From a virus: a stretch of 64,000 nt of DNA. Under the pieces are notes generated by a model. It worked only from the letters and a program-made list of their open reading frames with translations, was not told the DNA's origin and did no database searches. Positions 1 through 64,000 of the stretch are shown piece after piece. Position numbers and translations under genes: made by a program. Location of the stretch: UHGV virus genome UHGV-0289908; one strand, 5' to 3'. How positions within the stretch are numbered: position 1 is the first letter of the stretch; each line of letters begins with the position of its first letter.

Positions 1-18
1 TCTACTAATGTTAAGAAC

Positions 19-879
19 ATGGCTAAACGCTTTGACATTGCCATGATTGGATTTACTCAAACTACTGACTTAGCACGTGCAGAGGGGGTTCGTGACCAAC
101 GTGCCGTAAAAGGTGCTCGTTCACTTCCTAATAAATGTGACTTAGGGATGACTTCGTTTGCTCCTACCAAACAAGAGATTGAGTTATTAGAGCCATTAAT
201 TGAGAAGTGTGGATTGAACAATGGTCGTTGTGTTCCTAACATTGGATACAACATCTACAAGAATCGTGGCGGTAAATTCAAGAACATTAAGATTTGGGGA
301 TATCAAGATTTAGGAACAATGGAATATGTAGATTTATTCTGTACAGATGAATCATATGCTCCTATCAATGTTGATAAAACATACTTAATGCCTAATATCG
401 TAGCCTTAACAGAAGAAGAGTATGACGAGAAGTATGGTAGCTTAGAAGAACAAGAAGCTCCAGAAGGGTATTCATTAGACGCTGAAACAGGAGAACTTGT
501 TGAGATTGTTGAAGATGAGGACATTGACGCACCGTTAACAGATGAAGACATTAGTGGTTTCCATAAAGAAGAGGAAGAAGATGAATTAACAGAAGAAGAA
601 ATTGCCCTAAAAGAATACGAGGAGCAAGTAAAAGCCTACAATGACGCTATGATGGCTCAATATGAAGGCGATGAAAGCCATGTATTGCAATACGATGAAA
701 ATGGATTGCTACAAGCTATTCCAGTTGAATTTGAACCACAAGAAGAAGTAGAAGAAGCAATAGAAGAGTTAGAAGACCCATTTGCTGAACTTCCTATAAT
801 TGATGATACGGAGTTAGACTTCTTAAATGAAGAAGAACCTGCTCCAACTTTAGGTACAAGAAAACGTATTGGATTCTAG
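19..879 (+). CDS. Hypothetical protein with an extremely acidic (D/E-rich) C-terminal half. The reading frame stays open to position 1, so the true start may lie upstream of the window.
   Basis: ATG at 19, but no in-frame stop in nt 1-18. Residues ~130-286 are about 40% Asp/Glu. An RBS-ATG for the next gene follows directly. Confidence 0.45.
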   Translation: MAKRFDIAMIGFTQTTDLARAEGVRDQRAVKGARSLPNKCDLGMTSFAPTKQEIELLEPLIEKCGLNNGRCVPNIGYNIYKNRGGKFKNIKIWGYQDLGTMEYVDLFCTDESYAPINVDKTYLMPNIVALTEEEYDEKYGSLEEQEAPEGYSLDAETGELVEIVEDEDIDAPLTDEDISGFHKEEEEDELTEEEIALKEYEEQVKAYNDAMMAQYEGDESHVLQYDENGLLQAIPVEFEPQEEVEEAIEELEDPFAELPIIDDTELDFLNEEEPAPTLGTRKRIGF

Positions 880-888
880 GAGGGGCAT

Positions 889-1662
889 ATGACAAATAGA
901 AGTAAAAAACATGAATACATGAACCAGACCTTCACTACAAATGAGGGGTACAATATCAAGATTGTAGATTATGTTAATAGTCGCAATGTGACAGTTGAAT
1001 TTGACAATGGATATAGAACCAATGCTCAACTTGGCTCAATTTTAAAGGGGAGAGTCTCATTCCCCTTTCACCCCTCTGTATATGGGGTAGGTTGCTTGGG
1101 GGTTGGAGAGTATCTGGCAAGTCATAAAAGAAAACACACAAAGACCTACAAAGTATGGCATAGCATGATGGCACGCTGTTATAGCAACTCTTGCTTGGCG
1201 AGCAGGAGCACTTATATGGATTGCTCTGTATACGAGGGATGGCACAATTTCCAAAACTTTGCCAAATGGTATGAAGACAACTATTATGAGATAGAGGGGG
1301 AGCAAATGCACTTGGACAAGGATATTCTTGTAAAGGGCAATAAGGTTTATTCCCCCGACACCTGTGTATTTGTTCCAGAAACCATTAACGGACTGTTTGT
1401 CAAAAGCAATGCCATTAGAGGGGCATTGCCAATAGGTGTCAGCTATCATAAAAAAGACAGGATGTATTACTCTCGATGTAATAATCAGCTATTGGGGAAG
1501 ACTATCACCATTGGGACTTTTACCACCCCCGAGGGTGCGTTCGAAGCCTATAAAGAATACAAAGAGAAGTATATTAAAGAAGTGGCAGAGAAATATAGGG
1601 GCAATATTCCTTCTCATCTGTATGACGCACTAATCCAGTATGAAGTCGAAGTTACTGATTAA
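889..1662 (+). CDS. Free-standing HNH homing endonuclease with a C-terminal AP2-type DNA-binding domain
   Basis: N-terminal Y-x2-W-x2-M-x2-RCY motif (YKVWHSMMARCYS), typical of phage HNH-AP2 endonucleases. HNH-like core MHLDKDILVKGNKVYSPDTCVFVPETIN. AP2-like segment GVSYHKKDRMYYSRCNNQLLGKTITIGTFTTPEGAFEAYKEY. RBS GGAGGGG 5 nt upstream of ATG 889. Confidence 0.75.
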   Translation: MTNRSKKHEYMNQTFTTNEGYNIKIVDYVNSRNVTVEFDNGYRTNAQLGSILKGRVSFPFHPSVYGVGCLGVGEYLASHKRKHTKTYKVWHSMMARCYSNSCLASRSTYMDCSVYEGWHNFQNFAKWYEDNYYEIEGEQMHLDKDILVKGNKVYSPDTCVFVPETINGLFVKSNAIRGALPIGVSYHKKDRMYYSRCNNQLLGKTITIGTFTTPEGAFEAYKEYKEKYIKEVAEKYRGNIPSHLYDALIQYEVEVTD

Positions 1663-1677
1663 GAGAGGAGGAAGGAC

Positions 1678-2803
1678 ATGGATAGAGATGAATTATTAGA
1701 GTTGTATTCAACGGAAGATGTGATTAACTTAATGATGGACTTAGGGTCAACTTACCCAACTCCAGACCATCAAGGGAACTTATACTTTAACACAGTCTGC
1801 CATGGCAGGAGACTCTAAGAAGTTGCTATATTATCCCGAATCACGATTAATGATGTGTTTCAGTTGCTGTGGCTCTCTGAGTCTTTTTGACGTAGTTAGT
1901 GGAGCATTAAATATGGACTTTGGAGAATCCTTCAAATATCTTGCCAAACGCAAAGGTGTTGCACTTGGCAAGAGAAAGTTGGGTCTCCAAACCCTAAAAA
2001 TTGAAAATGAAGATTTAGAATTCTTAAGTATACATTTATACAAACCTAAGAAACAAAGCATTGAACTTCCTGCTTTTTCAGAAACAATTCTTAATGTATT
2101 CATGCCTGTATATCCATTAGATTGGTATAAAGAGGGGATTGGAGAAGAAGCCGCTAAATTATTTGAAATCGGGTACTACCCGTCTCAGAATCGAGCAACT
2201 ATCCCTCATAGAGACATCAATGGTAATCTGGTTGGAATTCGAGCTAGAAGTTATAATGATTATGAAGTTAACAACGGAAGAAAGTACATGCCCATTACTG
2301 TGCAAGGATTAACGTATCGGTATCCTATGTCTCACAATTTATATGGGATATATCAGAATCAAGACAACATCAGAAGACATAAGCGAGCTATTATCTTTGA
2401 ATCAGAGAAGAGTTGTTTACTTTATGAAACATTGTACGGCAGAGACAAAAACATCACTGTTGCACTATGTAGCATGAACATGTCTTTGTATCAAAGAGAC
2501 CTCTTGCTTAACCTTGGGGTCAATGAGGTCATCTTTTGCCTTGATAAACAATACACCCTAGAATGCTTAGAGACCAAAAAAGGTAAGGAATATCTTGGCT
2601 TCGTGTCATATGTTAAAAAGCTCAAAAGATTATCGGCAATGTTTATGAATTACTGTCAAGTATCTGTCGTATTGTGTTGGGATGATAGAATCGGTTATAA
2701 AGATGCACCTATCGACAGAGGGATTGCCACTTTTGAAGAACTACTGAATGAGAAATACTTAATTAGTGATACGTCACAATTTGATGAACTAATTGACGAA
2801 TAA
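1678..2803 (+). CDS. DnaG-like DNA primase, apparently interrupted by a +1 frameshift. The N-terminal zinc-finger fragment is 1678..1818 in one frame; the Toprim and catalytic remainder is 1802..2803 in the +1 frame.
   Basis: RBS GAGGAGGAAGGAC then ATG 1678. Frame A reads ...NLYFNTVCHGRRL then stop at 1816. Frame B reads (M)AGDSKKLLYYPESRLMMCFSCCGSLSLFDVV..., supplying the C-x2-C half of a CHC2 zinc ribbon. Spliced across the shift, the two halves (CH ... CxxC) form a complete DnaG-type zinc-binding domain. Downstream the sequence is primase-like (EGIGEEAAKLFEIGYYP, Toprim-like IIFESEKSCLLYE, VIFCLDKQ). Confidence 0.65.
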
Positions 2804-2818
2804 CGGGAGGATTTGAAT

Positions 2819-4600
2819 ATGAAGTATATTGTTAAGAATAAAGATTATAGTTATGTAGCAGACACGGAATTATTAGAGCTGTTATTACAACAGCGTGGGG
2901 TAGCAAATCCTCAAGGATTATTAAACTTAGACCCGTCATGTATTCATGATGGGATGTTATTTAACAACATGAAGTGGGGGCTTGAGTTGCTAGCATGGCA
3001 CATTAACAATGGTAGCCGTATCCACATTATTATTGACTCAGACGTTGATGGCTTTACCTCTGCCGCCTTTATGTTCCAATACTTAACCGACTTAGGAGTA
3101 GAAGCAACTTACTCTACACACGTTGGTAAGGAACACGGTATTACCGAGAAGGCTATTGCGGGCTTTGATTTTGATTTATTAATTGTGCCAGACGCAGGAA
3201 CTAATGATGTTGAAATGAGCAAATACTTAGCAGACCAAGGTAAGGATATTATTATCCTTGACCACCATAAATTTGAAGGAGAATACAACACTCATGCCTG
3301 TGTTATCAACTGCCACGACGGACACTATCCCAACAACACCTTATCGGGGGTAGGAGTGGTTTACAAATTCTGTCGTGAATTTGACAAGATGTATGGTTTT
3401 GATTTTGCAAATTATTATTTAGACTTGGTTGCAGTAGGTCTTGTTGCAGATAGTATGGACTTACGCAACTTTGAAACTCGATTCCTTGCATTAGAAGGAA
3501 TTAAGCTGATTGGACAATGTAATGAGTTCTTAAAAGAGATTGCCATTGAACAAGAGTTCAGCTTAGGAGACGAAATCACCTTACACGGTATCAGTTGGTA
3601 TATTGCCCCATTAATCAACGGTGCTATTCGTGGTGGGTCTCAAGAAGAGAAGATTCGTGTGTGGGAAGCTCTTGCGGGATTCCGAGCAGAAGTTGAGTAT
3701 AAGCCACGCAAGTCAGCCAAGAATCCTAATCCACAGATTGAGATTCAAACCTTACAGAAAGCAATGGTGCGAGTATGTAAGAGTATTAAAGGGAAGCAAG
3801 ACCGTGAAATCAAAAAATCTGTTGCCACCATGCTAGACCACATTGAAGCAGAGGGGTTAGCAGAAGAGAAAATCATTATGATGGACGTGACAGATGTACT
3901 GGCTCAGTCTCATACAGGACTTGTTGCCAACAAACTTGCTTCTCAATTCAAACGTCCAGTTATCTTGTTGCGAGACAAAAAGAATGATGATTCGTCGTAT
4001 GGTGGCTCTGGTCGTAACTATTCACGATTTGCCGTTGACAATCTACGATTATTCCTATTGGAAACTGGACAATTTGAATCGGTGTCGGGACATGATTCTG
4101 CATTTGGATTTTCACTGCCTAAAGCCAATGTAGAAACACTACGCACACAGGTCAATGAACAGTTAAAAGACGTGGTAATTGAAGACGTGTATCATGTTGA
4201 TTATGAAATTGCTGTGGGTCGCTTAAAAGAGAAACATGTGAAGCAGGTTGGACAATGGAAGAACATGTGGGCAAATACGCTACCAGAACCAACGTTTGCC
4301 ATCACAGATGTTTATATTTCATCTGAGGAAATCAAGCTCTTGGGTGAGAAGAAGAATATCATTAGGTTTGACATTGTTCGTGGAGACGAAAAGATTGCCT
4401 TCATCAAACGATTTGCGTCAGAATCGTTGTATAATGAAATCATTCACCGTTCTGCTCATGGGTTGTCAAGTGGGAATAAACGACTCAAACTGACAGTTAT
4501 TGGGAAGTTCTCCATTAATAAGTTTAATGGAAATGAATACCCACAAGTGGAAATCGTTGATGTACTGAGTGAGGTACAAGCTCGCAAAGTAATGTTCTAA
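2819..4600 (+). CDS. RecJ-like DHH-family single-strand DNA exonuclease or phosphoesterase
   Basis: DHH motifs IIIDSDVDGFTSAA, LIVPDAGTND and ILDHHKF. DHHA1-like glycine-rich segment SSYGGSGRN. RBS GGGAGG 8 nt before ATG 2819. The track start at 2813 is a TTG. Confidence 0.7.
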   Translation: MKYIVKNKDYSYVADTELLELLLQQRGVANPQGLLNLDPSCIHDGMLFNNMKWGLELLAWHINNGSRIHIIIDSDVDGFTSAAFMFQYLTDLGVEATYSTHVGKEHGITEKAIAGFDFDLLIVPDAGTNDVEMSKYLADQGKDIIILDHHKFEGEYNTHACVINCHDGHYPNNTLSGVGVVYKFCREFDKMYGFDFANYYLDLVAVGLVADSMDLRNFETRFLALEGIKLIGQCNEFLKEIAIEQEFSLGDEITLHGISWYIAPLINGAIRGGSQEEKIRVWEALAGFRAEVEYKPRKSAKNPNPQIEIQTLQKAMVRVCKSIKGKQDREIKKSVATMLDHIEAEGLAEEKIIMMDVTDVLAQSHTGLVANKLASQFKRPVILLRDKKNDDSSYGGSGRNYSRFAVDNLRLFLLETGQFESVSGHDSAFGFSLPKANVETLRTQVNEQLKDVVIEDVYHVDYEIAVGRLKEKHVKQVGQWKNMWANTLPEPTFAITDVYISSEEIKLLGEKKNIIRFDIVRGDEKIAFIKRFASESLYNEIIHRSAHGLSSGNKRLKLTVIGKFSINKFNGNEYPQVEIVDVLSEVQARKVMF

Positions 4601-4612
4601 AAATATTTCCGC

Positions 4613-4661
4613 TAAAATATTATAAAACACCCTTGACTCGGGGTGTTTTTTGTTATATAAT
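4613..4661 (+). promoter_or_regulatory. Sigma-A-type promoter P1: 15-mer TAAAATATTATAAAA (4613-4627), -35 TTGACT (4633-4638), 17-nt spacer, -10 TATAAT (4656-4661)
   Basis: Exact consensus hexamers with a 17-nt spacer, read directly from the sequence. Lies upstream of the sigma-factor and DNA-polymerase operon. Confidence 0.75.
4626..4650 (+). terminator. Rho-independent terminator of the upstream RecJ-like gene, overlapping P1 (the -35 box lies in the loop)
   Basis: Stem AACACCC (4626-4632) pairs with GGGTGTT (4642-4648). Loop TTGACTCGG. T-run to 4650. Confidence 0.55.
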
Positions 4662-4693
4662 GTCGTTGTAAACAAAAGAAGGGAGGAGTCGAA

Positions 4694-5317
4694 ATGACAC
4701 CACAGGAAGAATACGAAAAGATATTAAAGATACGTAACAAGGAAATAAGTTTTGACGAAGCAGTCAAGAGTTACAAAGGAATGCTAGTTAAAAAGTCAAA
4801 ATCCTACCATATAGCAGGGCAAGATAAAGACGACCTTTATTCTTGCTCAATGTACTCCTTATACAAGGCGGTCAACACCTTTGATGGTAGCGGTAGTTTT
4901 ATAAAATACTTGGGATATATTATCGACAACGATTTTAAAAGCATGATTCGAAAGTCTTGGGGAGAAAGAAATGGTGATATTCACTATACTAATTGTGCTC
5001 GTCTAAACAAGCCTGTTGCAGCACATGTTGATGGGAACTTTGTTGAAATGGGGGAGCTGCTCCCAACCAATCTTTCATTAGATTGTTTGGATTACAACCT
5101 GCTAATTCCAATTGTTAAAGAAGCGATGATTGCCCTACCCCCAGAGGTTCAGAAATTACTCCAACTACATCTTTTTGAAGAATGCAATCAACAAGAAATT
5201 GCTAAAGAGTTTGGAGTGTTGCAGAGTACAATTTCAAGACGCATTCAACGGTCTCTTCTCTTACTACAAAAAGAGCTAGAGAAGCTAGACATCACCAACC
5301 CATATCCAAAACAATAA
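4694..5317 (+). CDS. Phage-encoded sigma-70-family RNA polymerase sigma factor
   Basis: Region-2-like segment DDLYSCSMYSLYKAVNTFDGSGSFIKYLGYIIDNDFKSMIRK. Region-4 HTH LPPEVQKLLQLHLFEECNQQEIAKEFGVLQSTISRRIQRSL. RBS GGGAGGAG before ATG 4694. Confidence 0.7.
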   Translation: MTPQEEYEKILKIRNKEISFDEAVKSYKGMLVKKSKSYHIAGQDKDDLYSCSMYSLYKAVNTFDGSGSFIKYLGYIIDNDFKSMIRKSWGERNGDIHYTNCARLNKPVAAHVDGNFVEMGELLPTNLSLDCLDYNLLIPIVKEAMIALPPEVQKLLQLHLFEECNQQEIAKEFGVLQSTISRRIQRSLLLLQKELEKLDITNPYPKQ

Positions 5318-5331
5318 AATGGAGGTTTTAT

Positions 5332-8300
5332 ATGGATAAATTTATTAACTTACACACGCATGACGAATATTCAAACATTCGATTAAAAGACTCTACAAAT
5401 AGAATTCCAGTTATGGTGGACTATGTTGCCAATCAACTAGGACAGAAAGGATTCGCCATTACAAACCACGACTGTTTAAGCAACCATGTTAAATATATCA
5501 ATACAGTCAAAGACATGAAGAAAGAGGGTAAAATCCCACAAGACTTTAAATACATACTCGGTAACGAGATTTACTTATTGAGTGAAGAAGAAATGAACCA
5601 TCAATTAGAAAACAAATTGTACGTTCCTTTCTACCACTTTATACTTATTGCAAAAGACGAGATTGGACATTCGCAATTAAGAGAGTTAAGCTCTAGGGCA
5701 TGGAAACGAGGATTTAGCTATCGTGGTATGGATAGAGTTCCAACCTTTTACTCAGATATTGAGGAGGTTGTTGGTGGCAACCGAGGACATTTAGTTGCTT
5801 CAACAGCCTGCCTTGGGAGTAGATTTGCTCGTCTAGCATTGCAGTTCGCTCGTATGGAATTGTGCTTGGAGCAAGGGTACTACAATGACTCGTTTAAAAA
5901 AGAGCAGGTTCATGTAGGAGAGCAAGAAGCAAAACAAGCCATTGACGAGTTAAGAGGTCAAATTCATGATTTCCTTACTTGGTGTACATGGGCTTTTGAG
6001 GGCGATTTCTACATTGAAATGCAACCAAGTGAACAGGAAGACCAACTTTTATACAATAAAGTCGCTCAAAGGATAGCCATGGCATATAACATCCCAGTTA
6101 TCATTACAACAGACGCACATTACCTCAATGTAGAGGATAAGGCTATTCACAAGGCATTCCTTAAATCAGACGAAGATGACGAAACATTTGCTTCTGGAGG
6201 ACGTGAAACTGACGACTTCTATGACTCTACTTATTTCATGAGTAGTGAAGAGATACATACAAGACTTTCATATCTTGACCCCGAGTTTGTTGAAGAATGT
6301 ATTAGTAACACATATGCTATTTATAAATCGGTGGAGCAATACGACCTTCACATTAATCAAGAAGTTCCAGAGATACCTTTACCACCTGTTGTTTCATGGT
6401 TCTACAACGAAGAAATTGTTTCTTTAATCACAAAAGAGTTATTCCCTAATATTATAGCCATGAGAGAGTCGGACAATGAATACGATAGATATTTATATAC
6501 ACTTATCATAAAGGGGATGAAGGAACGAATTGCTCCAGAAGAATACTTAATGACATTGGTAAGGGTAGACCTAGAATGTAAAGAGGTAATAGGGATTTCT
6601 AAGGCGAAACAAACAACCATGAGTAGTTATTTCATCACCTTACAGAAGTTCGTAGACATTATTTGGGATGAAGCTGAATCTTTTGTCGGTGTTTCTCGTG
6701 GTTCGGCAGCAGGGTTTGAGATTAACTATCTGTTACAGATTGTTCAAATCAACCCGTTAAAACAACCAGTCGAAATGCCACATTGGAGGTTCATTAGTGC
6801 AGAGCGTCCAGACTTCCCCGATGTGGATTTAGATATTAGCTCCCATAAGCGAGACATTGCCTTCCGTAAGGTGCAAGAATACTACCAATCATTTGGTGGA
6901 GAAGTTGTCCGAGTTGGAACATTTAAAACAGAATCTTCTAAGAGTGCTATTCAAACAGCTTGTCGAGGAATTGGAGTATCGAGCGATATTGGAACTTATT
7001 TATCGTCACTCATCCCTATCACTCGTGGGTCTGTACACAGTTTGAAAGATACATACTATGGCAATCCAGACAAAGACTTAAAGCCAGTAACGGAATTTGT
7101 TAACCAAGTAAATCAATATGAAGGATTACTTGAATTAGCCATTGGTATTGAAGATATTATCTCTGGTCGAGGGGTTCACCCATGTGGAGTATGCTGTTTC
7201 ACAGACATTAACAAACATACTGCAATCATGAAAGCTCCTAATGGGGAATTAATCACCCAATACGACTTAGGAGATAACGAATATACAGGAAGTATCAAGA
7301 TGGACTTCTTAAACACTAAAACCATGAGTATGTTGCAAATTGCGTCAGAATTACTTATTGAAGCAGGGCACATGGAGTGGCAGGGTACTTTACGAGAAAC
7401 ATATAATAAGTATCTTCATCCAGACGTTCGTGATTATGACAACCCACACTATTATGAAGCATTAAATAAGGGAGAGTTAATAAGTGCGTTCCAATTCGAT
7501 TCGCAGGTTGGTAGTGTTGCATTGTCTTCTATTCGACCAACATCTCTATTAGAGGTTGCCAATGCCAACTCGTTAATGCGACTTATGAGCGACCATGAGG
7601 AACAACCTATGGATAAATATATCCGCTATAAAAACGACATTAACGAATGGTACAAAGACATGGAAGACTATGGATTAACAGAAGATGAGATTATGTTAGT
7701 TCGTAAACACCTTGACAAAGACAACGGAGTATGCTCTTCACAAGAGGGTATGATGCTTTTAACTATGGATGAGAAGGTAGCAAACTTTGACGTAGTTCAG
7801 TCAAATAAACTTCGAAAAGGTTGTGCGAAGAAAGTTCCTAAGTTAATTCAACAAGCCAAAGAGATGGTATTTGAACAAGGCATTGCCAACGGAGCGAGCG
7901 ACAAACTTTTACACTACATTTGGGACGAACAGATTAGCATGCAGTTAGGGTACAGTTTCTCGATTCTGCATACCATTGGATACTCACACATCTTATTACA
8001 ACAGTTAGAGTTAATTACTAACTACCCTCCTATCTATTGGAATACCGCAGTGCTACTCCTTGAATCTGGAGCTATCACTCAAGATACTGAGTCAGAGGAA
8101 GATAACAAGAAAGAGAAGACGACAAACTATGGGGTTGTAGCTTCTGCGATTTCAGATTTACAATTCCACGGGGTAACTATTGACCTACCTCACATTAATA
8201 AAGCAGAGGTGGGGTTCACGCCTCACGAAGAATCGAACTCAATCATGTTTGGTTTCAAAGGAGTCTCTACAATCAACAATGACGTAGCGGCTACTATTAT

Positions 8301-9447
8301 TGCAAACCGTCCATATGCGAGCTTACAAGACTTCCATGAGCGAATGGTAGAGGTTAAGCGAGAAGTAACATTATCAACAGGTAAGAAACAGATGAAGTCT
8401 TTAGTGTCATCTACGCAGACCATCAACTTAATCAAAGCAGGGGCATTCGATGACCTAGAGCAACGACCTCGTGCTGAGATTTTAGAAGATTACCTACGTC
8501 TGTTAAACCCACCTAAGAAGACCATGACGACAGCCAACATTAATGCTGTCATGGAAATGGGAATCATCCCTTCTGAATACCAACCTATGTTGTCAATGTT
8601 CAACTTCAAGAAATACATTCAAACACTTCCAAAGTATCAAGATGAATCATCTAAGTCAATCGTATGGCATGTCATTAACTGTGGTGACCATGAAATGACT
8701 GAATACTCAAACAATTTCTTCTTCAATAACTTTGGTGAATTACAAGAAGGTCGTGACTACTTCTATGATGAAGAGGGATATGTAAACGTAGCCTTAAAAA
8801 CAACTCGTAAAGGGTCGTTTGAGGATGTATTAAAACAGAAGACTAAGCCATTTACACAGTGGTTAAACAGTCCTGCTTGTATTGATACATACAATTACAT
8901 TGTCTTTGAGGATATCAAGCGTAACCTCATGGACGGCAATCAATCAAGATGGGAAATGGAATCAATGAACTACTACTATTCTGAGCATGAATTAGCAGGC
9001 ATTGATAAAGAACGCTATGGAATTGTGGACTTCAATGAACTTCCAGAAGAGCCAGTTATTACAGGATTCTCTCAATGGAGAGGTCAAGAGATTCCTCGTT
9101 TCGAATTGTCTCGTATCTGTGGTACAGTGCTCGACCGTGACAAAAACAAACACACGGTGTCTCTATTAACAGAATATGGGGTAGTTACACTTAAATTCCA
9201 TAGTGGACAATTCAGTTTCTATGATAAGACATTGTCTATGAATGACGCTGAAACAGGTAAGAAAGTAACCGTGGAGGAGTCTTGGTTCAAACGAGGACAG
9301 CTTTTGGTGTGTGTGGGCTATCGCAGAGGAAACCAATTCAGACCGAAACGCTACTCTAACTCAATCTATCAACACGCATTATGCAAGATTACACAATTAC
9401 ATGAAGATGGAACAGTATCTTACCAAGACGAACGTGCACAAATTTAA
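5332..9447 (+). CDS. DNA polymerase III alpha-like (family C, DnaE-type) replicative polymerase with an N-terminal PHP domain
   Basis: Begins MDKFINLHTHDEYSNIRL, the PHP H-x-H motif. At 1371 aa the size fits DnaE-like enzymes. RBS GGAGG before ATG 5332. Resembles the DnaE-like polymerase of SPbeta-type phages (from memory). Confidence 0.8.
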   Translation: MDKFINLHTHDEYSNIRLKDSTNRIPVMVDYVANQLGQKGFAITNHDCLSNHVKYINTVKDMKKEGKIPQDFKYILGNEIYLLSEEEMNHQLENKLYVPFYHFILIAKDEIGHSQLRELSSRAWKRGFSYRGMDRVPTFYSDIEEVVGGNRGHLVASTACLGSRFARLALQFARMELCLEQGYYNDSFKKEQVHVGEQEAKQAIDELRGQIHDFLTWCTWAFEGDFYIEMQPSEQEDQLLYNKVAQRIAMAYNIPVIITTDAHYLNVEDKAIHKAFLKSDEDDETFASGGRETDDFYDSTYFMSSEEIHTRLSYLDPEFVEECISNTYAIYKSVEQYDLHINQEVPEIPLPPVVSWFYNEEIVSLITKELFPNIIAMRESDNEYDRYLYTLIIKGMKERIAPEEYLMTLVRVDLECKEVIGISKAKQTTMSSYFITLQKFVDIIWDEAESFVGVSRGSAAGFEINYLLQIVQINPLKQPVEMPHWRFISAERPDFPDVDLDISSHKRDIAFRKVQEYYQSFGGEVVRVGTFKTESSKSAIQTACRGIGVSSDIGTYLSSLIPITRGSVHSLKDTYYGNPDKDLKPVTEFVNQVNQYEGLLELAIGIEDIISGRGVHPCGVCCFTDINKHTAIMKAPNGELITQYDLGDNEYTGSIKMDFLNTKTMSMLQIASELLIEAGHMEWQGTLRETYNKYLHPDVRDYDNPHYYEALNKGELISAFQFDSQVGSVALSSIRPTSLLEVANANSLMRLMSDHEEQPMDKYIRYKNDINEWYKDMEDYGLTEDEIMLVRKHLDKDNGVCSSQEGMMLLTMDEKVANFDVVQSNKLRKGCAKKVPKLIQQAKEMVFEQGIANGASDKLLHYIWDEQISMQLGYSFSILHTIGYSHILLQQLELITNYPPIYWNTAVLLLESGAITQDTESEEDNKKEKTTNYGVVASAISDLQFHGVTIDLPHINKAEVGFTPHEESNSIMFGFKGVSTINNDVAATIIANRPYASLQDFHERMVEVKREVTLSTGKKQMKSLVSSTQTINLIKAGAFDDLEQRPRAEILEDYLRLLNPPKKTMTTANINAVMEMGIIPSEYQPMLSMFNFKKYIQTLPKYQDESSKSIVWHVINCGDHEMTEYSNNFFFNNFGELQEGRDYFYDEEGYVNVALKTTRKGSFEDVLKQKTKPFTQWLNSPACIDTYNYIVFEDIKRNLMDGNQSRWEMESMNYYYSEHELAGIDKERYGIVDFNELPEEPVITGFSQWRGQEIPRFELSRICGTVLDRDKNKHTVSLLTEYGVVTLKFHSGQFSFYDKTLSMNDAETGKKVTVEESWFKRGQLLVCVGYRRGNQFRPKRYSNSIYQHALCKITQLHEDGTVSYQDERAQI

Positions 9448-9450
9448 TGC

Positions 9451-9499
9451 TAAAATATTATAAAACCTATTGACAGTGTTCGACACTGCATGATATAAT
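9451..9499 (+). promoter_or_regulatory. Sigma-A-type promoter P2: 15-mer (9451-9465), -35 TTGACA (9470-9475), 18-nt spacer, extended -10 TGaTATAAT (9491-9499)
   Basis: Read directly from the sequence. Same architecture as P1, P3 and P4. Confidence 0.7.
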
Positions 9500-9501
9500 T
9501 A

Positions 9502-9534
9502 CCCTGTGATTAAACGTCACAGGGTTTTTATTTT
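9502..9534 (+). terminator. Rho-independent terminator immediately downstream of the P2 -10 box
   Basis: Stem CCCTGTGA (9502-9509) pairs with TCACAGGG (9517-9524). 7-nt loop. TTTTTATTTT follows, 9525-9534. Confidence 0.7.
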
Positions 9535-9552
9535 ACTACAAGGAGCGATTGT

Positions 9553-9972
9553 ATGTTAAGAGATGTAGCTTATGAAGAACATTCAATACTGAAGCACATT
9601 CGTGCAGACAAGATTGTTACAGACAATGTTAGAGTGCGTGGAACAGTCGAGCTAATAAAGACAGAGTATGACGGATATTCTAAAAAGAAAATGGTCTACG
9701 TTACAGACTTGAGTCTATGTAGTTGGGACAATACTCCAAAGTGCGATTTACCAGACATTAAGCTAAGAGTGAGTTATTCCGACAACTTTAAAAAGAATCG
9801 TGTAGAAAGCGGAGACCATATCGCTTTCACATGTAGAATTCAAATTGAACATCCTCAACAAACGTGTTACGATGGGCTAAGACCTAATCATTGCAACAAT
9901 ATTACAAAACTTATTGTTGCATATTATGAGCAATATCAGAATCTAAAGGAGGATGTAGATAATGAACAATAG
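9553..9972 (+). CDS. Hypothetical protein, possibly an OB-fold nucleic-acid binder. Translationally coupled to the helicase gene.
   Basis: ATG 9553 after AGGAGCG. Overlaps the ATG of the next gene at 9962. No recognisable catalytic motif. Confidence 0.4.
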   Translation: MLRDVAYEEHSILKHIRADKIVTDNVRVRGTVELIKTEYDGYSKKKMVYVTDLSLCSWDNTPKCDLPDIKLRVSYSDNFKKNRVESGDHIAFTCRIQIEHPQQTCYDGLRPNHCNNITKLIVAYYEQYQNLKEDVDNEQ

Positions 9973-12349
9973 AGAGTTTACCTGCATGGTGGAATTCAAT
10001 CGACAATTCTATCCTAAAGACAACAAAAAGATTATGGATGGAGATTGGGGGATTGTTACTGTAAAAGTTCACGAGATTGAGGTTGATGGTGAAATGCTCG
10101 ACTATAATAAACTGGACTTTAACAACAAGCATAAAGATTATGCTTTGCATATTGACTCTCGATTTGGCACTATCACTATCAAGGGAAACATGTGCGAAAT
10201 GCACAAGGATACGAGATACAAGGTTTGTCTTAAAGAGGTCTACGACAGTAAAAACGAGCGTTGGGGATATGACATCAAGTTTATTCAAGAGCGATATTCA
10301 TTTGATACAGTAGAGAAACAAAGAAAGTTCCTATTGCGTATCCTAACCGAGCGTCAAGTGGACAACATCTTCGCCACATTCGAGAGCCCTATGGAGATTC
10401 TTGAGAATAACGACGTAGAAGCATTAACGAATGTCAAAGGAATTGGTGGAAAGACGGCTCAAGACATCCTGTCTAAATTCATGGCTACCAAAGATTTTGG
10501 AAAAGCGTTCGTAGAGCTTAGTGGGTATGGATTAACAAATGCTATGATTTACAAACTTGTTGACCGCTACGGTAGTCCAGACATTGTGGTAAGTAAGGTG
10601 AAGAACAATCCATACATTCTCGCACACGAGGTTGATGGTATCGGATTCTTAAAAGCCGACGCTATTGCGTTGTCAGTGGGATATGACCCAAATTCGCCTA
10701 AACGTTGTTCGGCATATTTACAGTACTTCTTCGATAATATGGTTCAAGAGGGTCATTCATATGTAACAGGAGAGCATATGATGGATGCCATCTACGACGC
10801 TCTAGGGAACACATTTAATCATGGAAGTATTGGTTTGGCACTACGTTGGCTAACTGATAAAGGCAAGCTATGGTTCAATGAAGACCGCACCGTATTTGCT
10901 TCACGCAAGCATTACGAAACCGAGCGTCTTGTTGCCTTAAATATCATTCGACTGGTCAATGCCGAAAACAACTTCTACTTTGATAATTGGGAGGAGAAGA
11001 TAGCACAGGTTGAAGCAGAACAGGGATGGCAGTTCACAGACGAACAATATACTTCTATCCAATCAACCCTTGAGCACAATGTAGTAGTTACCGCAGGATA
11101 TGGAGGAACAGGGAAATCAAGTTCTGTTTCTGGAATGTTGAGAGTCCTTGAGGGATATACTTTTGCTCAGTGTGCTCTTTCGGGGAAAGCGTCTGTAAAC
11201 ATGATGCACATTACGGGAGCAGATGGGTACACAATCCACCGATTGCTTGGATACAATCCTCAGACTGGGTGGAAGCACAGTGAGAGCAATCCATTAGAGT
11301 ATGACATCATTATCCTAGACGAGTTCTCAATGGTTGACGCTGAACTGTTTGCTCGATTGCTATGTGCCATCAAAGACGGGGCAAAGTTAATTATGTTAGG
11401 CGATACAGGACAGTTAACCAACATTGGAATTGGAAATGTCATGCACGACCTAATTGAGTCTGGATATGTTTGGACTAACCAACTTACACAGATTCACCGA
11501 CAGGCAGCCAAGTCCGCTATCATCACAGAGTCAATCAAACTTCGTAATTCAGAACATATTGTTAAGGCAGGATTTGAAGGACGAGTGATACTTGGTGAAT
11601 TGCAAGACCTTGAGATTATTGGATATAAGGAACATGAGAACCGCAAGACTGGCGAGAATGGCAAGGGTGTTCAACTCATTATGGACGAATACTTACGCAT
11701 TCGACCTAATGTAAGCAACATCATGGACATCTCAGTAATTCTCCCAACAAACTATCGAGGGACATGCACTTACAAGTTGAACCTGCTGATTCAAGCTGTG
11801 GAGATTAATCACAAGAAAGGCTTAAACGTTCGAGGTCTTGAGATTGGTGGAGACCACCCATACACATTATACATAGGTGACAAGGTCATCAATACAAAGA
11901 ACAACTATCAGTCGTTCTACAGAGAATACTTAGGGGAAGACGAATTTGGTAACCCAATGTATGACAAAGTTAAACGTGAGATTTATAATGGAAACATGGG
12001 AATTGTAACAGCGATTGACCATCAAAACCGAGAAATCGAAGTTGACTTTGAGCGTATAGGAAAGGTTACAATTACAGCGGACGATTTGAGCAATATCCAC
12101 CTTGGGTATGCGATTAGTGTCCATAAGTCGCAGGGGGCAACAATTCCTTATGTTATTGTAGGGGTGGATTACACTCACTTTAAAATGCTGTCTCGTGAGT
12201 TAGTATACACAGCAATTACCCGAGCCAAAAAACATTGTGTCTTGGTAGCAGAAACACGAGCATTGCGTCGAGCAACCACTACAACAAACATTATCTCAAA
12301 ACAGACTTTCCTTCCATTCTTCTTGGATGGGTCATTGCCAATTTTGTGA
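9962..12349 (+). CDS. RecD2-like superfamily-1 DNA helicase with an N-terminal HhH-containing domain
   Basis: Walker A VTAGYGGTGKSS. Walker B or DExx IIILDEFSMVD. HhH motif VKGIGGKTAQDIL. SF1 motifs LGDTGQL, YAISVHKSQGA and VYTAITRAK. Confidence 0.8.
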   Translation: MNNREFTCMVEFNRQFYPKDNKKIMDGDWGIVTVKVHEIEVDGEMLDYNKLDFNNKHKDYALHIDSRFGTITIKGNMCEMHKDTRYKVCLKEVYDSKNERWGYDIKFIQERYSFDTVEKQRKFLLRILTERQVDNIFATFESPMEILENNDVEALTNVKGIGGKTAQDILSKFMATKDFGKAFVELSGYGLTNAMIYKLVDRYGSPDIVVSKVKNNPYILAHEVDGIGFLKADAIALSVGYDPNSPKRCSAYLQYFFDNMVQEGHSYVTGEHMMDAIYDALGNTFNHGSIGLALRWLTDKGKLWFNEDRTVFASRKHYETERLVALNIIRLVNAENNFYFDNWEEKIAQVEAEQGWQFTDEQYTSIQSTLEHNVVVTAGYGGTGKSSSVSGMLRVLEGYTFAQCALSGKASVNMMHITGADGYTIHRLLGYNPQTGWKHSESNPLEYDIIILDEFSMVDAELFARLLCAIKDGAKLIMLGDTGQLTNIGIGNVMHDLIESGYVWTNQLTQIHRQAAKSAIITESIKLRNSEHIVKAGFEGRVILGELQDLEIIGYKEHENRKTGENGKGVQLIMDEYLRIRPNVSNIMDISVILPTNYRGTCTYKLNLLIQAVEINHKKGLNVRGLEIGGDHPYTLYIGDKVINTKNNYQSFYREYLGEDEFGNPMYDKVKREIYNGNMGIVTAIDHQNREIEVDFERIGKVTITADDLSNIHLGYAISVHKSQGATIPYVIVGVDYTHFKMLSRELVYTAITRAKKHCVLVAETRALRRATTTTNIISKQTFLPFFLDGSLPIL

Positions 12350-12397
12350 TAAAATATTATAAAATGGATTGACATTTTGCGACATTTTTGATATAAT
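12350..12397 (+). promoter_or_regulatory. Sigma-A-type promoter P3: 15-mer (12350-12364), -35 TTGACA (12369-12374), 17-nt spacer, extended -10 TGaTATAAT (12389-12397)
   Basis: Read directly from the sequence. Confidence 0.7.
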
Positions 12398-12424
12398 ATA
12401 GGTATGTTGAAAGGAGGTGACAAC

Positions 12425-12604
12425 ATGTCACAGAAGAGAGAGAAAAAGAAACATGAATATGACTTTCTATGCTTTTGTGGAGAGGTGTCAACACACCAAC
12501 TCCCTATAGAGCATGGGCTTAGCGGGACAAAGGCAAAGGGATTCGTTAGGTGTCCGCATTGCGACCGTGAGACATACTTGAAGATATACTTAGACTTAAA
12601 ATAG
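12425..12604 (+). CDS. Small zinc-ribbon protein (C-x-C ... C-x2-C)
   Basis: RBS AGGAGG 7 nt before ATG 12425 (the track start at 12404 is less likely). Cys pairs LCFCGE and CPHCDRE. Confidence 0.4.
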   Translation: MSQKREKKKHEYDFLCFCGEVSTHQLPIEHGLSGTKAKGFVRCPHCDRETYLKIYLDLK

Positions 12605-12615
12605 GGGGAAACAAT

Positions 12616-12798
12616 ATGGTAAAATTTATTACATATGCACTACAACTGGTTATCATTCTTATTTTACTTAAGGTGTGTTTCAATCTTGTGGTGATGGTAA
12701 TGGTGGGATTTATTAAAGCCATACCTGCTCTTGTTCTTGCGGTGCTTGCCTTGGTACTTTTAGATAAGATTTTTGACAACGAAGAAGAAGAAGAATAG
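12616..12798 (+). CDS. Small, very hydrophobic membrane protein (two predicted TM helices) with an acidic EEEEE C-terminal tail
   Basis: RBS GGGGGA before ATG 12616. 59 aa, mostly L/V/I. Ends in a (GAA)5 microsatellite at 12781-12796. Confidence 0.45.
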   Translation: MVKFITYALQLVIILILLKVCFNLVVMVMVGFIKAIPALVLAVLALVLLDKIFDNEEEEE

Positions 12799-12810
12799 GA
12801 GACGATTTAC

Positions 12811-13980
12811 ATGGCATTAGTTATTAAACGAGATGGAAATTTAACAGGGTTTAACAAGAATAAGATTAAGGTGGCAATTTTAAAAGCAATGGAGTATGGT
12901 AGCGGCATTGTCAATAAAGAGATTGCCGAAACTGTTGCTCAAGAAGCTGAAAATACATACAATGTTGATGGAAAGATGACAGTAAGCATTGCAGAGATTG
13001 AAGCATTCGTGTTTCAACAATTAGTCCAACACGGACATGAATTAACCGCACGTGCCTATGAAGGATACCGTTCTGTTCAAGCCTTCAAACGTGAGACAAA
13101 CACAACGGATGAATCAATCTTGGGGCTAATTCGTGGAACAAATGAAGAAGCTATCAATGAGAACTCAAACAAAAATGCTTACATTGCTTCTACTCAACGA
13201 GACCTTGTAGCAGGAGAGGTTTCAAAAGACCTTGCACGTAGACACTTAATTCCTGCTCATATTGTGCAAGCTCATGATGAAGGTGTCATTCACTATCACG
13301 ACCTTGATTATGCGTTACAACAAATTCCAAACTGTAACTTAGTTAACTTAAAAGATATGTTGGATAATGGCACTGTGATTAATGGAAAACGTGTTGACTC
13401 TCCAAATTCATTCTTAACTGCTTGTACTATTGCTACTCAAATTATGGCACAGGTTGCAAGTGGACAATTCGGAGGACAAACAAGCTCATTATCGCACTTA
13501 GCTCCTTACGTTCGTAAATCAAGAGAGCGTTACTATGACTTATTAAAGGACACAATCAACTCTATTGACGAGTTAAATAACACAGTTGATAAGTTAGTTA
13601 AGAAGGAGATTGCTTCTGGAGTACAGACAATCCAATATCAAATACAGACGCTCGCAACATCTAATGGTCAGTCACCTTTCGTTTCTTTATTCATGTATTT
13701 AAACGAAGATGAAGAGTATATCGAAGAGATGGCTTTAATCATTGAAGAAGTATTAAAGCAACGCATCTTAGGGGTGAAGAATGAGCAAGGAGTATACATT
13801 AGTCCTGCATTCCCTAAATTGCTTTACGTTCTTGATGAGAACAATACATACGAAGGTAGCGAATACTACTACTTAACTAAATTAGCAGTTGAATGTGTGT
13901 CTAAACGCATTGTTCCAGACTTCATCAGTGCTAAAAAGATGAAAGAACATTATGAAGGACAAGTGTTCCCTTGTATGGGT
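12811..13980 (+). CDS. nrdD: Anaerobic ribonucleoside-triphosphate reductase NrdD, exon 1 (ATP-cone and N-terminal catalytic half)
   Basis: Begins MALVIKRDGNLTGFNKNKIKVAIL, an ATP-cone. Class III RNR-like throughout. The exon ends ...EGQVFPCMG at a T, the nucleotide expected at a group I 5' splice site. An in-frame stop follows 3 codons into the intron. Confidence 0.8.
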
Positions 13981-14948
13981 AAGTAAAACTGCCCATGTAA
14001 AACTCGGTGAACCTAGAAATCTAGGGTGTATAATCAGCGATTAGTAGCATTAGGAAATGAGTGCTAATGATTATGCTAACAGGGGAAGTCGCATAGATTA
14101 TCCTGTGCTAAGTCTCAACATGCAGTATAGGAGGAGATGTCATGTATACTGTATATAAAGCCACCAATGTAAATAATCATAAAATCTATATTGGGGCAAC
14201 TAACAATTTAAAACGAAGAATAAATGAACACAAAAACCACGCACGCAAAGATAAGAGTAGATTCCACGGTGCAATTTTAAGGTATGGAATTGAAAGTTTT
14301 GTTTTTGAAATACTTTTACAATGTGAAAACAAAGAAGAAATGTTTGAAAAAGAAAAAGAGATGATTGCCCTTTTTGACTCTACGAACCCAGAGATTGGCT
14401 ATAACGAGACCGAGGGAGGTAGAGGAGGTCAAACTCACGACATACACGGAGAGAGAAATCCTATGCACGGCAAACTTTACACCGAAGAGGAGAGGAAAGC
14501 TCTATCGGACAAATTAAAAGGTCGAAAGATAACTGCCGAACATAGGCACAAAATAAGCTCAAGTCTCAAAGGAAAAGAAAAGAGTGAGCAACACAGGTTG
14601 AATTTATCAAAGGCTCTTAAAGGGAATCTTCCATCCAACTCCCGCAAAATCTCTGTGATACATACGATAACTGGAGAAATATTAACCTTTAACTCAGAAG
14701 CGGAAATGGAACGAGCGTTAAAATGTGGTCGTGCAACGGTTAAAAGTGGGCGAATTACCAAGAATGGATATAAATTGTATGTTGAGAAAAGTCAAGAGAC
14801 TATCGAAAGCATAGCATAAGAGAAAAACTTATGTGAAGAAGCGAGTAGAGTACATTTGAGGTGGAATTCCTCATTTGGAAGTGCCGAGGTCTTGTGTGTT
14901 GGTAATAGACATGCAAGACATGATATAGTCCAACCTCGCAAGAGGTTG
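13981..14948 (+). mobile_element. Group I-type self-splicing intron interrupting nrdD. It carries a homing endonuclease ORF.
   Basis: Inferred from the split nrdD reading frame. Exon 2 resumes at 14949 (CRSFLSPWKDENG...) directly after a G at 14948, as expected for a 3' splice site. The ~970-nt insert has an internal GIY-YIG ORF with its own RBS. The T4 nrdD (sunY) intron is the established precedent. Confidence 0.7.
14142..14819 (+). CDS. GIY-YIG homing endonuclease, intron-encoded
   Basis: N-terminal KIYIGATNNLKRRINEHKN (GIY-x10-YIG-type motif). Central NUMOD-like repeats (RKALSDKLKGRKITAEHRHKISSSLKGKEKSEQHRLNLSKALKGN). C-terminal DNA-binding tail. RBS AGGAGGAG before ATG 14142. Confidence 0.8.
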   Translation: MYTVYKATNVNNHKIYIGATNNLKRRINEHKNHARKDKSRFHGAILRYGIESFVFEILLQCENKEEMFEKEKEMIALFDSTNPEIGYNETEGGRGGQTHDIHGERNPMHGKLYTEEERKALSDKLKGRKITAEHRHKISSSLKGKEKSEQHRLNLSKALKGNLPSNSRKISVIHTITGEILTFNSEAEMERALKCGRATVKSGRITKNGYKLYVEKSQETIESIA

Positions 14949-15908
14949 TGTAGAAGTTTTTTATCTCCATGGAAAGATGAGAACGGAAACTACAAGTGGT
15001 ATGGTCGTCAGAATTTAGGAGTGGTCACTTTAAACCTACCAGATGTAGCATTAACTGCAAAAGGTGACTTAGACATGTTCTGGAACATTCTTGACCGCAG
15101 ATTAGAATTATGTAAAGAAGCATTAATGGTGCGAGTAGACTTATTGCGTGGAACACCATCTGATATTAGTCCAATCCACTGGCAATATGGAGCTGTAGCA
15201 CGACTTAAAAAAGGTGAAACTATTGACTCTATTATTGATAGTGGAGCTTGTTCTATTAGTTTAGGATACATTGGTCTTTGCGAAACTGTACGTGCTTTAA
15301 TTGGACAGTCACATACTACTCCAGAGGGTGAGAAGTTGGCAGTTGCAATTATGAAACGATTACGAGAATCAACAGACCGATGGAAACAAGAAACTGGCTT
15401 AGGATTTGGGCTTTACGGGACACCATCTGAATCTTTAACTTACCGTTTTGCTACTAAACTTCAACAACGTCATGGTATCATTGATGGAATCACTGACAAG
15501 TTATACTTAACAAACAGCTACCATGTTCACGTTTGCGAAGAGATTGACGCTTTCTCTAAAATGGCATTCGAGTCACAATTCCAAAAGATTTCATCTGGTG
15601 GAACTATTTCATATATTGAAGTGCCTAACATGAAGCACAATTTAGAAGCTCTACACCGAACAGTAGAATTCATGTATGAGAACATGCAATACTGTGAAAT
15701 CAATACTAAATCAGACTATTGCCAAGAGTGTGGATACGATGGAGAGATTTTAATTGATGACGAACTTGAATGGTATTGTCCAAACTGCGGTAACAGAGAC
15801 AAGAGCAAGATGAACGTTGTCCGCAGGACTTGTGGCTATTTAGGGGAGAACTTCTTCAACAAAGGTCGCACTCAAGAAATCAAAGAGCGAGTGTTACACT
15901 TAAACTAA
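14949..15908 (+). CDS. nrdD: NrdD exon 2, including the C-terminal glycyl-radical domain
   Basis: The frame of track ORF 14856..15908 continues CRSFLSPWKDENGNYKWYGRQNLGVVTLNLP... and ends ...VVRRTCGYLGENFFNKGRTQEIKERV, the glycyl-radical RxCGY motif of class III RNR. Joined, exons 1 and 2 give about 710 aa. Confidence 0.8.
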   Translation, partial: CRSFLSPWKDENGNYKWYGRQNLGVVTLNLPDVALTAKGDLDMFWNILDRRLELCKEALMVRVDLLRGTPSDISPIHWQYGAVARLKKGETIDSIIDSGACSISLGYIGLCETVRALIGQSHTTPEGEKLAVAIMKRLRESTDRWKQETGLGFGLYGTPSESLTYRFATKLQQRHGIIDGITDKLYLTNSYHVHVCEEIDAFSKMAFESQFQKISSGGTISYIEVPNMKHNLEALHRTVEFMYENMQYCEINTKSDYCQECGYDGEILIDDELEWYCPNCGNRDKSKMNVVRRTCGYLGENFFNKGRTQEIKERVLHLN

Positions 15909-15927
15909 TAATAAAGGGAGATATGAA

Positions 15928-16290
15928 ATGGCAGTTTACGAGTTAAAAGATTTTAAATATGAGGTGAAGGGGTCTGGCAATAGCTTTAAGCCCCATGCCC
16001 CTGTGCTAAATTGGTTTTTTATTCATGGTAATAAAGGGATAGAAACTTTTAATGGAATACCATCTGGGGTTTATAGCAAACTTGTTGACTTCATGAATAA
16101 TTGCGAACAATTCTCTCTGTCGCTTCATCAATGCGAGGGGACAACCACAGACTTTATTATTGTCAAAGGACGTGCATTCAATGGCATTCGTGAAATGAAG
16201 CAATGGATTAAAACTTGTGAGAACAAGTATCCTACTTACAAATATCTAATTGCGGATTACGAAACAGGACAGATTGAGCGTTTTATGTAA
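15928..16290 (+). CDS. Hypothetical protein lying between nrdD and nrdG
   Basis: RBS AAGGGAG before ATG 15928. No motif recognised. Confidence 0.4.
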   Translation: MAVYELKDFKYEVKGSGNSFKPHAPVLNWFFIHGNKGIETFNGIPSGVYSKLVDFMNNCEQFSLSLHQCEGTTTDFIIVKGRAFNGIREMKQWIKTCENKYPTYKYLIADYETGQIERFM

Positions 16291-16341
16291 TTTACAACTG
16301 GGGCTATGTGCCCCTTTTGCCATATCTATAGGAGGAATACT

Positions 16342-16845
16342 ATGAATTATCAGTTAGTGAAGTACAACAATATCGGCAATGGAATCGGCATCAGAACAAG
16401 TTTGTTCGTGACAGGATGTTCACATGGTTGTAAAGGATGTTTCAATCAGTCTATTGCTAACAAAAACGCAGGAGAGCCATTCACAGATGACGTTAAAACA
16501 GCAATTTTACAGTCATTAGAGCCTTCTTATATTGCAGGGTTATCTTTATTAGGAGGTGAGCCCATGGTGTCATACAACGCTCCAGAGTTAGCCAAACTAT
16601 GCCGTGAAGTGCGAGAGCTACATCCCACAAAGAATATATGGGTATATAGTGGCTTTACCTATGAGCAGATTATTGCAGACCCAATCAAACTAGAGTTACT
16701 GGAACAGTGCGATGTTCTAGTTGATGGGAAGTTTGAACAAAACCTATACTCTCCTCTGCTACGATTTAGAGGGAGTAGCAATCAGAGAATCATTGACATA
16801 AAGAAATCCCTAGAATCTGGTGCTGTGACACTATTCTTGGAATAA
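16342..16845 (+). CDS. nrdG: Anaerobic RNR-activating protein NrdG (radical SAM)
   Basis: RBS AGGAGG then ATG 16342 (MNYQLVKY...). Radical-SAM cluster motif GCSHGCKGCFN. Size and position next to nrdD fit NrdG. Confidence 0.8.
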   Translation: MNYQLVKYNNIGNGIGIRTSLFVTGCSHGCKGCFNQSIANKNAGEPFTDDVKTAILQSLEPSYIAGLSLLGGEPMVSYNAPELAKLCREVRELHPTKNIWVYSGFTYEQIIADPIKLELLEQCDVLVDGKFEQNLYSPLLRFRGSSNQRIIDIKKSLESGAVTLFLE

Positions 16846-16849
16846 TTGT

Positions 16850-16898
16850 TAAAATATTATAAAACACTGTTGACTTTATTGTCGAACGGTGATATAAT
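16850..16898 (+). promoter_or_regulatory. Sigma-A-type promoter P4: 15-mer (16850-16864), -35 TTGACT (16870-16875), 17-nt spacer, extended -10 TGaTATAAT (16890-16898)
   Basis: Read directly from the sequence. Confidence 0.7.
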
Positions 16899-16951
16899 TC
16901 AAATGTACCAGACGAGAGGTACAATACTTAATGATAGAGAGGTAGATACAT

Positions 16952-17425
16952 ATGACAACTAAATTATACTTACGTGGATTTGAGGAAGTTCCAACTCAAT
17001 TTAAACAAGTAGAGAATGAAACAACCATCCTCCCAGTTCGAGGAGACGCACGCAGTGCAGGATACGATTTCTATTCCAAAGAGACCGTAACAATTCCTCC
17101 ACATCAATCTCATTTATTCTGGACAGATGTGTGTGCATACATGCAAGACAATGAGGTATTGTTAATTCATGTACGCTCATCCATTGGTGTAAAGAAAGGG
17201 TTAATGCTTAAAAACACAACAGGGGTGATTGACTCTTCATACTATGCAAATCCAAGCAACTATGGAAACATTGGAATCTGCTTATACAACAATTCTGACA
17301 AACCAGTTGTGATTGAAGCACAAGAACGCATTGCTCAAGGGGTATTCCAAAACTATTTAGTGACAGACGAAGACTCTACATTACACATGGAACGTTCTGG
17401 AGGATTCGGTTCATCTAACCGATAA
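16952..17425 (+). CDS. dut: dUTP diphosphatase (trimeric dUTPase)
   Basis: Conserved dUTPase motifs AGYDFYS, RSSIGVKKG, GVIDSSYY and C-terminal RSGGFGSS. Confidence 0.85.
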   Translation: MTTKLYLRGFEEVPTQFKQVENETTILPVRGDARSAGYDFYSKETVTIPPHQSHLFWTDVCAYMQDNEVLLIHVRSSIGVKKGLMLKNTTGVIDSSYYANPSNYGNIGICLYNNSDKPVVIEAQERIAQGVFQNYLVTDEDSTLHMERSGGFGSSNR

Positions 17426-17476
17426 GCAATATTGACAACTAAATAATTTTCCAAACAATCGAAAGGAGATATGGAA

Positions 17477-18211
17477 ATGGTTAGCGTAACGACATTATGT
17501 GGCACACTACTTACTGTGTGTGCTACCATGAATAGTGTGCCTACAGAAGAAGTGGTTGCACAAAGTACATATGATACTGTAGATTCCCAACAGATTACCG
17601 AGTGGTTGGAGCAGGAGACTAATAAGTCTGTTTACTCCGACACTCGAAGTGTACTAAAGCCAGAGGTGGTAGAATACCTTGTTGGCTATCAAGCTCATGT
17701 TGAAGAAAAGGAGCGTCTTCGATTAGAAGAAATTGAACGTCAACAACAAGAGGAACTAGAGAGACAACGACTGGCAGAAGAAGCCCGACAACGAGAATTA
17801 GCGTCTTATACCAATACAGGGTATCGTCAGACGTATTACTCAGTTGCCGAGGGAGAAACAAACTTAGGAGCAGGCTATAATTATCAAAGTAAAGAAATCA
17901 CTGTTATTGACAATGTAATGAATTTTTACGACAAAGATTTCGGTTATCTCCCAATTTATGCCATTAATATTAATGAAGTGATGGAAAGCGGATTAAACGC
18001 AAAAGGAACACCCAATCTTTATGGAAGCGTTATTCAAATCAAGGACGAGAATGGGAATATTAGTCAAGGTATCGTCCTAGACGCATGTGGAGCTTGCTCC
18101 CGAGCCAATAAGATTGACCTCTGGGTTTATAATAACAATCAAGTCCATGACGTGTCAAATCTGGATTTTAAATATGTCCGTAAGGGATGGGATGATTATG
18201 TCGTTTATTAA
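17477..18211 (+). CDS. Secreted coiled-coil protein with a C-terminal 3D/RlpA-like (double-psi beta-barrel) cell-wall-binding or lytic domain
   Basis: Hydrophobic N-terminus, E/R/Q-rich coiled coil. C-terminal NLYGSVIQIKDENGNISQGIVLDACGACSRANKIDLWV resembles the 3D domain of YocH/YuiC-like proteins. The likely start is ATG 17477, 8 nt after AGGAG (the track start is 17471). Confidence 0.5.
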   Translation: MVSVTTLCGTLLTVCATMNSVPTEEVVAQSTYDTVDSQQITEWLEQETNKSVYSDTRSVLKPEVVEYLVGYQAHVEEKERLRLEEIERQQQEELERQRLAEEARQRELASYTNTGYRQTYYSVAEGETNLGAGYNYQSKEITVIDNVMNFYDKDFGYLPIYAININEVMESGLNAKGTPNLYGSVIQIKDENGNISQGIVLDACGACSRANKIDLWVYNNNQVHDVSNLDFKYVRKGWDDYVVY

Positions 18212-18241
18212 AATTTATAGTAAATAATTGTCAAATAGAGA

Positions 18242-18270
18242 TTGTACTATCATACGTAATGTGATATAAT
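18242..18270 (+). promoter_or_regulatory. Sigma-A-type promoter P5: -35 TTGTAC (18242-18247), 17-nt spacer, extended -10 TGaTATAAT (18262-18270)
   Basis: Read directly from the sequence. AT-rich upstream region, but no exact copy of the 15-mer. Confidence 0.5.
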
Positions 18271-18315
18271 GAGCAAGAAACAGAGGATTTATATGAAAAG
18301 GAAGGGACAAAATTC

Positions 18316-18708
18316 ATGGTTACAAATATGGCACTTACACAACATTACAAACACAAGCATAGGGAATGTTTATGTTTTCACTGCAATGAGCTTAAAGACG
18401 TTGGGGAGTTAATCAAGCGAACAATTAGTGGACGAGATTATCCGTCTGAATTCGATTCAATGACATTCGAGGTGCAATTATGCAAAGAATGTTACGAAGC
18501 ATTAGAGGTAGAAGACAAATGGTTTGACAATCAAATGTCACACGATAACACAACAGGGCAGTGGAAATATGAATCATATTTACACAACTTATTCGAGCTG
18601 TTCCCAATATGCAATCAAGAATATGTTTATAATTGTAAGAATAGCCTTTGCCCCCCAGACCAAGAGATGTCTAGGGAGGCGTGGATACGCTTGCAAGAAG
18701 AAGCGTAA
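18316..18708 (+). CDS. Cysteine-rich hypothetical protein (several C-x2-C pairs, probably zinc-binding)
   Basis: CLCFHCNE, LCKECYE and CKNSLCPP. RBS AAAGGAAGGGA upstream. Confidence 0.4.
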   Translation: MVTNMALTQHYKHKHRECLCFHCNELKDVGELIKRTISGRDYPSEFDSMTFEVQLCKECYEALEVEDKWFDNQMSHDNTTGQWKYESYLHNLFELFPICNQEYVYNCKNSLCPPDQEMSREAWIRLQEEA

Positions 18709-18751
18709 AAAAAAGAGTAGACGAGGGTTTTATCCCTTATCTACTCTTTTT
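18707..18751. terminator. Bidirectional rho-independent terminator between the convergent + and - strand blocks
   Basis: A8 run, then stem AGAGTAGACGAGGG pairing with CCCTTATCTACTCT (12 of 14 bp), then T5. Sits between the stop at 18708 (+) and the stop at 18752 (-). Confidence 0.8.
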
Positions 18752-19063
18752 CTATTGCTTTAAATCACGAATGTCATTGCGAATTTCTTTGACATCATGT
18801 TCTAGGTTCGTCATCTTATGAGACAGTGAACTAAATTCTCTAACAGAATTTTCAAATGAAGCTACCGCAGAAGCAAACATAGCCTTGTCCTGTTTGTTTT
18901 CTTCTCGCAGTTCTTTAATTTCATCCTTCATCTCTTGATGTCTCTCGTTTTGATATGCGTCCCTTTTGTCAAGTTCTATATTGAGCTTCCATATTGCCCC
19001 AATTAAAATTGCCCCTAATAAACCAACTTGACCTACTACCTCTAACATTGCTGTTACGTCCAA
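18752..19063 (-). CDS. BhlA/UviB-like holin-type membrane protein (one N-terminal TM helix plus coiled coil)
   Basis: N-terminal TM segment LEVVGQVGLLGAILIGAIW, then a charged coiled-coil region. Lies directly downstream of the amidase gene. Confidence 0.5.
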   Translation of the reverse strand: MDVTAMLEVVGQVGLLGAILIGAIWKLNIELDKRDAYQNERHQEMKDEIKELREENKQDKAMFASAVASFENSVREFSSLSHKMTNLEHDVKEIRNDIRDLKQ

Positions 19064-19105
19064 CCCCGTTCACCTCCAACCATTACAAATTACTTACGTT
19101 GAAGG

Positions 19106-20107
19106 CTAAACTTTTTGAACGTATTTACTGTTCATTGAAATCCACCCTGCACCAGACTTTAATTGTCCCAGTCCATTAGATTCCTTAACGATTGTATATA
19201 CATCGTTTTTATAAACAGTTCCCACAGCTTTAGAATCGAAGCTGTCTGATTGACGAATTGTTAAAGCGTCTGTTGTGATTTTGACCTTAAATGAGGTTGG
19301 TGTTGCTTCCACTTTTTCAAGGTCAAAATCCCATAACCATGAAACAATATCAGACACTAAAATCTTGTTTCCATTGATTTTAGCTACTTCATAAGTTGAC
19401 CCATTCACCCAAGATGGGATAGCCTTACCTTGTGTACTTCCGTCTGTTGGAGCGTAGTGAGTTGCTTGAGCCTTAACTTTCACCTTATCTCCCACCTTGA
19501 AGCTAGATGTGTTCGGTTGGCTTGGGGCAGGTTGTGATACCACAACTTTTGTTAACCCTAAGTATTCGATGATTGACTCTGCAACAGCTTCTGCATATTG
19601 TTGTTGCCCTTTGTCAGAAGTGATGATTTCATAGTCCGATACAGTATCCATGAATCCACCCTCTACTAAGATTGCAGTTGCGTTACATCCTAATACTGCG
19701 AACTGTGCTTGCTTAACCCCACGATTTCGCAGACCTGTTTTTGATGCTAATTTTGGTGCTACAATGCTTGCTATCTTTTTATCTTCAGCAGTGCCATATG
19801 TATGCCAGTAAACCTCTGTACCTGTACCGCCACCCGCATTTTCATGGATGCTGACAAATAAATCTGGTTTATAGCTATTGCAACGTCGTACTCGTTCTGC
19901 TAATGAAATGTCTGTTTTCCCACTTGGGTCATCAGTACGATGGATAGTTACATTGTATGCAGAAAGAATTGAAGTAATTTTGCGTACAACAGAGTCATTC
20001 ATAGTCCACTCTTTCACAATCCCTCTTGAACCGTTCATTGTTTGTTTCCCCGCAGTATTGAATCCATGCCCTGCATCTAACACTAAAATTTTGTTTGCCA
20101 TGAACAT
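19106..20107 (-). CDS. N-acetylmuramoyl-L-alanine amidase endolysin (Amidase_3 catalytic domain plus C-terminal SH3-like cell-wall-binding repeats)
   Basis: ILVLDAGHGFNTAGKQ ... DLFVSIHENAGGG ... AILVEGGFMD are Amidase_3 hallmarks. C-terminal repeats GSTYEVAKINGNKILV and GTVYKNDVYTIVKESNGLGQLKSGAGWISMN are SH3b-like. Confidence 0.85.
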   Translation of the reverse strand: MFMANKILVLDAGHGFNTAGKQTMNGSRGIVKEWTMNDSVVRKITSILSAYNVTIHRTDDPSGKTDISLAERVRRCNSYKPDLFVSIHENAGGGTGTEVYWHTYGTAEDKKIASIVAPKLASKTGLRNRGVKQAQFAVLGCNATAILVEGGFMDTVSDYEIITSDKGQQQYAEAVAESIIEYLGLTKVVVSQPAPSQPNTSSFKVGDKVKVKAQATHYAPTDGSTQGKAIPSWVNGSTYEVAKINGNKILVSDIVSWLWDFDLEKVEATPTSFKVKITTDALTIRQSDSFDSKAVGTVYKNDVYTIVKESNGLGQLKSGAGWISMNSKYVQKV

Positions 20108-20166
20108 TTCCCCTTTGTGATATTATTTTTATTTATGTCATGGTGCTAGTTCTTGATGTCGTTATT

Positions 20167-21207
20167 TTACAGGTCTTTTAGACCTTTTTGTTCTACCTGT
20201 TTTATTCCCTCGTCAGAGAAGAATTGTCCTAATACTTCGTCTTTAGGACGGTCGTCATAGGTGCTGACTAAATCTATTGAAGCCCAACCGACAATCTCTT
20301 TAACCACTTCCGCAGGAATCCCCGCTCGCAATAGTTCGGTAGTAAAGTTATGTCTCAGACAGTGGAAATAAAAATCAACGTTAAGCATTTTCCCAAATGT
20401 CTTTGCGTATGAATCTAATGTTGTTTCTTGCATAGGAACGAACTCTCCGTTTCTACGAACCACAAACATCTCATCCACGTCTTCTGGAATACCTAACGCT
20501 TTACGCTCTTCTGCCCATAAGTCAAAATACTTTTTAAACTTATTTGCTAAGACATAACGCTCCAATAACTTCCCTTGTTGTCCTCTTCCTTTAGTTTTCA
20601 TTTTCTCGGGAGTCATATATAAAGCCCCACCAAAGCGTAAGTTTTCATCTTTGATGTAAGACATTTTAAATCTTAACAACTCCGCCTTGCGTGCCCCACT
20701 AGCCCAAGCAAGAGCCAATACACAGGCTTTCTGATACTGCTGTTTAGACACTAAAAAGTCTAGTAGTTTTTCAACCTGCTCGTCCTCTAGCACTGTCTTC
20801 TCTCGCACTGGTGCTAAAACAGGATTCGGAACTTTATTCACAATATTCTTGAAGTTCTCCCACTTCTCTTCTTCATCCAACATATCCTCGATATATTTAG
20901 ACAGACTACTTAACGAAGATTTTAATGCTCGAATGCGAGCAGGAGATAAACCTTCCTTCATTAAGTGTCCTTGAAATCCCAAAATGTCTTTTTTCTTAAT
21001 GTCACAAAAGTCTTTATTCTTACGATGGTTCATTAACCATACAAAAAAGATGTTAAGGTTTGAGCGAGTAACCTTTGCAGATTTCTCACTATGGTCTACT
21101 GTTAGGTAGTAATCCATAAACTCATCAATTAACTCTAGGTTGTCTGGATTGATTTTCGCAATATCCTCTGCTGTGGTAGAAAATGTTTTCTTTGTCTTTC
21201 GTGCCAC
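20167..21207 (-). CDS. Tyrosine recombinase or integrase (phage integrase family)
   Basis: C-terminal catalytic signature HCLRHNFTTELLRAGIPAEVVKEIVGWASIDLVSTYDD (the R, H-x2-R, H and Y residues). Probable GTG start at 21207, preceded by AAAGGGGAAAC. The track extends to 21246 in the same frame. Confidence 0.8.
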   Translation of the reverse strand: MARKTKKTFSTTAEDIAKINPDNLELIDEFMDYYLTVDHSEKSAKVTRSNLNIFFVWLMNHRKNKDFCDIKKKDILGFQGHLMKEGLSPARIRALKSSLSSLSKYIEDMLDEEEKWENFKNIVNKVPNPVLAPVREKTVLEDEQVEKLLDFLVSKQQYQKACVLALAWASGARKAELLRFKMSYIKDENLRFGGALYMTPEKMKTKGRGQQGKLLERYVLANKFKKYFDLWAEERKALGIPEDVDEMFVVRRNGEFVPMQETTLDSYAKTFGKMLNVDFYFHCLRHNFTTELLRAGIPAEVVKEIVGWASIDLVSTYDDRPKDEVLGQFFSDEGIKQVEQKGLKDL

Positions 21208-21248
21208 TTTGTTTCCCCTTTCAAATTGGCAAGAGGTGTATAACACCT

Positions 21249-21566
21249 CTATGCTTCAATAAATTTAACTGTTGTTGTATCATACTCGGTTAGACGGTTA
21301 TCAAATTCTTGAACTAGAACACTGTTTTGTTCTGTTTGCTGTTTTAATTTTTCAACATTTGTTAACATAGTTTCAGTCCTTTGAATAACAGCATTTACTT
21401 GGTCTACTATCTCATCTATACCTTCAGTATTTTCAACTACCGTAGTTTTCAAGTCTGTTATACGCTCTTCTAAACCTGTAATGGATTGTTTTAAGGCATT
21501 TAAGTCTCCCTTAGAAACACCTCCACCTTTTCTACAAAGTGCATATGTTACTACATCAAAACCCAT
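21249..21566 (-). CDS. Hypothetical coiled-coil protein
   Basis: ORF with heptad-like E/Q/L-rich sequence. No motif recognised. Confidence 0.35.
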   Translation of the reverse strand: MGFDVVTYALCRKGGGVSKGDLNALKQSITGLEERITDLKTTVVENTEGIDEIVDQVNAVIQRTETMLTNVEKLKQQTEQNSVLVQEFDNRLTEYDTTTVKFIEA

Positions 21567-21593
21567 AAGACACCTCCTGTTTTATTGTTTATA

Positions 21594-23105
21594 TTAATCC
21601 CAATCTGCACAATCAAATGTAATAGTATTTTCACCTTGTTCCAAATCAACCACATAGTAAACTGCTCCCCATTCCCCTGTATATTTAGTAGCAATTTTTA
21701 GCACACCATCTAAATAACTGTGCGATTCAATTTTGTCACTGTCTACACTAGGAATAACGTTGGTTAAATCTAAAGGTTGACCATTTAACTGAATATTACT
21801 ATATTGCTTTTTATAAAATCCTTCTGTAGAAGAGTTCCCAAAAAATGCCATACTCACCTTACTAGCCGTTTCTAGGTTGAAGGTACAATCTCCACTTCCT
21901 TCTGCATAAGTAGTTACCCAATCTTCGCTTGCTATCGTCAAGTAACCATCAAAAGCAACAGTTTCTTCAACTGTGATTGTGGTAGTTAATGTTGTAGTAG
22001 TTGTAACCAAATCGCTTTCTTCAACCTTTTTGGCTTTCACTGTTGAAACTCCACTTCCACTAAAGATAATTTCATTGGTTTGAAGGACTCTACTACCAAC
22101 GCCATTCACTGATACAAAGTTATATCCCACTGGAATAGTGTACTTTTGGTTGGCTTTAACTGTTGCAGTTTGGTTTTCTTCTTTGGTGATTTGTTGTTTA
22201 TCAACCGTGATAGTTACAGTTTTTGTGATGATACCTTTTTGGTTTTCTTCTTCGTAAGGTTTAGTAACTTTTACAACACATTGCCCAACTGCATTGAACA
22301 CTACTTGCCCATTTTGGTGCGTACCCACACCACTAACACTAGAGAATGTCCATCCTTGCGGAATAGTGTAGGTTTGATTTGCAGTTTTGGTTAATGATTC
22401 ACTCTCTTCTTTATTGACTGTTTTTTTACCAACCGTAAATGTTAAAGTGGCAGCTTCTGACCATAGGTTGCGATTATCCTTAACTTTTAATTGTATAGAT
22501 TGTTCCCCTGCTAAATCATATTGAGTTTTCTTATTGCTTGAAAACCATTCATCACGTTTTGTAATACGTTCATTTTCAAACTCAACGTCATATAGATATG
22601 AGATAGTTTGGTCTACCACTGGTTCAGCAGGTTCAATACGGAAATTGGAAATTACAGGTTTCTTAGGTTCGGCAATCTTAAACTCAATATATTTAATATC
22701 CGACCATTTACCTCTTTGGTCTTTAACTTGGACACCCACTTTGTTTTTACCAACAGGATAGCTATTACGCTTGTTGTACCATTTTTCCTCTGCCTTGCTT
22801 GAGCTATCATAGGTAGCTTCATAATTGAATGTCACTGCCTCCCCCCAAGCTAGGTCAATAGGGGTCATGGTTAAACTTGTGATTTCTGGCTTATTGTATG
22901 CACCATCTGGTTTAACCACTATGCTGTTATCTACTAACGAGTGCCAACTTGAATTTTCTTCATTGAACATATAGACATTTCCCGTAGCAACTACAATACA
23001 GGTACTTCCTTGTCCAACTAAATGGGGTAATTGAGTGACTTCTTCCTCAGTTGAAATGGCATATTCAACTACCCCATATGAATTTGCACCAATTTTCTTA
23101 ATCAT
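21594..23105 (-). CDS. Large Ig-like and PKD-like repeat protein, a putative virion decoration or adhesin protein
   Basis: Internal repeats KTANQTYTIPQGWTFSSVSGVG...VVKVTK and KANQKYTIPVGYNFVSVNGVG...STVKAK look like Big_2 domains. PKD-like strands GVQVKDQRGKWSD and IQLKVKDNRNLWSEAATLTFTV. Confidence 0.4.
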   Translation of the reverse strand: MIKKIGANSYGVVEYAISTEEEVTQLPHLVGQGSTCIVVATGNVYMFNEENSSWHSLVDNSIVVKPDGAYNKPEITSLTMTPIDLAWGEAVTFNYEATYDSSSKAEEKWYNKRNSYPVGKNKVGVQVKDQRGKWSDIKYIEFKIAEPKKPVISNFRIEPAEPVVDQTISYLYDVEFENERITKRDEWFSSNKKTQYDLAGEQSIQLKVKDNRNLWSEAATLTFTVGKKTVNKEESESLTKTANQTYTIPQGWTFSSVSGVGTHQNGQVVFNAVGQCVVKVTKPYEEENQKGIITKTVTITVDKQQITKEENQTATVKANQKYTIPVGYNFVSVNGVGSRVLQTNEIIFSGSGVSTVKAKKVEESDLVTTTTTLTTTITVEETVAFDGYLTIASEDWVTTYAEGSGDCTFNLETASKVSMAFFGNSSTEGFYKKQYSNIQLNGQPLDLTNVIPSVDSDKIESHSYLDGVLKIATKYTGEWGAVYYVVDLEQGENTITFDCADWD

Positions 23106-23710
23106 AACTTCACCTCGTCTTGTTTATAATTCATGAATGCATGAAAGTTTGAATGTGATTTTATCCCATTCCATTTATCATCTTCTACTGTGATAACTTC
23201 CCCCACATGCTTAAAATAGCTTAATGGCATTCTCACCATAATTCTATTTAAAATGTCTCTTTTAGTAATGTAGTGGTATACATTCTCTGGATATTTAGGA
23301 GTGCAAATGTGTTTAATTCCTGCCCCATTGAATGTTATGGCAATAAAATTTACATTACTAATACTAGATACACAATACTCTGTTATTGCCCCACCCAACG
23401 AATGTCCACACACTATTGTTTTCTTTTGAGGGTTGTATACTTCTAAGCAAAATTCTAAAGCGTCTGTAAATTGACGTGGTTTTATACCAAACGCCATTTG
23501 AATATTTGTAAACCAATCACGTAAAGAGGTAAAATCTGTTCCACTAAATACAATGTAATCTACATTGTCGTAGCTAAAGACCTCTGCCTTCATACCACTT
23601 AACTTTCTAACAGATTTCTTAATCTTCATGTTGTCTGGATAGGCTAGTCCTTTGTAAACACAATTACAAAGAAATACTGCCATTTGATACTCTTCTTTAG
23701 TTAGATTCAT
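23102..23710 (-). CDS. Alpha/beta hydrolase, lipase class 3-like (GHSLGG nucleophile elbow)
   Basis: TIVCGHSLGGAITEY, the G-x-S-x-G motif of the Lipase_3 family. Confidence 0.6.
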   Translation of the reverse strand: MNLTKEEYQMAVFLCNCVYKGLAYPDNMKIKKSVRKLSGMKAEVFSYDNVDYIVFSGTDFTSLRDWFTNIQMAFGIKPRQFTDALEFCLEVYNPQKKTIVCGHSLGGAITEYCVSSISNVNFIAITFNGAGIKHICTPKYPENVYHYITKRDILNRIMVRMPLSYFKHVGEVITVEDDKWNGIKSHSNFHAFMNYKQDEVKL

Positions 23711-23731
23711 ATAACCCCTCCTAATTGAGAA

Positions 23732-23881
23732 TTATTCTGCTCCTAATACCATTTCTAATAGTTCCATATATTGAGCTTGTGTAATACGACCATTTGCGAA
23801 GAATGTGTCCAACTTGGTTAACATATCATCTTTGTCATATCCACCTTTATTGATTAACTTGTATAACATTGTAAATGTCAT
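23732..23881 (-). CDS. XkdX-like small phage protein (49 aa). It is absent from the ORF track because it is shorter than 60 aa.
   Basis: My own translation: MTFTMLYKLINKGGYDKDDMLTKLDTFFANGRITQAQYMELLEMVLGAE. It is paralogous to the N-terminus of the adjacent 110-aa gene. Confidence 0.5.
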   Translation of the reverse strand: MTFTMLYKLINKGGYDKDDMLTKLDTFFANGRITQAQYMELLEMVLGAE

Positions 23882-23884
23882 TGA

Positions 23885-24217
23885 CTATTCCCCCTTAATA
23901 ATTGGTTCTTGCCCCACTTCTGGAGCTACTGGAGTTTCCTCTGGTAGAACATCTTCAACCACTTCGTCTTCCACTGGTGTGTCCACTTCTGGAATTTCCA
24001 CCTCTGGATGTTCTACTCCCATGTCTGGGTCAATCTCTTCGATTTCTTCCTCCACTACTTCATCTTGTACTGGTGGACAAATCATGTCATAAAGAGTGTT
24101 ATACTCTTGGTCTGTTAATGTTCCCACCAGATAAAAGACATCCAGTTTTTGTAACATATCATCTTGTGTGTATAATCCACGCTCAATGATTTTGTGTAGC
24201 ATGTAATATAATTGCAT
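23885..24217 (-). CDS. XkdX-like small protein with an acidic, Pro/Glu-rich C-terminal extension
   Basis: N-terminal MLHKIIERGLYTQDDMLQKLDVFYLVGTLTDQEYNTLYDMI, the XkdX-family pattern. RBS AAGGAGG before ATG 24217. Confidence 0.5.
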   Translation of the reverse strand: MQLYYMLHKIIERGLYTQDDMLQKLDVFYLVGTLTDQEYNTLYDMICPPVQDEVVEEEIEEIDPDMGVEHPEVEIPEVDTPVEDEVVEDVLPEETPVAPEVGQEPIIKGE

Positions 24218-24231
24218 AGAATACCTCCTTG

Positions 24232-24261
24232 CATAATAAAAAGGCTAGAAGATTTCTAGCC
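24232..24261 (-). terminator. Rho-independent terminator overlapping the stop codon of the 587-aa receptor-binding protein gene
   Basis: On the - strand: GGCTAGAA atc TTCTAGCC followed by TTTTTATT. Confidence 0.7.
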
Positions 24262-26019
24262 TAACATCATCATTTGTAATTCATAATCAAATTGTAATAA
24301 AGTACGTTCATACTCCATTTGTACAACTTGTGTTAATAATAGTTCTTCAAGACCAATGATTTGTTGCTCTTGTTTGCGAAGAACTTTAGTGTTTTGTGTT
24401 ACCTGTCCTGTACGACCTGTGACCACACTGTATTTTAAGTGTGGGGATAATGATTGTCCGCTTGACCCACTTTCTAAAACCATATGTCCATTAGCGTATG
24501 CAAACGGAATAGTTGATGGTTTAATAATGGCAGTGGTTGGCTCAGCAACTGCATATTGAATTGTGATTGGATTTGCTTGAAGATAACGTCTCAATTCACC
24601 CACATTGTTGGAAGCCAAGGTCGAAGGAGACAGTGCTATTCTCAACTCAAAATGTGAATCATGATTATATGTTGTAATTTGCTCCTGTTTTGGTTCTTGT
24701 GCTACATCTCCCACCTTCAATCTGTCGCAAATTAAAGCGGTTTTATCTGCACTTTTATTACCAAAAATTGGGAGGTTTATACCAAACCTGTAATTATCGC
24801 CCTTCATCTCTGCAAAATTCCACGCTTCGCTCTCACTACCATTGAACACATATTCCACAATACGTTGCACATATTCGCCAGTTAAGGCATTATAAGAATC
24901 CTTAGTATCTCCAACACTTCTTAAAATAACCTCTTCTGACGTGCGTAAAATATTTGTTTTATGGTCTTCGTAGGTTGTTGCAGTTGGGGATTCTTCAACT
25001 TGGATATTGGAGAACTCCGCTTCCCCTACTTCTCCTGCCCCAGAATAGAACAAAATAGAAATATCGTTGAAATCTTTAGGTGTCGTAAATGTGATTGCAT
25101 CACCGCCACCACCTGTTACCCATTGACTAGTTCTATTATAGTATATGTTCCACTTAACCGTTGTTCCCGATATTCCTTTGACATTCATCTTCACTGTATA
25201 TTCGGTATTGGGCTTTAAGGGTAGTATTTGCCTTACATACCATTCTCCTTTAACTCTTAAAGTGCCATTGCTTATATTATAAGTGTTGGTAGTATAAGGA
25301 ATTATCTCACCATTAATATCAAATAGGTTCTTCCCCACATTGCGTAAAATGGGCATTTTACAACTTCCCAGTCCTTCAAAGTAGGGAGGTAATTCTGCAT
25401 TAGTCCAATCTCCTTCTAAAACCATTAAGTTTGAAAGGGTGACTCTATCGCTATTGGACGTAACCGCCCTGTGAGCAGTTAAGGCATTAGACGTAGATTC
25501 AGCAGAGGTAGAGATTAATACTGCAAATCGACCTCTTGAACCAATGCTTCGATTGACCTCCCAAGACTTGTCGCCTTCTCGGAAACCAATTACAATCCCA
25601 TCTACATCAAAATCCAATTCTCCAACAACTGTATATGTTGTGTTTGGTTTGAGCAGTGCAGCGTAATTTAAAAAAAGTACTCCACTGGCATTAAGTGTAA
25701 ACGAACTTCCGTTTCTCACCCAAGCGGAATCTGTGTCGGGGCGAAGACTGGTAAGAAGATTAACCAAGCTCTTCCCCTTAAACACAAGACTCTCATATGC
25801 TCCATCTTTAACGTTAGCACTGTAATCTACATCAACTCCAGTACCAACTTTGAACATACTCTTATCCTGTGCAATAGTCGGAGTAAACATCTGACTCTTT
25901 GACATCAAAGTGTCAAGGTTCTCTCCATTGCTCATAGTAACACACTCACCTAAAGTTAATGGGTGAAGCACATTACCATTTGCATCTTGTAATTGAATCT
26001 TTTTAGCCATCTTACTCAC
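24256..26019 (-). CDS. Putative receptor-binding or tail fibre protein, paralog C (587 aa, one internal cassette)
   Basis: The N-terminal ~80 aa and C-terminal ~230 aa are shared with the two upstream paralogs (each ending ...LQFDYE(L/M)QMM). Cassette boundary motifs PYFEGLGSCKMPILRNVGKNLFD and TTYEDHKTNILRTSEEVILRSVGDTKDSYNALTGEYVQR. Confidence 0.6.
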   Translation of the reverse strand: MSKMAKKIQLQDANGNVLHPLTLGECVTMSNGENLDTLMSKSQMFTPTIAQDKSMFKVGTGVDVDYSANVKDGAYESLVFKGKSLVNLLTSLRPDTDSAWVRNGSSFTLNASGVLFLNYAALLKPNTTYTVVGELDFDVDGIVIGFREGDKSWEVNRSIGSRGRFAVLISTSAESTSNALTAHRAVTSNSDRVTLSNLMVLEGDWTNAELPPYFEGLGSCKMPILRNVGKNLFDINGEIIPYTTNTYNISNGTLRVKGEWYVRQILPLKPNTEYTVKMNVKGISGTTVKWNIYYNRTSQWVTGGGGDAITFTTPKDFNDISILFYSGAGEVGEAEFSNIQVEESPTATTYEDHKTNILRTSEEVILRSVGDTKDSYNALTGEYVQRIVEYVFNGSESEAWNFAEMKGDNYRFGINLPIFGNKSADKTALICDRLKVGDVAQEPKQEQITTYNHDSHFELRIALSPSTLASNNVGELRRYLQANPITIQYAVAEPTTAIIKPSTIPFAYANGHMVLESGSSGQSLSPHLKYSVVTGRTGQVTQNTKVLRKQEQQIIGLEELLLTQVVQMEYERTLLQFDYELQMMMLG

Positions 26020-29000
26020 CTCCTAATGACATCATTTGCATTTCATAATCGAATTGTAAAATAGCTTTATCATAAGCAGACTGAACCATGCTTGTTAACA
26101 TCATAGCTTCAAAATCATCTAACTGTTTTTGATGTGCAGACACACGTTTTGTGTTCGAGTTGATTTGACCCGATTTATTAGCAACCAATGAGTATTCAAC
26201 CTTAGGTGTTAATGATTGTTCAATAGAACCAGATGATAATTGCACATGACCGTCTTTATAGGCATATGGGAATCCTTGTACGTCAATAGTTGATACGATT
26301 GGTGTCTCTAGTTCGTATTGAACTGTAATTGGATTTTGTGAAACCCATTGTCTAAATCCAGTTACGTTCAATTCTGTTAGTTTTGTTTTCTTAATAGAAA
26401 TGTACATAACACTTGAACCTGCTTCTCCCCAAATTCCTTCTCTTGTTACGATTCCCCCAGTATTAACAATAGAAGACGTTACAGTAGGGAAGCTATCACA
26501 AACCATGTTTTGTGCTCCTGTCTTTTTGTTTGGTAGACCCATAGCATTTACATTCCAATAACAAGCTACATAATCACCATTTGCCCAATTACTGTTGTAC
26601 CACATTTCCTCATCACTTGAACCATCAAAAACAACCTCACCAATTCTCTGTACATACTCACCAGTCTCCACATTCAAAGTATCACATACTCCATTTTGCA
26701 ATGAACGTAAAACAATCGTTTTATCAACTTCTGAAAGTGTTATAATATTACTGTTTAACACACCTACTGAAATTGATGAGTTATTAGTGTAACGGATTGA
26801 AATAACTGCATATTGTTCACTACTTGTTGTAGTAAACATTATATCATTACTCCATACAAGTCTATTAGATGTGCTAAGTTTTTCTTTATTGTAAGTTTGC
26901 ACATATCCTTGATAGTTGTCTGATAATTTTAAACGGTATGTGGTATTAGGCTTCACTTTGACAATATCTTTTAATCGTAAACGAGCATTATTTGACTCTT
27001 TATTGTTTTGATATAAAACACCAACAGTTGTGATTGTTCCACCTTGTTCAAACATATCTTCCGTTAATTCAATCTTGTCACCATTTGCCGATAAAATGTT
27101 GGATTTATATGATTCATAGGGGGAAGGATACGAGCCTTGTTCAATTATGGCAAATCTCTCTTTGTCAACTTTACTATTAAACCACTTTACATAATGGCAA
27201 TTAGTCTTTGTTGTAAATGGTTTATTTCCAATCCAATTACGCTCGATTATGTTTTTATTGAAGTCATATTCTATTATGTTAAATCCATCAATAGCTGACG
27301 CATCACTAATTTTATATGTTGTATTCGGTGAGACACGAGTGAAGTTCATACTTCTTTGTAGTATGTCACTATCATAAGGTATCCCATTACTTCCAATTCC
27401 ACCCAATTCAATTTTTCCATCAAATAAATTCTTCCCACAATTCGATAAAATAGGAGATTTAACGTCACAGATACCCTCAAAGTAAGGTTCATCACCTGCC
27501 ACATCTCCCTCAATAACCATCACGTTGTTTAACTTATTACCTCGTCCACTCATAGTTAATAACTCATTGCTTAGTGTAGATGGAGTTGTAATGGTGGTTA
27601 CACGATTACCTACCGTTGTTGAAGCAGTAGCTCCACCTAAGTTAAAGTTGATAGCAGAGTTCGTATGGTCATTGCTATATGAGTTTGTAACAATCGAATA
27701 TTTAGTTGATGGTTTTAAGATGACTGGATAAGTTGGGTTTGAATGTGATAAGATTGGATATAATGAATTTTCTGGAATTTCAGAATAGATGTGAGTTGTT
27801 GTATTCCATGATTTAAGAGTTGGAATTACATTACCATTTTGGTCTACTACTTTTAAGTCAACTGTTTTATGGACTGGTTCGGCACATATTGTTTGGAATG
27901 TAATGGGATTGTCAGTGATGTATGTTTTGAATGAATTAGCAGTACCTTGAAGTTTGTTTTTTGAGATAAAGAAATAAAATTTTGCCCCCCAATAATAAGA
28001 ATGTTCATAATCACCAGTGTAATTTGTGTCTACACTGAATTTATCACACATAGATTTCATAACATAGTCATTACTTAAATTATTACTAATATGGTCTGCA
28101 TTAACACCAAAACGATATACGTTTTCAAATTCGTCTACTGTTACATTTCTGTCTTTAAAAGATTCATCGAATACAATCTTATAGACACGTTTAGTCAAGT
28201 CACCAGTTAGCAAATCAAACGTATCTTGTACATCACCAACGCTACCTAATTCAACAGGCTCTAAAGTAGATAAAATACTTGATTTATAGGGTTCGTAAGG
28301 TGTAGGTGCTGTGCCTTGTTCAAGTTGAATGTGAGATATATTATCAATATCCATTTGAAAGACGGTTCTCAAAAAAGTTGATTTTTCATTTGGTGAAGTT
28401 CCGATAAATTTTTTTTCACTATCATAGTATCTTATTAAGTCTGATGATGTAGTTCCATCAACTCCATATGAGGTGGCAATATACTTAGTATTTTGAACGA
28501 TAGGAATATAATCCTTACTTCTTGTTTGAGTTGTGTATTGATTTAAATTGTCCCCACTTAAATGATTAATACTTCCACGCTCTAGTGTATAATTATTCCA
28601 TAAGTTCTTACCAATAGTTCGTAAAATAGGCATTTTACATGAAGCCATACCTTCAAAGTAAGGAATGTCCCACTCTTCCATACCTTCTTGGTATTCAATA
28701 ATCATAATATCTCTGATTTTAATTGCTCCTCTTGCAAACGCATTTTGACAACGTAGAGCCATAAATATTTCATCAGTTAATTCACTTTTTGTTGTTGAAA
28801 GCCATTGATAACGTCCAACACCATTGACTATCATAGAATCTCCAAAAATAGATTCCACACTTGGGTTATTAAGACGATAACCTTCATTATTAACAACTTC
28901 AAAAGTTTCAACATAACAACTTATATAATATTTCGTGTTTGGTTTTAAATCTTGTAATGCTCTCCATTGGTCGAATGATTGTTTTGAATTTTGGACTAAT

Positions 29001-29464
29001 TGATGATAACCATCCCAATCACTAGAAGCGGTATAATCAATAATTTTTTTCGGCACTAAATTAACCAACGTCTGTCCTTTAAGTTCAACCCCTAAAGCAC
29101 CACTCTCTTTAGTGTCATTAATCGTCACATATTGTCCATCTTCGAACTCGTAAGGTAAAACAACGTCTTGTGAACTAGGTTCTTGGATACAGTTAACCAT
29201 TGTCTTTCCTTTTAAAACACATGAGTTGTAAGCCCCATCAATAGCACTCTCGCTTAAATCAACACTGTCTCCTTCTCCGACTTTAAACATCGCTTTTGAG
29301 CTTTCAATAACAGGGGAATATTTACTACTGTCGCTATTTGTTAACGCTTCTTCAATAGTTGTACCATCGTCCATAGTGACATACTTGGCTTCTGTTAACG
29401 GATACAGAGTAGTCTCACTGCCATCTAAGTTTGTACGATACATTTGAATAGTTTTTGTTGTCAC
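26012..29464 (-). CDS. Putative receptor-binding or tail fibre protein, paralog B (1150 aa, two internal cassettes)
   Basis: Shares the N- and C-terminal domains. Cassette-start motifs IPYFEGMASCKMPILRTIGKNLWN and EPYFEGICDVKSPILSNCGKNLFD. Cassette-end motifs EQGTAPTPYEPYKSSILS and EQGSYPSPYESYKSNILS. Probable GTG start at 29464 after AAAGGAAG. Confidence 0.6.
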   Translation of the reverse strand: MTTKTIQMYRTNLDGSETTLYPLTEAKYVTMDDGTTIEEALTNSDSSKYSPVIESSKAMFKVGEGDSVDLSESAIDGAYNSCVLKGKTMVNCIQEPSSQDVVLPYEFEDGQYVTINDTKESGALGVELKGQTLVNLVPKKIIDYTASSDWDGYHQLVQNSKQSFDQWRALQDLKPNTKYYISCYVETFEVVNNEGYRLNNPSVESIFGDSMIVNGVGRYQWLSTTKSELTDEIFMALRCQNAFARGAIKIRDIMIIEYQEGMEEWDIPYFEGMASCKMPILRTIGKNLWNNYTLERGSINHLSGDNLNQYTTQTRSKDYIPIVQNTKYIATSYGVDGTTSSDLIRYYDSEKKFIGTSPNEKSTFLRTVFQMDIDNISHIQLEQGTAPTPYEPYKSSILSTLEPVELGSVGDVQDTFDLLTGDLTKRVYKIVFDESFKDRNVTVDEFENVYRFGVNADHISNNLSNDYVMKSMCDKFSVDTNYTGDYEHSYYWGAKFYFFISKNKLQGTANSFKTYITDNPITFQTICAEPVHKTVDLKVVDQNGNVIPTLKSWNTTTHIYSEIPENSLYPILSHSNPTYPVILKPSTKYSIVTNSYSNDHTNSAINFNLGGATASTTVGNRVTTITTPSTLSNELLTMSGRGNKLNNVMVIEGDVAGDEPYFEGICDVKSPILSNCGKNLFDGKIELGGIGSNGIPYDSDILQRSMNFTRVSPNTTYKISDASAIDGFNIIEYDFNKNIIERNWIGNKPFTTKTNCHYVKWFNSKVDKERFAIIEQGSYPSPYESYKSNILSANGDKIELTEDMFEQGGTITTVGVLYQNNKESNNARLRLKDIVKVKPNTTYRLKLSDNYQGYVQTYNKEKLSTSNRLVWSNDIMFTTTSSEQYAVISIRYTNNSSISVGVLNSNIITLSEVDKTIVLRSLQNGVCDTLNVETGEYVQRIGEVVFDGSSDEEMWYNSNWANGDYVACYWNVNAMGLPNKKTGAQNMVCDSFPTVTSSIVNTGGIVTREGIWGEAGSSVMYISIKKTKLTELNVTGFRQWVSQNPITVQYELETPIVSTIDVQGFPYAYKDGHVQLSSGSIEQSLTPKVEYSLVANKSGQINSNTKRVSAHQKQLDDFEAMMLTSMVQSAYDKAILQFDYEMQMMSLGGE

Positions 29465-29484
29465 TGTATCACTTCCTTTTTAGC

Positions 29485-29514
29485 ATAATATAAAAGAGGG
29501 TAATTACACCCTCT
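29485..29514 (-). terminator. Rho-independent terminator after the XkdX-like gene
   Basis: On the - strand: AGAGGGT gtaatt ACCCTCT followed by TTTATATTAT. Confidence 0.65.
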
Positions 29515-29538
29515 TGCAATAAAACTTTGATTTTACTG

Positions 29539-29718
29539 TTAGTCTAATTCTGGAATCACAACAGGTTGATAGTGTCGTAAATCTAATAACGACAATAATT
29601 CTTCAACCTCTGCTTCCGTTAAACGACCATTGTTTTTGAATGTCTCAATCTTATGACGAATTTCATCATAGTTGTAAGAGTCTGCATTAATCATTTTTAG
29701 AATCATATTATAAATCAT
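29539..29718 (-). CDS. XkdX-like small protein (59 aa). It is absent from the ORF track.
   Basis: My own translation: MIYNMILKMINADSYNYDEIRHKIETFKNNGRLTEAEVEELLSLLDLRHYQPVVIPELD. RBS GGAGG 6 nt upstream, overlapping the stop of paralog A. Confidence 0.5.
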   Translation of the reverse strand: MIYNMILKMINADSYNYDEIRHKIETFKNNGRLTEAEVEELLSLLDLRHYQPVVIPELD

Positions 29719-29728
29719 GATATTCCTC

Positions 29729-32700
29729 CTATTCGGCTAATGCCATCATTGATAGTTCCATATCAAATTTTAATAAACGTAGATTGTATTCTGCGTTTAC
29801 AAATGATACGATTAGGTTATCTAAATCTAAGATGTCTAATTCGTGACGTTGAAGTGTTTCATTGTTAGCTTGAATCTGTTGCGTTTGGTTCACGTTGTAA
29901 GCAATTTCAACCACTGGAGCAATCTCGCTATTTAAGAAGATGTGTCCGTCTTTATAGATATATGGGAATCCTTCTAGGTCTACTTCTGTGACTACTGGGG
30001 TTTCGAGTTGATAATAAACAGTGGTTGGATTTTTAGATAGCCAACTTCTAAAAGAACTTTCGTCTTTAGTACATCTTAATTGTATGTTTTTATTTTCGTT
30101 CAATGCTATTCCAGATTCGTATTTGTTGTTCCAGTTGCTGTTTGCAGTGCGAACCAAGATATTCTTACAAAGCAGGTGTTCAGAAGCGTCATTGCTATTT
30201 GCTTTTGCATCACGTACATAACATTGGTACAAATATGAGGTAGTGTCGGACGGTGAATCCATGAAGCCCCATATTTCGTTATCAGAGCCATCAAACATAG
30301 CTTTTCCAACCCTTTGAATTAAAGTGGCTTTCTTCTTCATTCGGTCAATGATTAACTCATCACACGCTCCATTAGGAAGACTTCTTAATGGCGATAAAAG
30401 TGGGATTTTAGTGCTATTTGACTTGTAAGGTTCGTAGGTAGTTACTGTGCCACCTTCTTCTAATTGAACATTGTAAATCTTAAATGTTTCATTTAAGATA
30501 GTTCCGTTAGAGAATCTAATTGTAATTTTGTTGGATAATGTGACAAATGAAATGTTGTTTTTGTTAGCCCCCATATTACTTATGCTATTCATATTGGAAG
30601 TGACAAATCCATCGTAGATGGTTGTACAATTCCTCTGCATTATATTTCTTTCTAGTGATAAGGTGTAACTGGTGTTTGGTTTCACATAAAAATGATAATA
30701 CGCTGCTCCCTTATATGTGCTTGAAGCATTCCATTCAATGAAGTTATCTCCAATAATCACTTCGTTTTTGTCATAATTTCCTAAGTAGTCGTATTCCGAT
30801 AGTTTTCTGTCAAACAAGTTCTTCCCAGTCGATAAAACTTCAATTTTACTTTCATCTTCAAACGCAGACTTAATACCTTTGAAATAAGGTAGTGCTTTTG
30901 AAGTTAAATCTCCTTCAAGAATCATTAAATCATTAACCCAACCTGTTGTATAAAATAAATTATTTACTGGAAGTTGTCCACTATTAAACGGTCTACTTAT
31001 CATATATCCAATTTCTTGACCATTATGTGCAACAAAAGCACCGTTCCCTGCACTTAATTTCATAGTGTATACGCTATTGGCTTTCATCAAGTCCATATGA
31101 TATGAGTTGCTTGTAGGAACTTCATAATTAAGACTAGGAATTAATGAACCTTCTTCACTTGAAAGTTGAATATGACCATTAGAGAATGATAACACCTCAG
31201 TGATTGAGTTTTCTTTTGAAGTAGTAGTTTGATACCATACTGTAATAGGGTTTTGAGATAAGTATTGTTTTAAGCCATTCACATCTTGAGTCGGTAGATT
31301 GTTATTTAGCACCCTAACATGGATTGAATTTAATGTACTATTGATTATGATACCCTGTACATTATCAATGTTCCACACACTCTTGTTCTCCATACCATTT
31401 ACAATGCAATTTTGAGTTGAAGCAATTGGGGATAAAGGTATTGTAAAATACTTTGAATTTTGTTGTGTTTGACTATCTACAATAGTCCAACCAGTTTCAC
31501 TTCCATCTAATACAACTTTTTCCCAATTGCCATAACTAGATAAATCAACTGTTTTATGAACTGGTTCTGCTAGTCGATAGTATATTTTAGTCCCTATAAC
31601 TTTAGCCTTAAATGCTTCTAAATCATCACCTGTCTCATATATAACAAAGTTTCCTAGGTTTTGATAGATACCAAAATCAGTATTAGCAGGAGCACCATGT
31701 GAAACTTTATCAGCTAGGAAGTTATCTGAAGAGTAACTTGATATTTTATCTGTTAGATTTCCCACAATACAAGTACATTTTCCATCAAGTAAAGTTGTTG
31801 AAAATGAATCTTCTTCAGTTACAATACGTTCTCCATAATAGTTAGTCAATTCACCAGTTAGTAAGTTCAATTCATCTTGTACGTCACCAACTCCACGTAA
31901 TTCTAAATCACTTGGAGTAGATAAAATGTTTGATTTATAGGGTTCATAGGTTGTAGCAACAGCACCTTCTTCTACCTGTAATTCTTTGAAGTATACAACA
32001 GGGTTAGAATCAATTGACGAAAAAGTAAAGGTTATATAATCTACTTTTTTCCCAGCTTCACTTTTATTAGCTATAATAACTGGATTATTTTCATCACTAG
32101 AATTTAAAAAGGCACAATCTTTTGTTGTTCCATCTGTATATACAAATCTAAAACGTCCATTCATTACATTTTTTGAATATCCTTTACAAGATAATGTTAT
32201 TTGTCCATCATAATCAATATAGACCTTTTTTGATAGCAGTGTTGATGGATTATCATAGTAGTACCCATTTGAATACTGTTCGGTAAAATCAAGAATATTG
32301 ACCATATTCTTACCAGTAGTTTGTAAAACAGGCATTCTAACGCTCTGCATACCTTCAAAATAAGGAATGTCTACATTTGTGTAGTCACCAATTAAAATCA
32401 TTACATCACTTACATCTATTACCCCAACATTATCATCAATATATAAATTTATCGCTTCTAAATCAATAGGGGTTTGATGACAAACATTAATATAATACTC
32501 ACCTGTTGGATGAGAGTTATAGTTTCTTAATGTAGGGTATCTATCGCCAGTAGTAGTGGTGGCTGCATTTTGTTTAAAATGTGCTTTTAGATTACCAGTT
32601 ATTCCATTTATTGTGTTTGTTTTTAATTTAAAAGTTATATATGTTCCACTAGGGATAGTATATGGAATTTTACAAGCATACGTTCTTGAACTACCATTAC

Positions 32701-33145
32701 CAATTGTTGAATCTAATGTTTCATTTCTTTGTCCATTGTTCAAATTCACCAACGTATTACCTTTTAAAATCGCACTTTTAGCCACTCCATCAACTACATT
32801 TACATTTTCATAGCCCTCATTGAGTTTTTGCATTGACTTCCCATTTGTCATGCTATTTCTTAAACTTGGTTCTGGTAAAATGTTTTGGTAGGTCTTCCCC
32901 TTAATGACCACTTTTGACGATTCTCCGTCTACCACACTAGATGACACATTAACGTCACCCGCTCCTACCTTAAAACTTGTTTCTTCGTGAACAACCGTTG
33001 GTGTTGTTAAATCATTGTCTAAAACTTTTTGTAAGTCATTACCATCTGACAGGATGACACAGTTGGCACTGGTCTCTGGACTTGCTTCAATGGTCTTATC
33101 TCGGTCAGTATATAACTGTATTTTCTTACTTGCCATATGTATCAC
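29729..33145 (-). CDS. Putative receptor-binding or tail fibre protein, paralog A (1138 aa, two internal cassettes)
   Basis: Shares the N-terminus (KIQLYT...E(T/S)SFKVGAGD...VIKGKT) and the C-terminal domain. Cassette motifs IPYFEGMQSVRMPVLQTTGKNMVN, LPYFKGIKS...STGKNLFD, TTYEPYKSNILSTPSDLELRGVGDVQDELNLLTGELT and TTYEPYKSNSTKIP. Confidence 0.6.
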   Translation of the reverse strand: MIHMASKKIQLYTDRDKTIEASPETSANCVILSDGNDLQKVLDNDLTTPTVVHEETSFKVGAGDVNVSSSVVDGESSKVVIKGKTYQNILPEPSLRNSMTNGKSMQKLNEGYENVNVVDGVAKSAILKGNTLVNLNNGQRNETLDSTIGNGSSRTYACKIPYTIPSGTYITFKLKTNTINGITGNLKAHFKQNAATTTTGDRYPTLRNYNSHPTGEYYINVCHQTPIDLEAINLYIDDNVGVIDVSDVMILIGDYTNVDIPYFEGMQSVRMPVLQTTGKNMVNILDFTEQYSNGYYYDNPSTLLSKKVYIDYDGQITLSCKGYSKNVMNGRFRFVYTDGTTKDCAFLNSSDENNPVIIANKSEAGKKVDYITFTFSSIDSNPVVYFKELQVEEGAVATTYEPYKSNILSTPSDLELRGVGDVQDELNLLTGELTNYYGERIVTEEDSFSTTLLDGKCTCIVGNLTDKISSYSSDNFLADKVSHGAPANTDFGIYQNLGNFVIYETGDDLEAFKAKVIGTKIYYRLAEPVHKTVDLSSYGNWEKVVLDGSETGWTIVDSQTQQNSKYFTIPLSPIASTQNCIVNGMENKSVWNIDNVQGIIINSTLNSIHVRVLNNNLPTQDVNGLKQYLSQNPITVWYQTTTSKENSITEVLSFSNGHIQLSSEEGSLIPSLNYEVPTSNSYHMDLMKANSVYTMKLSAGNGAFVAHNGQEIGYMISRPFNSGQLPVNNLFYTTGWVNDLMILEGDLTSKALPYFKGIKSAFEDESKIEVLSTGKNLFDRKLSEYDYLGNYDKNEVIIGDNFIEWNASSTYKGAAYYHFYVKPNTSYTLSLERNIMQRNCTTIYDGFVTSNMNSISNMGANKNNISFVTLSNKITIRFSNGTILNETFKIYNVQLEEGGTVTTYEPYKSNSTKIPLLSPLRSLPNGACDELIIDRMKKKATLIQRVGKAMFDGSDNEIWGFMDSPSDTTSYLYQCYVRDAKANSNDASEHLLCKNILVRTANSNWNNKYESGIALNENKNIQLRCTKDESSFRSWLSKNPTTVYYQLETPVVTEVDLEGFPYIYKDGHIFLNSEIAPVVEIAYNVNQTQQIQANNETLQRHELDILDLDNLIVSFVNAEYNLRLLKFDMELSMMALAE

Positions 33146-33834
33146 CCCTCAATAATTCTGTAAAATGGCATGTTGTTAATTTGGTCTTGCAGATTAATCG
33201 CTACTTGCTCTTGCATGGCTAGATTCTTCCAAGTTTGAAATTCGTCTGCTCGTGCAGTTTGAGCTTGATTAAAGGCATTGTTAAAATCCTGCGATTGTGA
33301 ATTAAATGCCTGTTCAAACTTTTTTTCAGTGGTACTCACTGCACTGTCCACTCGCTCATTTGCTTGCTCTGCTTTCAATAGAGCGCTTGTAAGATTCGAC
33401 AACTCATTTGAAGATTCAATGGTATCTGCATCATGAATAGAATCTCCTACGTTAATGATAAACAATGGGAAACTTAGTACCGACCCATCATTACCTGTTT
33501 TAACAACCTCACATTCAATACTTGGAGGTAAAGCCAATGCTTGACGTGTAAATGAGAAGTTTACCACTCCTGCGTCTGCGTCTAAGTCATGTCCTTCCAT
33601 CACTACAACCGTACCGTCCTTCTTACGAACATATAAGTCTACACGACTATTGTGTAACTTGACAGGATACAGCATATTCTTGGTTAATGATACTTGCATA
33701 ATACGACTCATGTGGTCTGCTTGCTTAAGCGTAATTGTTTTGGTTGTTCCCGTGTGTAAGTCTAAAACAACCTCAATCATTTCTTTGTCTATTTCTTCTT
33801 CCATGATTGCACGCATTTTATCTCTTAAACTCAT
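33142..33834 (-). CDS. Hypothetical baseplate- or fibre-associated protein (N-terminal beta-rich domain plus C-terminal coiled coil)
   Basis: Overlaps the start of paralog A by 4 nt, which suggests translational coupling. No motif recognised. Confidence 0.35.
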   Translation of the reverse strand: MSLRDKMRAIMEEEIDKEMIEVVLDLHTGTTKTITLKQADHMSRIMQVSLTKNMLYPVKLHNSRVDLYVRKKDGTVVVMEGHDLDADAGVVNFSFTRQALALPPSIECEVVKTGNDGSVLSFPLFIINVGDSIHDADTIESSNELSNLTSALLKAEQANERVDSAVSTTEKKFEQAFNSQSQDFNNAFNQAQTARADEFQTWKNLAMQEQVAINLQDQINNMPFYRIIEG

Positions 33835-33848
33835 TGTAGCACTCCTTT

Positions 33849-34367
33849 CTATTTGTTTTGTAGCTCTTCGATTGCATTGAGTAATAGGTCAATTTGTCGT
33901 TGTTGTTTACGAACAAACTTGCATAGCTCATCAATCTGTTTCTGTGTAGAAGTGTTCGACTCAGTGTCCAAAGAGCGACTAATGGTTTGCACATGTGTTA
34001 ATGCGTCACTCAGCTTTGACCCATCTTCCATAACAATACGACTGCTGTGAATCAACTTGTATCCACGACCATAGTAAGTTACTTCTACAATTTTTGCCCC
34101 TTGCGAATGATGAAAATAAACAACTCCCCCATTATAATCCACATGGTAAGAATCTTCCGTAAGTTTAGAACGGTGGTCTACTTCATGATAAAGTTTCCCC
34201 TCCATGTCAACCACTGACAGTCGATGAAAACTGTCTGGAATCTCATCTAATTGAATGTTAAAATAGACAGGAGATACTTGTTGAACCTCCTGTTTGTGGA
34301 TTGCGATAGGATTGCCATTGACATCTGTATTCCAATTCATTAAATATGGATTGATGTTTGTTAGCAT
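33849..34367 (-). CDS. Tail protein that is a paralog of the N-terminal ~130 aa of the 1326-aa tail protein (a docking-domain paralog)
   Basis: MLTNINPYLMNWNTDVNGNPIAIHKQEVQQVSP...YHVDYNGGVVYFHHSQGAKIVEVTYYGRGYKLIHSSRI aligns with MLLNNNSLIMQWNRDENGNPISWHIPTETQQISP...FYVDYGVGIVQFHKSQHGKMVMVNYYGRGVILISDSRI. Confidence 0.45.
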   Translation of the reverse strand: MLTNINPYLMNWNTDVNGNPIAIHKQEVQQVSPVYFNIQLDEIPDSFHRLSVVDMEGKLYHEVDHRSKLTEDSYHVDYNGGVVYFHHSQGAKIVEVTYYGRGYKLIHSSRIVMEDGSKLSDALTHVQTISRSLDTESNTSTQKQIDELCKFVRKQQRQIDLLLNAIEELQNK

Positions 34368-34378
34368 ATAATCACTTC

Positions 34379-34540
34379 CTATTCATTTGTTTGCTGTGGT
34401 TTTTCGAATTTAGCTTTTAACTGGGTAAGCTCTTCTCGTACTTGCTCTAGTTCTGCCTTATATAAATTTTTGTCAATCGTTAATTGAGCAATCTCTTGTG
34501 ATAAAGACTGAATTGTTTTAATTAATACTTGCTCGTTCAT
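34379..34540 (-). CDS. Small coiled-coil protein (53 aa). It is absent from the ORF track.
   Basis: My own translation: MNEQVLIKTIQSLSQEIAQLTIDKNLYKAELEQVREELTQLKAKFEKPQQTNE. RBS GGAGG 6 nt upstream. Confidence 0.3.
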   Translation of the reverse strand: MNEQVLIKTIQSLSQEIAQLTIDKNLYKAELEQVREELTQLKAKFEKPQQTNE

Positions 34541-34573
34541 GTTCATCCTCCTTTTAATTTAAAACAAAGACCC

Positions 34574-34822
34574 TTATTGTTGGGTCTTTGCAAGATATTT
34601 ATTCATGACCTCGTCTGTCCAAACAGACTTTACAATATTCATGTAGTAGTCATCCAAAATTTCTTTTGCATAATCTAAGTATGCGGGATGAGGTTCTAAA
34701 CAACATCCCCAATTATCTTGACCAATTTCCATTCCATCTTTTAGATAGTGTGTGATGACGACCACATTAATGCGACCGTCATCTAATATTTCTAATTTTG
34801 TTTCTTTTTCCTCAGTAAACAT
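34574..34822 (-). CDS. Hypothetical protein (82 aa). Its stop codon is embedded in a terminator hairpin.
   Basis: The ORF, plus a - strand hairpin AAAGACCC aacaataa GGGTCTTT followed by GTTTTAAATT at 34561-34589. Confidence 0.35.
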   Translation of the reverse strand: MFTEEKETKLEILDDGRINVVVITHYLKDGMEIGQDNWGCCLEPHPAYLDYAKEILDDYYMNIVKSVWTDEVMNKYLAKTQQ

Positions 34823-34844
34823 TTTACACTCTCCTTATATTTAT

Positions 34845-37800
34845 TTATCTCCATCTATAAATAGCACTAAAGTTTACGTCAACATTTCCTGTTCCCAAGT
34901 GCACACATTTTAACTGTTGCCAGCCAGAGTTACGAAGGGTGAAGTTTAGAACAATGTGACCTGCCCCACCTTCTACATATCCGTTAATTCCATAGGTTAA
35001 GCCATTCATTGCGTCAGTTACCCCTCCAAAGAATCCGATTGTTACAGGAGGGTAGTTCCATAAGCTCGATACAGGCAATCCCCCGATAGCAACCCCTCCA
35101 GAATGACCTCCTTTTGAAGCGATAACACGACCTTGAACAAAGACTAAATCTCCTAAATACACAGCTTGTCCTACTGCACTTGACGTTGTAAAGTTACCTG
35201 TGTCTGCATATAAGAACGGAGTAAAACTTTGTCGCCAATTATGAGGGACTGTTGCCCCATCATAAGATAGTCTGCTATCATCGTGCATGACAAGAAACTG
35301 ACCTCCTACCCCATTTTTCATAAATGAAGCATTTAAACTGTCATTGCGACCTATTTCTGTATATTGAGATAAATCGTCTCCTCGGGATATTCTTATGCGA
35401 CTTCGAGTACCTGCTGTGTCAATGCGAACATCTACGTCATTGGTTGAGTTAGGGTTGTGCAAATCAATATAACGACCGATTTCTATTGGAAGTGCATAAT
35501 TGGTTTGAAGAAATGAAGCTCCATACACTCCACCCTTACTTGTAATAGCACCTTGTGCAATGATTTCCCCATTGGCTCTAATATGTGTCCCTGCATTCAG
35601 TTCTCCTGTTGTAGACACTAGGTTGTCCATAATTACAGTTCTCAATGTATCTTTCGTATTGCACACCTTGATTTGGTGAGGTTCTACTGTTGCTACGCCT
35701 GTATTTACTTGGTACTCCCCGAGCTTTTCTAGTCTTATTCCTTCAATAGAAGTATGGATTCCTTGTGACCAACTATTGAGTGTTCCGTCATCGTAGCCAG
35801 ATTTTCCATGGAATCCATAACCATCTGCCCAATAGTATCCGTCCATTTTGGGATTATAGTCTGGAGAGGTGGCAAAGACAATATTTTTTGCATACAGCCC
35901 TTCCTTGTCCGCTCTAAATAGAGCGTCATTGGAAGCATTTAAAACAGAGATGTATCCATTACCGTTGGTGCTTCCTCCTGCAACAAAGTTAGTTCCTTTG
36001 AACGTACCAGAGGTAATTGTATCTGCCACGATTGTCCCAGTTGTAATCTTGCTACCATTAATTGTAGTTGACCCACCATTAATGATAGAAACAATACTAT
36101 TTGCACTTAAAACATCCGCATGTAACTTGTTGGCAGTGATTGAACCATCTACAATTAACTCTCCACCTGCCATACGAGTAACTTGAATATTACGAACCTT
36201 TAGTGTTCCACTAAAAGGTGTCCATCCCTCACATTGAATGAACACTCTAAATTTACGAGAAGCGGCAGGTAAGATTACAGAAGATGATACAGTCTTCGTC
36301 TCATTTGTTACCCTATCACTGTATAGATAATGTATAGCCTTGCCAGTGCCATCATAGGCAACAATTCCAATGGCTACCCCACGGTAAGATGAGTCAGTTC
36401 CTCCGTCGGTTGAAGCTCCCATCATAGTGGTTGAGATGTCTCCTTTTAATCTGAACGCTTCTCCACCATTGCAAGTGTAGTAGTCTGAAATATAGCTGTT
36501 TCTGGTGAGAGTACCTTTAACAAACCATTTTCCATCTGCTTCGGCTGACCCCGGTGTAAAACCATATTTTGTAGCGGTATTATCATTTAACTGTGCGTAG
36601 TTGGTGAAGTCTCCAATAGCCAACCTATCGGCAGTAATGCTTTTGGCTTTGATATATTCTCCGTTAATCCAAACCTTACCACCATCTAAGAAGATACCTT
36701 GTGTAGCCCCATTATTAGTTAACTTATTGAAGATATCTGCCTGTGTCTGACCGTTTACCTTGTCTTGAGCAATATTCCCTGCTTCCGTTGAAGTGGTATA
36801 GTCCATTGCTTTGCCCCAGTCGCTTGCTGTGTAGCTTCCCGAAGCTCTGGCAGTTTTACAGATTTTTAAATCTCCCGTACCAGAAAGATTTGTTACCCAT
36901 AAGTCTCCTACCTCATATGGAGTGGTAGGTGTTGAAGTAAACACACGCTTTTTAGACGTTGCTAAGTTTTTAGCATTCTCTGCGTCTGCGTCTGTCAATT
37001 TGACCCAACCCGTTCCAGAATAACGATACGTAACCTTGGTTGATGTATTGTACCAGATGTCTCCAGTATGAGCCGTTTTTAGCTCTGTGGTCGTCCAAGC
37101 AGTTGCAGGGTCGCTAGATTGTGCCCATGTTTCCACTTTTCCATCTACTTGCGTTTGTAGTCCATCAAGTGCGGTGTCAACTTCTTTTTTCAAGTCATTT
37201 GTCAATTTATCCGCATGTTCCTTAGTCTTTGTTGCCACAGAATCCAATATTGCTTGACGCTGTGTATAGTATGCGTTAAATTTAGCATTGAACTCCGAAG
37301 GAGTAATTGTGACGGTTGTTGAGCTTGATAGATTCAATGTTCCCACATATGTTTCTAACGCATTGTACGCACTGATAAAGTTTGTGGTTGAAATACTATA
37401 AACATTTGCTTGATTAATAATTGATGATTTCTCTAGTTTGATTTCTTCCCAGTCACGTAAAACTTGCTGTTTCTCAGAAGCAGTTAACTTACTATCACTT
37501 GCGATTTCATTTAGCTTTGTTGTTGCATTCTGTGCTTCGGTCTTCGCACTGTTCGCAGTGCTTTGAGCCGACTCTGCTACATTCTTTGCACTTTCCACAT
37601 CTGCCATTACATCCTCTGGAGCAGGCGACCAACCAGTCACTCTGTTCCCCTTGACAATAATCATTTCAGATACTGTAATAGAACCAACAAAGTTGTCCAT
37701 TCTAATTTGAAGTCCTGTAAACCCTTTTGTTTCATCGGTTGGGATGGTGACAGTATGGGTAATAGTTCCACCAGTATTTGAAGCAACATTGATGGTAGGA

Positions 37801-40800
37801 GACATAGCCAACCATTGTCCTGCTGTTTCACCCAGTGAGCCTTGAATCGTTCCATTTGTTTGTATTTTGAAAGTTCCTGTTGCTCCTTGGCTTACGCTAA
37901 AAGTAAATCCTGTTGTGACCTCTTCTCCTGCCAATCCTGCATAATGAGCACTTTTATTTACAAACTCGTAAATGCTTGTACATTGGCTTGTCGAGTTAGT
38001 CCCAGTGACGCTTACCTTGTTTGCTGTTCTCGCAAGCAAGTTTCGAGTCCCCACTTCTAGGTCTGCAACATCATATAACTTAGAAACGGTGAGGGTGTCA
38101 CTTACTCCACTAGCGTTTGTATTTAGTTTGAACGTGATTGATGTAATTGAGTCTGTAAATAATGAACTTGTCTTGCTTACCGTTAATACTCCATTACTAA
38201 TAGCCAATCCGTTCTGACCACTGACAACATTCACCCAAGTAGGAGTTCCACTTGATGAATAATTTGTACAATACTGCCAACTAGAATATGAACAGTTTTG
38301 TAATTGAGGTGTTAAAGTAATATTGTCTGGAAAGAATGTGATACCTCCATCTGTTGACTTGAATACTTGACTAGAAGCTAAAATATCTGCTATCTTAGCA
38401 TTTTGTCCTTTACGAGCCTTAGACCAAGAGAATATTTTGTTAAAAGTTTTTCCATCGACAATAACAGGGATGGTAACTGACCCATTTTCTGCTAATGAGC
38501 TACCTGTATTAGCTTGGAATGTTAATTTAGTTCCAGACTTAGTAATTGTCATACCAGAAGGATTTATAATTGTTCCAAAGGTAGGAGTTACAGATGTTGC
38601 TCCTTTGTAAGCAATGACATCACTTGTTGTCGAAACCGCAGTAGCAATACTTCCATCGTTTTCAGTCTGGAATGTATGTGTTTCATTGGTTAAGATAACG
38701 GTGTATGCGTCATCTCCATCTACTCCATCCGTTCCATCTTCCCCCACATATTTTTTCCATGTATAATCACCAAAAGTATTACTATCTGCTTCGGTGAAAT
38801 CAACATATGTTCCGATGTAAGTACCTACTGTTTCTCCATTGTTTGCAGTAAACGTCTTTCCATCATTTGAGTATTTGATGTGAAGATATGAAGTTCTACC
38901 ATCACTACCTTGAGCACCTTGAATACCACGCTCTCCATCTTCTCCCTTAATTTTACTCCAAGTGTATGAAGTGTTTGAAGAAGGAGCTGTTTGAGAGGTT
39001 GTTGAAGCTACCCCCATGTACTCTGTTGTGTCTGTCGGTGTGGTAGTCATTGGGTTACCGTTGGCATTTGCAGAATATCTTACATGGAAGTATGTCGTTA
39101 ATCCATCTTCCCCTTTGACACCTTGAATACCTTGAGCACCTTGAGCCCCAGTGTCTCCCTTCTGTCCTGTGATACATACAGGGTTGGTTGTCGTTGTTTT
39201 TTCATTAGAGTATTTTGTAACAGTGCGACTCCAGATATATTTTCCACTTTCCCAAGTTGGAGAAGTAGTTGTCCATCCACTTGTTGGAGCAGTTGTTGCA
39301 GAACTTGATTTGGCATATTCTACGTCAACAGATGTGATTGATACTCCGTCACTACCATCTGCCCCATCGTTTCCGTCTACTCCGTCATGCCCGTCTCTAC
39401 CTGTGACACATACTGGCGATGTTGTAGTCGTGTTATTGTTTGTATACGTAATAACAGAGCGTGTCCACACATACTTTCCAGACTCTGGTGTTGGGGCAGT
39501 ATCGCTCCATGACCCACCTGTTAAAGTAGTCTGAGAAGTTGAATGGTAGTATTGTTCCTTGATAGAAGATACTCCGACACCTTGTTCTCCCGAAGCTCCG
39601 TCTGAAACTTTTACAACTGTTAACTCATCATATTTGTTTCCAACTGTACAACGAATTGTAACAGATTTTACAGAGCTTGAGTTGAAGATTGTTGAGTTGT
39701 CATGTGGAAGCGTATAATAACTTTGGTTTCCATTTGTTGCGGAAGTGATTGTTGACCAAGCATCCTCTCCTGCACGTCTAAATTCCCAAACATACTTAGG
39801 GCTTGAGAATCCTTGAACCTGTGCTTGAATTTTAATTGAAGACGGAGTAGGTGCTCCTGTAAAGTTGTTAGTATACTTGAATACTTGTTCTCCACTTAGT
39901 GTCACTACCTCTGCATTTGTTCCGCTTTCACCTTGTTTTGAACAAGCCCAACTAAATACTTTGTTAAAAGTTTTTCCATCAATAGTAATTGGAATGATAA
40001 AAGTCCCATCGTCTGCTGTTAAGACTGTTGACTGAGAAACAGCAAAGGTAATGATGTTCCCAGATTTTGAAACGGCAATACCACTAGCACTATTGATTGT
40101 TCCGATTGTAAAGTCGGTACGAGTTGTGCGACCTTGGTACACAGACACCTCAGTTGTATATGTCTTTGATGACATAGGGAGTCTATCATTGAATGTTGGA
40201 ATAACTTGAGCTTCATTTGATAAGAAAACCGAATATGCGTTCTCTAGGTCTTCGATTGCGGGAGTCCAGTCTGTAGCCTTAGTTCCTCGTTCAAGTTTAA
40301 TCATACTAAATCGAATCGAACCTGCGTCTGCCACCGCCATTGAAACCTTGCAGTTATTTGGGTTGATGTCACTTGTCGTTAGCTTGCTTGTTGCTTCGAC
40401 TTTAAACCATTGTCCCACTGGAGAACTTTTTGGAATGTTGTTAACACAGATGTCAGAGAATGTGCTTCCATCTGTATGATAGCAACGTAGATATAATTGG
40501 TTATTATCTTGGTTTAAAGCGACATCCGAGTCAATGTAAATCCATCCAGATAATGTGTATGTGTCTCCTTGTTTAACAGAAGGTAAGACAACGTCCTTTT
40601 GAATTTGTTGACGTGCCGAATTTCCTGTTGTAGTTCTGCGTACACGGTAAGCCTTGTTATTCATATAACCGTCAACAACATTTGCCACAGAGAAACTTCC
40701 TAAGTTCCCTGTAGAGTCTGTTAATAAGTTTGTTCCTCCGATAACGACTCCTTCTACAACCGAGTTTGCATATTCTTTTGTTTTTGTTGCGATTGCGTCA

Positions 40801-42764
40801 AGGATGTTTTGACGTTGAGTATAATATGAATTAAAAGTGGAATTAAAAGTGTCCTTGTTAATATCTGTTGTAATACTAGATGATAGCGATAATCCACTAA
40901 TGTATGTATTTAAAGTGTTATATGCGTTCAGATAGTTTGTCGTTGAAACACCATAAACATTAGCCTGCTTAATGATAGAGTCTTTTTCGACCTTAATCTC
41001 TTCCCAGTCTCGTGAAACCTGTTGCTTTTCTAATGATGTTAATTTGCTGTCCGAAGCCATTTCGTTTAATTTTGCTTGAGCACTGTTGGCTTGAGCAAGA
41101 CCTTCTTGAGCATTCTTTTCCGCTTCTTCTGCCTTGTCAAGAATTTCCAACATGTCATCGTCATAGTCTTCGATAGCCTTTGTCCAGTCTGTAACCTTAG
41201 TTCCATCCTCTAACTGAGCCATAGTCATCCATACAGTAGAAGCTGACATTAGATGGAAGATGACCTGTCCAGAAACATTATTATCTCCTAGTTTAGATAC
41301 ATCAATGACATATCGTTCCCATGACGTTGTAATGTTCACAGTATTCTCATCTTGATATACCCCACCATATCCTAAACGAGCTCGTAACTTTACAGGTGAG
41401 CTTGCCTTTGCATAGAAGCTAAATAGTAGGTTGCGTCCTGCTCCTATTCCTTGAGCGTCTCCCAATACAGAAGTCCAGATAACATCTTGGTCACTTCCTG
41501 TATTGCTTGAAGAAGAGACCACCTTCAAAGTATTTTTATTCATGTATTTTGTACTTGTGTCGATAGAAACAGAGTGGATGTTTCCTCGTGTAGAAATAAG
41601 TGACTTCACCAAATCTTTGCTGAGGTCTGAATATTTTAAGAAGTTGCGTCCACCAACAACAACTCCATCTAAAGCACTGTCAGTATAGTCTTGTGATTGC
41701 TTCTTTGCTTCCTCTGCAACCTTGTTTAAGATTAACTGACGCTCTGTATAGTAATCGTTGAATTTTGCATTAAAAGTTACTGGAGCAATATTTGTATTAG
41801 TCGCAACATCTAAACCTAATGTTTCCACGTATGTGCTTAAAGCATTGTATACTGTATCATAATTAGCTGTACTAATGTTGTATGTCTGAGCCTGTTTATT
41901 GACAGATGGTTTTTCAACTTTAATCTCTTCCCATGTGCGAGAGATTTGTTGTTTCTCAGTAGGAGTCAAAATGTTGTCAGAAGCCATGTCGCTCAACTGC
42001 TTGTTGGCTTCACGTGCGTCTTCAATTCCTTGAAGAGCATTCTTTTCCGCTTCCTCTGCTTTCTCTCTTACGTTTTCAATTTCTTCTGTAATGTCTTCTG
42101 GAGATGGAGTCCAATCAGAAACCTTAGACCCTCTTTCTAATTGTAGGTTAGAAACCCATAACGTTGCACTTCCTTGTACAATTACACGGGCAGTTGCTTC
42201 TACTGTTCCTACTGGGATAGTTTGATTTTCTAATTTTAATTTAGTCCATTTTCCAACAGTTTTCTTGTCTCCATAAACCATGTAGCTCGTAACAAGACCA
42301 CCAAGAGCATTAAAGCATTGCAGTTCTAATGCAACGAAATCATACTCTTTCATTCCGTGTGTTGCAGGTAGGTAGATTTCTGCACTTGCAGAATAGCTTT
42401 CCCCAAACACTACTGGTTGAGGAGTTGGTGTTGCTCCAATTTTCATGGTTGAATCAGTGTTTGAGATTTTATATTTAATTGAGTTATTTGACCCATTTTT
42501 CATTCCTGTGTCAATGGCAGTGCCATCCACAAAAGTAAAATATGAATCTCCATATAGAGCAGTATTGCGTAAGATGTTGCGTCCTCCAATAGTTACTCCA
42601 TTTGTCTCCACCCAACTGCTTCCATTCCAAGTTTTTAACACTGGAGGTTCTACACTCGTGTCTAGCCAAACTTGGTCTGTCACTGGCGACGTGGGTGCAG
42701 TTGGGGAAGAAGTGATGTCATTGAAATCTTTGATAGTGATAAACCCACTTGATAAAATAGCCAT
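34845..42764 (-). CDS. Giant (2639 aa) tail fibre or host-specificity protein with collagen-like G-X-Y tracts and three ~250-aa internal repeats
   Basis: MAILSSG N-terminus shared with the 352-aa protein. Three repeats of L(T/S)xxEKQQ(I/V)SR(T/D)WEEIKVEK...Y(N/G)(I/V)ST(A/T)NY...YN(A/T)L(S/N)TY(V/I). Collagen-like tracts GRDGHDGVDGNDGADGSDG, GDTGAQGAQGIQGVKGEDG and GEDGERGIQGAQGSDG. C-terminal DIFNKLTNNGATQGIFLDGGKVWINGEYIKAKSITADRL motif shared with the 1326-aa protein. Confidence 0.65.
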   Translation of the reverse strand: MAILSSGFITIKDFNDITSSPTAPTSPVTDQVWLDTSVEPPVLKTWNGSSWVETNGVTIGGRNILRNTALYGDSYFTFVDGTAIDTGMKNGSNNSIKYKISNTDSTMKIGATPTPQPVVFGESYSASAEIYLPATHGMKEYDFVALELQCFNALGGLVTSYMVYGDKKTVGKWTKLKLENQTIPVGTVEATARVIVQGSATLWVSNLQLERGSKVSDWTPSPEDITEEIENVREKAEEAEKNALQGIEDAREANKQLSDMASDNILTPTEKQQISRTWEEIKVEKPSVNKQAQTYNISTANYDTVYNALSTYVETLGLDVATNTNIAPVTFNAKFNDYYTERQLILNKVAEEAKKQSQDYTDSALDGVVVGGRNFLKYSDLSKDLVKSLISTRGNIHSVSIDTSTKYMNKNTLKVVSSSSNTGSDQDVIWTSVLGDAQGIGAGRNLLFSFYAKASSPVKLRARLGYGGVYQDENTVNITTSWERYVIDVSKLGDNNVSGQVIFHLMSASTVWMTMAQLEDGTKVTDWTKAIEDYDDDMLEILDKAEEAEKNAQEGLAQANSAQAKLNEMASDSKLTSLEKQQVSRDWEEIKVEKDSIIKQANVYGVSTTNYLNAYNTLNTYISGLSLSSSITTDINKDTFNSTFNSYYTQRQNILDAIATKTKEYANSVVEGVVIGGTNLLTDSTGNLGSFSVANVVDGYMNNKAYRVRRTTTGNSARQQIQKDVVLPSVKQGDTYTLSGWIYIDSDVALNQDNNQLYLRCYHTDGSTFSDICVNNIPKSSPVGQWFKVEATSKLTTSDINPNNCKVSMAVADAGSIRFSMIKLERGTKATDWTPAIEDLENAYSVFLSNEAQVIPTFNDRLPMSSKTYTTEVSVYQGRTTRTDFTIGTINSASGIAVSKSGNIITFAVSQSTVLTADDGTFIIPITIDGKTFNKVFSWACSKQGESGTNAEVVTLSGEQVFKYTNNFTGAPTPSSIKIQAQVQGFSSPKYVWEFRRAGEDAWSTITSATNGNQSYYTLPHDNSTIFNSSSVKSVTIRCTVGNKYDELTVVKVSDGASGEQGVGVSSIKEQYYHSTSQTTLTGGSWSDTAPTPESGKYVWTRSVITYTNNNTTTTSPVCVTGRDGHDGVDGNDGADGSDGVSITSVDVEYAKSSSATTAPTSGWTTTSPTWESGKYIWSRTVTKYSNEKTTTTNPVCITGQKGDTGAQGAQGIQGVKGEDGLTTYFHVRYSANANGNPMTTTPTDTTEYMGVASTTSQTAPSSNTSYTWSKIKGEDGERGIQGAQGSDGRTSYLHIKYSNDGKTFTANNGETVGTYIGTYVDFTEADSNTFGDYTWKKYVGEDGTDGVDGDDAYTVILTNETHTFQTENDGSIATAVSTTSDVIAYKGATSVTPTFGTIINPSGMTITKSGTKLTFQANTGSSLAENGSVTIPVIVDGKTFNKIFSWSKARKGQNAKIADILASSQVFKSTDGGITFFPDNITLTPQLQNCSYSSWQYCTNYSSSGTPTWVNVVSGQNGLAISNGVLTVSKTSSLFTDSITSITFKLNTNASGVSDTLTVSKLYDVADLEVGTRNLLARTANKVSVTGTNSTSQCTSIYEFVNKSAHYAGLAGEEVTTGFTFSVSQGATGTFKIQTNGTIQGSLGETAGQWLAMSPTINVASNTGGTITHTVTIPTDETKGFTGLQIRMDNFVGSITVSEMIIVKGNRVTGWSPAPEDVMADVESAKNVAESAQSTANSAKTEAQNATTKLNEIASDSKLTASEKQQVLRDWEEIKLEKSSIINQANVYSISTTNFISAYNALETYVGTLNLSSSTTVTITPSEFNAKFNAYYTQRQAILDSVATKTKEHADKLTNDLKKEVDTALDGLQTQVDGKVETWAQSSDPATAWTTTELKTAHTGDIWYNTSTKVTYRYSGTGWVKLTDADAENAKNLATSKKRVFTSTPTTPYEVGDLWVTNLSGTGDLKICKTARASGSYTASDWGKAMDYTTSTEAGNIAQDKVNGQTQADIFNKLTNNGATQGIFLDGGKVWINGEYIKAKSITADRLAIGDFTNYAQLNDNTATKYGFTPGSAEADGKWFVKGTLTRNSYISDYYTCNGGEAFRLKGDISTTMMGASTDGGTDSSYRGVAIGIVAYDGTGKAIHYLYSDRVTNETKTVSSSVILPAASRKFRVFIQCEGWTPFSGTLKVRNIQVTRMAGGELIVDGSITANKLHADVLSANSIVSIINGGSTTINGSKITTGTIVADTITSGTFKGTNFVAGGSTNGNGYISVLNASNDALFRADKEGLYAKNIVFATSPDYNPKMDGYYWADGYGFHGKSGYDDGTLNSWSQGIHTSIEGIRLEKLGEYQVNTGVATVEPHQIKVCNTKDTLRTVIMDNLVSTTGELNAGTHIRANGEIIAQGAITSKGGVYGASFLQTNYALPIEIGRYIDLHNPNSTNDVDVRIDTAGTRSRIRISRGDDLSQYTEIGRNDSLNASFMKNGVGGQFLVMHDDSRLSYDGATVPHNWRQSFTPFLYADTGNFTTSSAVGQAVYLGDLVFVQGRVIASKGGHSGGVAIGGLPVSSLWNYPPVTIGFFGGVTDAMNGLTYGINGYVEGGAGHIVLNFTLRNSGWQQLKCVHLGTGNVDVNFSAIYRWR

Positions 42765-42790
42765 ATATTTATCTCTCCTTGTACTTATTT

Positions 42791-42823
42791 AATAGAAAAG
42801 CCGACCCACTACAGGTCGGTCTT
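42791..42823 (-). terminator. Rho-independent terminator between the 352-aa gene and the giant fibre gene
   Basis: On the - strand: AGACCGACC tgtagtg GGTCGGCT followed by TTTCTATT. Confidence 0.6.
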
Positions 42824-42842
42824 TGTATATAAAATTATTATT

Positions 42843-43901
42843 TTATTTGCTTGAAACATCCACTTTGAAAGTGGCTTTTACATCTACGTCATCTCCTGTG
42901 ATAGAGAATGTTTTTGTAGTCTTGCTCCATGAGCTTTCTAACACTCCATTTTGGTTATATTTGTACCAACGATAGTTGTAAGCTGTTCCTGCCGAATCAA
43001 TTTCTACCCCTGCTTGGAATAAGCGAGCGGTTAATATTGAACTTCCTACCCCATTCTTGAACACATCTCCACCACTTGATTCAACCACTACTTGGATAGG
43101 GTCGCTTTGGTCAGAGATAGTAATAACATCCCAGTAGTACTGATTATATGTTGCAGAAGCTGAGTCAGTATCCTTGATTGAAGCCTTGAATACCCCATAG
43201 CTTGCTACTGCGTTAGGGTAGATTGTGATAGTGTTGGTTGTACATCCCGTGTATAAACCAGAAGTGTCGGCTAACTTCTTCCATCCAATTCCTCCACCTT
43301 GGTCTGTTGAAACAGAAGCGTCCATCATGTACCATTGGTAGGCTACATTAGTTGTATCAATAGTACTCCCTCGCCATAATTCAATTTTTCCAATTAATGA
43401 CGAAACTTCGTTGTTTTTAAATACGCTACCGTTTGGTGTTGTTGCAATCGCATCTGTAATACCGCTACCATTGATTACACGTGATAATGTTACAGACATT
43501 TTGTGTGTTAAAGACAATCCAGTTGTTGAATCTAAGAACACTACATCACAGCGATAATCTTGAGCAGGGATTCCCGCAAGGACGTTCGCCTTGATTGTTA
43601 AGATATGATTCTTAGTTCCGCTTAACCCATATTGAGCATTAGCGGTGATTGCTGATGTAGAACTCCCAATATACCACTTTACAGATTGTACCTCACTGGA
43701 AGCAATTAGGTCTCCTGCATTCCCCGCCTTGAATAACGATGGTGTAAGAACCATGTTTTGTGATGCCCAGTTTGGATTATATGTGTCATTATCTGGGTTG
43801 TACATTTGTGTCTTTGCTAAATTTGTATTGATTATCCCCGTCAACGTGACAGCGTCATTATAATCAATAATGGAAATTTGTCCCGAGCTTAAGATTGCCA
43901 T
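42843..43901 (-). CDS. Tail or baseplate protein (352 aa) sharing the MAILSSGxIxIxDxND N-terminus with the giant fibre
   Basis: N-terminus MAILSSGQISIIDYNDAVTL, compared with MAILSSGFITIKDFNDITSS in the giant fibre. Beta-rich. Confidence 0.45.
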   Translation of the reverse strand: MAILSSGQISIIDYNDAVTLTGIINTNLAKTQMYNPDNDTYNPNWASQNMVLTPSLFKAGNAGDLIASSEVQSVKWYIGSSTSAITANAQYGLSGTKNHILTIKANVLAGIPAQDYRCDVVFLDSTTGLSLTHKMSVTLSRVINGSGITDAIATTPNGSVFKNNEVSSLIGKIELWRGSTIDTTNVAYQWYMMDASVSTDQGGGIGWKKLADTSGLYTGCTTNTITIYPNAVASYGVFKASIKDTDSASATYNQYYWDVITISDQSDPIQVVVESSGGDVFKNGVGSSILTARLFQAGVEIDSAGTAYNYRWYKYNQNGVLESSWSKTTKTFSITGDDVDVKATFKVDVSSK

Positions 43902-43915
43902 AATATCTCCCCTTA

Positions 43916-46900
43916 TTACGCTAATAGCGATTGTCCATTTTCATCTACAAAATCAACATTGAAAGTTGCTCTTGCTTTTACATCTGCCGATGTGATATCT
44001 ACCGACACACTTCCGATTGCGTGTTGATTATTCCACACTGTGTCTCCAACGTGGTCACTTGATATACGTGTCCAAATGAAGCGAGTTGGGTCAACCTCAT
44101 TTGTTATTTCTTTATCCCAATTATAAAGCCTTACTGATAAGGTGGTGTTGATTGCTCCGTTTTTGAAAATAACTCCATTGCTCGAATGAATTTCAATTCG
44201 ATACATGTTTTTACTTTCTATTTGCTCAATTAGGTCATCAACTTCATTCTTGTTGTATACTTCATCCTTCGTTGGAATATTGGTTGAGTTACCTCCATCT
44301 CCTACTAAGTAGAAGGTGGCTGCTCTGACATGAACATTTCCTTCTGAGTCAATCTTGAAGGTTTCTGTTCCATCGTTGCGGATTGCTTTTAAGTTTCTTG
44401 TGTTAACATATTCCCCATTGATATACACTTTTCCGTCTTGTAAATATATACCCTGTGTTTCGCCATTATTTGTTAACTTGTTAAAAATATCTTCTTGGTT
44501 AAGAGCTTCGACCGCCCCTTGTGCCAAGTTTAGGGCAATATCTGCATTAGCCTGTTGAGCCACTTCGCTATAAACTTTTAAAGTTGCCCCATATGCAGAA
44601 ATTAAAGCATTAATCTCTTCTAACTCGGCTTCTGTCATAATCATGTCTGCGATGGCAGAGCTAATTTTATGAACAAGTTGGTCGTGAGCCGTATCCAATT
44701 CACTCTTAGCCTTTGATAGATTTGTACGAGAAGTTGCTCCCAATTTCGGATGTTCAATAAGCCCTTTGTATTGTCCATCAATATCTAACTTTTCTGTTTC
44801 TAATTGGGTTAGTTTGCTTCTTAAGTTTGTTAAGTTAATCGTTCCGATTAACCCAGACTTAAAATCCCCATTCATGGTTTCTTCCAAGCTGTCTAACGCA
44901 TTAGAAACTTGGTCTACCTCTTTACGAATTTCTTCTTTTGCTTCGTTGACAATAATGCCCGCCTGTGTCTCGGAAATAGATGTCAGTGCGTCACTCATGG
45001 CTTGATATAGAATTGATGATAGTTCATTAAACTCACTCAATGCAGAATGAAATGCTTCGAGGTCTTCTGGGACAATATGCTCAGATAGCATTAATAGCGA
45101 GAACATCTCAGACAACTCTTCAAATTTTAAACTGTATGACTCATATGCTGTTAATAAGGCGACAAGTATTGCTTCATTTGTCAGATAATGGTTGTTAACT
45201 ATGCTTATGTATTGAGCATTGACATCGTTAACCTCTCGTGTCAAACCATCAAACATGGCTGTTATTTTGGCTCGTTCAACTTCATCTAAGATACCGTCTT
45301 TTAATGCGTTATTTACATAAGAGTCTAATTCGTTGACCTGCCCAACAACATCTGTTATTTCTGCACGAACTTCTTCTTTTGCTTGGTTGGTTGACTGCTC
45401 TATTTTATTAACCACATCATCTACTGTTGGTACGTCTACTCCTTCAATAGATAATTGATTTACCTTTAGCGTAAATTGGTCTCCATCATAGTATAACCCT
45501 GCTGAGTTTTTCTCAAATGGATTACCGACCATTAAAGTCCCATCTGTATCTAGCAAGAAAGTGGTCTTATTATTTTGATACCCTGCGACCCCTATGGTTG
45601 TTCCATCGTTTAAAACGTCCTTACCGATTGCGACCCCTGTGATTAAATCGTTTTCTTGGTCATAACTCCCTGCGAATAGCTTAGGGGTTAAAATGAGATT
45701 TCCACGAACATCTGTTTTGGTATCGTTCCATTCTTGTACCCAATCAAGACCATCTGCGTCTTTTGTGACTGAAATCGGAATGGTTTGAATAATCATATAC
45801 CCCTTATATGTGACTGTTAATTGAATATCATTATTCAAAATAGATTCATCAAAAATACTGGCTACAGTTGGGGTGAATGTCTTTTTAGTAGAAGAGCCTT
45901 GAATGTGCCCATTTGCTACCCAGTAGTATGAGACATCGTCCATTACCTCTGTTCCATTTTCATATAGAGTTCCTATGAAAGTGGCACTTGCAGACGGTCT
46001 TGGGTCTCGATTGATTTGACTAAAAGTAAAACTTCTTGTCCCCTCTGTAATGTTTAAGATATAAGATTTTCCATCTGCTCCAGTTACTCCATCACTACCT
46101 TGCTTGGCTTTTGAAATAGTCCATGTTTTTGTGATGGTTATTCCTTCCACTGTAACATTAATATTTGCGATAGCGGTTGAGAAAGAATTATCCATAGACA
46201 GTAGCCTTACGGTATTGTTTGAGAAGGCAATATCACAACCCTCACACTGTCCCTTCGATAAAACTGGAGTGACCTCTTGATTTCCCTTGAAGACCATTAC
46301 ATTGGTTGTCGCCTTTGCAATTTCTGATTCATGAACATATCCGCTGTTGTCGATTGCAACAGTGTGACTTTCGTTGGTTAATACAACGGTAATTGCATCG
46401 TTTCCGTTTGACCCTGCTGCTAATTTGACAAGGGTGATTTCATCCTCATACCCTTCAAGTTCGCATTTAATAGTCACTTCTTTGCGACTTCCCCAGATAT
46501 TGACATCATTGTGTTGGAATGTTAGCTCTGTCCCGTTTTTACCCTCTAGTAAAGTCCATGTTGAGCCATTTTGAACATACCATTTAGGACTACCAGACAA
46601 CCCCACTGCCTTTGCGGAGATTGTTGAACGACTTGGTGATGGAATATCACTGTAGTCACTTGTTTCATATCGGAGAATTTGTCCTCCGACCAATGTTAAA
46701 GATTTAGCGTCCTGTCCTTTGCGGGTTTTATTCCATGTAAACGATTTATTGTAAGCCGAGCCATCAATGGTAACTACAACTAAGCAGCTACCAGATGACG
46801 GAAGAGAAGTTCCTTTTGCACTTGTAAATGTTACTCCTGTTGCTCCCACTTTATAGCGTAATCCTTGTGGAGCACCTTGAACTGATAGAGAGTAGTTAGT

Positions 46901-47854
46901 GTAGTCTATATTGGCTTTTGTCACTGTAATTTCACAATTAACAGTTTCTTCGTTTTCTACCTCTCCTGCACTGTTTGCTTCAAAGCTGTAGAAGGCATTT
47001 GTCATTTCTACTGAGTATTGACTAACACCGTCAAAAACCTTGGTAACTTCCAATTTACGCTGTGCTACCAATCCATCCCCACAATCAATGTTTACTACAG
47101 CACTAGCCTTGATAACATTAATATCTATTGAAGTTAATTTTACACGTTGTCCAACTATTCCAAAAGTACACCCATACTCCTGTTCAATAGATAGTACGGG
47201 AGCAATTTGTTTCGCTCCCTTGTAAACCAATACGTCTGTAAAAATAGACTGCACTTCGGACTTTGATACATCTCCGTCTTCTTTAGCTTTTACAACAAAT
47301 GCTTCACGAGACAGTGTGATAGTGTATCCATAGAATTGGGTTTCTGTAATAAAGTGTTCTAATCGGTCTGCTGTAGCTTCCCCTTGTTCCACTTTCTCGT
47401 CAATTTTTTGCATTGCTTCTACAAGACCACCCGCAGACTCTATCAAGTCTAAAGCGTCTTGACTTCGGTCTAAGATATTATCCCATGTGTCTGTAACATT
47501 CTCTCCGTCTCGGTGAAAGATACGACTATCGGAAATTAAGATGACCCCACGACCATAGTAGTTAACCATGACCATTTTCCCGTGTTGACTTTTATGAAAT
47601 TGTACAATTCCCACTCCATAGTCAACATAGAAATTATCTTCCCCAATATCTTGAACATTAAAAACCTCATGCAACTGGATATTATCCTCTGTAAGAATTT
47701 TAATGCGTTGAAATTGGTCGGGAACTTGTACTAATTGAATTACCCCATGCGTTGGAGAAATCTGTTGCGTTTCAGTTGGAATGTGCCAAGATATTGGGTT
47801 TCCATTCTCATCTCTATTCCATTGCATAATTAAAGAATTGTTATTTAATAGCAT
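43916..47854 (-). CDS. Large tail or baseplate protein (about 1312 aa) with an N-terminal docking domain, a long central coiled coil and a fibre-like C-terminal region
   Basis: Probable ATG at 47854 (MLLNNNSLIMQW) after AAAGGGGAG; the track extends to 47896 from a GTG. The N-terminal domain is paralogous to the 172-aa protein. The C-terminal motif EDIFNKLTNNGETQGIYLQDGKVYINGEYV is shared with the giant fibre. Confidence 0.55.
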   Translation of the reverse strand: MLLNNNSLIMQWNRDENGNPISWHIPTETQQISPTHGVIQLVQVPDQFQRIKILTEDNIQLHEVFNVQDIGEDNFYVDYGVGIVQFHKSQHGKMVMVNYYGRGVILISDSRIFHRDGENVTDTWDNILDRSQDALDLIESAGGLVEAMQKIDEKVEQGEATADRLEHFITETQFYGYTITLSREAFVVKAKEDGDVSKSEVQSIFTDVLVYKGAKQIAPVLSIEQEYGCTFGIVGQRVKLTSIDINVIKASAVVNIDCGDGLVAQRKLEVTKVFDGVSQYSVEMTNAFYSFEANSAGEVENEETVNCEITVTKANIDYTNYSLSVQGAPQGLRYKVGATGVTFTSAKGTSLPSSGSCLVVVTIDGSAYNKSFTWNKTRKGQDAKSLTLVGGQILRYETSDYSDIPSPSRSTISAKAVGLSGSPKWYVQNGSTWTLLEGKNGTELTFQHNDVNIWGSRKEVTIKCELEGYEDEITLVKLAAGSNGNDAITVVLTNESHTVAIDNSGYVHESEIAKATTNVMVFKGNQEVTPVLSKGQCEGCDIAFSNNTVRLLSMDNSFSTAIANINVTVEGITITKTWTISKAKQGSDGVTGADGKSYILNITEGTRSFTFSQINRDPRPSASATFIGTLYENGTEVMDDVSYYWVANGHIQGSSTKKTFTPTVASIFDESILNNDIQLTVTYKGYMIIQTIPISVTKDADGLDWVQEWNDTKTDVRGNLILTPKLFAGSYDQENDLITGVAIGKDVLNDGTTIGVAGYQNNKTTFLLDTDGTLMVGNPFEKNSAGLYYDGDQFTLKVNQLSIEGVDVPTVDDVVNKIEQSTNQAKEEVRAEITDVVGQVNELDSYVNNALKDGILDEVERAKITAMFDGLTREVNDVNAQYISIVNNHYLTNEAILVALLTAYESYSLKFEELSEMFSLLMLSEHIVPEDLEAFHSALSEFNELSSILYQAMSDALTSISETQAGIIVNEAKEEIRKEVDQVSNALDSLEETMNGDFKSGLIGTINLTNLRSKLTQLETEKLDIDGQYKGLIEHPKLGATSRTNLSKAKSELDTAHDQLVHKISSAIADMIMTEAELEEINALISAYGATLKVYSEVAQQANADIALNLAQGAVEALNQEDIFNKLTNNGETQGIYLQDGKVYINGEYVNTRNLKAIRNDGTETFKIDSEGNVHVRAATFYLVGDGGNSTNIPTKDEVYNKNEVDDLIEQIESKNMYRIEIHSSNGVIFKNGAINTTLSVRLYNWDKEITNEVDPTRFIWTRISSDHVGDTVWNNQHAIGSVSVDITSADVKARATFNVDFVDENGQSLLA

Positions 47855-47932
47855 TTTGCTCCCCTTTCTACAACAAATAGACATAAGGGACAACACAATG
47901 TTTTGTGCTGTCTATATGTCTATTTGCGTTAA

Positions 47933-50900
47933 TTAAAAACTAACAAATCCACTAATGAATAGTGACATGTTTGCTCTCCCCAGTCCTTCTGGGTTAGAAG
48001 TTGTAGACTGACTTCGTACTTCAATAGTATGTGTTCCTCCATAACTTCCATTTGCGTCTTTTTGAATATATTGAGAAATATCCACATCTCTATCTCCTGT
48101 GACATTCTCTAATACTAAAACTCCATCAACGTAAATGTTGCTTCTCGCTAACTTCTCATATTCATAGATTCCGTGGACAATATCATGTTTGTGACTAGGT
48201 ATTGTCACGTCCACTAAATGAGAATGTCCAGATATGTCAATTTTATGAGAATGGGCAGGGATATTGTAGGTTACACTGTGATTGTGGCTAGGTATTGTTA
48301 CGTCTACTCTATGACTGTGACTTGGAATGTTGACCGACACAGAGTGACTGTGACTTGGGATGTTGACAGAAACCGAATGAGAATGGTTAGGAATAAATAC
48401 AGTATGAGTATGTGACCCCATATGTATATTTCCGTCATCTCCGTTTGCCGAACCACGAGGGGGAGAGGTCGGTCTTGTCCCTAATACGATTGTGCTTGAA
48501 GTGGTAGTTGCTTTTCCTCCTCCACCCCATGCAGAAGTTGGAGTTGCAGTAGCTCCCCCACCGCCATGAGAGGTTGCCGATGAAGACACCGATGGAGCTG
48601 TTGTCGATGATACGGTTTTTGATGTTGCTCCACCATCTTTAGTACTATTTGATATAGCTCCGCTTGTTTGAGCTGTTGTTCCTACAACCTCGGTAGACTT
48701 AACCGTTGCTCCCCTACTGTATGCTCGGAACTTCTCATTTTTAAAAATCAGTCGTGCTTCATCAAGACGTTGCAAACTCTTTGGTAAATAAAAACTTATT
48801 TTGAAAGGGTTTTGATAATCAAATGAGTCTCTTGCTTGAATCGGGAACACTTGGTAAATACCGTCTTCTGATAAAACGAGTTTGTTATTCCCATCTTTGG
48901 AATGTAATCGGAACACTGCTTTGCCATCCTCAATACCCAAGAAGATTCTCTCCTCTTGTTTGGCACTTGGGTCATATACAGAGAGACCATGAGGATTAAT
49001 CTCAAATGTGTTATCCTCGTTTCCGATTTGCATTTTTGCTCCCAAAATCATCTTCCCGATGATGGTCTCTGCCATAATTCCCGAAGAGTCGATTGCCAAC
49101 GTAGATGTTTTCCACTTATCCTGTGTAATTGAGATGAGTCCCGAACCGTAATAGATTTGTTTATTCTCATCTTCTGCATCTGATATATAGATACCTGCTT
49201 CTGAAATATCTATTTTATTGCTTGTGCCTTTTCCTCGAACTACTTGAGCAGCGGCGTCAAGACCCTCTGTCAACAACTTCTCTACTGCCACATTGTTAGA
49301 GGCACTATCCGCCCATGTGTCCTTCCAGAAGTTTGTCATTGTTGTCAACTGCGAAGTCTTTTTACTAATATCCCCAATGGTTTTTATGCTTGTTGCCTTT
49401 GGAGTCTTATTGTTTGTAAACTTCAAGTCCGTTACGCTTCCTTTGACTCCTTCGTTTGGTTTGAAGGTGAAGCCATACAACTGTAATTTTCCTTCGTCAT
49501 CTGTTAGGTCATTATGCTCCACATCTAGGGATAGTTTAATACCCAACTTAATGTGATTGTTCCATGCACCAGATGTTTTAATCTTTGATAGGAATTCATA
49601 TGTTGTAATCGAGAAGTCAATATATACTTTGTTCATGTCTGCAATAACTTCGAGAGCGTGTTGATATAATGAATATGCAAGAGTGTAATATTCGTTGGTG
49701 ATAGAGGATTCAATTAGATAGTCCTCAAGCTCCTCTAAGTCTTGGTCAGAGAATAGTTTTTCTCCATTGTATTCAGCATTTTCCTTTTGAATATCAATTC
49801 CAATTTTCGTCATGTCTGCGAACAAAGAGTCGCTTTTGTCTTTCAATTCTTGAACAGTGTTCATCATTGTTGCGATTTCCTGTTCTAATTGTTCTACGAG
49901 CTCACTTTGCTCCTTTTGTTTTTGAGGTTGGTCTCCCGCCTTAATGTAGGCTGTTAGAATAGCATTTTCTGCTTTAAATCTCCCCTGTAAAGAACTTAAT
50001 TCCCCTTGACGTTTTGTAATCATTTGGTCGTTTTTATTCTTTTCCAATTTAAGGGTTAAGAACTCTACGTTTTTAGCTCCCACAAGTTCATTGTATTTTA
50101 CAAGAGCCTGTGTTAAACTTCGAGACATGATATTATTTGTTATGTAATACGAAAAGTCCTCCACATATTCTGTACCAAGTGGGTTTTCTTCCGCAATGGA
50201 CACATTTGGACTCTCCACATATAGTCGAGTCGTAATGTCTGATAACTTATGGGTCTTTGTGATTTCACTAATTGCATTGTCGTATGACAGAGTGATTCCC
50301 GTGTCTTCTCCATAAGTATCCTTGTCATATACATTTAGTACTTGCTCATAACTGTCAAAAACACAGACACAGTTAAATGCTTCCTCGATTTGAGAAATTA
50401 AAGTTAGCCAAGAACAGCTCACAGCTTCAAAGTAGCGATACTTTGTTGTCAAGTGTTCACTCATAACTCCTGTTTCATATGCTAATTCAATTTTAGGGAA
50501 GAAGACCTTCAATTCATTTACATTCGCAAAACCAAACTTGTATTCCTTTGTTGTGTCGTTTACGAATGTTAAGGTGTATGTCATTCCATAGCGATAGTCT
50601 GAATCAGAAGTGTATCTAGCTTGAATATGTTTTACCCCATATGGAAGATTAACAAATGAGTGAGAGATGGTCTCCTTCTTTTGTAGCAGGTCTCCGTTGT
50701 AGCTTTCCATTTCTGGATAGGTGATAGTGAAGTTTAAAATATTATCTCCAACATCAATTACTTGAGCCTTCTCCCACATTGTTTTTTCTTTTTCAACCTT
50801 TTCGATTGTAAAATCCCAATGTAGCTCAAGAGACTCTGTTTCATTGTATAGTCCCAATTCTTTTCGAGCCATCTCATCCACATGTCCTACCGTGAAATTC

Positions 50901-51349
50901 GTTTGTTGCTCAAACCAGTTAAGCACCCCATCGGATATTTCTACTTTTTCATCATGTGGACGATATAGTTGTCGAGTTGCCCCTTCGGGAATAATAAAGT
51001 TCTTTTTCTCTAGTGTCTTCTCAAACGAGAAGGCGGTTAATGTTTTTACATTTTTATTTTTACTATTGACAACTTTAATATTGTCATCAATAATGAAACG
51101 ACTTAGTCCTCCATTCATGTTCATGATAATCTGCATTTTCCCTCGAACAATTTTATAAAGCTCAAAGTCAATTTCCTTATTCATGTACGTGATTTTTGAA
51201 GGAATCTCAATCGTCATTTGGGTAGGTACTCCACTGCTATAAACAACAGACTGTACATATTCATTAGGGATGATTCCCCACTCTTCATGTCTGTTCTTCA
51301 TAAGAGTAAAAGAGTATTCGTTGTCAAATAGACTGACTGGACGATACAT
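47933..51349 (-). CDS. Tail-associated Tal (tail tip) protein, 1138 aa, with a C-terminal Ser/Thr/Gly-rich linker and a His-rich 11-aa tandem repeat
   Basis: Lies immediately after Dit and the tape measure, which is the canonical siphovirus order. Size and beta-rich N-terminal ~400 aa are consistent with Tal. The C-terminus contains ~6.5 copies of IPSHSHSVSVN. Confidence 0.6.
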   Translation of the reverse strand: MYRPVSLFDNEYSFTLMKNRHEEWGIIPNEYVQSVVYSSGVPTQMTIEIPSKITYMNKEIDFELYKIVRGKMQIIMNMNGGLSRFIIDDNIKVVNSKNKNVKTLTAFSFEKTLEKKNFIIPEGATRQLYRPHDEKVEISDGVLNWFEQQTNFTVGHVDEMARKELGLYNETESLELHWDFTIEKVEKEKTMWEKAQVIDVGDNILNFTITYPEMESYNGDLLQKKETISHSFVNLPYGVKHIQARYTSDSDYRYGMTYTLTFVNDTTKEYKFGFANVNELKVFFPKIELAYETGVMSEHLTTKYRYFEAVSCSWLTLISQIEEAFNCVCVFDSYEQVLNVYDKDTYGEDTGITLSYDNAISEITKTHKLSDITTRLYVESPNVSIAEENPLGTEYVEDFSYYITNNIMSRSLTQALVKYNELVGAKNVEFLTLKLEKNKNDQMITKRQGELSSLQGRFKAENAILTAYIKAGDQPQKQKEQSELVEQLEQEIATMMNTVQELKDKSDSLFADMTKIGIDIQKENAEYNGEKLFSDQDLEELEDYLIESSITNEYYTLAYSLYQHALEVIADMNKVYIDFSITTYEFLSKIKTSGAWNNHIKLGIKLSLDVEHNDLTDDEGKLQLYGFTFKPNEGVKGSVTDLKFTNNKTPKATSIKTIGDISKKTSQLTTMTNFWKDTWADSASNNVAVEKLLTEGLDAAAQVVRGKGTSNKIDISEAGIYISDAEDENKQIYYGSGLISITQDKWKTSTLAIDSSGIMAETIIGKMILGAKMQIGNEDNTFEINPHGLSVYDPSAKQEERIFLGIEDGKAVFRLHSKDGNNKLVLSEDGIYQVFPIQARDSFDYQNPFKISFYLPKSLQRLDEARLIFKNEKFRAYSRGATVKSTEVVGTTAQTSGAISNSTKDGGATSKTVSSTTAPSVSSSATSHGGGGATATPTSAWGGGGKATTTSSTIVLGTRPTSPPRGSANGDDGNIHMGSHTHTVFIPNHSHSVSVNIPSHSHSVSVNIPSHSHRVDVTIPSHNHSVTYNIPAHSHKIDISGHSHLVDVTIPSHKHDIVHGIYEYEKLARSNIYVDGVLVLENVTGDRDVDISQYIQKDANGSYGGTHTIEVRSQSTTSNPEGLGRANMSLFISGFVSF
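48150..48430 (-). repeat. Imperfect 33-nt coding tandem repeat (~6.5 copies) encoding IP(S/N/A)H(S/N/K)H(S/R/K)V(S/D/T)V(N/T)
   Basis: On the + strand the repeat is visible as recurring GTGACTGTGACTTGG(A/G)ATGTTGAC-like units between ~48190 and 48420. It translates in Tal to HTHTVFIPNHSHSVSVNIPSHSHSVSVNIPSHSHRVDVTIPSHNHSVTYNIPAHSHKIDISGHSHLVDVTIPSHKHDIVHG. Confidence 0.8.
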
Positions 51350-51361
51350 CTAATTCCCCCT

Positions 51362-52147
51362 TTAGTTTTGAATTGCTATTTTGTTTTGGAAGTATATGTC
51401 GATTTCACATTCTCCAGTAACCTTAATGACATTTCGACCATAGCCTAGTCGCAGCCACTTTTTATTGAAATGAGGCTGTAGATTTAAGTTTGGATTATTG
51501 TCGCAAACTATCTGTTTCATTCCTTCGTTGTAGCATGAAACAGTTGTGCCACGTGGTATATTGGTAAAGCTCATTGTCTCTCCCAAAGTCTCATTTCGAA
51601 TAGTAATATCTCCCGTTGTATCTTTATAGAACCATACATCTGGATACACATAATGTTCAACATTGGATTTATTGTAAATTTCAAACTCCCATGATTCTTT
51701 TATCATGGCTCTGTGATGAGCAACAGTTGAATAACTGCACCCACTAGATAATCTCATCTTTAAGGTGATATATCCTGTTCGCTGTGCGAAACGAACGTCT
51801 GACATTTCTGTAAAAAGAGCATAATATAACACGTCTCGATTTTGGTGAGATATAAAAATCTTGTATTCTTCTGGTTTCATCAACCAGTTATTTAAGAAGA
51901 AGATGTCCTCTTCTGTAATTGGTAAAGCCTTATGCTTTGTAGCTTTTATGATATTGATTTCAAAAGTCAATTCATTATATTTAACACCTTGAAAACTCTT
52001 TGCGAAGTTGTTACTATCCTCTTCCTTGATTGTTCGGTTAGTCCCCAACATGGAAGTGTCTTTACTATCTAGCGATACAATGTAGTACCCTAGGTCTTCT
52101 GCATTGATACCATCAAAGGTGAAACCAATATTTCTAAATTGAGCCAT
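51362..52147 (-). CDS. Distal tail protein Dit
   Basis: 261 aa, immediately downstream of the tape measure. N-terminal IGFTFDGINAEDLGYYIV fits the Dit N-terminal pattern (I-x-F-x-G-x3-S/E-x3-G). Confidence 0.6.
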   Translation of the reverse strand: MAQFRNIGFTFDGINAEDLGYYIVSLDSKDTSMLGTNRTIKEEDSNNFAKSFQGVKYNELTFEINIIKATKHKALPITEEDIFFLNNWLMKPEEYKIFISHQNRDVLYYALFTEMSDVRFAQRTGYITLKMRLSSGCSYSTVAHHRAMIKESWEFEIYNKSNVEHYVYPDVWFYKDTTGDITIRNETLGETMSFTNIPRGTTVSCYNEGMKQIVCDNNPNLNLQPHFNKKWLRLGYGRNVIKVTGECEIDIYFQNKIAIQN

Positions 52148-52188
52148 ATACCCACCTCCTTATAAAATAAAAGAGGGGATGACCCCCT

Positions 52189-55100
52189 CTAACGTTTCAT
52201 TAATTCGCTTGCAATTTCTTCGATAAGTTCTTCCTTGGCAGTGCTAATCATTGACTCAAGTTTCGGTAAAACATCCTCTGTAACATTTCCTTGAACCTCT
52301 ACCAGTGACCCAATAGAAATGTCAAGTTTTTGTCCAGTGTTTCCTCCACTGGTTGTCGTTAATGTTGCATTTAAAGTTTCCTCTAGGTTTTTCAATAGTG
52401 TGTTTTGGTCAACTGTAGAAACCCCAACACTTGTGATTCCCATTCCTGCCATTAGCTCTTGAGCAACACGTAGATTCTCAATTAACTCTTCACGCAGTGT
52501 ATTTCCGATTGCGTATAACCCATCTCCCGTTTCATTTAACCAGTCAGTCATAAGAGTATCTAACTGAATAATTTCGTCTCCAATGGTTACGAATCCGTCC
52601 ACTAAAGCCTTGTTCACCAAGTCTGCGATATTCTGAGCGTCTAATGCTTCCTCTAATTCTTGCTCTGCCTTCTCCATCTCTTCGTCAAAACGATTATTAC
52701 CGTTTTCTTTTTCCTTGTCCCTAATCATGTCGTCGATGACTTTTTGTTGGGCTTCGTACTCTTCACGAAGTTGTTGAAGTTTCAACTTCCCTGCCAAGCT
52801 AGTGTCTCGGCTCATGCTGTTGATAGCCTGTTGGATTTCATCGAGCTTTCTTTGCTGTTCTGTTAGCGAGTCTTCCCAGTCTTCTTCATCAAACTGCTTA
52901 TTGTAAGCGTCCTTCTGTTTTTGTAATTCTGTCTTAACAGCTTCTGTACGCTTCTGTAGTTCGTTTTGAATTGCCGAGGTAATATCCTTTTGAATATCTG
53001 TCACCTGTTGTGCCATAGCTTTTTCGGCTTCACGAATTGCAGTTGTATATTCTTCCCACTCTACCTCTAAATCTGGCAATGTGTTTCGAATGATATCGTC
53101 GTACTGCTTGATTAAATCAATCAGTTCCTCTGCTTCGTCAAGGACTTCGTCACGATACTCTCCGACGTAATCGTTGGCAACAACTTTGAATTTATCCATA
53201 AGCTCTTTGTAGTTTGCAACAGTTCCATCGGCATTGAATTCCACACCTTTTTCAGATAGTTTCTTTGCCAATTCTTCTGCTTCCTCTTGAAGCTCTGAGC
53301 TCTGTTGACGTAAAAGGTCTTGCTTCTCTTTCATGAGAGCAATCTCTTCTTCCATCAATCTCACTCGTTCAGAAGCATTTGCATTCTCTTGTTTAGCTTG
53401 ATTTAGGGCTAACTTTTTGTCCACGTCATTAATTAATCCATTGATTTCATAGTATCGGTCTCCAAGTGCTTCGACAAGTTTTAAAGTCTTCTCGTGCTCC
53501 TTGTTGACATCTTCGATTTCTTTGATTAATTGTTCAATGGCGAGTTCAGTTGACGGCAATGAATCATTAGTAAGAGTGGTGTATGCGTCAATGATGTCCA
53601 CAATAGAATTTACGTATGCGATTTGAGCTTCTTTTGCGTCTCCAGACAAACTATTGGCATAGTTTTGCAATTCTTTTAGACGAGAAGAGTAGTTTGTTAA
53701 ATTTCCATCTCCGTCGAAGCTGAATCCTGCTGTGCTAAGAAGGTTCTTGTGGTCTAACATATCATTGCGTTGCTCTAATTGTAGCTTTTTCGTAGCTTCC
53801 AGTTTTTCGTTCAACAGCTTGATTTCTTCCTCATGTAGCTTCTTAGTGGTTGCTACATTGGTTGCCATCTTTTGTAATTGTCGATTCATTTCAAGAGCAT
53901 TATTCACGTCGTCGATAGCGTCGTTTAGCTCATAATATCGGTCAATCACAAGGTCTAAGTCTTCAACGATTTTCTCAGTACTACTACTGCTTGAACTTCC
54001 ACTGCTAGGCTTTGTATTAAGTCCACTAGAACCCAATGAACCACCTTTGTATGTACCTGCACCAGTTCCCTTGAAGGTTGTTTTAATATCAGAGAATAAA
54101 TTGCCCGAATTTAGACTATTGGTTATTCTGTCTAGTTCTCTTAACTGGGCATTTAACTTATTCCATTCTGCCATATCTTTTGCACTAACATTCCCTAAGT
54201 CTTGATACATACCAGCAGACTTATCTATTGCAGTGCTTAATTGTTTTAGGTTGTTTTGGATTTCTTTCTTCTTTGCATTATAGAAACTTGCCCACATTTT
54301 GGCTAATTCCTCTATTGTTCCTGCTTCTGCACCACCTTGCCAATTTAAGAACTCGTTAATAAGTTCACTATCTGCACTTCTGTATCCGTCTTTTTCATTG
54401 ACGTATTGACTGTACATTTTTAACATACTTTGAAGTTTTTGGGCTTCTGTCATATTCTCTGCTTCTGCTAATGAAGTGGCACTACTGTAATCAACGTCTC
54501 GAAGACCACCCTTAGATTCAACATATTGAGCAAAGTCATCGTATTGAATTCCTAGACTTTCTGCTCCTAATGAGATTAACTTGTTCTCAATTGCACGTTG
54601 ATATTGTAGGAAGTTTTCCGAGTTTTTCATTTTCTCATTCCAGAACTCTGCGTCATTTGCAAGAATTTCTTCTTGAGCAGTGCGGTGTACATCCACTTGA
54701 TTCATGACCATTCCATATAAATTATCCATTTCAGAAATCTTGTCATTTAAGAATTCTTGTACGTATGCGGTGTCTTGAATGTGACCTGCCAACTCTGGGT
54801 ATGCTTCAATTAACTGCTCCGCAACGTCTGGAGTATAGTTTTCCATGTCTTTCATTGTTTCTAAGAAGTTCTTTGCTTGTGCTTGTGCCTTCCCCAATTC
54901 AATAGTGGCTTTATCTCCTAACACCCCTAACAGGTCTGATACATTCTCAACTACTCCCTCGTATTGTGGGAATGCTCCTAAGAAACGTTGAACCACTGTT
55001 GCTTGAGCTTCTGCATCTCCTCCGAGCTCTTGAATAGTTCCTCGAATGTCTGAAATAGTGTCAGCATATTTTAATTGTTCATTGCTTAAGTTGCTGAAAG

Positions 55101-58100
55101 TGTTTGTTAAAGCACTGATTTTGTCATCAACTGTCTGTACCGCCTTTGCAGCTTCGGTCTCTCCGCTGACCACTTTATCAACTTCTGTAGCGAACTTTTC
55201 GAAATTTTTAGCATATTCTTCTAGTGAAACCATCTGCTTGTCTGTTTCCCAACCTGCGTCTAACATTGTCTGGACATTTCCATTCCAATCCAACAGGAAT
55301 AGATAGTGTTCTTGGAACGCTTCCTTTTGAGCGGAAAGGATTTCTTTTAATTTGTCAACCGACAGGTTTTGCCCATTGAACACTCCCATGCCATCTACAG
55401 CATTTGCAATAGCCTTCTCCAATTCTTTGATGTTGCTATCGTTGAGATTTAATTGGTTCAAATACCACTCGTTTGTTCCTTTTAAATCTGATTGTTTATC
55501 TAATTCCTTGTCTAATGCTTTTGCATTTTCAAGAGCCTTTTCTTTATTAATTTGTTTAATTAATCCAAGTTGCTCTTGATAGCTTAGATTTTCATTTTCT
55601 AAAATACTTGCGTACTCATTGTCATATCCAATAAGCTCTTGTTTCAAAGTATTGATTTGACTAGATAATTCAGCTTTTTCCTCTTGTGAAGTATTAATAT
55701 CATTATACTTCTTAATCATTTCATCTAACTTGCTAATTGTCTCTTTAATGTTCCCATTTAATCGACTTTGAATATCAGAAGATAGATTTGAAATGTTTTC
55801 CGTTGCTTCTTTTGCACGACCCGCATAGTCGGTGTAATTTTTAAACCCCTCAATTAATTTCCCTATAACAGTCACCACTGCACTGATTGCAATGGACAAT
55901 CCCATAGACATTGCAGCCTGCAAGGCTACAGTCTTCACTGTGGTTGCAACTAATTGAATTTGACTTGCTTTTAATGTAGTATTAAATCCTTGCAATTTAG
56001 CAGTAAGGTAAGATGTGTCTTTCCCCATTGCCTGCAATTTTTGTATCTTTGTAGTAGTGAGGTCAATGTATGTTTTTTGAGTGTCAATAACTTTCTGATA
56101 TTTGGCAGACTGCAACTGTAGCTCAGTAGTCATACTCTTCATTTGAGGTATCATGCCCATGATATTGTCACGTACAAGTTTTCCTGCGTTATTGAAAGAC
56201 AAGAATCCCATAGTTGATGTTGCTATAACGGTTGGTAGTGCCCCAAACTTATCAATCACTGTTGTTACTCCATTGATGGTTCCAGTGAATCCATCAATCA
56301 TAGACTTGAATCCGTCTGTATTGATAAAAGTTTGAAACAGCTCTTGTTGTGCAGACTTTAAGGTGTTTAATTTCCCTTGTAGGCTATCTGCATAGATACC
56401 ATTCATCTCCATTAATGTTCCTTGAGCGTCATAGGCATTGTTAACGAGCCCTAATGCAGTATCATAACTGTCCATCATACCAATGAAGATATCCATTTGG
56501 TTTTTACCTGCTAATTGCTCTGCCATGTAATATTTGGTACTGTCTGATAGGTTTTTCCACTTTCCTCCAAGTTCGTCCATGATGCTACTAAAACTTTTTA
56601 ATTCTCCAGAGTTGGTGTCACGAATCGTGATACCTAACTGTTTTAAGGCTTTTTCACCCTTTGCAAACTCTAATTCAATGCCCTCTGTAGACTCTCCAAG
56701 CTCTTCTAATGCTTGTTTCTGTTGCATTACACGAGCAGTGATAGTACGCATACCACGACCTAGTTTATCGGCAGACTGTCCAGTTGCAACCATGGCATTA
56801 CCCAACTGTCCAACGAACCATTCCATGTCTACTCCTGCGGCTTTCATAGTAGAACCTGCTACCCCGATACCGTTAACTAAACCTTGTAGACCTTCTTGGA
56901 AGTCCATGTCCATATTGGCAGACACTTTAGAAAGAACGTCTCCAAGGTACTCTGTTACCTCTGCTGCGTTTCTTCCCTCTGCGTCTAACATCTGATATGA
57001 GTTGGCAATAGACATGATAGACTTAGTTACGTCTGTCGCCTGCATACCAGAGATGTTCATTAATGCAGTTGATGGAGCTAACTTAGCCATTACTGCTTCG
57101 ATAGTGGTACTGTCGTTGGCGAATGTTTGAGCAATCTTTAATACATCACTAGATACCGCTCCCATTTCTTTTGACATGGTATTCACTTTGTCTAGCATTG
57201 TATTAAACTGGTTCTTCGTTAATGACTCCATGGTCATGCTCATATTGGTAAATGCTTGGTCTACCTCTTTGATATGAGTAATACCTTTTTTTAACTCATT
57301 CCATAGTCGGCGAATAATCATAGCTCCAGAGACATACGTTGCTAAGTATTTAAAACTTTGACCCAATTCTCCAACTGCCGTGCTCGTTTGTTTTAACTTG
57401 TTGGCTTGAATGTTAGAGTTGATTTCTTTCCACTGTAGCTTTAAATCAGAGATTTGACTTCTCACATCTTTCAATGAAGTCCCATTTAATTGTTTTAACT
57501 TCTGTTGGAATTTCTCAACGGCAACTAAATCTTGAGATGTGATGTATTTGCTATTCTTGTTTAAAGAGTTCTTAACGTCAACCCCCATACTCTTCTGAGT
57601 TCTAGCAATTAATTTTTCAACCTCCGCTTGTTCTTTTTGTGAAGCTGTTAATTGTTTTGCTTTAGAAACCTCAATCTGATTTTCTAAGTCTAATTGTTTT
57701 TGTAGTAGAGTGTTTTCGGTTTGTTGAGTCATTAGACCTTTTTGTTCAATTTCAGCCCTCTTCTGAAATACCGCCAAAGACTGTTCTTCCAGTTGCTTTT
57801 CTAAAACAGCTCTTGCATTGTCGTCGTCCCCGATTTGTTCAAGCTGTTTCTTTGTGGCAAGTCTTCGACTATCTAAGGCAATAAGTTCGTCATTTAGAGT
57901 TTTTTGCTCCGCCTTTTGTTGTGCCGCTCTTAACTCTAAGGCTTGAATTTCTTTAAGTTGAGTTATTTGCTCATTTAACTTGTTGTCACTCAGTCCTCCT
58001 CGGTTAATCGCACCTTGAGCACTATTTCGCAATGATGTTGCAACCGCTTTCTTTTTCTCAAGTACCACTAGGTCTTGCTCGTTTGCATTGACCGATTGCA

Positions 58101-58749
58101 TATTATATTTGTGAATAAGCTCTAAAGACTTTTGAAGTTTTGCATAAGCAGATGTTCTTTTCTTGTCGAGCTTTTCTTCCTCTTTTGTAAGAAGTCTTGC
58201 ATTTTCTAGCTTTTGTTTTTCAATGGTAGAGTTTTGAAGACTACTGTTTGTCAGTCCTTTTGCTTTCAGAGCCTTCTCTTTTTCTCGAATAAGTTTCTGA
58301 GTCTCTTTGACTTCACTAGCGATAGACTCTTGTTTTTTCTTTGAAACCGACACACTCTCAGCTTGCAATTTTCCAACTTTTTCATAAAGTTGTCGGATTT
58401 CCTCATAGCGTGCTTTTTGTACTTTTAACGCTTCTGTGGCAATCTTTGTTTGTTCGACCTGCATTGTTCCATCTTCAAGAACCTTATGTTGGACTGTCAT
58501 AATCTGTCCATATTGATTCATTAATTGAGTGGTCATACTGGTCAATTCATTGTTTTTCCCCATCTTGAAAGATTGGTTGACAAATTTATTAAACTCTTTC
58601 GCCATGTCGTCGAAGTTAATTTTTAATCCTCCAACCTCCATGGTTGTTTTCTTACCAATATCATTGACTGCCTTTTGGACATTCCTAATGGATTGTGCTT
58701 GGTCAACTTCAAGCGTCATATTGACACTTAACGGCTTGTTTCCATCCAT
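52189..58749 (-). CDS. Tail tape measure protein (2186 aa)
   Basis: Very long ORF, mostly alpha-helical or coiled coil (Q/E/K/L-rich), with a central hydrophobic Gly/Ala/Met-rich core (GAMIIRRLW...SMIDGFTG...ISAVVTVIG). Its position between the chaperone-like genes and Dit fits a tape measure. Confidence 0.8.
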   Translation of the reverse strand: MDGNKPLSVNMTLEVDQAQSIRNVQKAVNDIGKKTTMEVGGLKINFDDMAKEFNKFVNQSFKMGKNNELTSMTTQLMNQYGQIMTVQHKVLEDGTMQVEQTKIATEALKVQKARYEEIRQLYEKVGKLQAESVSVSKKKQESIASEVKETQKLIREKEKALKAKGLTNSSLQNSTIEKQKLENARLLTKEEEKLDKKRTSAYAKLQKSLELIHKYNMQSVNANEQDLVVLEKKKAVATSLRNSAQGAINRGGLSDNKLNEQITQLKEIQALELRAAQQKAEQKTLNDELIALDSRRLATKKQLEQIGDDDNARAVLEKQLEEQSLAVFQKRAEIEQKGLMTQQTENTLLQKQLDLENQIEVSKAKQLTASQKEQAEVEKLIARTQKSMGVDVKNSLNKNSKYITSQDLVAVEKFQQKLKQLNGTSLKDVRSQISDLKLQWKEINSNIQANKLKQTSTAVGELGQSFKYLATYVSGAMIIRRLWNELKKGITHIKEVDQAFTNMSMTMESLTKNQFNTMLDKVNTMSKEMGAVSSDVLKIAQTFANDSTTIEAVMAKLAPSTALMNISGMQATDVTKSIMSIANSYQMLDAEGRNAAEVTEYLGDVLSKVSANMDMDFQEGLQGLVNGIGVAGSTMKAAGVDMEWFVGQLGNAMVATGQSADKLGRGMRTITARVMQQKQALEELGESTEGIELEFAKGEKALKQLGITIRDTNSGELKSFSSIMDELGGKWKNLSDSTKYYMAEQLAGKNQMDIFIGMMDSYDTALGLVNNAYDAQGTLMEMNGIYADSLQGKLNTLKSAQQELFQTFINTDGFKSMIDGFTGTINGVTTVIDKFGALPTVIATSTMGFLSFNNAGKLVRDNIMGMIPQMKSMTTELQLQSAKYQKVIDTQKTYIDLTTTKIQKLQAMGKDTSYLTAKLQGFNTTLKASQIQLVATTVKTVALQAAMSMGLSIAISAVVTVIGKLIEGFKNYTDYAGRAKEATENISNLSSDIQSRLNGNIKETISKLDEMIKKYNDINTSQEEKAELSSQINTLKQELIGYDNEYASILENENLSYQEQLGLIKQINKEKALENAKALDKELDKQSDLKGTNEWYLNQLNLNDSNIKELEKAIANAVDGMGVFNGQNLSVDKLKEILSAQKEAFQEHYLFLLDWNGNVQTMLDAGWETDKQMVSLEEYAKNFEKFATEVDKVVSGETEAAKAVQTVDDKISALTNTFSNLSNEQLKYADTISDIRGTIQELGGDAEAQATVVQRFLGAFPQYEGVVENVSDLLGVLGDKATIELGKAQAQAKNFLETMKDMENYTPDVAEQLIEAYPELAGHIQDTAYVQEFLNDKISEMDNLYGMVMNQVDVHRTAQEEILANDAEFWNEKMKNSENFLQYQRAIENKLISLGAESLGIQYDDFAQYVESKGGLRDVDYSSATSLAEAENMTEAQKLQSMLKMYSQYVNEKDGYRSADSELINEFLNWQGGAEAGTIEELAKMWASFYNAKKKEIQNNLKQLSTAIDKSAGMYQDLGNVSAKDMAEWNKLNAQLRELDRITNSLNSGNLFSDIKTTFKGTGAGTYKGGSLGSSGLNTKPSSGSSSSSSTEKIVEDLDLVIDRYYELNDAIDDVNNALEMNRQLQKMATNVATTKKLHEEEIKLLNEKLEATKKLQLEQRNDMLDHKNLLSTAGFSFDGDGNLTNYSSRLKELQNYANSLSGDAKEAQIAYVNSIVDIIDAYTTLTNDSLPSTELAIEQLIKEIEDVNKEHEKTLKLVEALGDRYYEINGLINDVDKKLALNQAKQENANASERVRLMEEEIALMKEKQDLLRQQSSELQEEAEELAKKLSEKGVEFNADGTVANYKELMDKFKVVANDYVGEYRDEVLDEAEELIDLIKQYDDIIRNTLPDLEVEWEEYTTAIREAEKAMAQQVTDIQKDITSAIQNELQKRTEAVKTELQKQKDAYNKQFDEEDWEDSLTEQQRKLDEIQQAINSMSRDTSLAGKLKLQQLREEYEAQQKVIDDMIRDKEKENGNNRFDEEMEKAEQELEEALDAQNIADLVNKALVDGFVTIGDEIIQLDTLMTDWLNETGDGLYAIGNTLREELIENLRVAQELMAGMGITSVGVSTVDQNTLLKNLEETLNATLTTTSGGNTGQKLDISIGSLVEVQGNVTEDVLPKLESMISTAKEELIEEIASELMKR

Positions 58750-58855
58750 GTTTTATCACTTCCTTATCTCGTTTTAGGAGTAACTGCACCGCTAAAACTC
58801 CCGAATAATTCGGGATGTTTTTTGCGATAAAATCTCGATTTTACAGTATTTTTCT

Positions 58856-58899
58856 AAAAAAAGAGATAAGAAAGCTCTAAAACAAAGCTACCTTATCTC
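58856..58899 (-). terminator. Rho-independent terminator-like hairpin with a long loop, downstream of the 147-aa gene
   Basis: On the - strand: GAGATAAGG ... loop ... CTTATCTC (stems at + coordinates 58863-58870 and 58892-58899) followed by T7. Confidence 0.45.
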
Positions 58900-58947
58900 T
58901 CCTTATGTTTGTGTTCTTTTAACTTCATGTTTTACACCTCTTCAAAT

Positions 58948-59391
58948 TTAGTGTATACTCATTTTAAAATCAACTTTAATCCCATGCTGTGCGAACTTCT
59001 CTGTTATCACTGTTGGGAGCTCTCTGCGTAAAACTTCACGAGTTGCTTCATAAAAATCTCGCTTCATTGGCATGGTAGGTGTTCCATTGACAATCATTAC
59101 ATCAAGGAAATATCCATCTGCTCGACCACTTGGTTCTGTGATGTTTTTGACAGATATCTCAATCGTATTGCCATATACGTCTATTGTCGAATCGAAATTG
59201 GTAGGGTCTGCAAGACCACCTTTCTCATATCTTCGTTCATATCGCTTTGGAACGTAGACATTGTAGACTTCTCTATCAATGACCTCTAACATCGTAGGGA
59301 TAATCTCATCGTCTATAATCTCTTGCATTACCTGTTCCGCACTCTTTTGAATATACTTGAACAGGGCATTGAGATTGTTAAACTTAGGCAT
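58948..59391 (-). CDS. Tail assembly-associated protein (147 aa). Its ATG overlaps the stop of the upstream gene (TAATG).
   Basis: Position between the major tail protein and the tape measure. The function is inferred from gene order only. Confidence 0.35.
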   Translation of the reverse strand: MPKFNNLNALFKYIQKSAEQVMQEIIDDEIIPTMLEVIDREVYNVYVPKRYERRYEKGGLADPTNFDSTIDVYGNTIEISVKNITEPSGRADGYFLDVMIVNGTPTMPMKRDFYEATREVLRRELPTVITEKFAQHGIKVDFKMSIH

Positions 59392-59960
59392 TATTTAACA
59401 CCCAATTCTGCTAATTGAGCTTGAAGCTCTGCAATCTTTGCTTCTTTCTCTGCTCGTGCTTTAGCTTCCATGTCTTCCACAATATCTTTGGCAATCATTT
59501 CAGTTGCATGTGGGTTGGATTGTAGGGTTCGTTGTGTTGCAATAAATGTTTCAAAAATAGACATTAAGATTTTGTCCACCTCAATCTTAATTGCAACAAA
59601 TACATCATTAGGATTTGCGACTACTGATTCAATTAATTCTTTATCTTCTAAGTCGATTTCTAAATCTGTAAACATTACAAATAACTGCATAATTAAATCA
59701 GCTTCTGTAATATTGATACTAACTGCCCCATCTTCGACAACAATGTTATCTTTTAATTTTTCCAACATTGCTTGTTTATCTTCTAAAGTAGCAGAGTACA
59801 CTTTTGTTAAACGGTCTTTATCTGTTGTTTCAATAATAGATTGAAACTCAGATGGGTTGAAGTATTTAATTGCGTCTCCAACAGAATCTTCAATAATTAA
59901 GCATTTAATTTGACGCTCTCCATCGTCTTTACGCATTTTTAGTGATTGTAATTTTGCCAT
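59391..59960 (-). CDS. Tail assembly chaperone-like protein (189 aa, acidic, coiled-coil C-terminus)
   Basis: Lies immediately upstream of the tape-measure region. Acidic protein with a coiled-coil tail (AKARAEKEAKIAELQAQLAELG). The function is inferred from gene order. Confidence 0.4.
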   Translation of the reverse strand: MAKLQSLKMRKDDGERQIKCLIIEDSVGDAIKYFNPSEFQSIIETTDKDRLTKVYSATLEDKQAMLEKLKDNIVVEDGAVSINITEADLIMQLFVMFTDLEIDLEDKELIESVVANPNDVFVAIKIEVDKILMSIFETFIATQRTLQSNPHATEMIAKDIVEDMEAKARAEKEAKIAELQAQLAELGVK

Positions 59961-60019
59961 TTTTATTCCCCTTTCATTTTCATATCCCTATTTAATCACA
60001 CGAATAGTTGTCATGTGAT

Positions 60020-60051
60020 TAAATAGAGAAGGGTGAGAACACCCTCCTTCT
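60020..60051 (-). terminator. GC-rich hairpin (partial terminator) directly after the major tail protein gene
   Basis: On the - strand: GAGAAGGAGGGTG ttc TCACCCTTCTC followed by TATTT. Confidence 0.5.
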
Positions 60052-60057
60052 CAACAA

Positions 60058-60951
60058 CTATCCTTGGTTTACAGGAACGTAAGCTAAGAATCCTAAGTTA
60101 TCGTGGTCGCTGTGTTTTAACACTGTGAAGCTAGTTGCGATAGCTGATTCTGATTTTTCTGCTGTTGCTTCATCAGCGAAGTCAGTAGAGAATGAAGCAC
60201 GGTAGAATTTCCATACTTTTTCACATACAACTTTTTGAGCCGCATTTGATTGAGGACGAGTGATAGTGATTGATACGTCACGTCCAGAGCTTGAAGCAGG
60301 GATATCCACTTTTTCAGCTTGAACAGAGTATTTGTAAGAACCAACTAATACAGTATCTCCTTCTTCTGCTCCCTCGGTAATTGTTAATTTTTTACTAGAT
60401 AATGACGCTTCAATAACTTCGCCAGTCTTTTTGTTGTAAACAACTGGAGCTCCACCTACTGGAGTTTGGTCTAAGTCAATAGCCTTTTCTGCTCCCACTC
60501 GGTAGTTTTTAGGGAATGCTTCTAACTCAACAGTAGCAGTCTCTAAAGTTCCACCTAATTTTAACGCTAACCAGTCACGCTTAGCTTGAATGTCAGTAAC
60601 TTCAACAGTGATTTCGCTGTCCCCAACAATTTCTAACCATTGAGTGTTGTCACGACCTGCTCGCACTGGAGTTTTTGTTGCAGTTTTGTTAACGTTTGTT
60701 GACTTTAATGAACCAGAGAACATTTCTAAACCAGTTTCTAAATCTGTTACATGAATCTCTCCGATAGTCATGTCGTATAGTTCTTCTGTTAAGAACTTAT
60801 TTGCTTTTGCCATCGTATTACCTCCTGTTCGTGGTTCTACACTTACGACTTGAGGAGTGTCCTCATTAACCACGAATTGTTCTTCTATTTCTAACTGTGC
60901 CATCATAGGAATGGCACGGTCGTAAGTTGCTCGCTTTTTCTTCTTTGCCAT
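60058..60951 (-). CDS. Major tail protein. Two in-frame starts, each with a consensus RBS: 60951 gives 297 aa and 60813 gives 251 aa.
   Basis: Position directly upstream of the chaperone-like genes and the tape measure. Size and beta-rich composition fit. RBS AGGAGG lies 5 nt before ATG 60951 and AGGAGG 7 nt before ATG 60813. Confidence 0.5.
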   Translation of the reverse strand: MAKKKKRATYDRAIPMMAQLEIEEQFVVNEDTPQVVSVEPRTGGNTMAKANKFLTEELYDMTIGEIHVTDLETGLEMFSGSLKSTNVNKTATKTPVRAGRDNTQWLEIVGDSEITVEVTDIQAKRDWLALKLGGTLETATVELEAFPKNYRVGAEKAIDLDQTPVGGAPVVYNKKTGEVIEASLSSKKLTITEGAEEGDTVLVGSYKYSVQAEKVDIPASSSGRDVSITITRPQSNAAQKVVCEKVWKFYRASFSTDFADEATAEKSESAIATSFTVLKHSDHDNLGFLAYVPVNQG

Positions 60952-60952
60952 A

Positions 60953-61714
60953 TTATCCTCCTAATGCCCTTTGTAAGTCTGCGTCGGCTTTCTTGTCTGC
61001 CTTAACAAAGAACTTATCCCATGCGTTTGGATTTGATAATGTTTCCAATGCCTTGTAAGTATTAATATTATCAACCTTTGCTCCCTGTGCTCGATAAGGA
61101 TGGATTGATTCATTGAAGTCAATTCTCTGAAACATCTCATTGTCACAGCGTAGTTGATAGTATGTATAGTCCTTCATTTGAGAAGGTAGGATTTGTTTTT
61201 TGTTGCACACATAGACCAACATGGATTGAAAGTCAAACTCTCCTCCAGACTTATTTCGAACCTTTACTGCTTTGTCGATTAACTTTTGAGTATACTCATC
61301 CTCCACAATCAATGGTTCAAACATTAGGTTTTGACGCATAATAACTTCACGAATTGCGTCATAGTTGTGTTGATTGACAACTCCTGTGTCTTCAATTACA
61401 ACTCCCCAATGACCTCTATCATCCATTTCCAGAGTTGACTTTCGTTTGGTGACAAGTTCAAACATTCTTTCGAAGTTTTTTATTGCCTTGCAGTCAGTGT
61501 CTTGTTTTTCCAAAACCTCTGTTGCGATAATGGATATAACTAATTCAAACAGCTTCATTTTCTTTTGGGGTTTGAGTCGATAATTAATAAAGTTGTAGCC
61601 ATATAATAAATACTTGCTTCCTACTTCATTAAACTCTTCCCAATCAAGAACGCTAATGGGGAATAACTCTATGCCGTCAACTATTTCGCTTTTGCCTAAG
61701 TAGTCTTTAATCAT
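60953..61714 (-). CDS. Hypothetical virion (head-tail joining region) protein
   Basis: ORF in the structural block. No motif recognised. Confidence 0.35.
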   Translation of the reverse strand: MIKDYLGKSEIVDGIELFPISVLDWEEFNEVGSKYLLYGYNFINYRLKPQKKMKLFELVISIIATEVLEKQDTDCKAIKNFERMFELVTKRKSTLEMDDRGHWGVVIEDTGVVNQHNYDAIREVIMRQNLMFEPLIVEDEYTQKLIDKAVKVRNKSGGEFDFQSMLVYVCNKKQILPSQMKDYTYYQLRCDNEMFQRIDFNESIHPYRAQGAKVDNINTYKALETLSNPNAWDKFFVKADKKADADLQRALGG

Positions 61715-62393
61715 ATCGAGATTCCCCGCCTAGTTCATCTTCATCTACATGACCACCTAATACGATTACATAAAATGGGATAGTCATCCCCATGTATCCA
61801 GATGTTCCAACACGTAAATCGGTCACATCTCCTGCAAGATGAATAGTACAATCTCCCGTGAACTCTCGTGCCTCTCCCTCAACAGATTTTTCATCCAAGA
61901 GGTCTACGATTTCGCAGGCGATTGAATTAGCTCGTTCTTCATATAAGCTATCTAATTGGTTGAATTCAATCGGGTAGATAATGTCAATGTTAAAGAAGTG
62001 TTTTCCAACAATATTGTCTACTCCATAACTTAGTCGTCCACTGACCATGTTTGGATTAAACGTGCTTTTATGACAATGAACATAGATACTAACCTGTCTA
62101 TCAGATAATACCTCACCGCTGAAAGCATAGTCGTATAAAATACGCTTGTCAGCAGTTTCGCTTACATTGTCATTGGTAGTGGGGAATCTTAAACTGTCTA
62201 CTAGGTCTGGTTGTTTGACCTTATCCCCATTGTATCCCACCCCTCTATTTAACAAAGGAGTGCGTGTATAGTATCGAGACAGTCGCTTAATCTTTTGCGA
62301 ATTATCAATAAGCTCCATCATGTAGAGCTTAAGTGGGACAATTCGTTTCAGTTTCGCACTTTTCTTCCCCATGTATTTGTTATTTCCATTCAT
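61707..62393 (-). CDS. Hypothetical virion (head-tail joining region) protein
   Basis: The ORF overlaps its downstream neighbour by 8 nt. Confidence 0.35.
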   Translation of the reverse strand: MNGNNKYMGKKSAKLKRIVPLKLYMMELIDNSQKIKRLSRYYTRTPLLNRGVGYNGDKVKQPDLVDSLRFPTTNDNVSETADKRILYDYAFSGEVLSDRQVSIYVHCHKSTFNPNMVSGRLSYGVDNIVGKHFFNIDIIYPIEFNQLDSLYEERANSIACEIVDLLDEKSVEGEAREFTGDCTIHLAGDVTDLRVGTSGYMGMTIPFYVIVLGGHVDEDELGGESRYD

Positions 62394-62403
62394 AAGAATC
62401 CCC

Positions 62404-63294
62404 CTAACAAATCATGATATCTTTTTCATATGCGATTCCTGTTTCATCTGTAGCGGTTAAAGTGACCCATCCTCGCTTTGTCCCTCGCAATTCTACAGAG
62501 GTTTCCGTCACAGATGTAGTTGTTGCAATGCTTGAATCATCAACACTCCAAATCACAGGTTTATCTATTGTGTATGTGCGAGATTCATGAAGTCTAATTC
62601 TCTCGTCTCCAATGATTTCAGAAGGAGTGGCATTTTCAATGGCTTCTTCGTATGCGTTCCATGCAATGTTATTCGCAAAATCGTCCATAGGCATTGCTTC
62701 ATCCCTTTGAGCGACACAAGTTAGCATGTTTGGATAAACTAAGTCGTCTAACTCGGTAATCTTGTATATGTATTTATTTGCGAACATAACACGCTGTCCA
62801 ATGAACATTTTGTCGGTGACTGCATTGCGTTGAATATAAATCTTAGTCTTAGAGTCCAATTCATAAAATTTGTCTTGGTCTAAAATACCCTTTGAACCAT
62901 ATGTTGTAGAGTTTGTATAACAAGGAATAGGGTAGTCCACTCCTCGGAAATTCAATTCTCGATTACATAGGTAGCAGTCTGCTTTTGGCAAAACCACGTC
63001 TGTATTTACCTCTTTGACAATGTAGGTCTTGTCATTGTATAAGATGTATGAACCTGTTTTTGCGGTTGTGTTTGGACGTAATAAAATATACTTCTGTAAT
63101 TCGCTAGTCCCACTTCGGACAATAATGTCAATGTCTCTAGGCTCTTCCCCATCCTCTTTTAAAGTTGCGGGGAAGTAACCTTGAGCCGAAACAAAGTTTC
63201 GATTTATTGTTTTCTTTGCGGTTATTTCTCGGGTTGCGTGCACACTGGCTTCGCTCCCCAACATTCTTTTTTTGTAAAGCTCCAGATAAGACAT
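62404..63294 (-). CDS. Structural protein with a C-terminal bacterial Ig-like (Big_2) domain
   Basis: C-terminal YTIDKPVIWSVDDSSIATTTSVTETSVELRGTKRGWVTLTATDETGIAYEKDIMI is Big_2-like. Confidence 0.4.
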   Translation of the reverse strand: MSYLELYKKRMLGSEASVHATREITAKKTINRNFVSAQGYFPATLKEDGEEPRDIDIIVRSGTSELQKYILLRPNTTAKTGSYILYNDKTYIVKEVNTDVVLPKADCYLCNRELNFRGVDYPIPCYTNSTTYGSKGILDQDKFYELDSKTKIYIQRNAVTDKMFIGQRVMFANKYIYKITELDDLVYPNMLTCVAQRDEAMPMDDFANNIAWNAYEEAIENATPSEIIGDERIRLHESRTYTIDKPVIWSVDDSSIATTTSVTETSVELRGTKRGWVTLTATDETGIAYEKDIMIC

Positions 63295-63716
63295 TACTCC
63301 TCATCCTCCTCGGGATATGTAAGAGCATAGTCATAATCCGTAACTAGGTTATTGTACTCAATCTCTGAATCATTTTTTAATGCACGCATTTCCGCCAATA
63401 GTCCAGAGTTACTAAAAGTTGTAGTATCCTTTGACGCAAGCTGAGTCTCCAAAAACTCATAGTTGTAAATCTTAGGTGATAACCAGTAAATCATCATTCC
63501 ATGGGCAAGAATGAGGGCTTCTGTATCATTTAATTCACGAGTAAACTCTTGTGTCTCTTTATCGAACTGTACCTTCTTAATAACTCGTGTGCGTGCAAGT
63601 ACCATTCGAACCTTAATTCCTAACTCCAGTTTAAGTTCATCAAGACTATACTCAATGTACTTTGCTTCTGAAAGAAGGTTAAGGAACATATCAATGACAT
63701 CATCAAACGTATTCAT
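63294..63716 (-). CDS. Hypothetical head-tail connector region protein with an acidic C-terminus
   Basis: ORF only. Confidence 0.3.
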   Translation of the reverse strand: MNTFDDVIDMFLNLLSEAKYIEYSLDELKLELGIKVRMVLARTRVIKKVQFDKETQEFTRELNDTEALILAHGMMIYWLSPKIYNYEFLETQLASKDTTTFSNSGLLAEMRALKNDSEIEYNNLVTDYDYALTYPEEDEE

Positions 63717-63751
63717 TAAATCACCCCTCTATAACGAGGGGCAACCCCTCG

Positions 63752-63985
63752 CTAGTAATCAAAGTCTTTGCTTAATAATTCTTCGAATTTACGAATGACC
63801 AAAATATCTCGTAATTCTTTATTTTCTACTTTTTCGTCAATTAAACGTGCCAAAGTTCCTTTGAATCCTTTTGTTAGCTGATTAACGTCTGCTTCAATTT
63901 GGTCTAAAGGCAGAGTAACGAAAGTATCAATGTCTTGAACTCGTTCAATTAGGTCATACATATCTTTTAATCCCATTGCTTCCAC
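63752..63985 (-). CDS. Hypothetical protein, possibly truncated by the window edge (its start may lie beyond 64000)
   Basis: ORF only. Confidence 0.25.
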   Translation of the reverse strand: MEAMGLKDMYDLIERVQDIDTFVTLPLDQIEADVNQLTKGFKGTLARLIDEKVENKELRDILVIRKFEELLSKDFDY

Positions 63986-64000
63986 TACTTCTGGGTCATC

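Follow-up and report, generated by a model that had tools for sequence, protein, structure and literature searches.

A 15-bp A/T-only sequence, TAAAATATTATAAAA, lies just upstream of four promoters in the window (the whole 64-kb stretch of DNA analyzed here, which is part of an uncultured ~155-kb SPβ-like phage genome from the human gut). Sequence comparisons suggest that this 15-mer is the SPBRE-class operator of the phage, recognized by a repressor of the MrpR/YopR/SroF type and placed at the position of an UP element, a reading to which we assign a probability of roughly 0.6. A repressor box is most likely, over a generic A/T-rich polymerase booster, because the motif exists in lineage-specific versions, has copies without promoters and resembles the boxes bound by MrpR and SroF.

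Exact copies of TAAAATATTATAAAA were found four times in the window, all on the + strand, versus 0 expected by chance in 100 dinucleotide-preserving shuffles. A search of the whole window, part of the genome-wide check that had been proposed, returned these four promoter copies only, and no additional copies with 1 or 2 mismatches. As the preliminary description had stated, each copy is followed after 4-5 nt by a near-consensus sigma-A promoter. These promoters (P1 to P4) are the only intergenic + strand promoters scoring ≥11/12 in the 64 kb. The boxes, promoters and neighboring elements are as follows.

4613..4627, + strand: box copy 1 (P1), 12 nt past the stop of the RecJ-like gene, with a 5-nt gap to the -35
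4624..4649, + strand: P1 hairpin, AAAACACCC..GGGTGTTTT then a T-run (-13.8 kcal/mol, z -3.7)
4633..4661, + strand: P1 core promoter, TTGACT, 17-nt spacer, TATAAT
9451..9465, + strand: box copy 2 (P2), 3 nt past the stop of the polymerase gene, with a 4-nt gap to the -35
9470..9499, + strand: P2 core promoter, TTGACA, 18-nt spacer, TGaTATAAT
9479..9485, - strand: exact 0A box within the spacer of P2, reading TGTCGAA (TTCGACA on +)
9501..9535, + strand: intrinsic terminator directly 3' of the P2 -10 box (-17 kcal/mol, z -5.8)
12350..12364, + strand: box copy 3 (P3), directly following the stop of the helicase gene, with a 4-nt gap to the -35
12369..12397, + strand: P3 core promoter, TTGACA, 17-nt spacer, TGaTATAAT
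12378..12384: near-0A box in the P3 spacer, TGCGACA, one mismatch
16850..16864, + strand: box copy 4 (P4), 4 nt past the stop of nrdG, with a 5-nt gap to the -35
16870..16898, + strand: P4 core promoter, TTGACT, 17-nt spacer, TGaTATAAT
16880..16886, + strand: exact 0A box in the P4 spacer, TGTCGAA

P1 is predicted to drive the genes for a sigma factor (4694-5317) and PolIII-alpha (5332-9447), and P2 a 139-aa ORF (9553-9972) and a RecD2-type helicase (9962-12349). The putative P3 operon comprises two small ORFs and a split nrdD/nrdG cluster (12404-16845), and P4 would transcribe dut (16952-17425) and ORFs further downstream. The hairpin at 4624-4649 has the P1 -35 hexamer in its loop, and the last four A's of box copy 1 pair with its T-run. 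This hairpin, which probably terminates the primase/RecJ operon on its 5' side, was kept in all lineages, with changes in loop and stem. RNA started at P2 is unable to form the terminator at 9501-9535 (-0.9 kcal/mol), because the 5' arm is missing.

The set of promoters with the box is larger than the four described initially, with more copies outside the window. The source genome has at least three box copies just left of the window: two exact copies of TAAAATATTATAAAA at coordinates ~-4719 and ~-5602, and a 2-mismatch variant, CAAAATAATATAAAA, at ~-8063, which is also 5' of a TTGACA promoter. In all, 7 box sites were counted in this genome. A G two bases 5' of the motif is unchanged at 7/7 of them, giving a fuller form, G-N-(T/C)-AAAATATTATAAAA. 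One exact 14-mer lies ~7 kb past the right end of the window, in the late region, where it is anti-oriented, not at a promoter and next to a GC-rich hairpin. When orthologous promoters were compared, variation was seen in 1 of 75 columns of the motif, against 43 of 125 columns upstream of it (P = 2.5e-9), and linkers and spacers changed freely, unlike the motif. Thus, the motif is under strong purifying selection. Early-region copies in six lineages are all intergenic and on the coding strand. In the early region of the window lineage, every copy is followed by a consensus -35 at a fixed gap of 4-6 nt, and the flanks of the box differ between sites.

Diverged relatives carry box versions of their own (AATAATATTATAAAA, AATAATTTTGTAAAATA and TAAAATAATTTGG), and the version is uniform across all sites within the genome of each lineage. 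The TAAAATATTATAAAA version is shared by the window lineage, L141 and L149; L143 and L150 have AATAATATTATAAAA (7-8 sites), L151 has TAAATAATTTTGTAAAATA (11 sites) and L152 has TAAAATAATTTGG. Promoter-less copies, conserved in L143, L150 and L151, occupy three syntenic sites: the YorF/Sak4 junction, the region past the RecJ stop codon and before the terminator, and the sigma/pol junction directly 5' of the RBS. Copies preceding an RBS are present in L143, L150, L152, SPβ and Clostridium phage c-st. The genome of c-st, which codes for homologues of YopQ/YopR, contains a box of its own in at least 25 co-oriented copies, located 5' of TTGAC or before an RBS.

MrpR of SPβ binds the SPβ repeated element (SPBRE) in ChAP-seq and EMSA, and this protein causes five-fold repression of PaimR and PyosX (PMC10516654). 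Like the window box, SPBRE is a 15-bp A/T-rich element repeated at about ten early promoters under the same orientation rule. Its copies are always co-oriented with transcription and lie in the spacer/-10, upstream of the -35 (aimR) or before an RBS. The aimR copy is likewise directly 5' of the -35 (gap, 3 nt), and the yorE/yorF operon is a target in SPβ and a putative one here. In contrast, most SPβ copies are in the spacer/-10 or precede an RBS, whereas early copies in the window lineage are all 5' of the -35. Save for a one-base gap, the window motif (AAAATAT-TATAAAA) is identical to the aimR SPBRE, AAAATATGTATAAAA, the two elements differing by one base in length (shuffle p ~0.012), and the L143 form gave a shuffle p of ~0.005; these statistics are modest and post hoc, as they compare A/T-only sequences and need a 1-nt gap.

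A parallel in geometry comes from phi3T, whose MrpR is only 29.5% identical to that of SPβ and whose own box, Phi3TRE, is AGAATAAAAATAAAATTA. The phi3T repressor, SroF, binds a 26-bp box as a monomer, with 24 bp read, two A-tracts among them; a reporter given this box becomes repressed, and the repressors of SPβ and phi3T show no cross-activity (bioRxiv 10.1101/2025.11.27.690993). The phi3T box and the window box are both A/T-rich and asymmetric, with two A-tracts and many co-oriented copies, and both abut the -35 of early sigma-A promoters, including that of the yorE/yorF replication operon. In phi3T the gap is 3-5 nt at the aimR, yorE and yorZ promoters. However, the sequences (AGAATAAAAATAAAATTA vs. 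TAAAATATTATAAAA) and hosts (Bacillus vs. gut Clostridia-type) differ, and phi3T has no phage sigma factor, unlike the window phage. It also has a known cognate repressor and an arbitrium module, neither of which was found in the readable part of the present genome.

The layout of this genome is that of an SPβ relative. The order of its replication module is the same (YorF, AAA_24 (Sak4), YorH, DnaB, primase, RecJ-like, PolIII-alpha), the phage polymerase is 40% identical to YorL, and late genes match the YomN, YomU, YonB, YonD and YonG families. In SPβ, phi3T and c-st, box and repressor type visibly co-vary. We searched for an MrpR/SroF homologue (Pfam PF22822, PF22823) by tblastn and family HMM, for which the positive controls came out at 9e-76 and 1e-36. 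None was detected in ~93 kb of the ~155-kb genome lineage, made up of the window, ~9 kb of the source contig on its left side and ~10 kb beyond its right end, the latter taken from contigs of relatives. This is the main gap in the SPBRE-class reading. The only match to the family HMM, at 15.5 bits, was a catalytically intact XerC/D-like recombinase (20167-21246), and the search for MrpR homologues returned Bacillus and Chengkuizengella proteins only. Enterocloster phage CB457P2, the closest complete gut-Clostridia relative, had no clear box and no clear MrpR, which also counts against this reading.

If the 15-mer is an operator, its mode of action might be as follows; repressor binding, the identity of the repressor and the occlusion mechanism in this phage are what we infer. 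The box would be an asymmetric A-tract operator read by one molecule of a master lysogeny repressor with an integrase fold. One box stands directly 5' of the -35 at every early sigma-A promoter, and the operons served by these promoters are those for replication, sigma/polymerase, helicase, nrd and dut. In the lysogen, repressor bound from approximately -60 to -36 would occupy the DNA needed by alpha-CTD and probably also by sigma region 4, silencing otherwise near-consensus promoters together. Once the repressor is gone, the same A-tract DNA would be free, probably to serve as an UP element, and the promoters would be very strong. The extra boxes before terminators or RBSs in relatives could be roadblocks or further binding sites. 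Operators with a comparable logic are known from mycobacteriophage L5 and other cluster A phages, whose stoperators are short asymmetric repressor sites present in many copies in one orientation. Stoperators lie in short intergenic gaps just past stop codons, some at promoters and some not. The likeness is one of logic alone, as the repressor and phage families differ.

Another explanation is that the motif is purely an UP element, an optimized alpha-CTD site with two phased A4 tracts that boosts polymerase recruitment only. Its invariance may then come from selection for maximal strength or from copying of a promoter cassette. The UP-element position described initially was borne out. With a gap of 5, the motif spans -55 to -41 and places AAAA at about -44 to -41 and -54 to -51, 10 bp apart, with register shifts of 1-2 bp elsewhere; this arrangement agrees with the UP consensus from SELEX in E. 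coli and with the A-tract positions of Helmann for B. subtilis. UP elements such as those of rrnB P1 and T4 early promoters are similarly A/T-only, located at -38 to -59, with phased A-tracts and very strong promoters, and all window copies precede near-consensus promoters. The fixed 4-6 nt spacing and the A4 tracts on alpha-CTD subsites, as in an UP element, count against the SPBRE-class reading. In unrelated genomes, the 15-mer plus TTGAC was accompanied by a good -10 at gaps of 4-5 in 32/56 cases, versus 21/64 at gaps of 3 or 6 (P = 0.01). In unrelated gut Clostridia, the 15-mer also lies 5' of tRNA and rplJ-leader promoters, which it appears to drive directly, and this is compatible with ordinary promoter-upstream DNA.

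However, UP elements are normally degenerate and promoter-bound, and the argument made at the outset, that 15/15 identity exceeds what an UP element needs, is sound. The motif in relatives is instead promoter-less at times, and its versions, one of which has an internal G, change in concert at all sites across a genome. In other family members, the UP position is not where the homologous element lies; it is found in the spacer or 5' of the RBS instead. Matches in unrelated viral contigs were at background (9 vs. 6 for a sister A/T 15-mer). Because promoter-less copies are conserved before hairpins or RBSs and versions change in concert, a plain UP element is insufficient, and we consider it unlikely as the full explanation. 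Thus, of the two roles left open by the preliminary description, the UP site fits by position, but the comparative evidence favors an operator for a phage regulator.

Less likely still is some other trans-acting factor, such as a non-MrpR repressor or early-to-middle switch, a host nucleoid-associated or global regulator, or a signal at the RNA level, located at the 3' ends of transcripts that read through. The result of the MrpR search in the ~93 kb is in line with this, as is the sigma factor that all motif-bearing gut lineages encode next to P1 and that is absent from SPβ; several copies also lie just before hairpins and so would be present in upstream transcripts. Nevertheless, a host factor would not yield lineage-specific versions, L152 and SPβ have no sigma factor yet carry related boxes, no Rfam match was found, and the likeness to MrpR/SroF boxes in sequence and geometry is the simplest account. 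It is very improbable that the box is a by-product, be it the A-tract arm of a bidirectional terminator, the -10 of a divergent antisense promoter or a module-boundary sequence that promotes recombination: its last AAAA is base-paired to the T-run of the P1 hairpin, promoter-less copies in relatives adjoin GC-rich hairpins as the copy right of the window does, its reverse complement contains a perfect TATAAT (TCGACA-18-TATAAT on the minus strand at P4) and strains differ in the genes between boxes (HNH, GIY-YIG and intein insertions, for example), but P0, P3 and P4 have no adjacent hairpin, a minus-strand -35 partner exists at P4 only, the flanks are not common to sites and so give no sign of recombinational copying, and neither a terminator tail nor a -10 box requires 14-15 invariant bases.

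The cGACA that the preliminary description saw in the spacers of P2 and P3 is real, and it belongs to a separate element. Matched to the published 0A box consensus (PMC2731898 and PMC3485338), the shared cGACA is part of predicted Spo0A 0A boxes, which are enriched in promoter cores: across lineages, 11 exact 0A boxes were found in 33 cores, as compared to 0.13 expected. The site orthologous to P3 is an exact TTCGACA in L141 and L143. A broader proposal, which we regard as tentative, is that MrpR/SroF-type silencing extends to uncultured phages of gut Clostridia, with the operator fused to a working UP element so that repressor and alpha-CTD compete, and with wiring to Spo0A, the sporulation regulator of the host, through the 0A boxes; alternatively, the box is possibly read by a repressor unrelated to MrpR, because no MrpR was found in the ~93 kb searched. 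Early promoters of phi29 and Nf, which Spo0A controls by way of 0A boxes, likewise contain exact boxes (TGTCGAA/TTCGACA) within the core (PMC2731898). This likeness concerns the spacer, not the 15-mer, and here the candidate 0A boxes are paired with a putative lysogeny-type box in a large SPβ-like phage.

The window carries exactly four copies of the 15-mer box (TAAAATATTATAAAA), all on the + strand, where zero would be expected by chance, and no copies with one or two mismatches were found elsewhere in the 64 kb. The copies lie 0-12 nt past the preceding gene's stop codon. A -35 box (TTGACA or TTGACT) comes 4-5 nt further downstream and, after a spacer of 17-18 nt, TATAAT, with an extended TG in three of the four promoters (P1-P4). 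No other intergenic + strand promoter in the whole 64 kb has at least 11 of the 12 consensus positions. The preliminary description had reported four exact 15-mers ahead of consensus promoters; its gaps, spacers and -10 boxes were borne out, and the repeated box is real. The copies and their downstream genes are as follows.

4613, + strand: box of P1, ahead of the genes for a sigma-70-family factor and PolIII-alpha
9451, + strand: box of P2, ahead of a 139-aa ORF and a RecD2-type helicase gene
12350, + strand: box of P3, ahead of small ORFs, nrdD (split by a GIY-YIG endonuclease gene) and nrdG
16850, + strand: box of P4, ahead of dut

The four sites first described belong to a larger family. 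In the 9 kb examined to the left of the window, the source contig (~155 kb, from a human gut metagenome) holds two extra exact boxes, at ~-4719 (before the YorF homologue) and ~-5602, and a conserved variant with two mismatches at ~-8063, each upstream of a TTGAC promoter with a gap of 4-6 nt. A G two bases upstream of the box is invariant at all seven sites of the source genome.

This contig follows the SPβ gene order (YorF, Sak4, YorH, DnaB, primase, RecJ, polymerase), and the polymerase of the window is 40% identical to SPβ YorL. Megablast found no close DNA relatives among GenBank phages, and no relatives were found in IMG/VR with the helicase as query. Rightward of the window, the 10 kb covered by relatives' contigs contained late genes only. 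Between the RecJ and polymerase genes is the sigma-70-family gene (4694-5317), whose product has regions 2 and 4 and weakly resembles SigK/E/H; the gene is kept in all gut lineages and absent from SPβ, c-st and the relative L152, and the targets of its product are presumably late promoters.

To determine whether the box is under selection, we compared orthologous promoters among strains and lineages with 88-100% RecJ identity. Of 75 box columns a single one varied (position 1), versus 43 of 125 columns in the 25-nt stretch upstream (Fisher P = 2.5e-9). In the 10 nt next to the box, 5 of 50 columns varied, and linkers and spacers were free to change. More distant lineages carry versions of their own.

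L143 and L150 (RecJ ~73% identity, sigma 37%): AATAATATTATAAAA, at 7-8 sites
L151 (RecJ 55% identity): TAAATAATTTTGTAAAATA, at 11 sites
L152 (Clostridium botulinum-associated, without the sigma gene; RecJ 51% identity): TAAAATAATTTGG, in spacers of TTGACA..TAATAT promoters or before the RBS

At these relatives' loci every copy lies between genes, in coding-strand orientation. L143, L150 and L151 also have several promoter-less copies, which occur at matching syntenic places.

YorF-Sak4 interval: ahead of a hairpin
just past the RecJ stop codon: ahead of a terminator
22-nt sigma/pol gap: immediately ahead of the RBS

Sites that lack a promoter yet keep their places, and that change in concert within each genome, are what one expects of the site of a genome-specific protein, not of an UP element.

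The box also resembles known repressor sites. SPβ has a 15-bp element, SPBRE, in ten early promoter regions; ChAP-seq and EMSA show that MrpR (YopR) binds there, and its repression of PaimR and PyosX is about five-fold (PMC10516654). As extracted here, the SPβ sites read (C)AAA(T/A)AATATGTATA(T)A, and each has the orientation of its gene. They lie over the spacer and -10 at yorE, yorZ, yosX and yonP, immediately upstream of the -35 at aimR, and immediately ahead of the RBS at yopM, yopV and yonX. Save for a one-base gap, the window's AAAATAT-TATAAAA equals the SPβ aimR SPBRE AAAATATGTATAAAA (14 of 14 bases; p ~0.012 in composition-preserving shuffles). Similarly, the L143 box equals the second SPβ yonX site (16 of 16 bases, p ~0.005).

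Phage phi3T, whose MrpR homologue is 29.5% identical to SPβ MrpR, has a different element. De novo search found AGAATAAAAATAAAATTA in 11-15 copies in 49 kb, 3-5 nt upstream of the -35 at the aimR, yopM-position, yorE and yorZ promoters; its reverse complement has been published as the 26-bp SroF box. SroF binds that box as a monomer and reads 24 bp, two consecutive A-tracts among them; a reporter carrying the box is repressed in an SroF-dependent way, and the phi3T and SPβ repressors show no cross-action (10.1101/2025.11.27.690993, a 2025 preprint). A box immediately upstream of the -35 is thus a validated geometry among SPβ-like phages, and monomer binding explains its asymmetry. Clostridium phage c-st, which encodes YopQ and YopR homologues, has a further box of its own, in at least 25 co-oriented copies that precede either TTGAC or an RBS. 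No clean repeat was found near the very divergent MrpR homologues of L153-L155, and the complete genome of Enterocloster phage CB457P2, taken as a proxy, gave no clear box and an HMM match of only 17 bits.

The best-supported reading, to which we assign a probability of roughly 0.6, is that the 15-mer is a repressor box of the SPBRE/Phi3TRE class, placed at the UP position of early promoters in a gut SPβ-like phage. The preliminary description had offered a very strong alpha-CTD site or a phage-regulator operator. The UP position was confirmed, and the operator is the better supported of the two by orthologue constancy, lineage versions and the likeness to SPβ and phi3T.

That the box is an UP element and nothing more is unlikely, although parts of the evidence favor it. 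With a 5-nt gap the box spans -55 to -41, with AAAA at -44..-41 and -54..-51, where work on E. coli and B. subtilis places the alpha-CTD subsites. The IMG/VR and GTDB scans returned the 15-mer followed by TTGAC in many unrelated genomes, as a single copy in each; there, 4-5 nt gaps are followed by a good -10 box more often than gaps of 3 or 6 nt (P = 0.01), and in gut Clostridia it is predicted from sequence to drive tRNA and rplJ-leader promoters directly. However, a sister 15-mer used as a control had 6 unrelated viral matches to the box's 9, and at least 120 single matches came from a 17-mer variant; occurrences in unrelated genomes are therefore A/T-rich background, and we dropped the single-copy matches as support for a generic UP element. 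UP likeness alone leaves the selection, the lineage versions and the SPβ and phi3T matches unexplained, and the promoter-less conserved sites and concerted changes also stand against it. The box DNA is UP-like and, when free, probably aids polymerase; a bound repressor would occlude the UP element.

Binding by some other factor is less probable still. CodY, Fur and PerR boxes, compared with the 15-mer by eye, showed no convincing likeness. Against the repressor-box reading stands a negative result: in ~93 kb of the ~155-kb genome (the window, 9 kb on the left from the source contig and 10 kb on the right from relatives' contigs), no MrpR/SroF gene was found. Neither the window nor relatives gave a tblastn match to SPβ YopR, YopP, YopQ, YonR, YopS, YopO, AimR or YosL, and a search for MrpR homologues returned Bacillus and Chengkuizengella proteins only, with no gut-phage protein. 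The SPβ and c-st repressor genes are located 17-18 kb ahead of yorE/yorF, a distance outside the ~93 kb covered here. Finally, the box flanks are unrelated between sites of one genome, so that recent copying does not explain the box identity, and it is very improbable that the boxes are a by-product of terminators, antisense promoters or recombination.

An HMM of the MrpR family, which recovered phi3T (9e-76) and c-st (1e-36) as positive controls, matched only one ORF in the window (20167-21246, - strand) at a weak, fold-level 15.5 bits. This ORF was rejected as MrpR: it keeps the catalytic R, HxxR, W and Y, matches XerC/XerD/XerA, and lies between late genes and the lysis amidase gene (19106-20107). 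On these grounds it looks like an active Xer/integrase-type recombinase, whose role may be integration or dimer resolution. In contrast to this XerC/D-like tyrosine recombinase, SPβ integrates by a serine recombinase.

The cGACA noted earlier in the P2 and P3 spacers is present, but it belongs to a Spo0A 0A box, an element described in phi29 and Nf promoters as well as in Clostridia (PMC2731898, PMC3485338).

9479-9485, P2 spacer: TTCGACA, exact 0A box
12378-12384, P3 spacer: TGCGACA, 0A-like
16880-16886, P4 spacer: TGTCGAA, exact 0A box

The 0A 7-mer is unenriched window-wide (7 found, 7.7 expected), and two of the seven lie inside the spacers of P1-P4. Across six lineages, 33 promoter cores contained 11 exact 0A boxes in either orientation versus 0.13 expected, a significance that is inflated because orthologous sites are not independent. 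The relatives with 0A boxes in 17-18 nt spacers of box-bearing early promoters are L141, L143, L149, L150 and L151. These spacer boxes suggest a second, host-run layer of control that would tie early transcription to sporulation, as phi29 also does, and they point to a spore-forming host; the phage is possibly carried in spores in the gut.

To our knowledge, repression of the SPβ type, in which a monomeric integrase-fold repressor acts on long asymmetric boxes dispersed genome-wide, has so far been worked out in Bacillus phages only. The repressor-box reading provides a likely box, and hence a map of the early regulon, for a family of large uncultured human-gut phages. Both box sequence and position (upstream of the -35, in the spacer or before the RBS) evolve per lineage, so that immunity groups should be simply predictable from sequence.

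Several other features were observed. The P1 -35 hexamer sits inside the loop of the upstream operon's terminator hairpin (4624-4649). The P2 terminator (9501-9535) begins 2 nt past the -10 box and can be folded by read-through RNA alone (-17 kcal/mol, versus -0.9 kcal/mol for P2-started RNA). At the strand switch, two near-consensus promoter-like sites (18129-18234, - strand; TTGACA-18-TGnTATTAT and TTGACA-16-TTTAAT) are aimed back into a 246-aa + strand ORF (17471-18211). A late gene of 322 aa, about 7-8 kb to the right of the window, is bracketed by an inverted repeat of ~27 nt (CACTCTACAATTCTTTTAAAAATATTA; L286:1860-1900 and L286:2898-2952), one arm of which holds an exact AAAATATTATAAAA beside a hairpin, in the orientation opposite to the late genes. 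Left of the window, ahead of the replication module, the phage carries auxiliary genes for TerD, a P-type cation ATPase, a NAMPT-type nicotinamide phosphoribosyltransferase and a PRPP-synthetase-like protein (L282:1-3472, L284:153-3514). Between the L282:3480 promoter and a 182-aa gene lies a conserved leader of ~340 nt with several GC-rich complementary stretches (L282:3530-3816, window ~-5550 to -5270), which could be a structured leader or small RNA. Rfam gave no matches within the window and no group I intron at nrdD, the anaerobic ribonucleotide reductase gene. A GIY-YIG/NUMOD3 endonuclease gene (14142-14819) divides this nrdD into two ORFs (12811-13986 and 14856-15908), whereas L141, L143, L150 and L151 have it uninterrupted. 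Homing-endonuclease, HNH, LAGLIDADG or intein insertions in DnaB, the polymerase and the YorF/Sak4 gap vary by strain (L011, L012, L143, L149 and L150 versus the window); despite these insertions, the boxes and promoters stay in place.

Follow-up and report, generated by a model that had tools for sequence, protein, structure and literature searches.

A probable mobile group I intron carrying a GIY-YIG homing endonuclease gene interrupts the class III ribonucleotide reductase gene nrdD of a phage genome

In the 64,000-nt stretch of viral DNA analyzed here (the window), nrdD, which encodes the large subunit of a class III ribonucleotide reductase (RNR), is split by an insert of exactly 968 nt that is very probably an IA-type group I intron, both mobile and self-splicing. 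The intron belongs with those of Gram-positive phages and is a relative of phage SPO1's DNA-polymerase intron; we infer splicing and homing. A group I intron with a GIY-YIG endonuclease splitting nrdD had been proposed in an earlier, sequence-only reading of the same DNA, and the splice-site nucleotides, the P1 helix, a covarying ribozyme core, the family and catalytic residues of the endonuclease, and the in-frame NrdD obtained by joining the exons all agree with it. The features of the locus are listed in Table 1.

Table 1. Positions in the window of the nrdD exons, the intron with its predicted helices, the endonuclease gene, and nrdG.
Feature	Position	Strand	Evidence or pairing
nrdD exon 1 (ATP-cone and N-terminal half of NrdD)	12811..13980	+	Pfam ATP-cone, NRDD profile; PDB colinearity
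P1 5′ strand, exon AUGGGU, with U13980 in the U·G wobble of the 5′ splice site	13975..13980	+	Pairs with GCCCAU
Group I intron, 968 nt, IA type, SPO1-related	13981..14948	+	blastn, covariation, MFE fold, covariance model
Internal guide sequence (P1 3′ strand, GCCCAU)	13991..13996	+	Pairs with AUGGGU
P3 5′ strand (CUCGGUG), partner 14882-14888	14003..14009	+	Covariation, unconstrained fold
Two peripheral hairpins between P3 and P4 (14012-14025; 14028-14076 with inner stem)	14012..14076	+	Covariation, fold
P4 (ACAGGG 14079-14084 / UCCUGU 14101-14106) around P5 (14087-14090 / 14096-14099)	14079..14106	+	Covariation, fold
P6 5′ strand (UCUCAACAU), partner 14779-14787; closes the loop with the endonuclease ORF	14113..14121	+	Fold
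Endonuclease ribosome-binding site (AGGAGGAG)	14129..14136	+	Read from sequence
GIY-YIG/NUMOD3 homing endonuclease gene, 225 aa	14142..14819	+	Pfam, TIGR01453, catalytic residues
P6 3′ strand (AUGUUGAGA), within the endonuclease ORF	14779..14787	+	Fold
P7 5′ strand (GACUAU), within the endonuclease ORF; partner 14925-14930, pseudoknot with P3	14798..14803	+	Covariation, covariance model
P7.1 (14814-14820 / 14828-14834), conserved motif GAGUAGAGUAC (14843-14853), P7.2 (14853-14861 / 14869-14877)	14814..14877	+	Covariation, fold, model
P3 3′ strand (UGCCGAG), directly 5′ of P8	14882..14888	+	Covariation, fold
P8 hairpin (GUCUUGUGUGU / ACAUGCAAGAC)	14889..14919	+	Rfam partial alignment, covariation, fold
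J8/7 and P7 3′ strand (AUGAUAUAGUC), conserved group I 'S' element	14920..14930	+	RF00028 partial alignment, covariation, model
P9 hairpin (AACCUC-GCAA-GAGGUU) and terminal G14948	14932..14948	+	Rfam partial alignment, fold
nrdD exon 2 (catalytic Cys391 first, glycyl-radical motif RRTCGYLG)	14949..15908	+	Pfam NRDD, Gly_radical
nrdG (radical-SAM activating enzyme, functional partner of NrdD)	16306..16845	+	TIGR02491, Pfam Fer4_12

Joining the exons restores a complete NrdD

The open reading frame of exon 1 spans 12811-13986; it encodes ...FPCMG up to position 13980 and then a single AAG codon before the TAA stop at 13984-13986. Exon 2 begins with TGT (Cys) at 14949 and is translated as CRSFLSPWKDENG. 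The Pfam NRDD profile is divided between them, with positions 1-262 aligning to exon 1 and positions 264-562 to exon 2. Joined, the exons encode an NrdD of 709 aa, which is colinear with NrdD proteins of solved structure and aligns without a gap over the junction to both PDB 9d3x (E = 8e-138) and T4 NrdD (1h78; E = 1e-128). The split at 13980/14949 and the recovery of one continuous NrdD from its two halves, both proposed from the sequence alone, are thus borne out by the open reading frames, the Pfam profiles, and the alignments to homologues in the PDB. The glycyl-radical motif RRTCGYLG, which had been placed near 15880, in fact occupies residues 682-689 (nt 15822-15845). In keeping with a class III RNR, an ATP-cone, an NRDD domain, and a glycyl-radical domain are present in the joined protein, as are the catalytic Cys and the RxCGY motif, and its NrdG partner is encoded downstream (TIGR02491, 179.7 bits with a cut-off of 126; also Pfam Fer4_12).

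The insertion lies directly 5′ of the catalytic cysteine codon

The junction, MG|CRSF, falls between Gly390 and Cys391 in a conserved loop, directly 5′ of the codon for the catalytic Cys (Cys290 in T4). In 19 uninterrupted homologues, ATGGGN|TGYMGN is present at exactly the junction point, and the exact ligated 24-mer was found uninterrupted in 7 other contigs. Searching with the same 24-mer, we found no intron-less allele of the same phage, so the case for homing comes from comparison and not from a direct presence/absence polymorphism. The nrdD genes of the 7 contigs are similar only in patches, at 65-72%.

The nucleotides at the boundaries are as they had been read previously, with a T before the 5′ splice site (T13980) and a G before the 3′ splice site (G14948). 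The predicted P1 comprises 6 bp, including the wobble U13980·G13991, and the same pairing is found in 7 of 7 same-site introns. At the other end, the P9 hairpin is followed by the terminal (omega) G14948 and exon 2 starts at 14949; P10, read from the sequence, is weak in this copy.

Gene callers give two separate CDSs for nrdD in all related contigs, a TTG-start ORF at 14856 lengthens exon 2 upstream, and split yet functional RNR genes exist (PMC3653736), with NrdA of Aeromonas phage Aeh1, split by mobE, as a precedent. The endonuclease gene could on these grounds be effectively free-standing, with the nrdD halves translated apart and assembling into an active enzyme. We consider this highly improbable: the break separates Gly390 from the catalytic Cys391 within a conserved loop, the first Met of exon 2 is well past that Cys, a start at the TTG at 14856, which lies within P7.2, would append 31 unrelated residues, and the ORF is surrounded by a complete, covarying group I core with the correct splice-site nucleotides.

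An intervening sequence of another class has a negligible probability. Related phages do have inteins in nrdD, inserted in-frame at the NC|N site (loci L003, L004, L041, L049, and L050), but an intein is ruled out here because the reading frame changes between the two exons and a stop codon is reached one codon after the 5′ junction. Against a group II intron are the length of only 968 nt, the lack of a reverse transcriptase, and the lack of a group II Rfam match in the insert, which is instead positive for group I signatures.

Comparative evidence supports a group I ribozyme core

When 11 introns were analyzed by RNAalifold, P3, P4, P5, P7.2, and P8 were found unaided. In the fold with P7 added, 95.1% of the cells of the 11 introns are paired, compared with 32-43% when the partners are slid, and compensatory changes are present in 40 of the 57 pairs. 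The covariation score of 0.598 compares with about 0.1 for the slid controls, and the observed value was reached in 0 of 500 shuffles. P3 (7 bp) has 100% of its cells paired across the 11 introns and compensatory changes at 4 positions, all 9 pairs of P8 covary, and single compensatory changes occur in P7 (U-A to C-G in Goe11) and P9 (C-G to U-A in L137). The pair of hairpins that separates P3 from P4 is conserved and covarying in SPO1-type relatives and is a feature of that lineage. Since P7.1 and P7.2 are located between P7 (14798-14803) and the 3′ strand of P3, the intron is assigned to the IA type. An unconstrained MFE fold of the ORF-deleted intron recovered P1, P3, P4, P5, P6, P7.1, P7.2, P8, and P9.

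We also built a covariance model from 8 introns of other phages, including the SPO1 polymerase intron, from which this copy and its same-site relatives were excluded. The model matched 14793-14935 over its full length (110.4 bits, E = 2e-21), and neither the model nor motif searches gave another credible match to the intron family in the 64-kb window. Using the ORF-less core as a blastn query identified SPbeta-like phages (E = 1e-17), Enterococcus phage EFP01 (5e-17), Clostridium CS phages (2e-15), and SPO1 (8e-8), the last of which has an intron that is established as self-splicing and that served PMC11878797 as a positive control.

The gathering score of Rfam RF00028 was not reached anywhere in the window, the partial match to the 3′ part of the intron scoring 18.1 bits (E = 0.075) with a threshold of 50. 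This result is uninformative because ORF-interrupted introns, including the proven one of SPO1, also fail: in our control, the SPO1 intron and 14 other related ORF-interrupted loci scored nothing, while the contiguous T4 sunY core scored 105 bits. Failure of Rfam on ORF-interrupted group I cores has likewise been reported (PMC11878797). The P1-P9 fold that would be expected of a group I intron was given by the covariance model, the covariation, and the MFE fold, with RF00028 remaining sub-threshold.

The weak P10, together with two U·U mismatches in P7.2 of this copy, could mark an intron that is decayed or impaired in splicing, such that nrdD is a pseudogene or a host or phage cofactor is needed, and folding could be disturbed when the endonuclease is translated across P6′, P7, and P7.1. 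This appears very unlikely, given that all core helices are intact in this copy and match the model over its full length at 110 bits, that no frameshift or stop codon interrupts either exon, nrdG, or the endonuclease ORF, and that an identical endonuclease protein has been kept on 11 contigs.

For a self-splicing intron, the exon end AUGGGU and the guide GCCCAU in the nrdD pre-mRNA would pair to form P1, and the core would fold with P3 (14003-14009/14882-14888) pseudoknotted with P7 (14798-14803/14925-14930), followed by P4-P6, P7.1/P7.2, P8, and P9. Free guanosine would attack after U13980, and the freed exon would then attack after the terminal G14948. The ligated mRNA would encode the 709-aa class III RNR, with Gly390 joined to the catalytic Cys391.

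The P6 loop encodes a GIY-YIG homing endonuclease

A complete GIY-YIG and NUMOD endonuclease ORF with its own ribosome-binding site had been noted within the insert, and both are present at the positions given in Table 1. The ORF matches the Pfam GIY-YIG (3e-13) and NUMOD3 (1e-5) families and, over residues 3-211, the NCBIfam model TIGR01453, 'group I intron endonuclease' (88.8 bits with a cut-off of 56.05). Residues Y5, Y16, G18, R26, H30, E71, and N88 align with the catalytic residues of I-TevI; five of them (Y5, Y16, G18, R26, and E71) do not vary in the alignment that includes I-TevI, in which conservation of H30 and N88 is at least 90%. A PDB sequence search with the endonuclease returned a weak match to T4 endonuclease II (E = 0.02) and nothing beyond the GIY-YIG motif. 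Over its last 14 codons the ORF overlaps P6′, J6/7, P7, and the beginning of P7.1. In CS01, EFP01, L028, and L029, the ORFs are likewise bounded by equivalent P6 stems.

Intron-less nrdD is the most likely substrate of the endonuclease, which would bind and cleave it close to the conserved ...ATGGGT|TGY... sequence, an activity and a cleavage position that we infer. The target alleles would be those of co-infecting or recombining phage genomes, and repair from the intron-bearing copy would spread the element.

Distribution of the element points to horizontal homing

The same element is present at the same nrdD site in at least 10 metagenomic loci. At this ATGGGT|TGY site, homologues 50-66% identical to this endonuclease occur in host nrdD genes that are only 25-33% identical to the one in the window; in the converse case of L028, the exons are 51-69% identical and the endonuclease is only 32% identical. 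The occurrence of a same-site element in numerous metagenomic phages with an NrdD less than 30% identical to that of the window implies that the intron and its endonuclease have probably spread by horizontal homing. The combination of an SPO1-type ribozyme, a TIGR01453 GIY-YIG enzyme whose conserved C-terminal tail, ETIESI, is encoded in the J6/7-P7 catalytic core of the ribozyme, a target directly 5′ of the thiyl-radical Cys, and repeated jumps between nrdD genes below 30% in protein identity inclines us, with some reserve, to regard this as a previously undescribed homing lineage.

Eleven independent contigs, 93-154 kb in length, encode this very endonuclease protein, which is therefore not an assembly artefact; it was found on human-gut metagenome contigs. 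No close relatives of the endonuclease were found in IMG/VR, the relatives having come from a larger protein database, and a megablast search of the locus against phage genomes gave no match and thus no close cultured relative. A Firmicute temperate phage is a plausible source; a tyrosine recombinase is encoded at 20167-21246, and the NrdD has its nearest relatives in Clostridium genomes. The arrangement had been thought noteworthy for such a phage, but it is not unusual among Firmicute or gut phages, considering the same-site metagenomic loci, the related introns of cultured Clostridium and Enterococcus phages at other nrdD sites, and the naming of nrdD as the phage RNR gene that is split most frequently (PMC3653736). 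In L044, the same codon boundary holds an unrelated T4-type intron with a different ORF, and at least 8 other insertion points were found in nrdD.

In all of the related public records and gene calls that we examined, the two nrdD halves and the endonuclease were called as three separate genes. Such an annotation makes the reductase look truncated, with its catalytic Cys parted from the N-terminal half; recognizing the intron restores the complete 709-aa NrdD, and the practical gain is therefore in annotation. The locus further provides a clean case from nature of a homing endonuclease reading frame and a ribozyme catalytic core sharing sequence, and of intron transfer among very divergent host genes via an invariant active-site motif. 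If the proposed homing lineage is real, then together with L044 and the at least 8 other sites it would make nrdD of gut/anaerobe phages an unusually dense natural arena in which introns, inteins, and homing endonucleases compete. The locus leaves the present view of group I introns and homing unchanged.

Comparison with known systems

The locus had been said to match the T4 nrdD (sunY) intron, which likewise interrupts the gene for the large subunit of a class III RNR with nrdG nearby, is an IA intron with P7.1/P7.2, and encodes an endonuclease of the GIY-YIG family. The resemblance is one of analogy. The T4 intron is inserted at the codon equivalent to Tyr276 of the window protein, about 115 codons upstream of the 390/391 boundary used here, and its core is contiguous, with the I-TevII ORF located 3′ of P9, whereas the ORF described here is located in P6, with an overlap into P7. 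The ribozyme is SPO1-like and gave no blastn match with T4 nrdD, and the endonuclease is similar to I-TevII only in its NUMOD3-type repeats (28% over 93 aa, E = 5e-4). Because the two introns differ in insertion site, in ribozyme lineage, and in where the endonuclease gene is located, the one described here is, on sequence comparison, an independent acquisition and not a homologue of sunY/I-TevII.

The T4 td intron has in common with this one a GIY-YIG ORF (I-TevI) looped out of P6, alignable catalytic residues, a TIGR01453 match, and a host gene of nucleotide metabolism. It differs in that host gene and in ribozyme lineage, and the endonucleases, similar only at the level of motifs, are only about 25% identical; unlike the ORF of td, the one described here continues into P6′, P7, and P7.1.

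The homologous ribozymes are those of the SPO1 DNA polymerase intron (I-HmuI) and its relatives in SPbeta-like, Bastille-like, Twort-like, and Enterocloster phages. The group has in common the GUGAACCUAGAAAUCUAGGGUGU segment, the two P3-P4 hairpins, the P4/Q element, GACUAUCGAAAG (P7), GAGUAGAGUAC, P7.2, and GAUAUAGUC, and the helices covary. Their host genes are polymerase, yonO, and others rather than nrdD, and their ORFs, located in P8 (SPO1) or P5 (Goe11), encode HNH enzymes, in contrast to the GIY-YIG ORF in P6. The P2 hairpin is absent here, as it is in CS01 and Nemo.

Among Firmicute phages, nrdD is likewise intron-split in Clostridium sporogenes phages CS01-CS37 and Enterococcus phage EFP01, and it is also split in Lactococcus phage 949 (PMC3653736). 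The 5′ domains of the CS01 and EFP01 introns are 75-78% identical to this one, and these introns are inserted after the equivalents of Gly221 (CS01) and His163 (EFP01) of the window protein. The ORF of CS01 is annotated as an HNH endonuclease and that of EFP01 as a hypothetical protein; in the CS and EFP01 records, the nrdD halves are annotated as separate genes and not as the exons of an intron-split gene.

The nrdD exons make one NrdD interrupted at a catalytic-site codon

The two nrdD (class III RNR) exons and the insert between them were read from the ORF list and the raw sequence, which bore out where the sequence-only reading had split the gene; its sole coordinate in need of correction was that of the glycyl-radical motif RRTCGYLG (residues 682-689), which had been placed near 15880 and lies at 15822-15845. 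By Pfam, exon 1 comprises an ATP-cone and NRDD profile positions 1-262, and exon 2 comprises NRDD positions 264-562 and Gly_radical. That the two exons make one NrdD, as had been proposed, was borne out when the conceptually spliced protein (709 aa) aligned over its whole length, gap-free at the junction, with two NrdDs of known structure, 9d3x (E 8e-138) and T4 1h78 (E 1e-128). The protein junction is MG/CRSF (slash, splice point), and its Cys aligns with T4 Cys290, the catalytic thiyl-radical cysteine of class III RNR. ATGGGN/TGYMGN occurs at the exact junction point in 19 homologues that lack an interruption, on contigs of phages and Clostridia, and the ligated mRNA junction is predicted to read ...CCTTGTATGGGT/TGTAGAAGTTTT....

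Coordinates of the split nrdD, intron elements and other genes in the window
Feature	Coordinates	Strand	Description	Basis
nrdD exon 1	12811-13980		ends ...FPCMG; then one extra codon and TAA 13984-13986	ORF list, raw sequence
Insert	13981-14948		968 nt; contains endonuclease ORF	
P1	13975-13980/13991-13996		AUGGGU/GCCCAU; wobble U13980·G13991 at splice site	
P4 and Q elements			in 5' part of intron	reading beside relatives
P6	14113-14121/14779-14787		closes ORF-holding loop	
Upstream of endonuclease ORF	14129-14136		AGGAGGAG	raw sequence
Endonuclease ORF	14142-14819		225 codons	Pfam GIY-YIG, NUMOD3
R element and P7 5' strand	14796-14809		GAGACUAUCGAAAG; within final codons of endonuclease ORF	
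Downstream of P7 5' strand			in order: P7.1, conserved GAGUAGAGUAC motif, P7.2, P3', P8, J8/7 and P7', P9, terminal G	
nrdD exon 2	14949-15908		reads CRSFLSPWKDENG; frame differs from exon 1	ORF list, raw sequence
nrdG	16306-16845			
dUTPase	16952-17425			
Endolysin gene	19106-20107		adjoins tyrosine recombinase	
Tyrosine recombinase	20167-21246	-	PHROG integrase	PF00589, 65.5 bits
Structural-block ORF	34845-42764	-	2639 aa	
Structural-block ORF	43916-47896	-	1326 aa	
Structural-block ORF	52189-58749	-	2186 aa	

The insert folds as a group I intron

Core elements were placed in the window by reading it side by side with the introns of relatives. The P1 pairing was kept in seven of seven introns at the same nrdD boundary. 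From an alignment of 11 P6-deleted cores, RNAalifold unaided recovered P3, two P3-P4 hairpins, P4, P5, P7.2 and P8, with compensatory changes in 41 of the 54 predicted pairs. P3, a 7-bp long-range helix (14003-14009 with 14882-14888) directly 5' of P8, has three or four Watson-Crick pair types at four positions and no broken cells. When P7 was added as a pseudoknot, 95.1% of all cells were paired, as against 32-43% with the 3' partners slid by 1-3 columns; the single compensatory change in P7, U-A to C-G, is in the intron of phage Goe11. With P7 included, both sides had changed in 40 of 57 pairs across the 11 introns, and the covariation score was 0.598, compared with 0.06-0.11 in the slid versions; none of 500 shuffles reached the observed values. 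Folded without constraints, the window intron minus its ORF had a minimum-free-energy structure (-113.7 kcal/mol) that contained P1, P3, P4, P5, P6, P7.1, P7.2, P8 and P9. Because P7.1 and P7.2 sit between P7 and P3', we assign the element to the IA type.

The Rfam and Infernal search for a group I fold, suggested with the sequence-only reading, gave no match for the insert at the Rfam gathering threshold but succeeded with a covariance model built from other introns. This model, which represents the P7-to-P7' domain of eight introns with the window and its same-site relatives excluded, matched full length at 14793-14935 (110.4 bits, E 2e-21), the next best hit in the 64-kb window having an E value of ~0.7. 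Scanned permissively, Rfam aligned part of RF00028 to 14825-14952 (18 bits, E 0.075), a stretch in which the classic GAUAUAGUC element is accompanied by a P8-like hairpin, a P9 with a GNRA cap and the terminal G. Among 16 related or control loci, the contiguous core of T4 sunY (the T4 nrdD intron) alone scored with RF00028 (105 bits), and neither the SPO1 DNA-polymerase intron, whose core is interrupted by an ORF, nor any other ORF-containing relative gave an Rfam score. Self-splicing of the SPO1 intron is well established, and the intron served as a positive control in a study which reports that cores interrupted by an endonuclease loop often lose their ribozyme signatures (PMC11878797); given these parallel misses and that report, the Rfam miss is uninformative.

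The intron-borne endonuclease looks active

The ORF is a full-length match to NCBIfam TIGR01453 ('group I intron endonuclease'; 88.8 bits, cut-off 56). In an alignment of ten homologues with I-TevI, Y5, Y16, G18, R26 and E71 were invariant and H30 and N88 were conserved in at least 90%; these match the catalytic positions of I-TevI (GIY, YIG, Arg, His, Glu and Asn), and the endonuclease accordingly looks active. Enzymes of the GIY-YIG kind usually cut some way off the insertion site and produce 3' overhangs of 2 nt. With I-TevI and I-TevII the window enzyme shares motif-level similarity and no more (E 5e-4 each). The C terminus of every same-site homologue reads ...ETIESI(A), residues that are encoded by the ribozyme J6/7-P7 sequence, and the stop codon (14817-14819) falls within the P7.1 5' strand, so ~40 nt serve both the endonuclease frame and the catalytic core of the RNA.

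The fold, the covariance model, the TIGR01453 match and the continuity of NrdD show that the central proposal, an nrdD split by a group I intron carrying a GIY-YIG endonuclease, was right. The element is of a well-known kind: group I introns bearing a homing endonuclease that phages carry in nucleotide-metabolism genes, with insertion at a codon of the catalytic site. We infer its splicing and homing from strong comparative evidence.

Ribozyme relatives and evidence of mobility

In blastn-type comparisons with the ORF removed, the intron resembled the yonO intron of SPbeta-like phages (E 1e-17) and introns of Enterococcus phage EFP01 (E 5e-17) and 25 Clostridium sporogenes phages (E 2e-15), the last two at other nrdD sites. 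Psychrobacillus phage Perkons has a similar, ORF-less copy, and significant nucleotide similarity extended to introns of Enterocloster and Bastille-like phages and to DNA polymerase introns of SPO1-like (E 8e-8) and Twort-like (E 5e-4) phages. By ribozyme sequence, the window element belongs with the SPO1-type introns.

An identical endonuclease protein is encoded, in the same gene order, on 11 contigs (93-154 kb), a human-gut metagenome assembly among them, and homologues were found at 50-95% identity. The phage is present in gut metagenomes such as ERR414459, SRR11413611 and SRR11805531. Every homologue with readable context lies between the N-terminal and C-terminal parts of NrdD, followed by nrdG and, where the contig extends far enough, by dUTPase, with the insertion boundary ATGGGT/TGY, as in the window. 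The NrdDs hosting these homologues are only 25-33% identical to that of the window. Relative to the window, locus L137 has exon proteins at 28-29%, an endonuclease at 66% and ribozyme cores at 72-82% (nucleotides), and locus L028 has exons at 51-69% identity and an endonuclease at only 32%. Such incongruence between exons and endonuclease is what would be expected if the element had homed laterally, and repeatedly, into a conserved target. The ligated 24-mer CCTTGTATGGGTTGTAGAAGTTTT is uninterrupted in seven other contigs; their matching genes are otherwise only 65-72% similar, and an intron-less allele of the same phage was not found among them.

Other inserts in nrdD

nrdD is heavily colonised in these phages. 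It is the RNR gene most often split in sequenced phages, for example in Lactococcus phage 949, and that of Clostridium phage c-st holds an intein (PMC3653736); a 2025 phage-intron compendium lists nrdD introns for T-even phages only (PMC11878797, supplementary table).

Insert positions in nrdD, in window residue numbering, among related and comparison loci (L-numbers) and phages
Position	Carriers	Remark
163/164	EFP01	
174/175	L003, L004, L041, L049, L050	in-frame, intein-like
221/222	CS01	
~276	T4	
286-288	L015, L024, L029, L044	
~369/370	L024	
390/391	window element, L028, L029, L131-L138, L044	T4-type intron in L044
547/548	L138	
686-688	L004, L015	

The in-frame inserts of ~280-300 codons at 174/175 (L003, ~1020-1900; L004, ~1005-1885; L041, L049 and L050) interrupt a conserved NC/N motif, start CFKGNT... 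or CFKSNT... and look like inteins. In the same-site relatives L134 (3800-3840), L138 (2215-2250) and likewise L135 and L136, the reading frame demands that exon 2 start TGCCGG, and the introns would end ...GCACAA, with a terminal A against the near-universal G. A P10 of 5-6 bp (UUGGUA or AUGGUA with UGCCGG) backs this 3' splice site; splicing at the nearest G, which is 2 nt farther downstream, would break the Cys codon and the frame. A second interruption in L138 (2743-3736), with an HNH_3 ORF, leaves its nrdD in three pieces.

The nrdD of L044 (2735-3600), 42% identical to that of the window, has an intron at the same MG/CRS boundary whose 3' half is closely like the T4 td/sunY cores (…CCAACGACTAACCCTGATGAATGTAAGGG…GAAGATATAGTCTGATCTGCATAGTGATATGCAGG…AACATAATG), so that one site is used by two intron lineages; this intron carries an unrelated 173-aa ORF, and an obvious U·G pair was not seen at its 5' splice site. 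In L004 (3497-3776) and L015 (3407-3691), a ~280-nt break with a frame shift between RRTCG and YLG of the glycyl-radical motif may be an intron without an ORF. The closest NrdD relative in IMG/VR, L013 (3211-4067; 72% identity, C-terminal segment), is without the 390/391 intron and has a ~855-nt same-frame insert near residues 222-238. Upstream of the split nrdD of L135, the DNA polymerase III alpha gene (1-338) has a weak Pfam Intein_splicing match, which suggests more selfish elements within replication genes of these phages. L067 has a purine riboswitch (RF00167, 86 bits) at 1256-1357 (-), and the interrupted Clostridium cuniculi nrdD is ~1.7 kb away from it.

Phage region and host

The window is a phage region encoding a DnaE-type polymerase, a RecJ-like exonuclease, a RecD-like helicase, a primase, a sigma factor, tail-fibre proteins, tape-measure-like proteins and an endolysin; of the very large structural-block ORFs, that of 2186 aa has matches to tape-measure-type PHROGs. 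The tyrosine recombinase speaks for a temperate or plasmid-like lifestyle without proving it. An integrase directly follows the dUTPase gene in L134 and L136. Gene content, a GC content of 38% and the nearest NrdD relatives (at most 60% identity, in Clostridium genomes and in a Clostridioides phage) make it plausible, though unproven, that the phage is temperate, has a Firmicute (Clostridia) host and occupies an anaerobic niche.

Between nrdD and nrdG, a 120-aa ORF (15928-16290) without a match in Pfam or NCBIfam is an indel polymorphism, as it is missing from the otherwise near-identical contig L141. The C-terminal part of a 257-aa ORF (889-1662) weakly matches an AP2 domain (25 bits, short of the cut-off); since such domains are frequent companions of the HNH homing endonucleases of phages, the ORF could be a free-standing homing endonuclease.

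Comparison with the T4 introns

The window element had been said to match T4 sunY, and the two do have the gene, the intron class and the endonuclease superfamily in common. The T4 nrdD intron is inserted at the codon equivalent to window Tyr276, ~115 codons upstream of the window element's site; its ribozyme core is contiguous, and I-TevII is encoded 3' of that core, whereas the window ORF lies in P6; and ribozyme searches found no nucleotide similarity between the two introns. Because site and architecture differ and nucleotide similarity is lacking, the likeness is one of kind, not of descent, and the window element is independent of sunY. Closer in architecture is T4 td/I-TevI, which, like the window element, has its ORF in P6 and a GIY-YIG enzyme.
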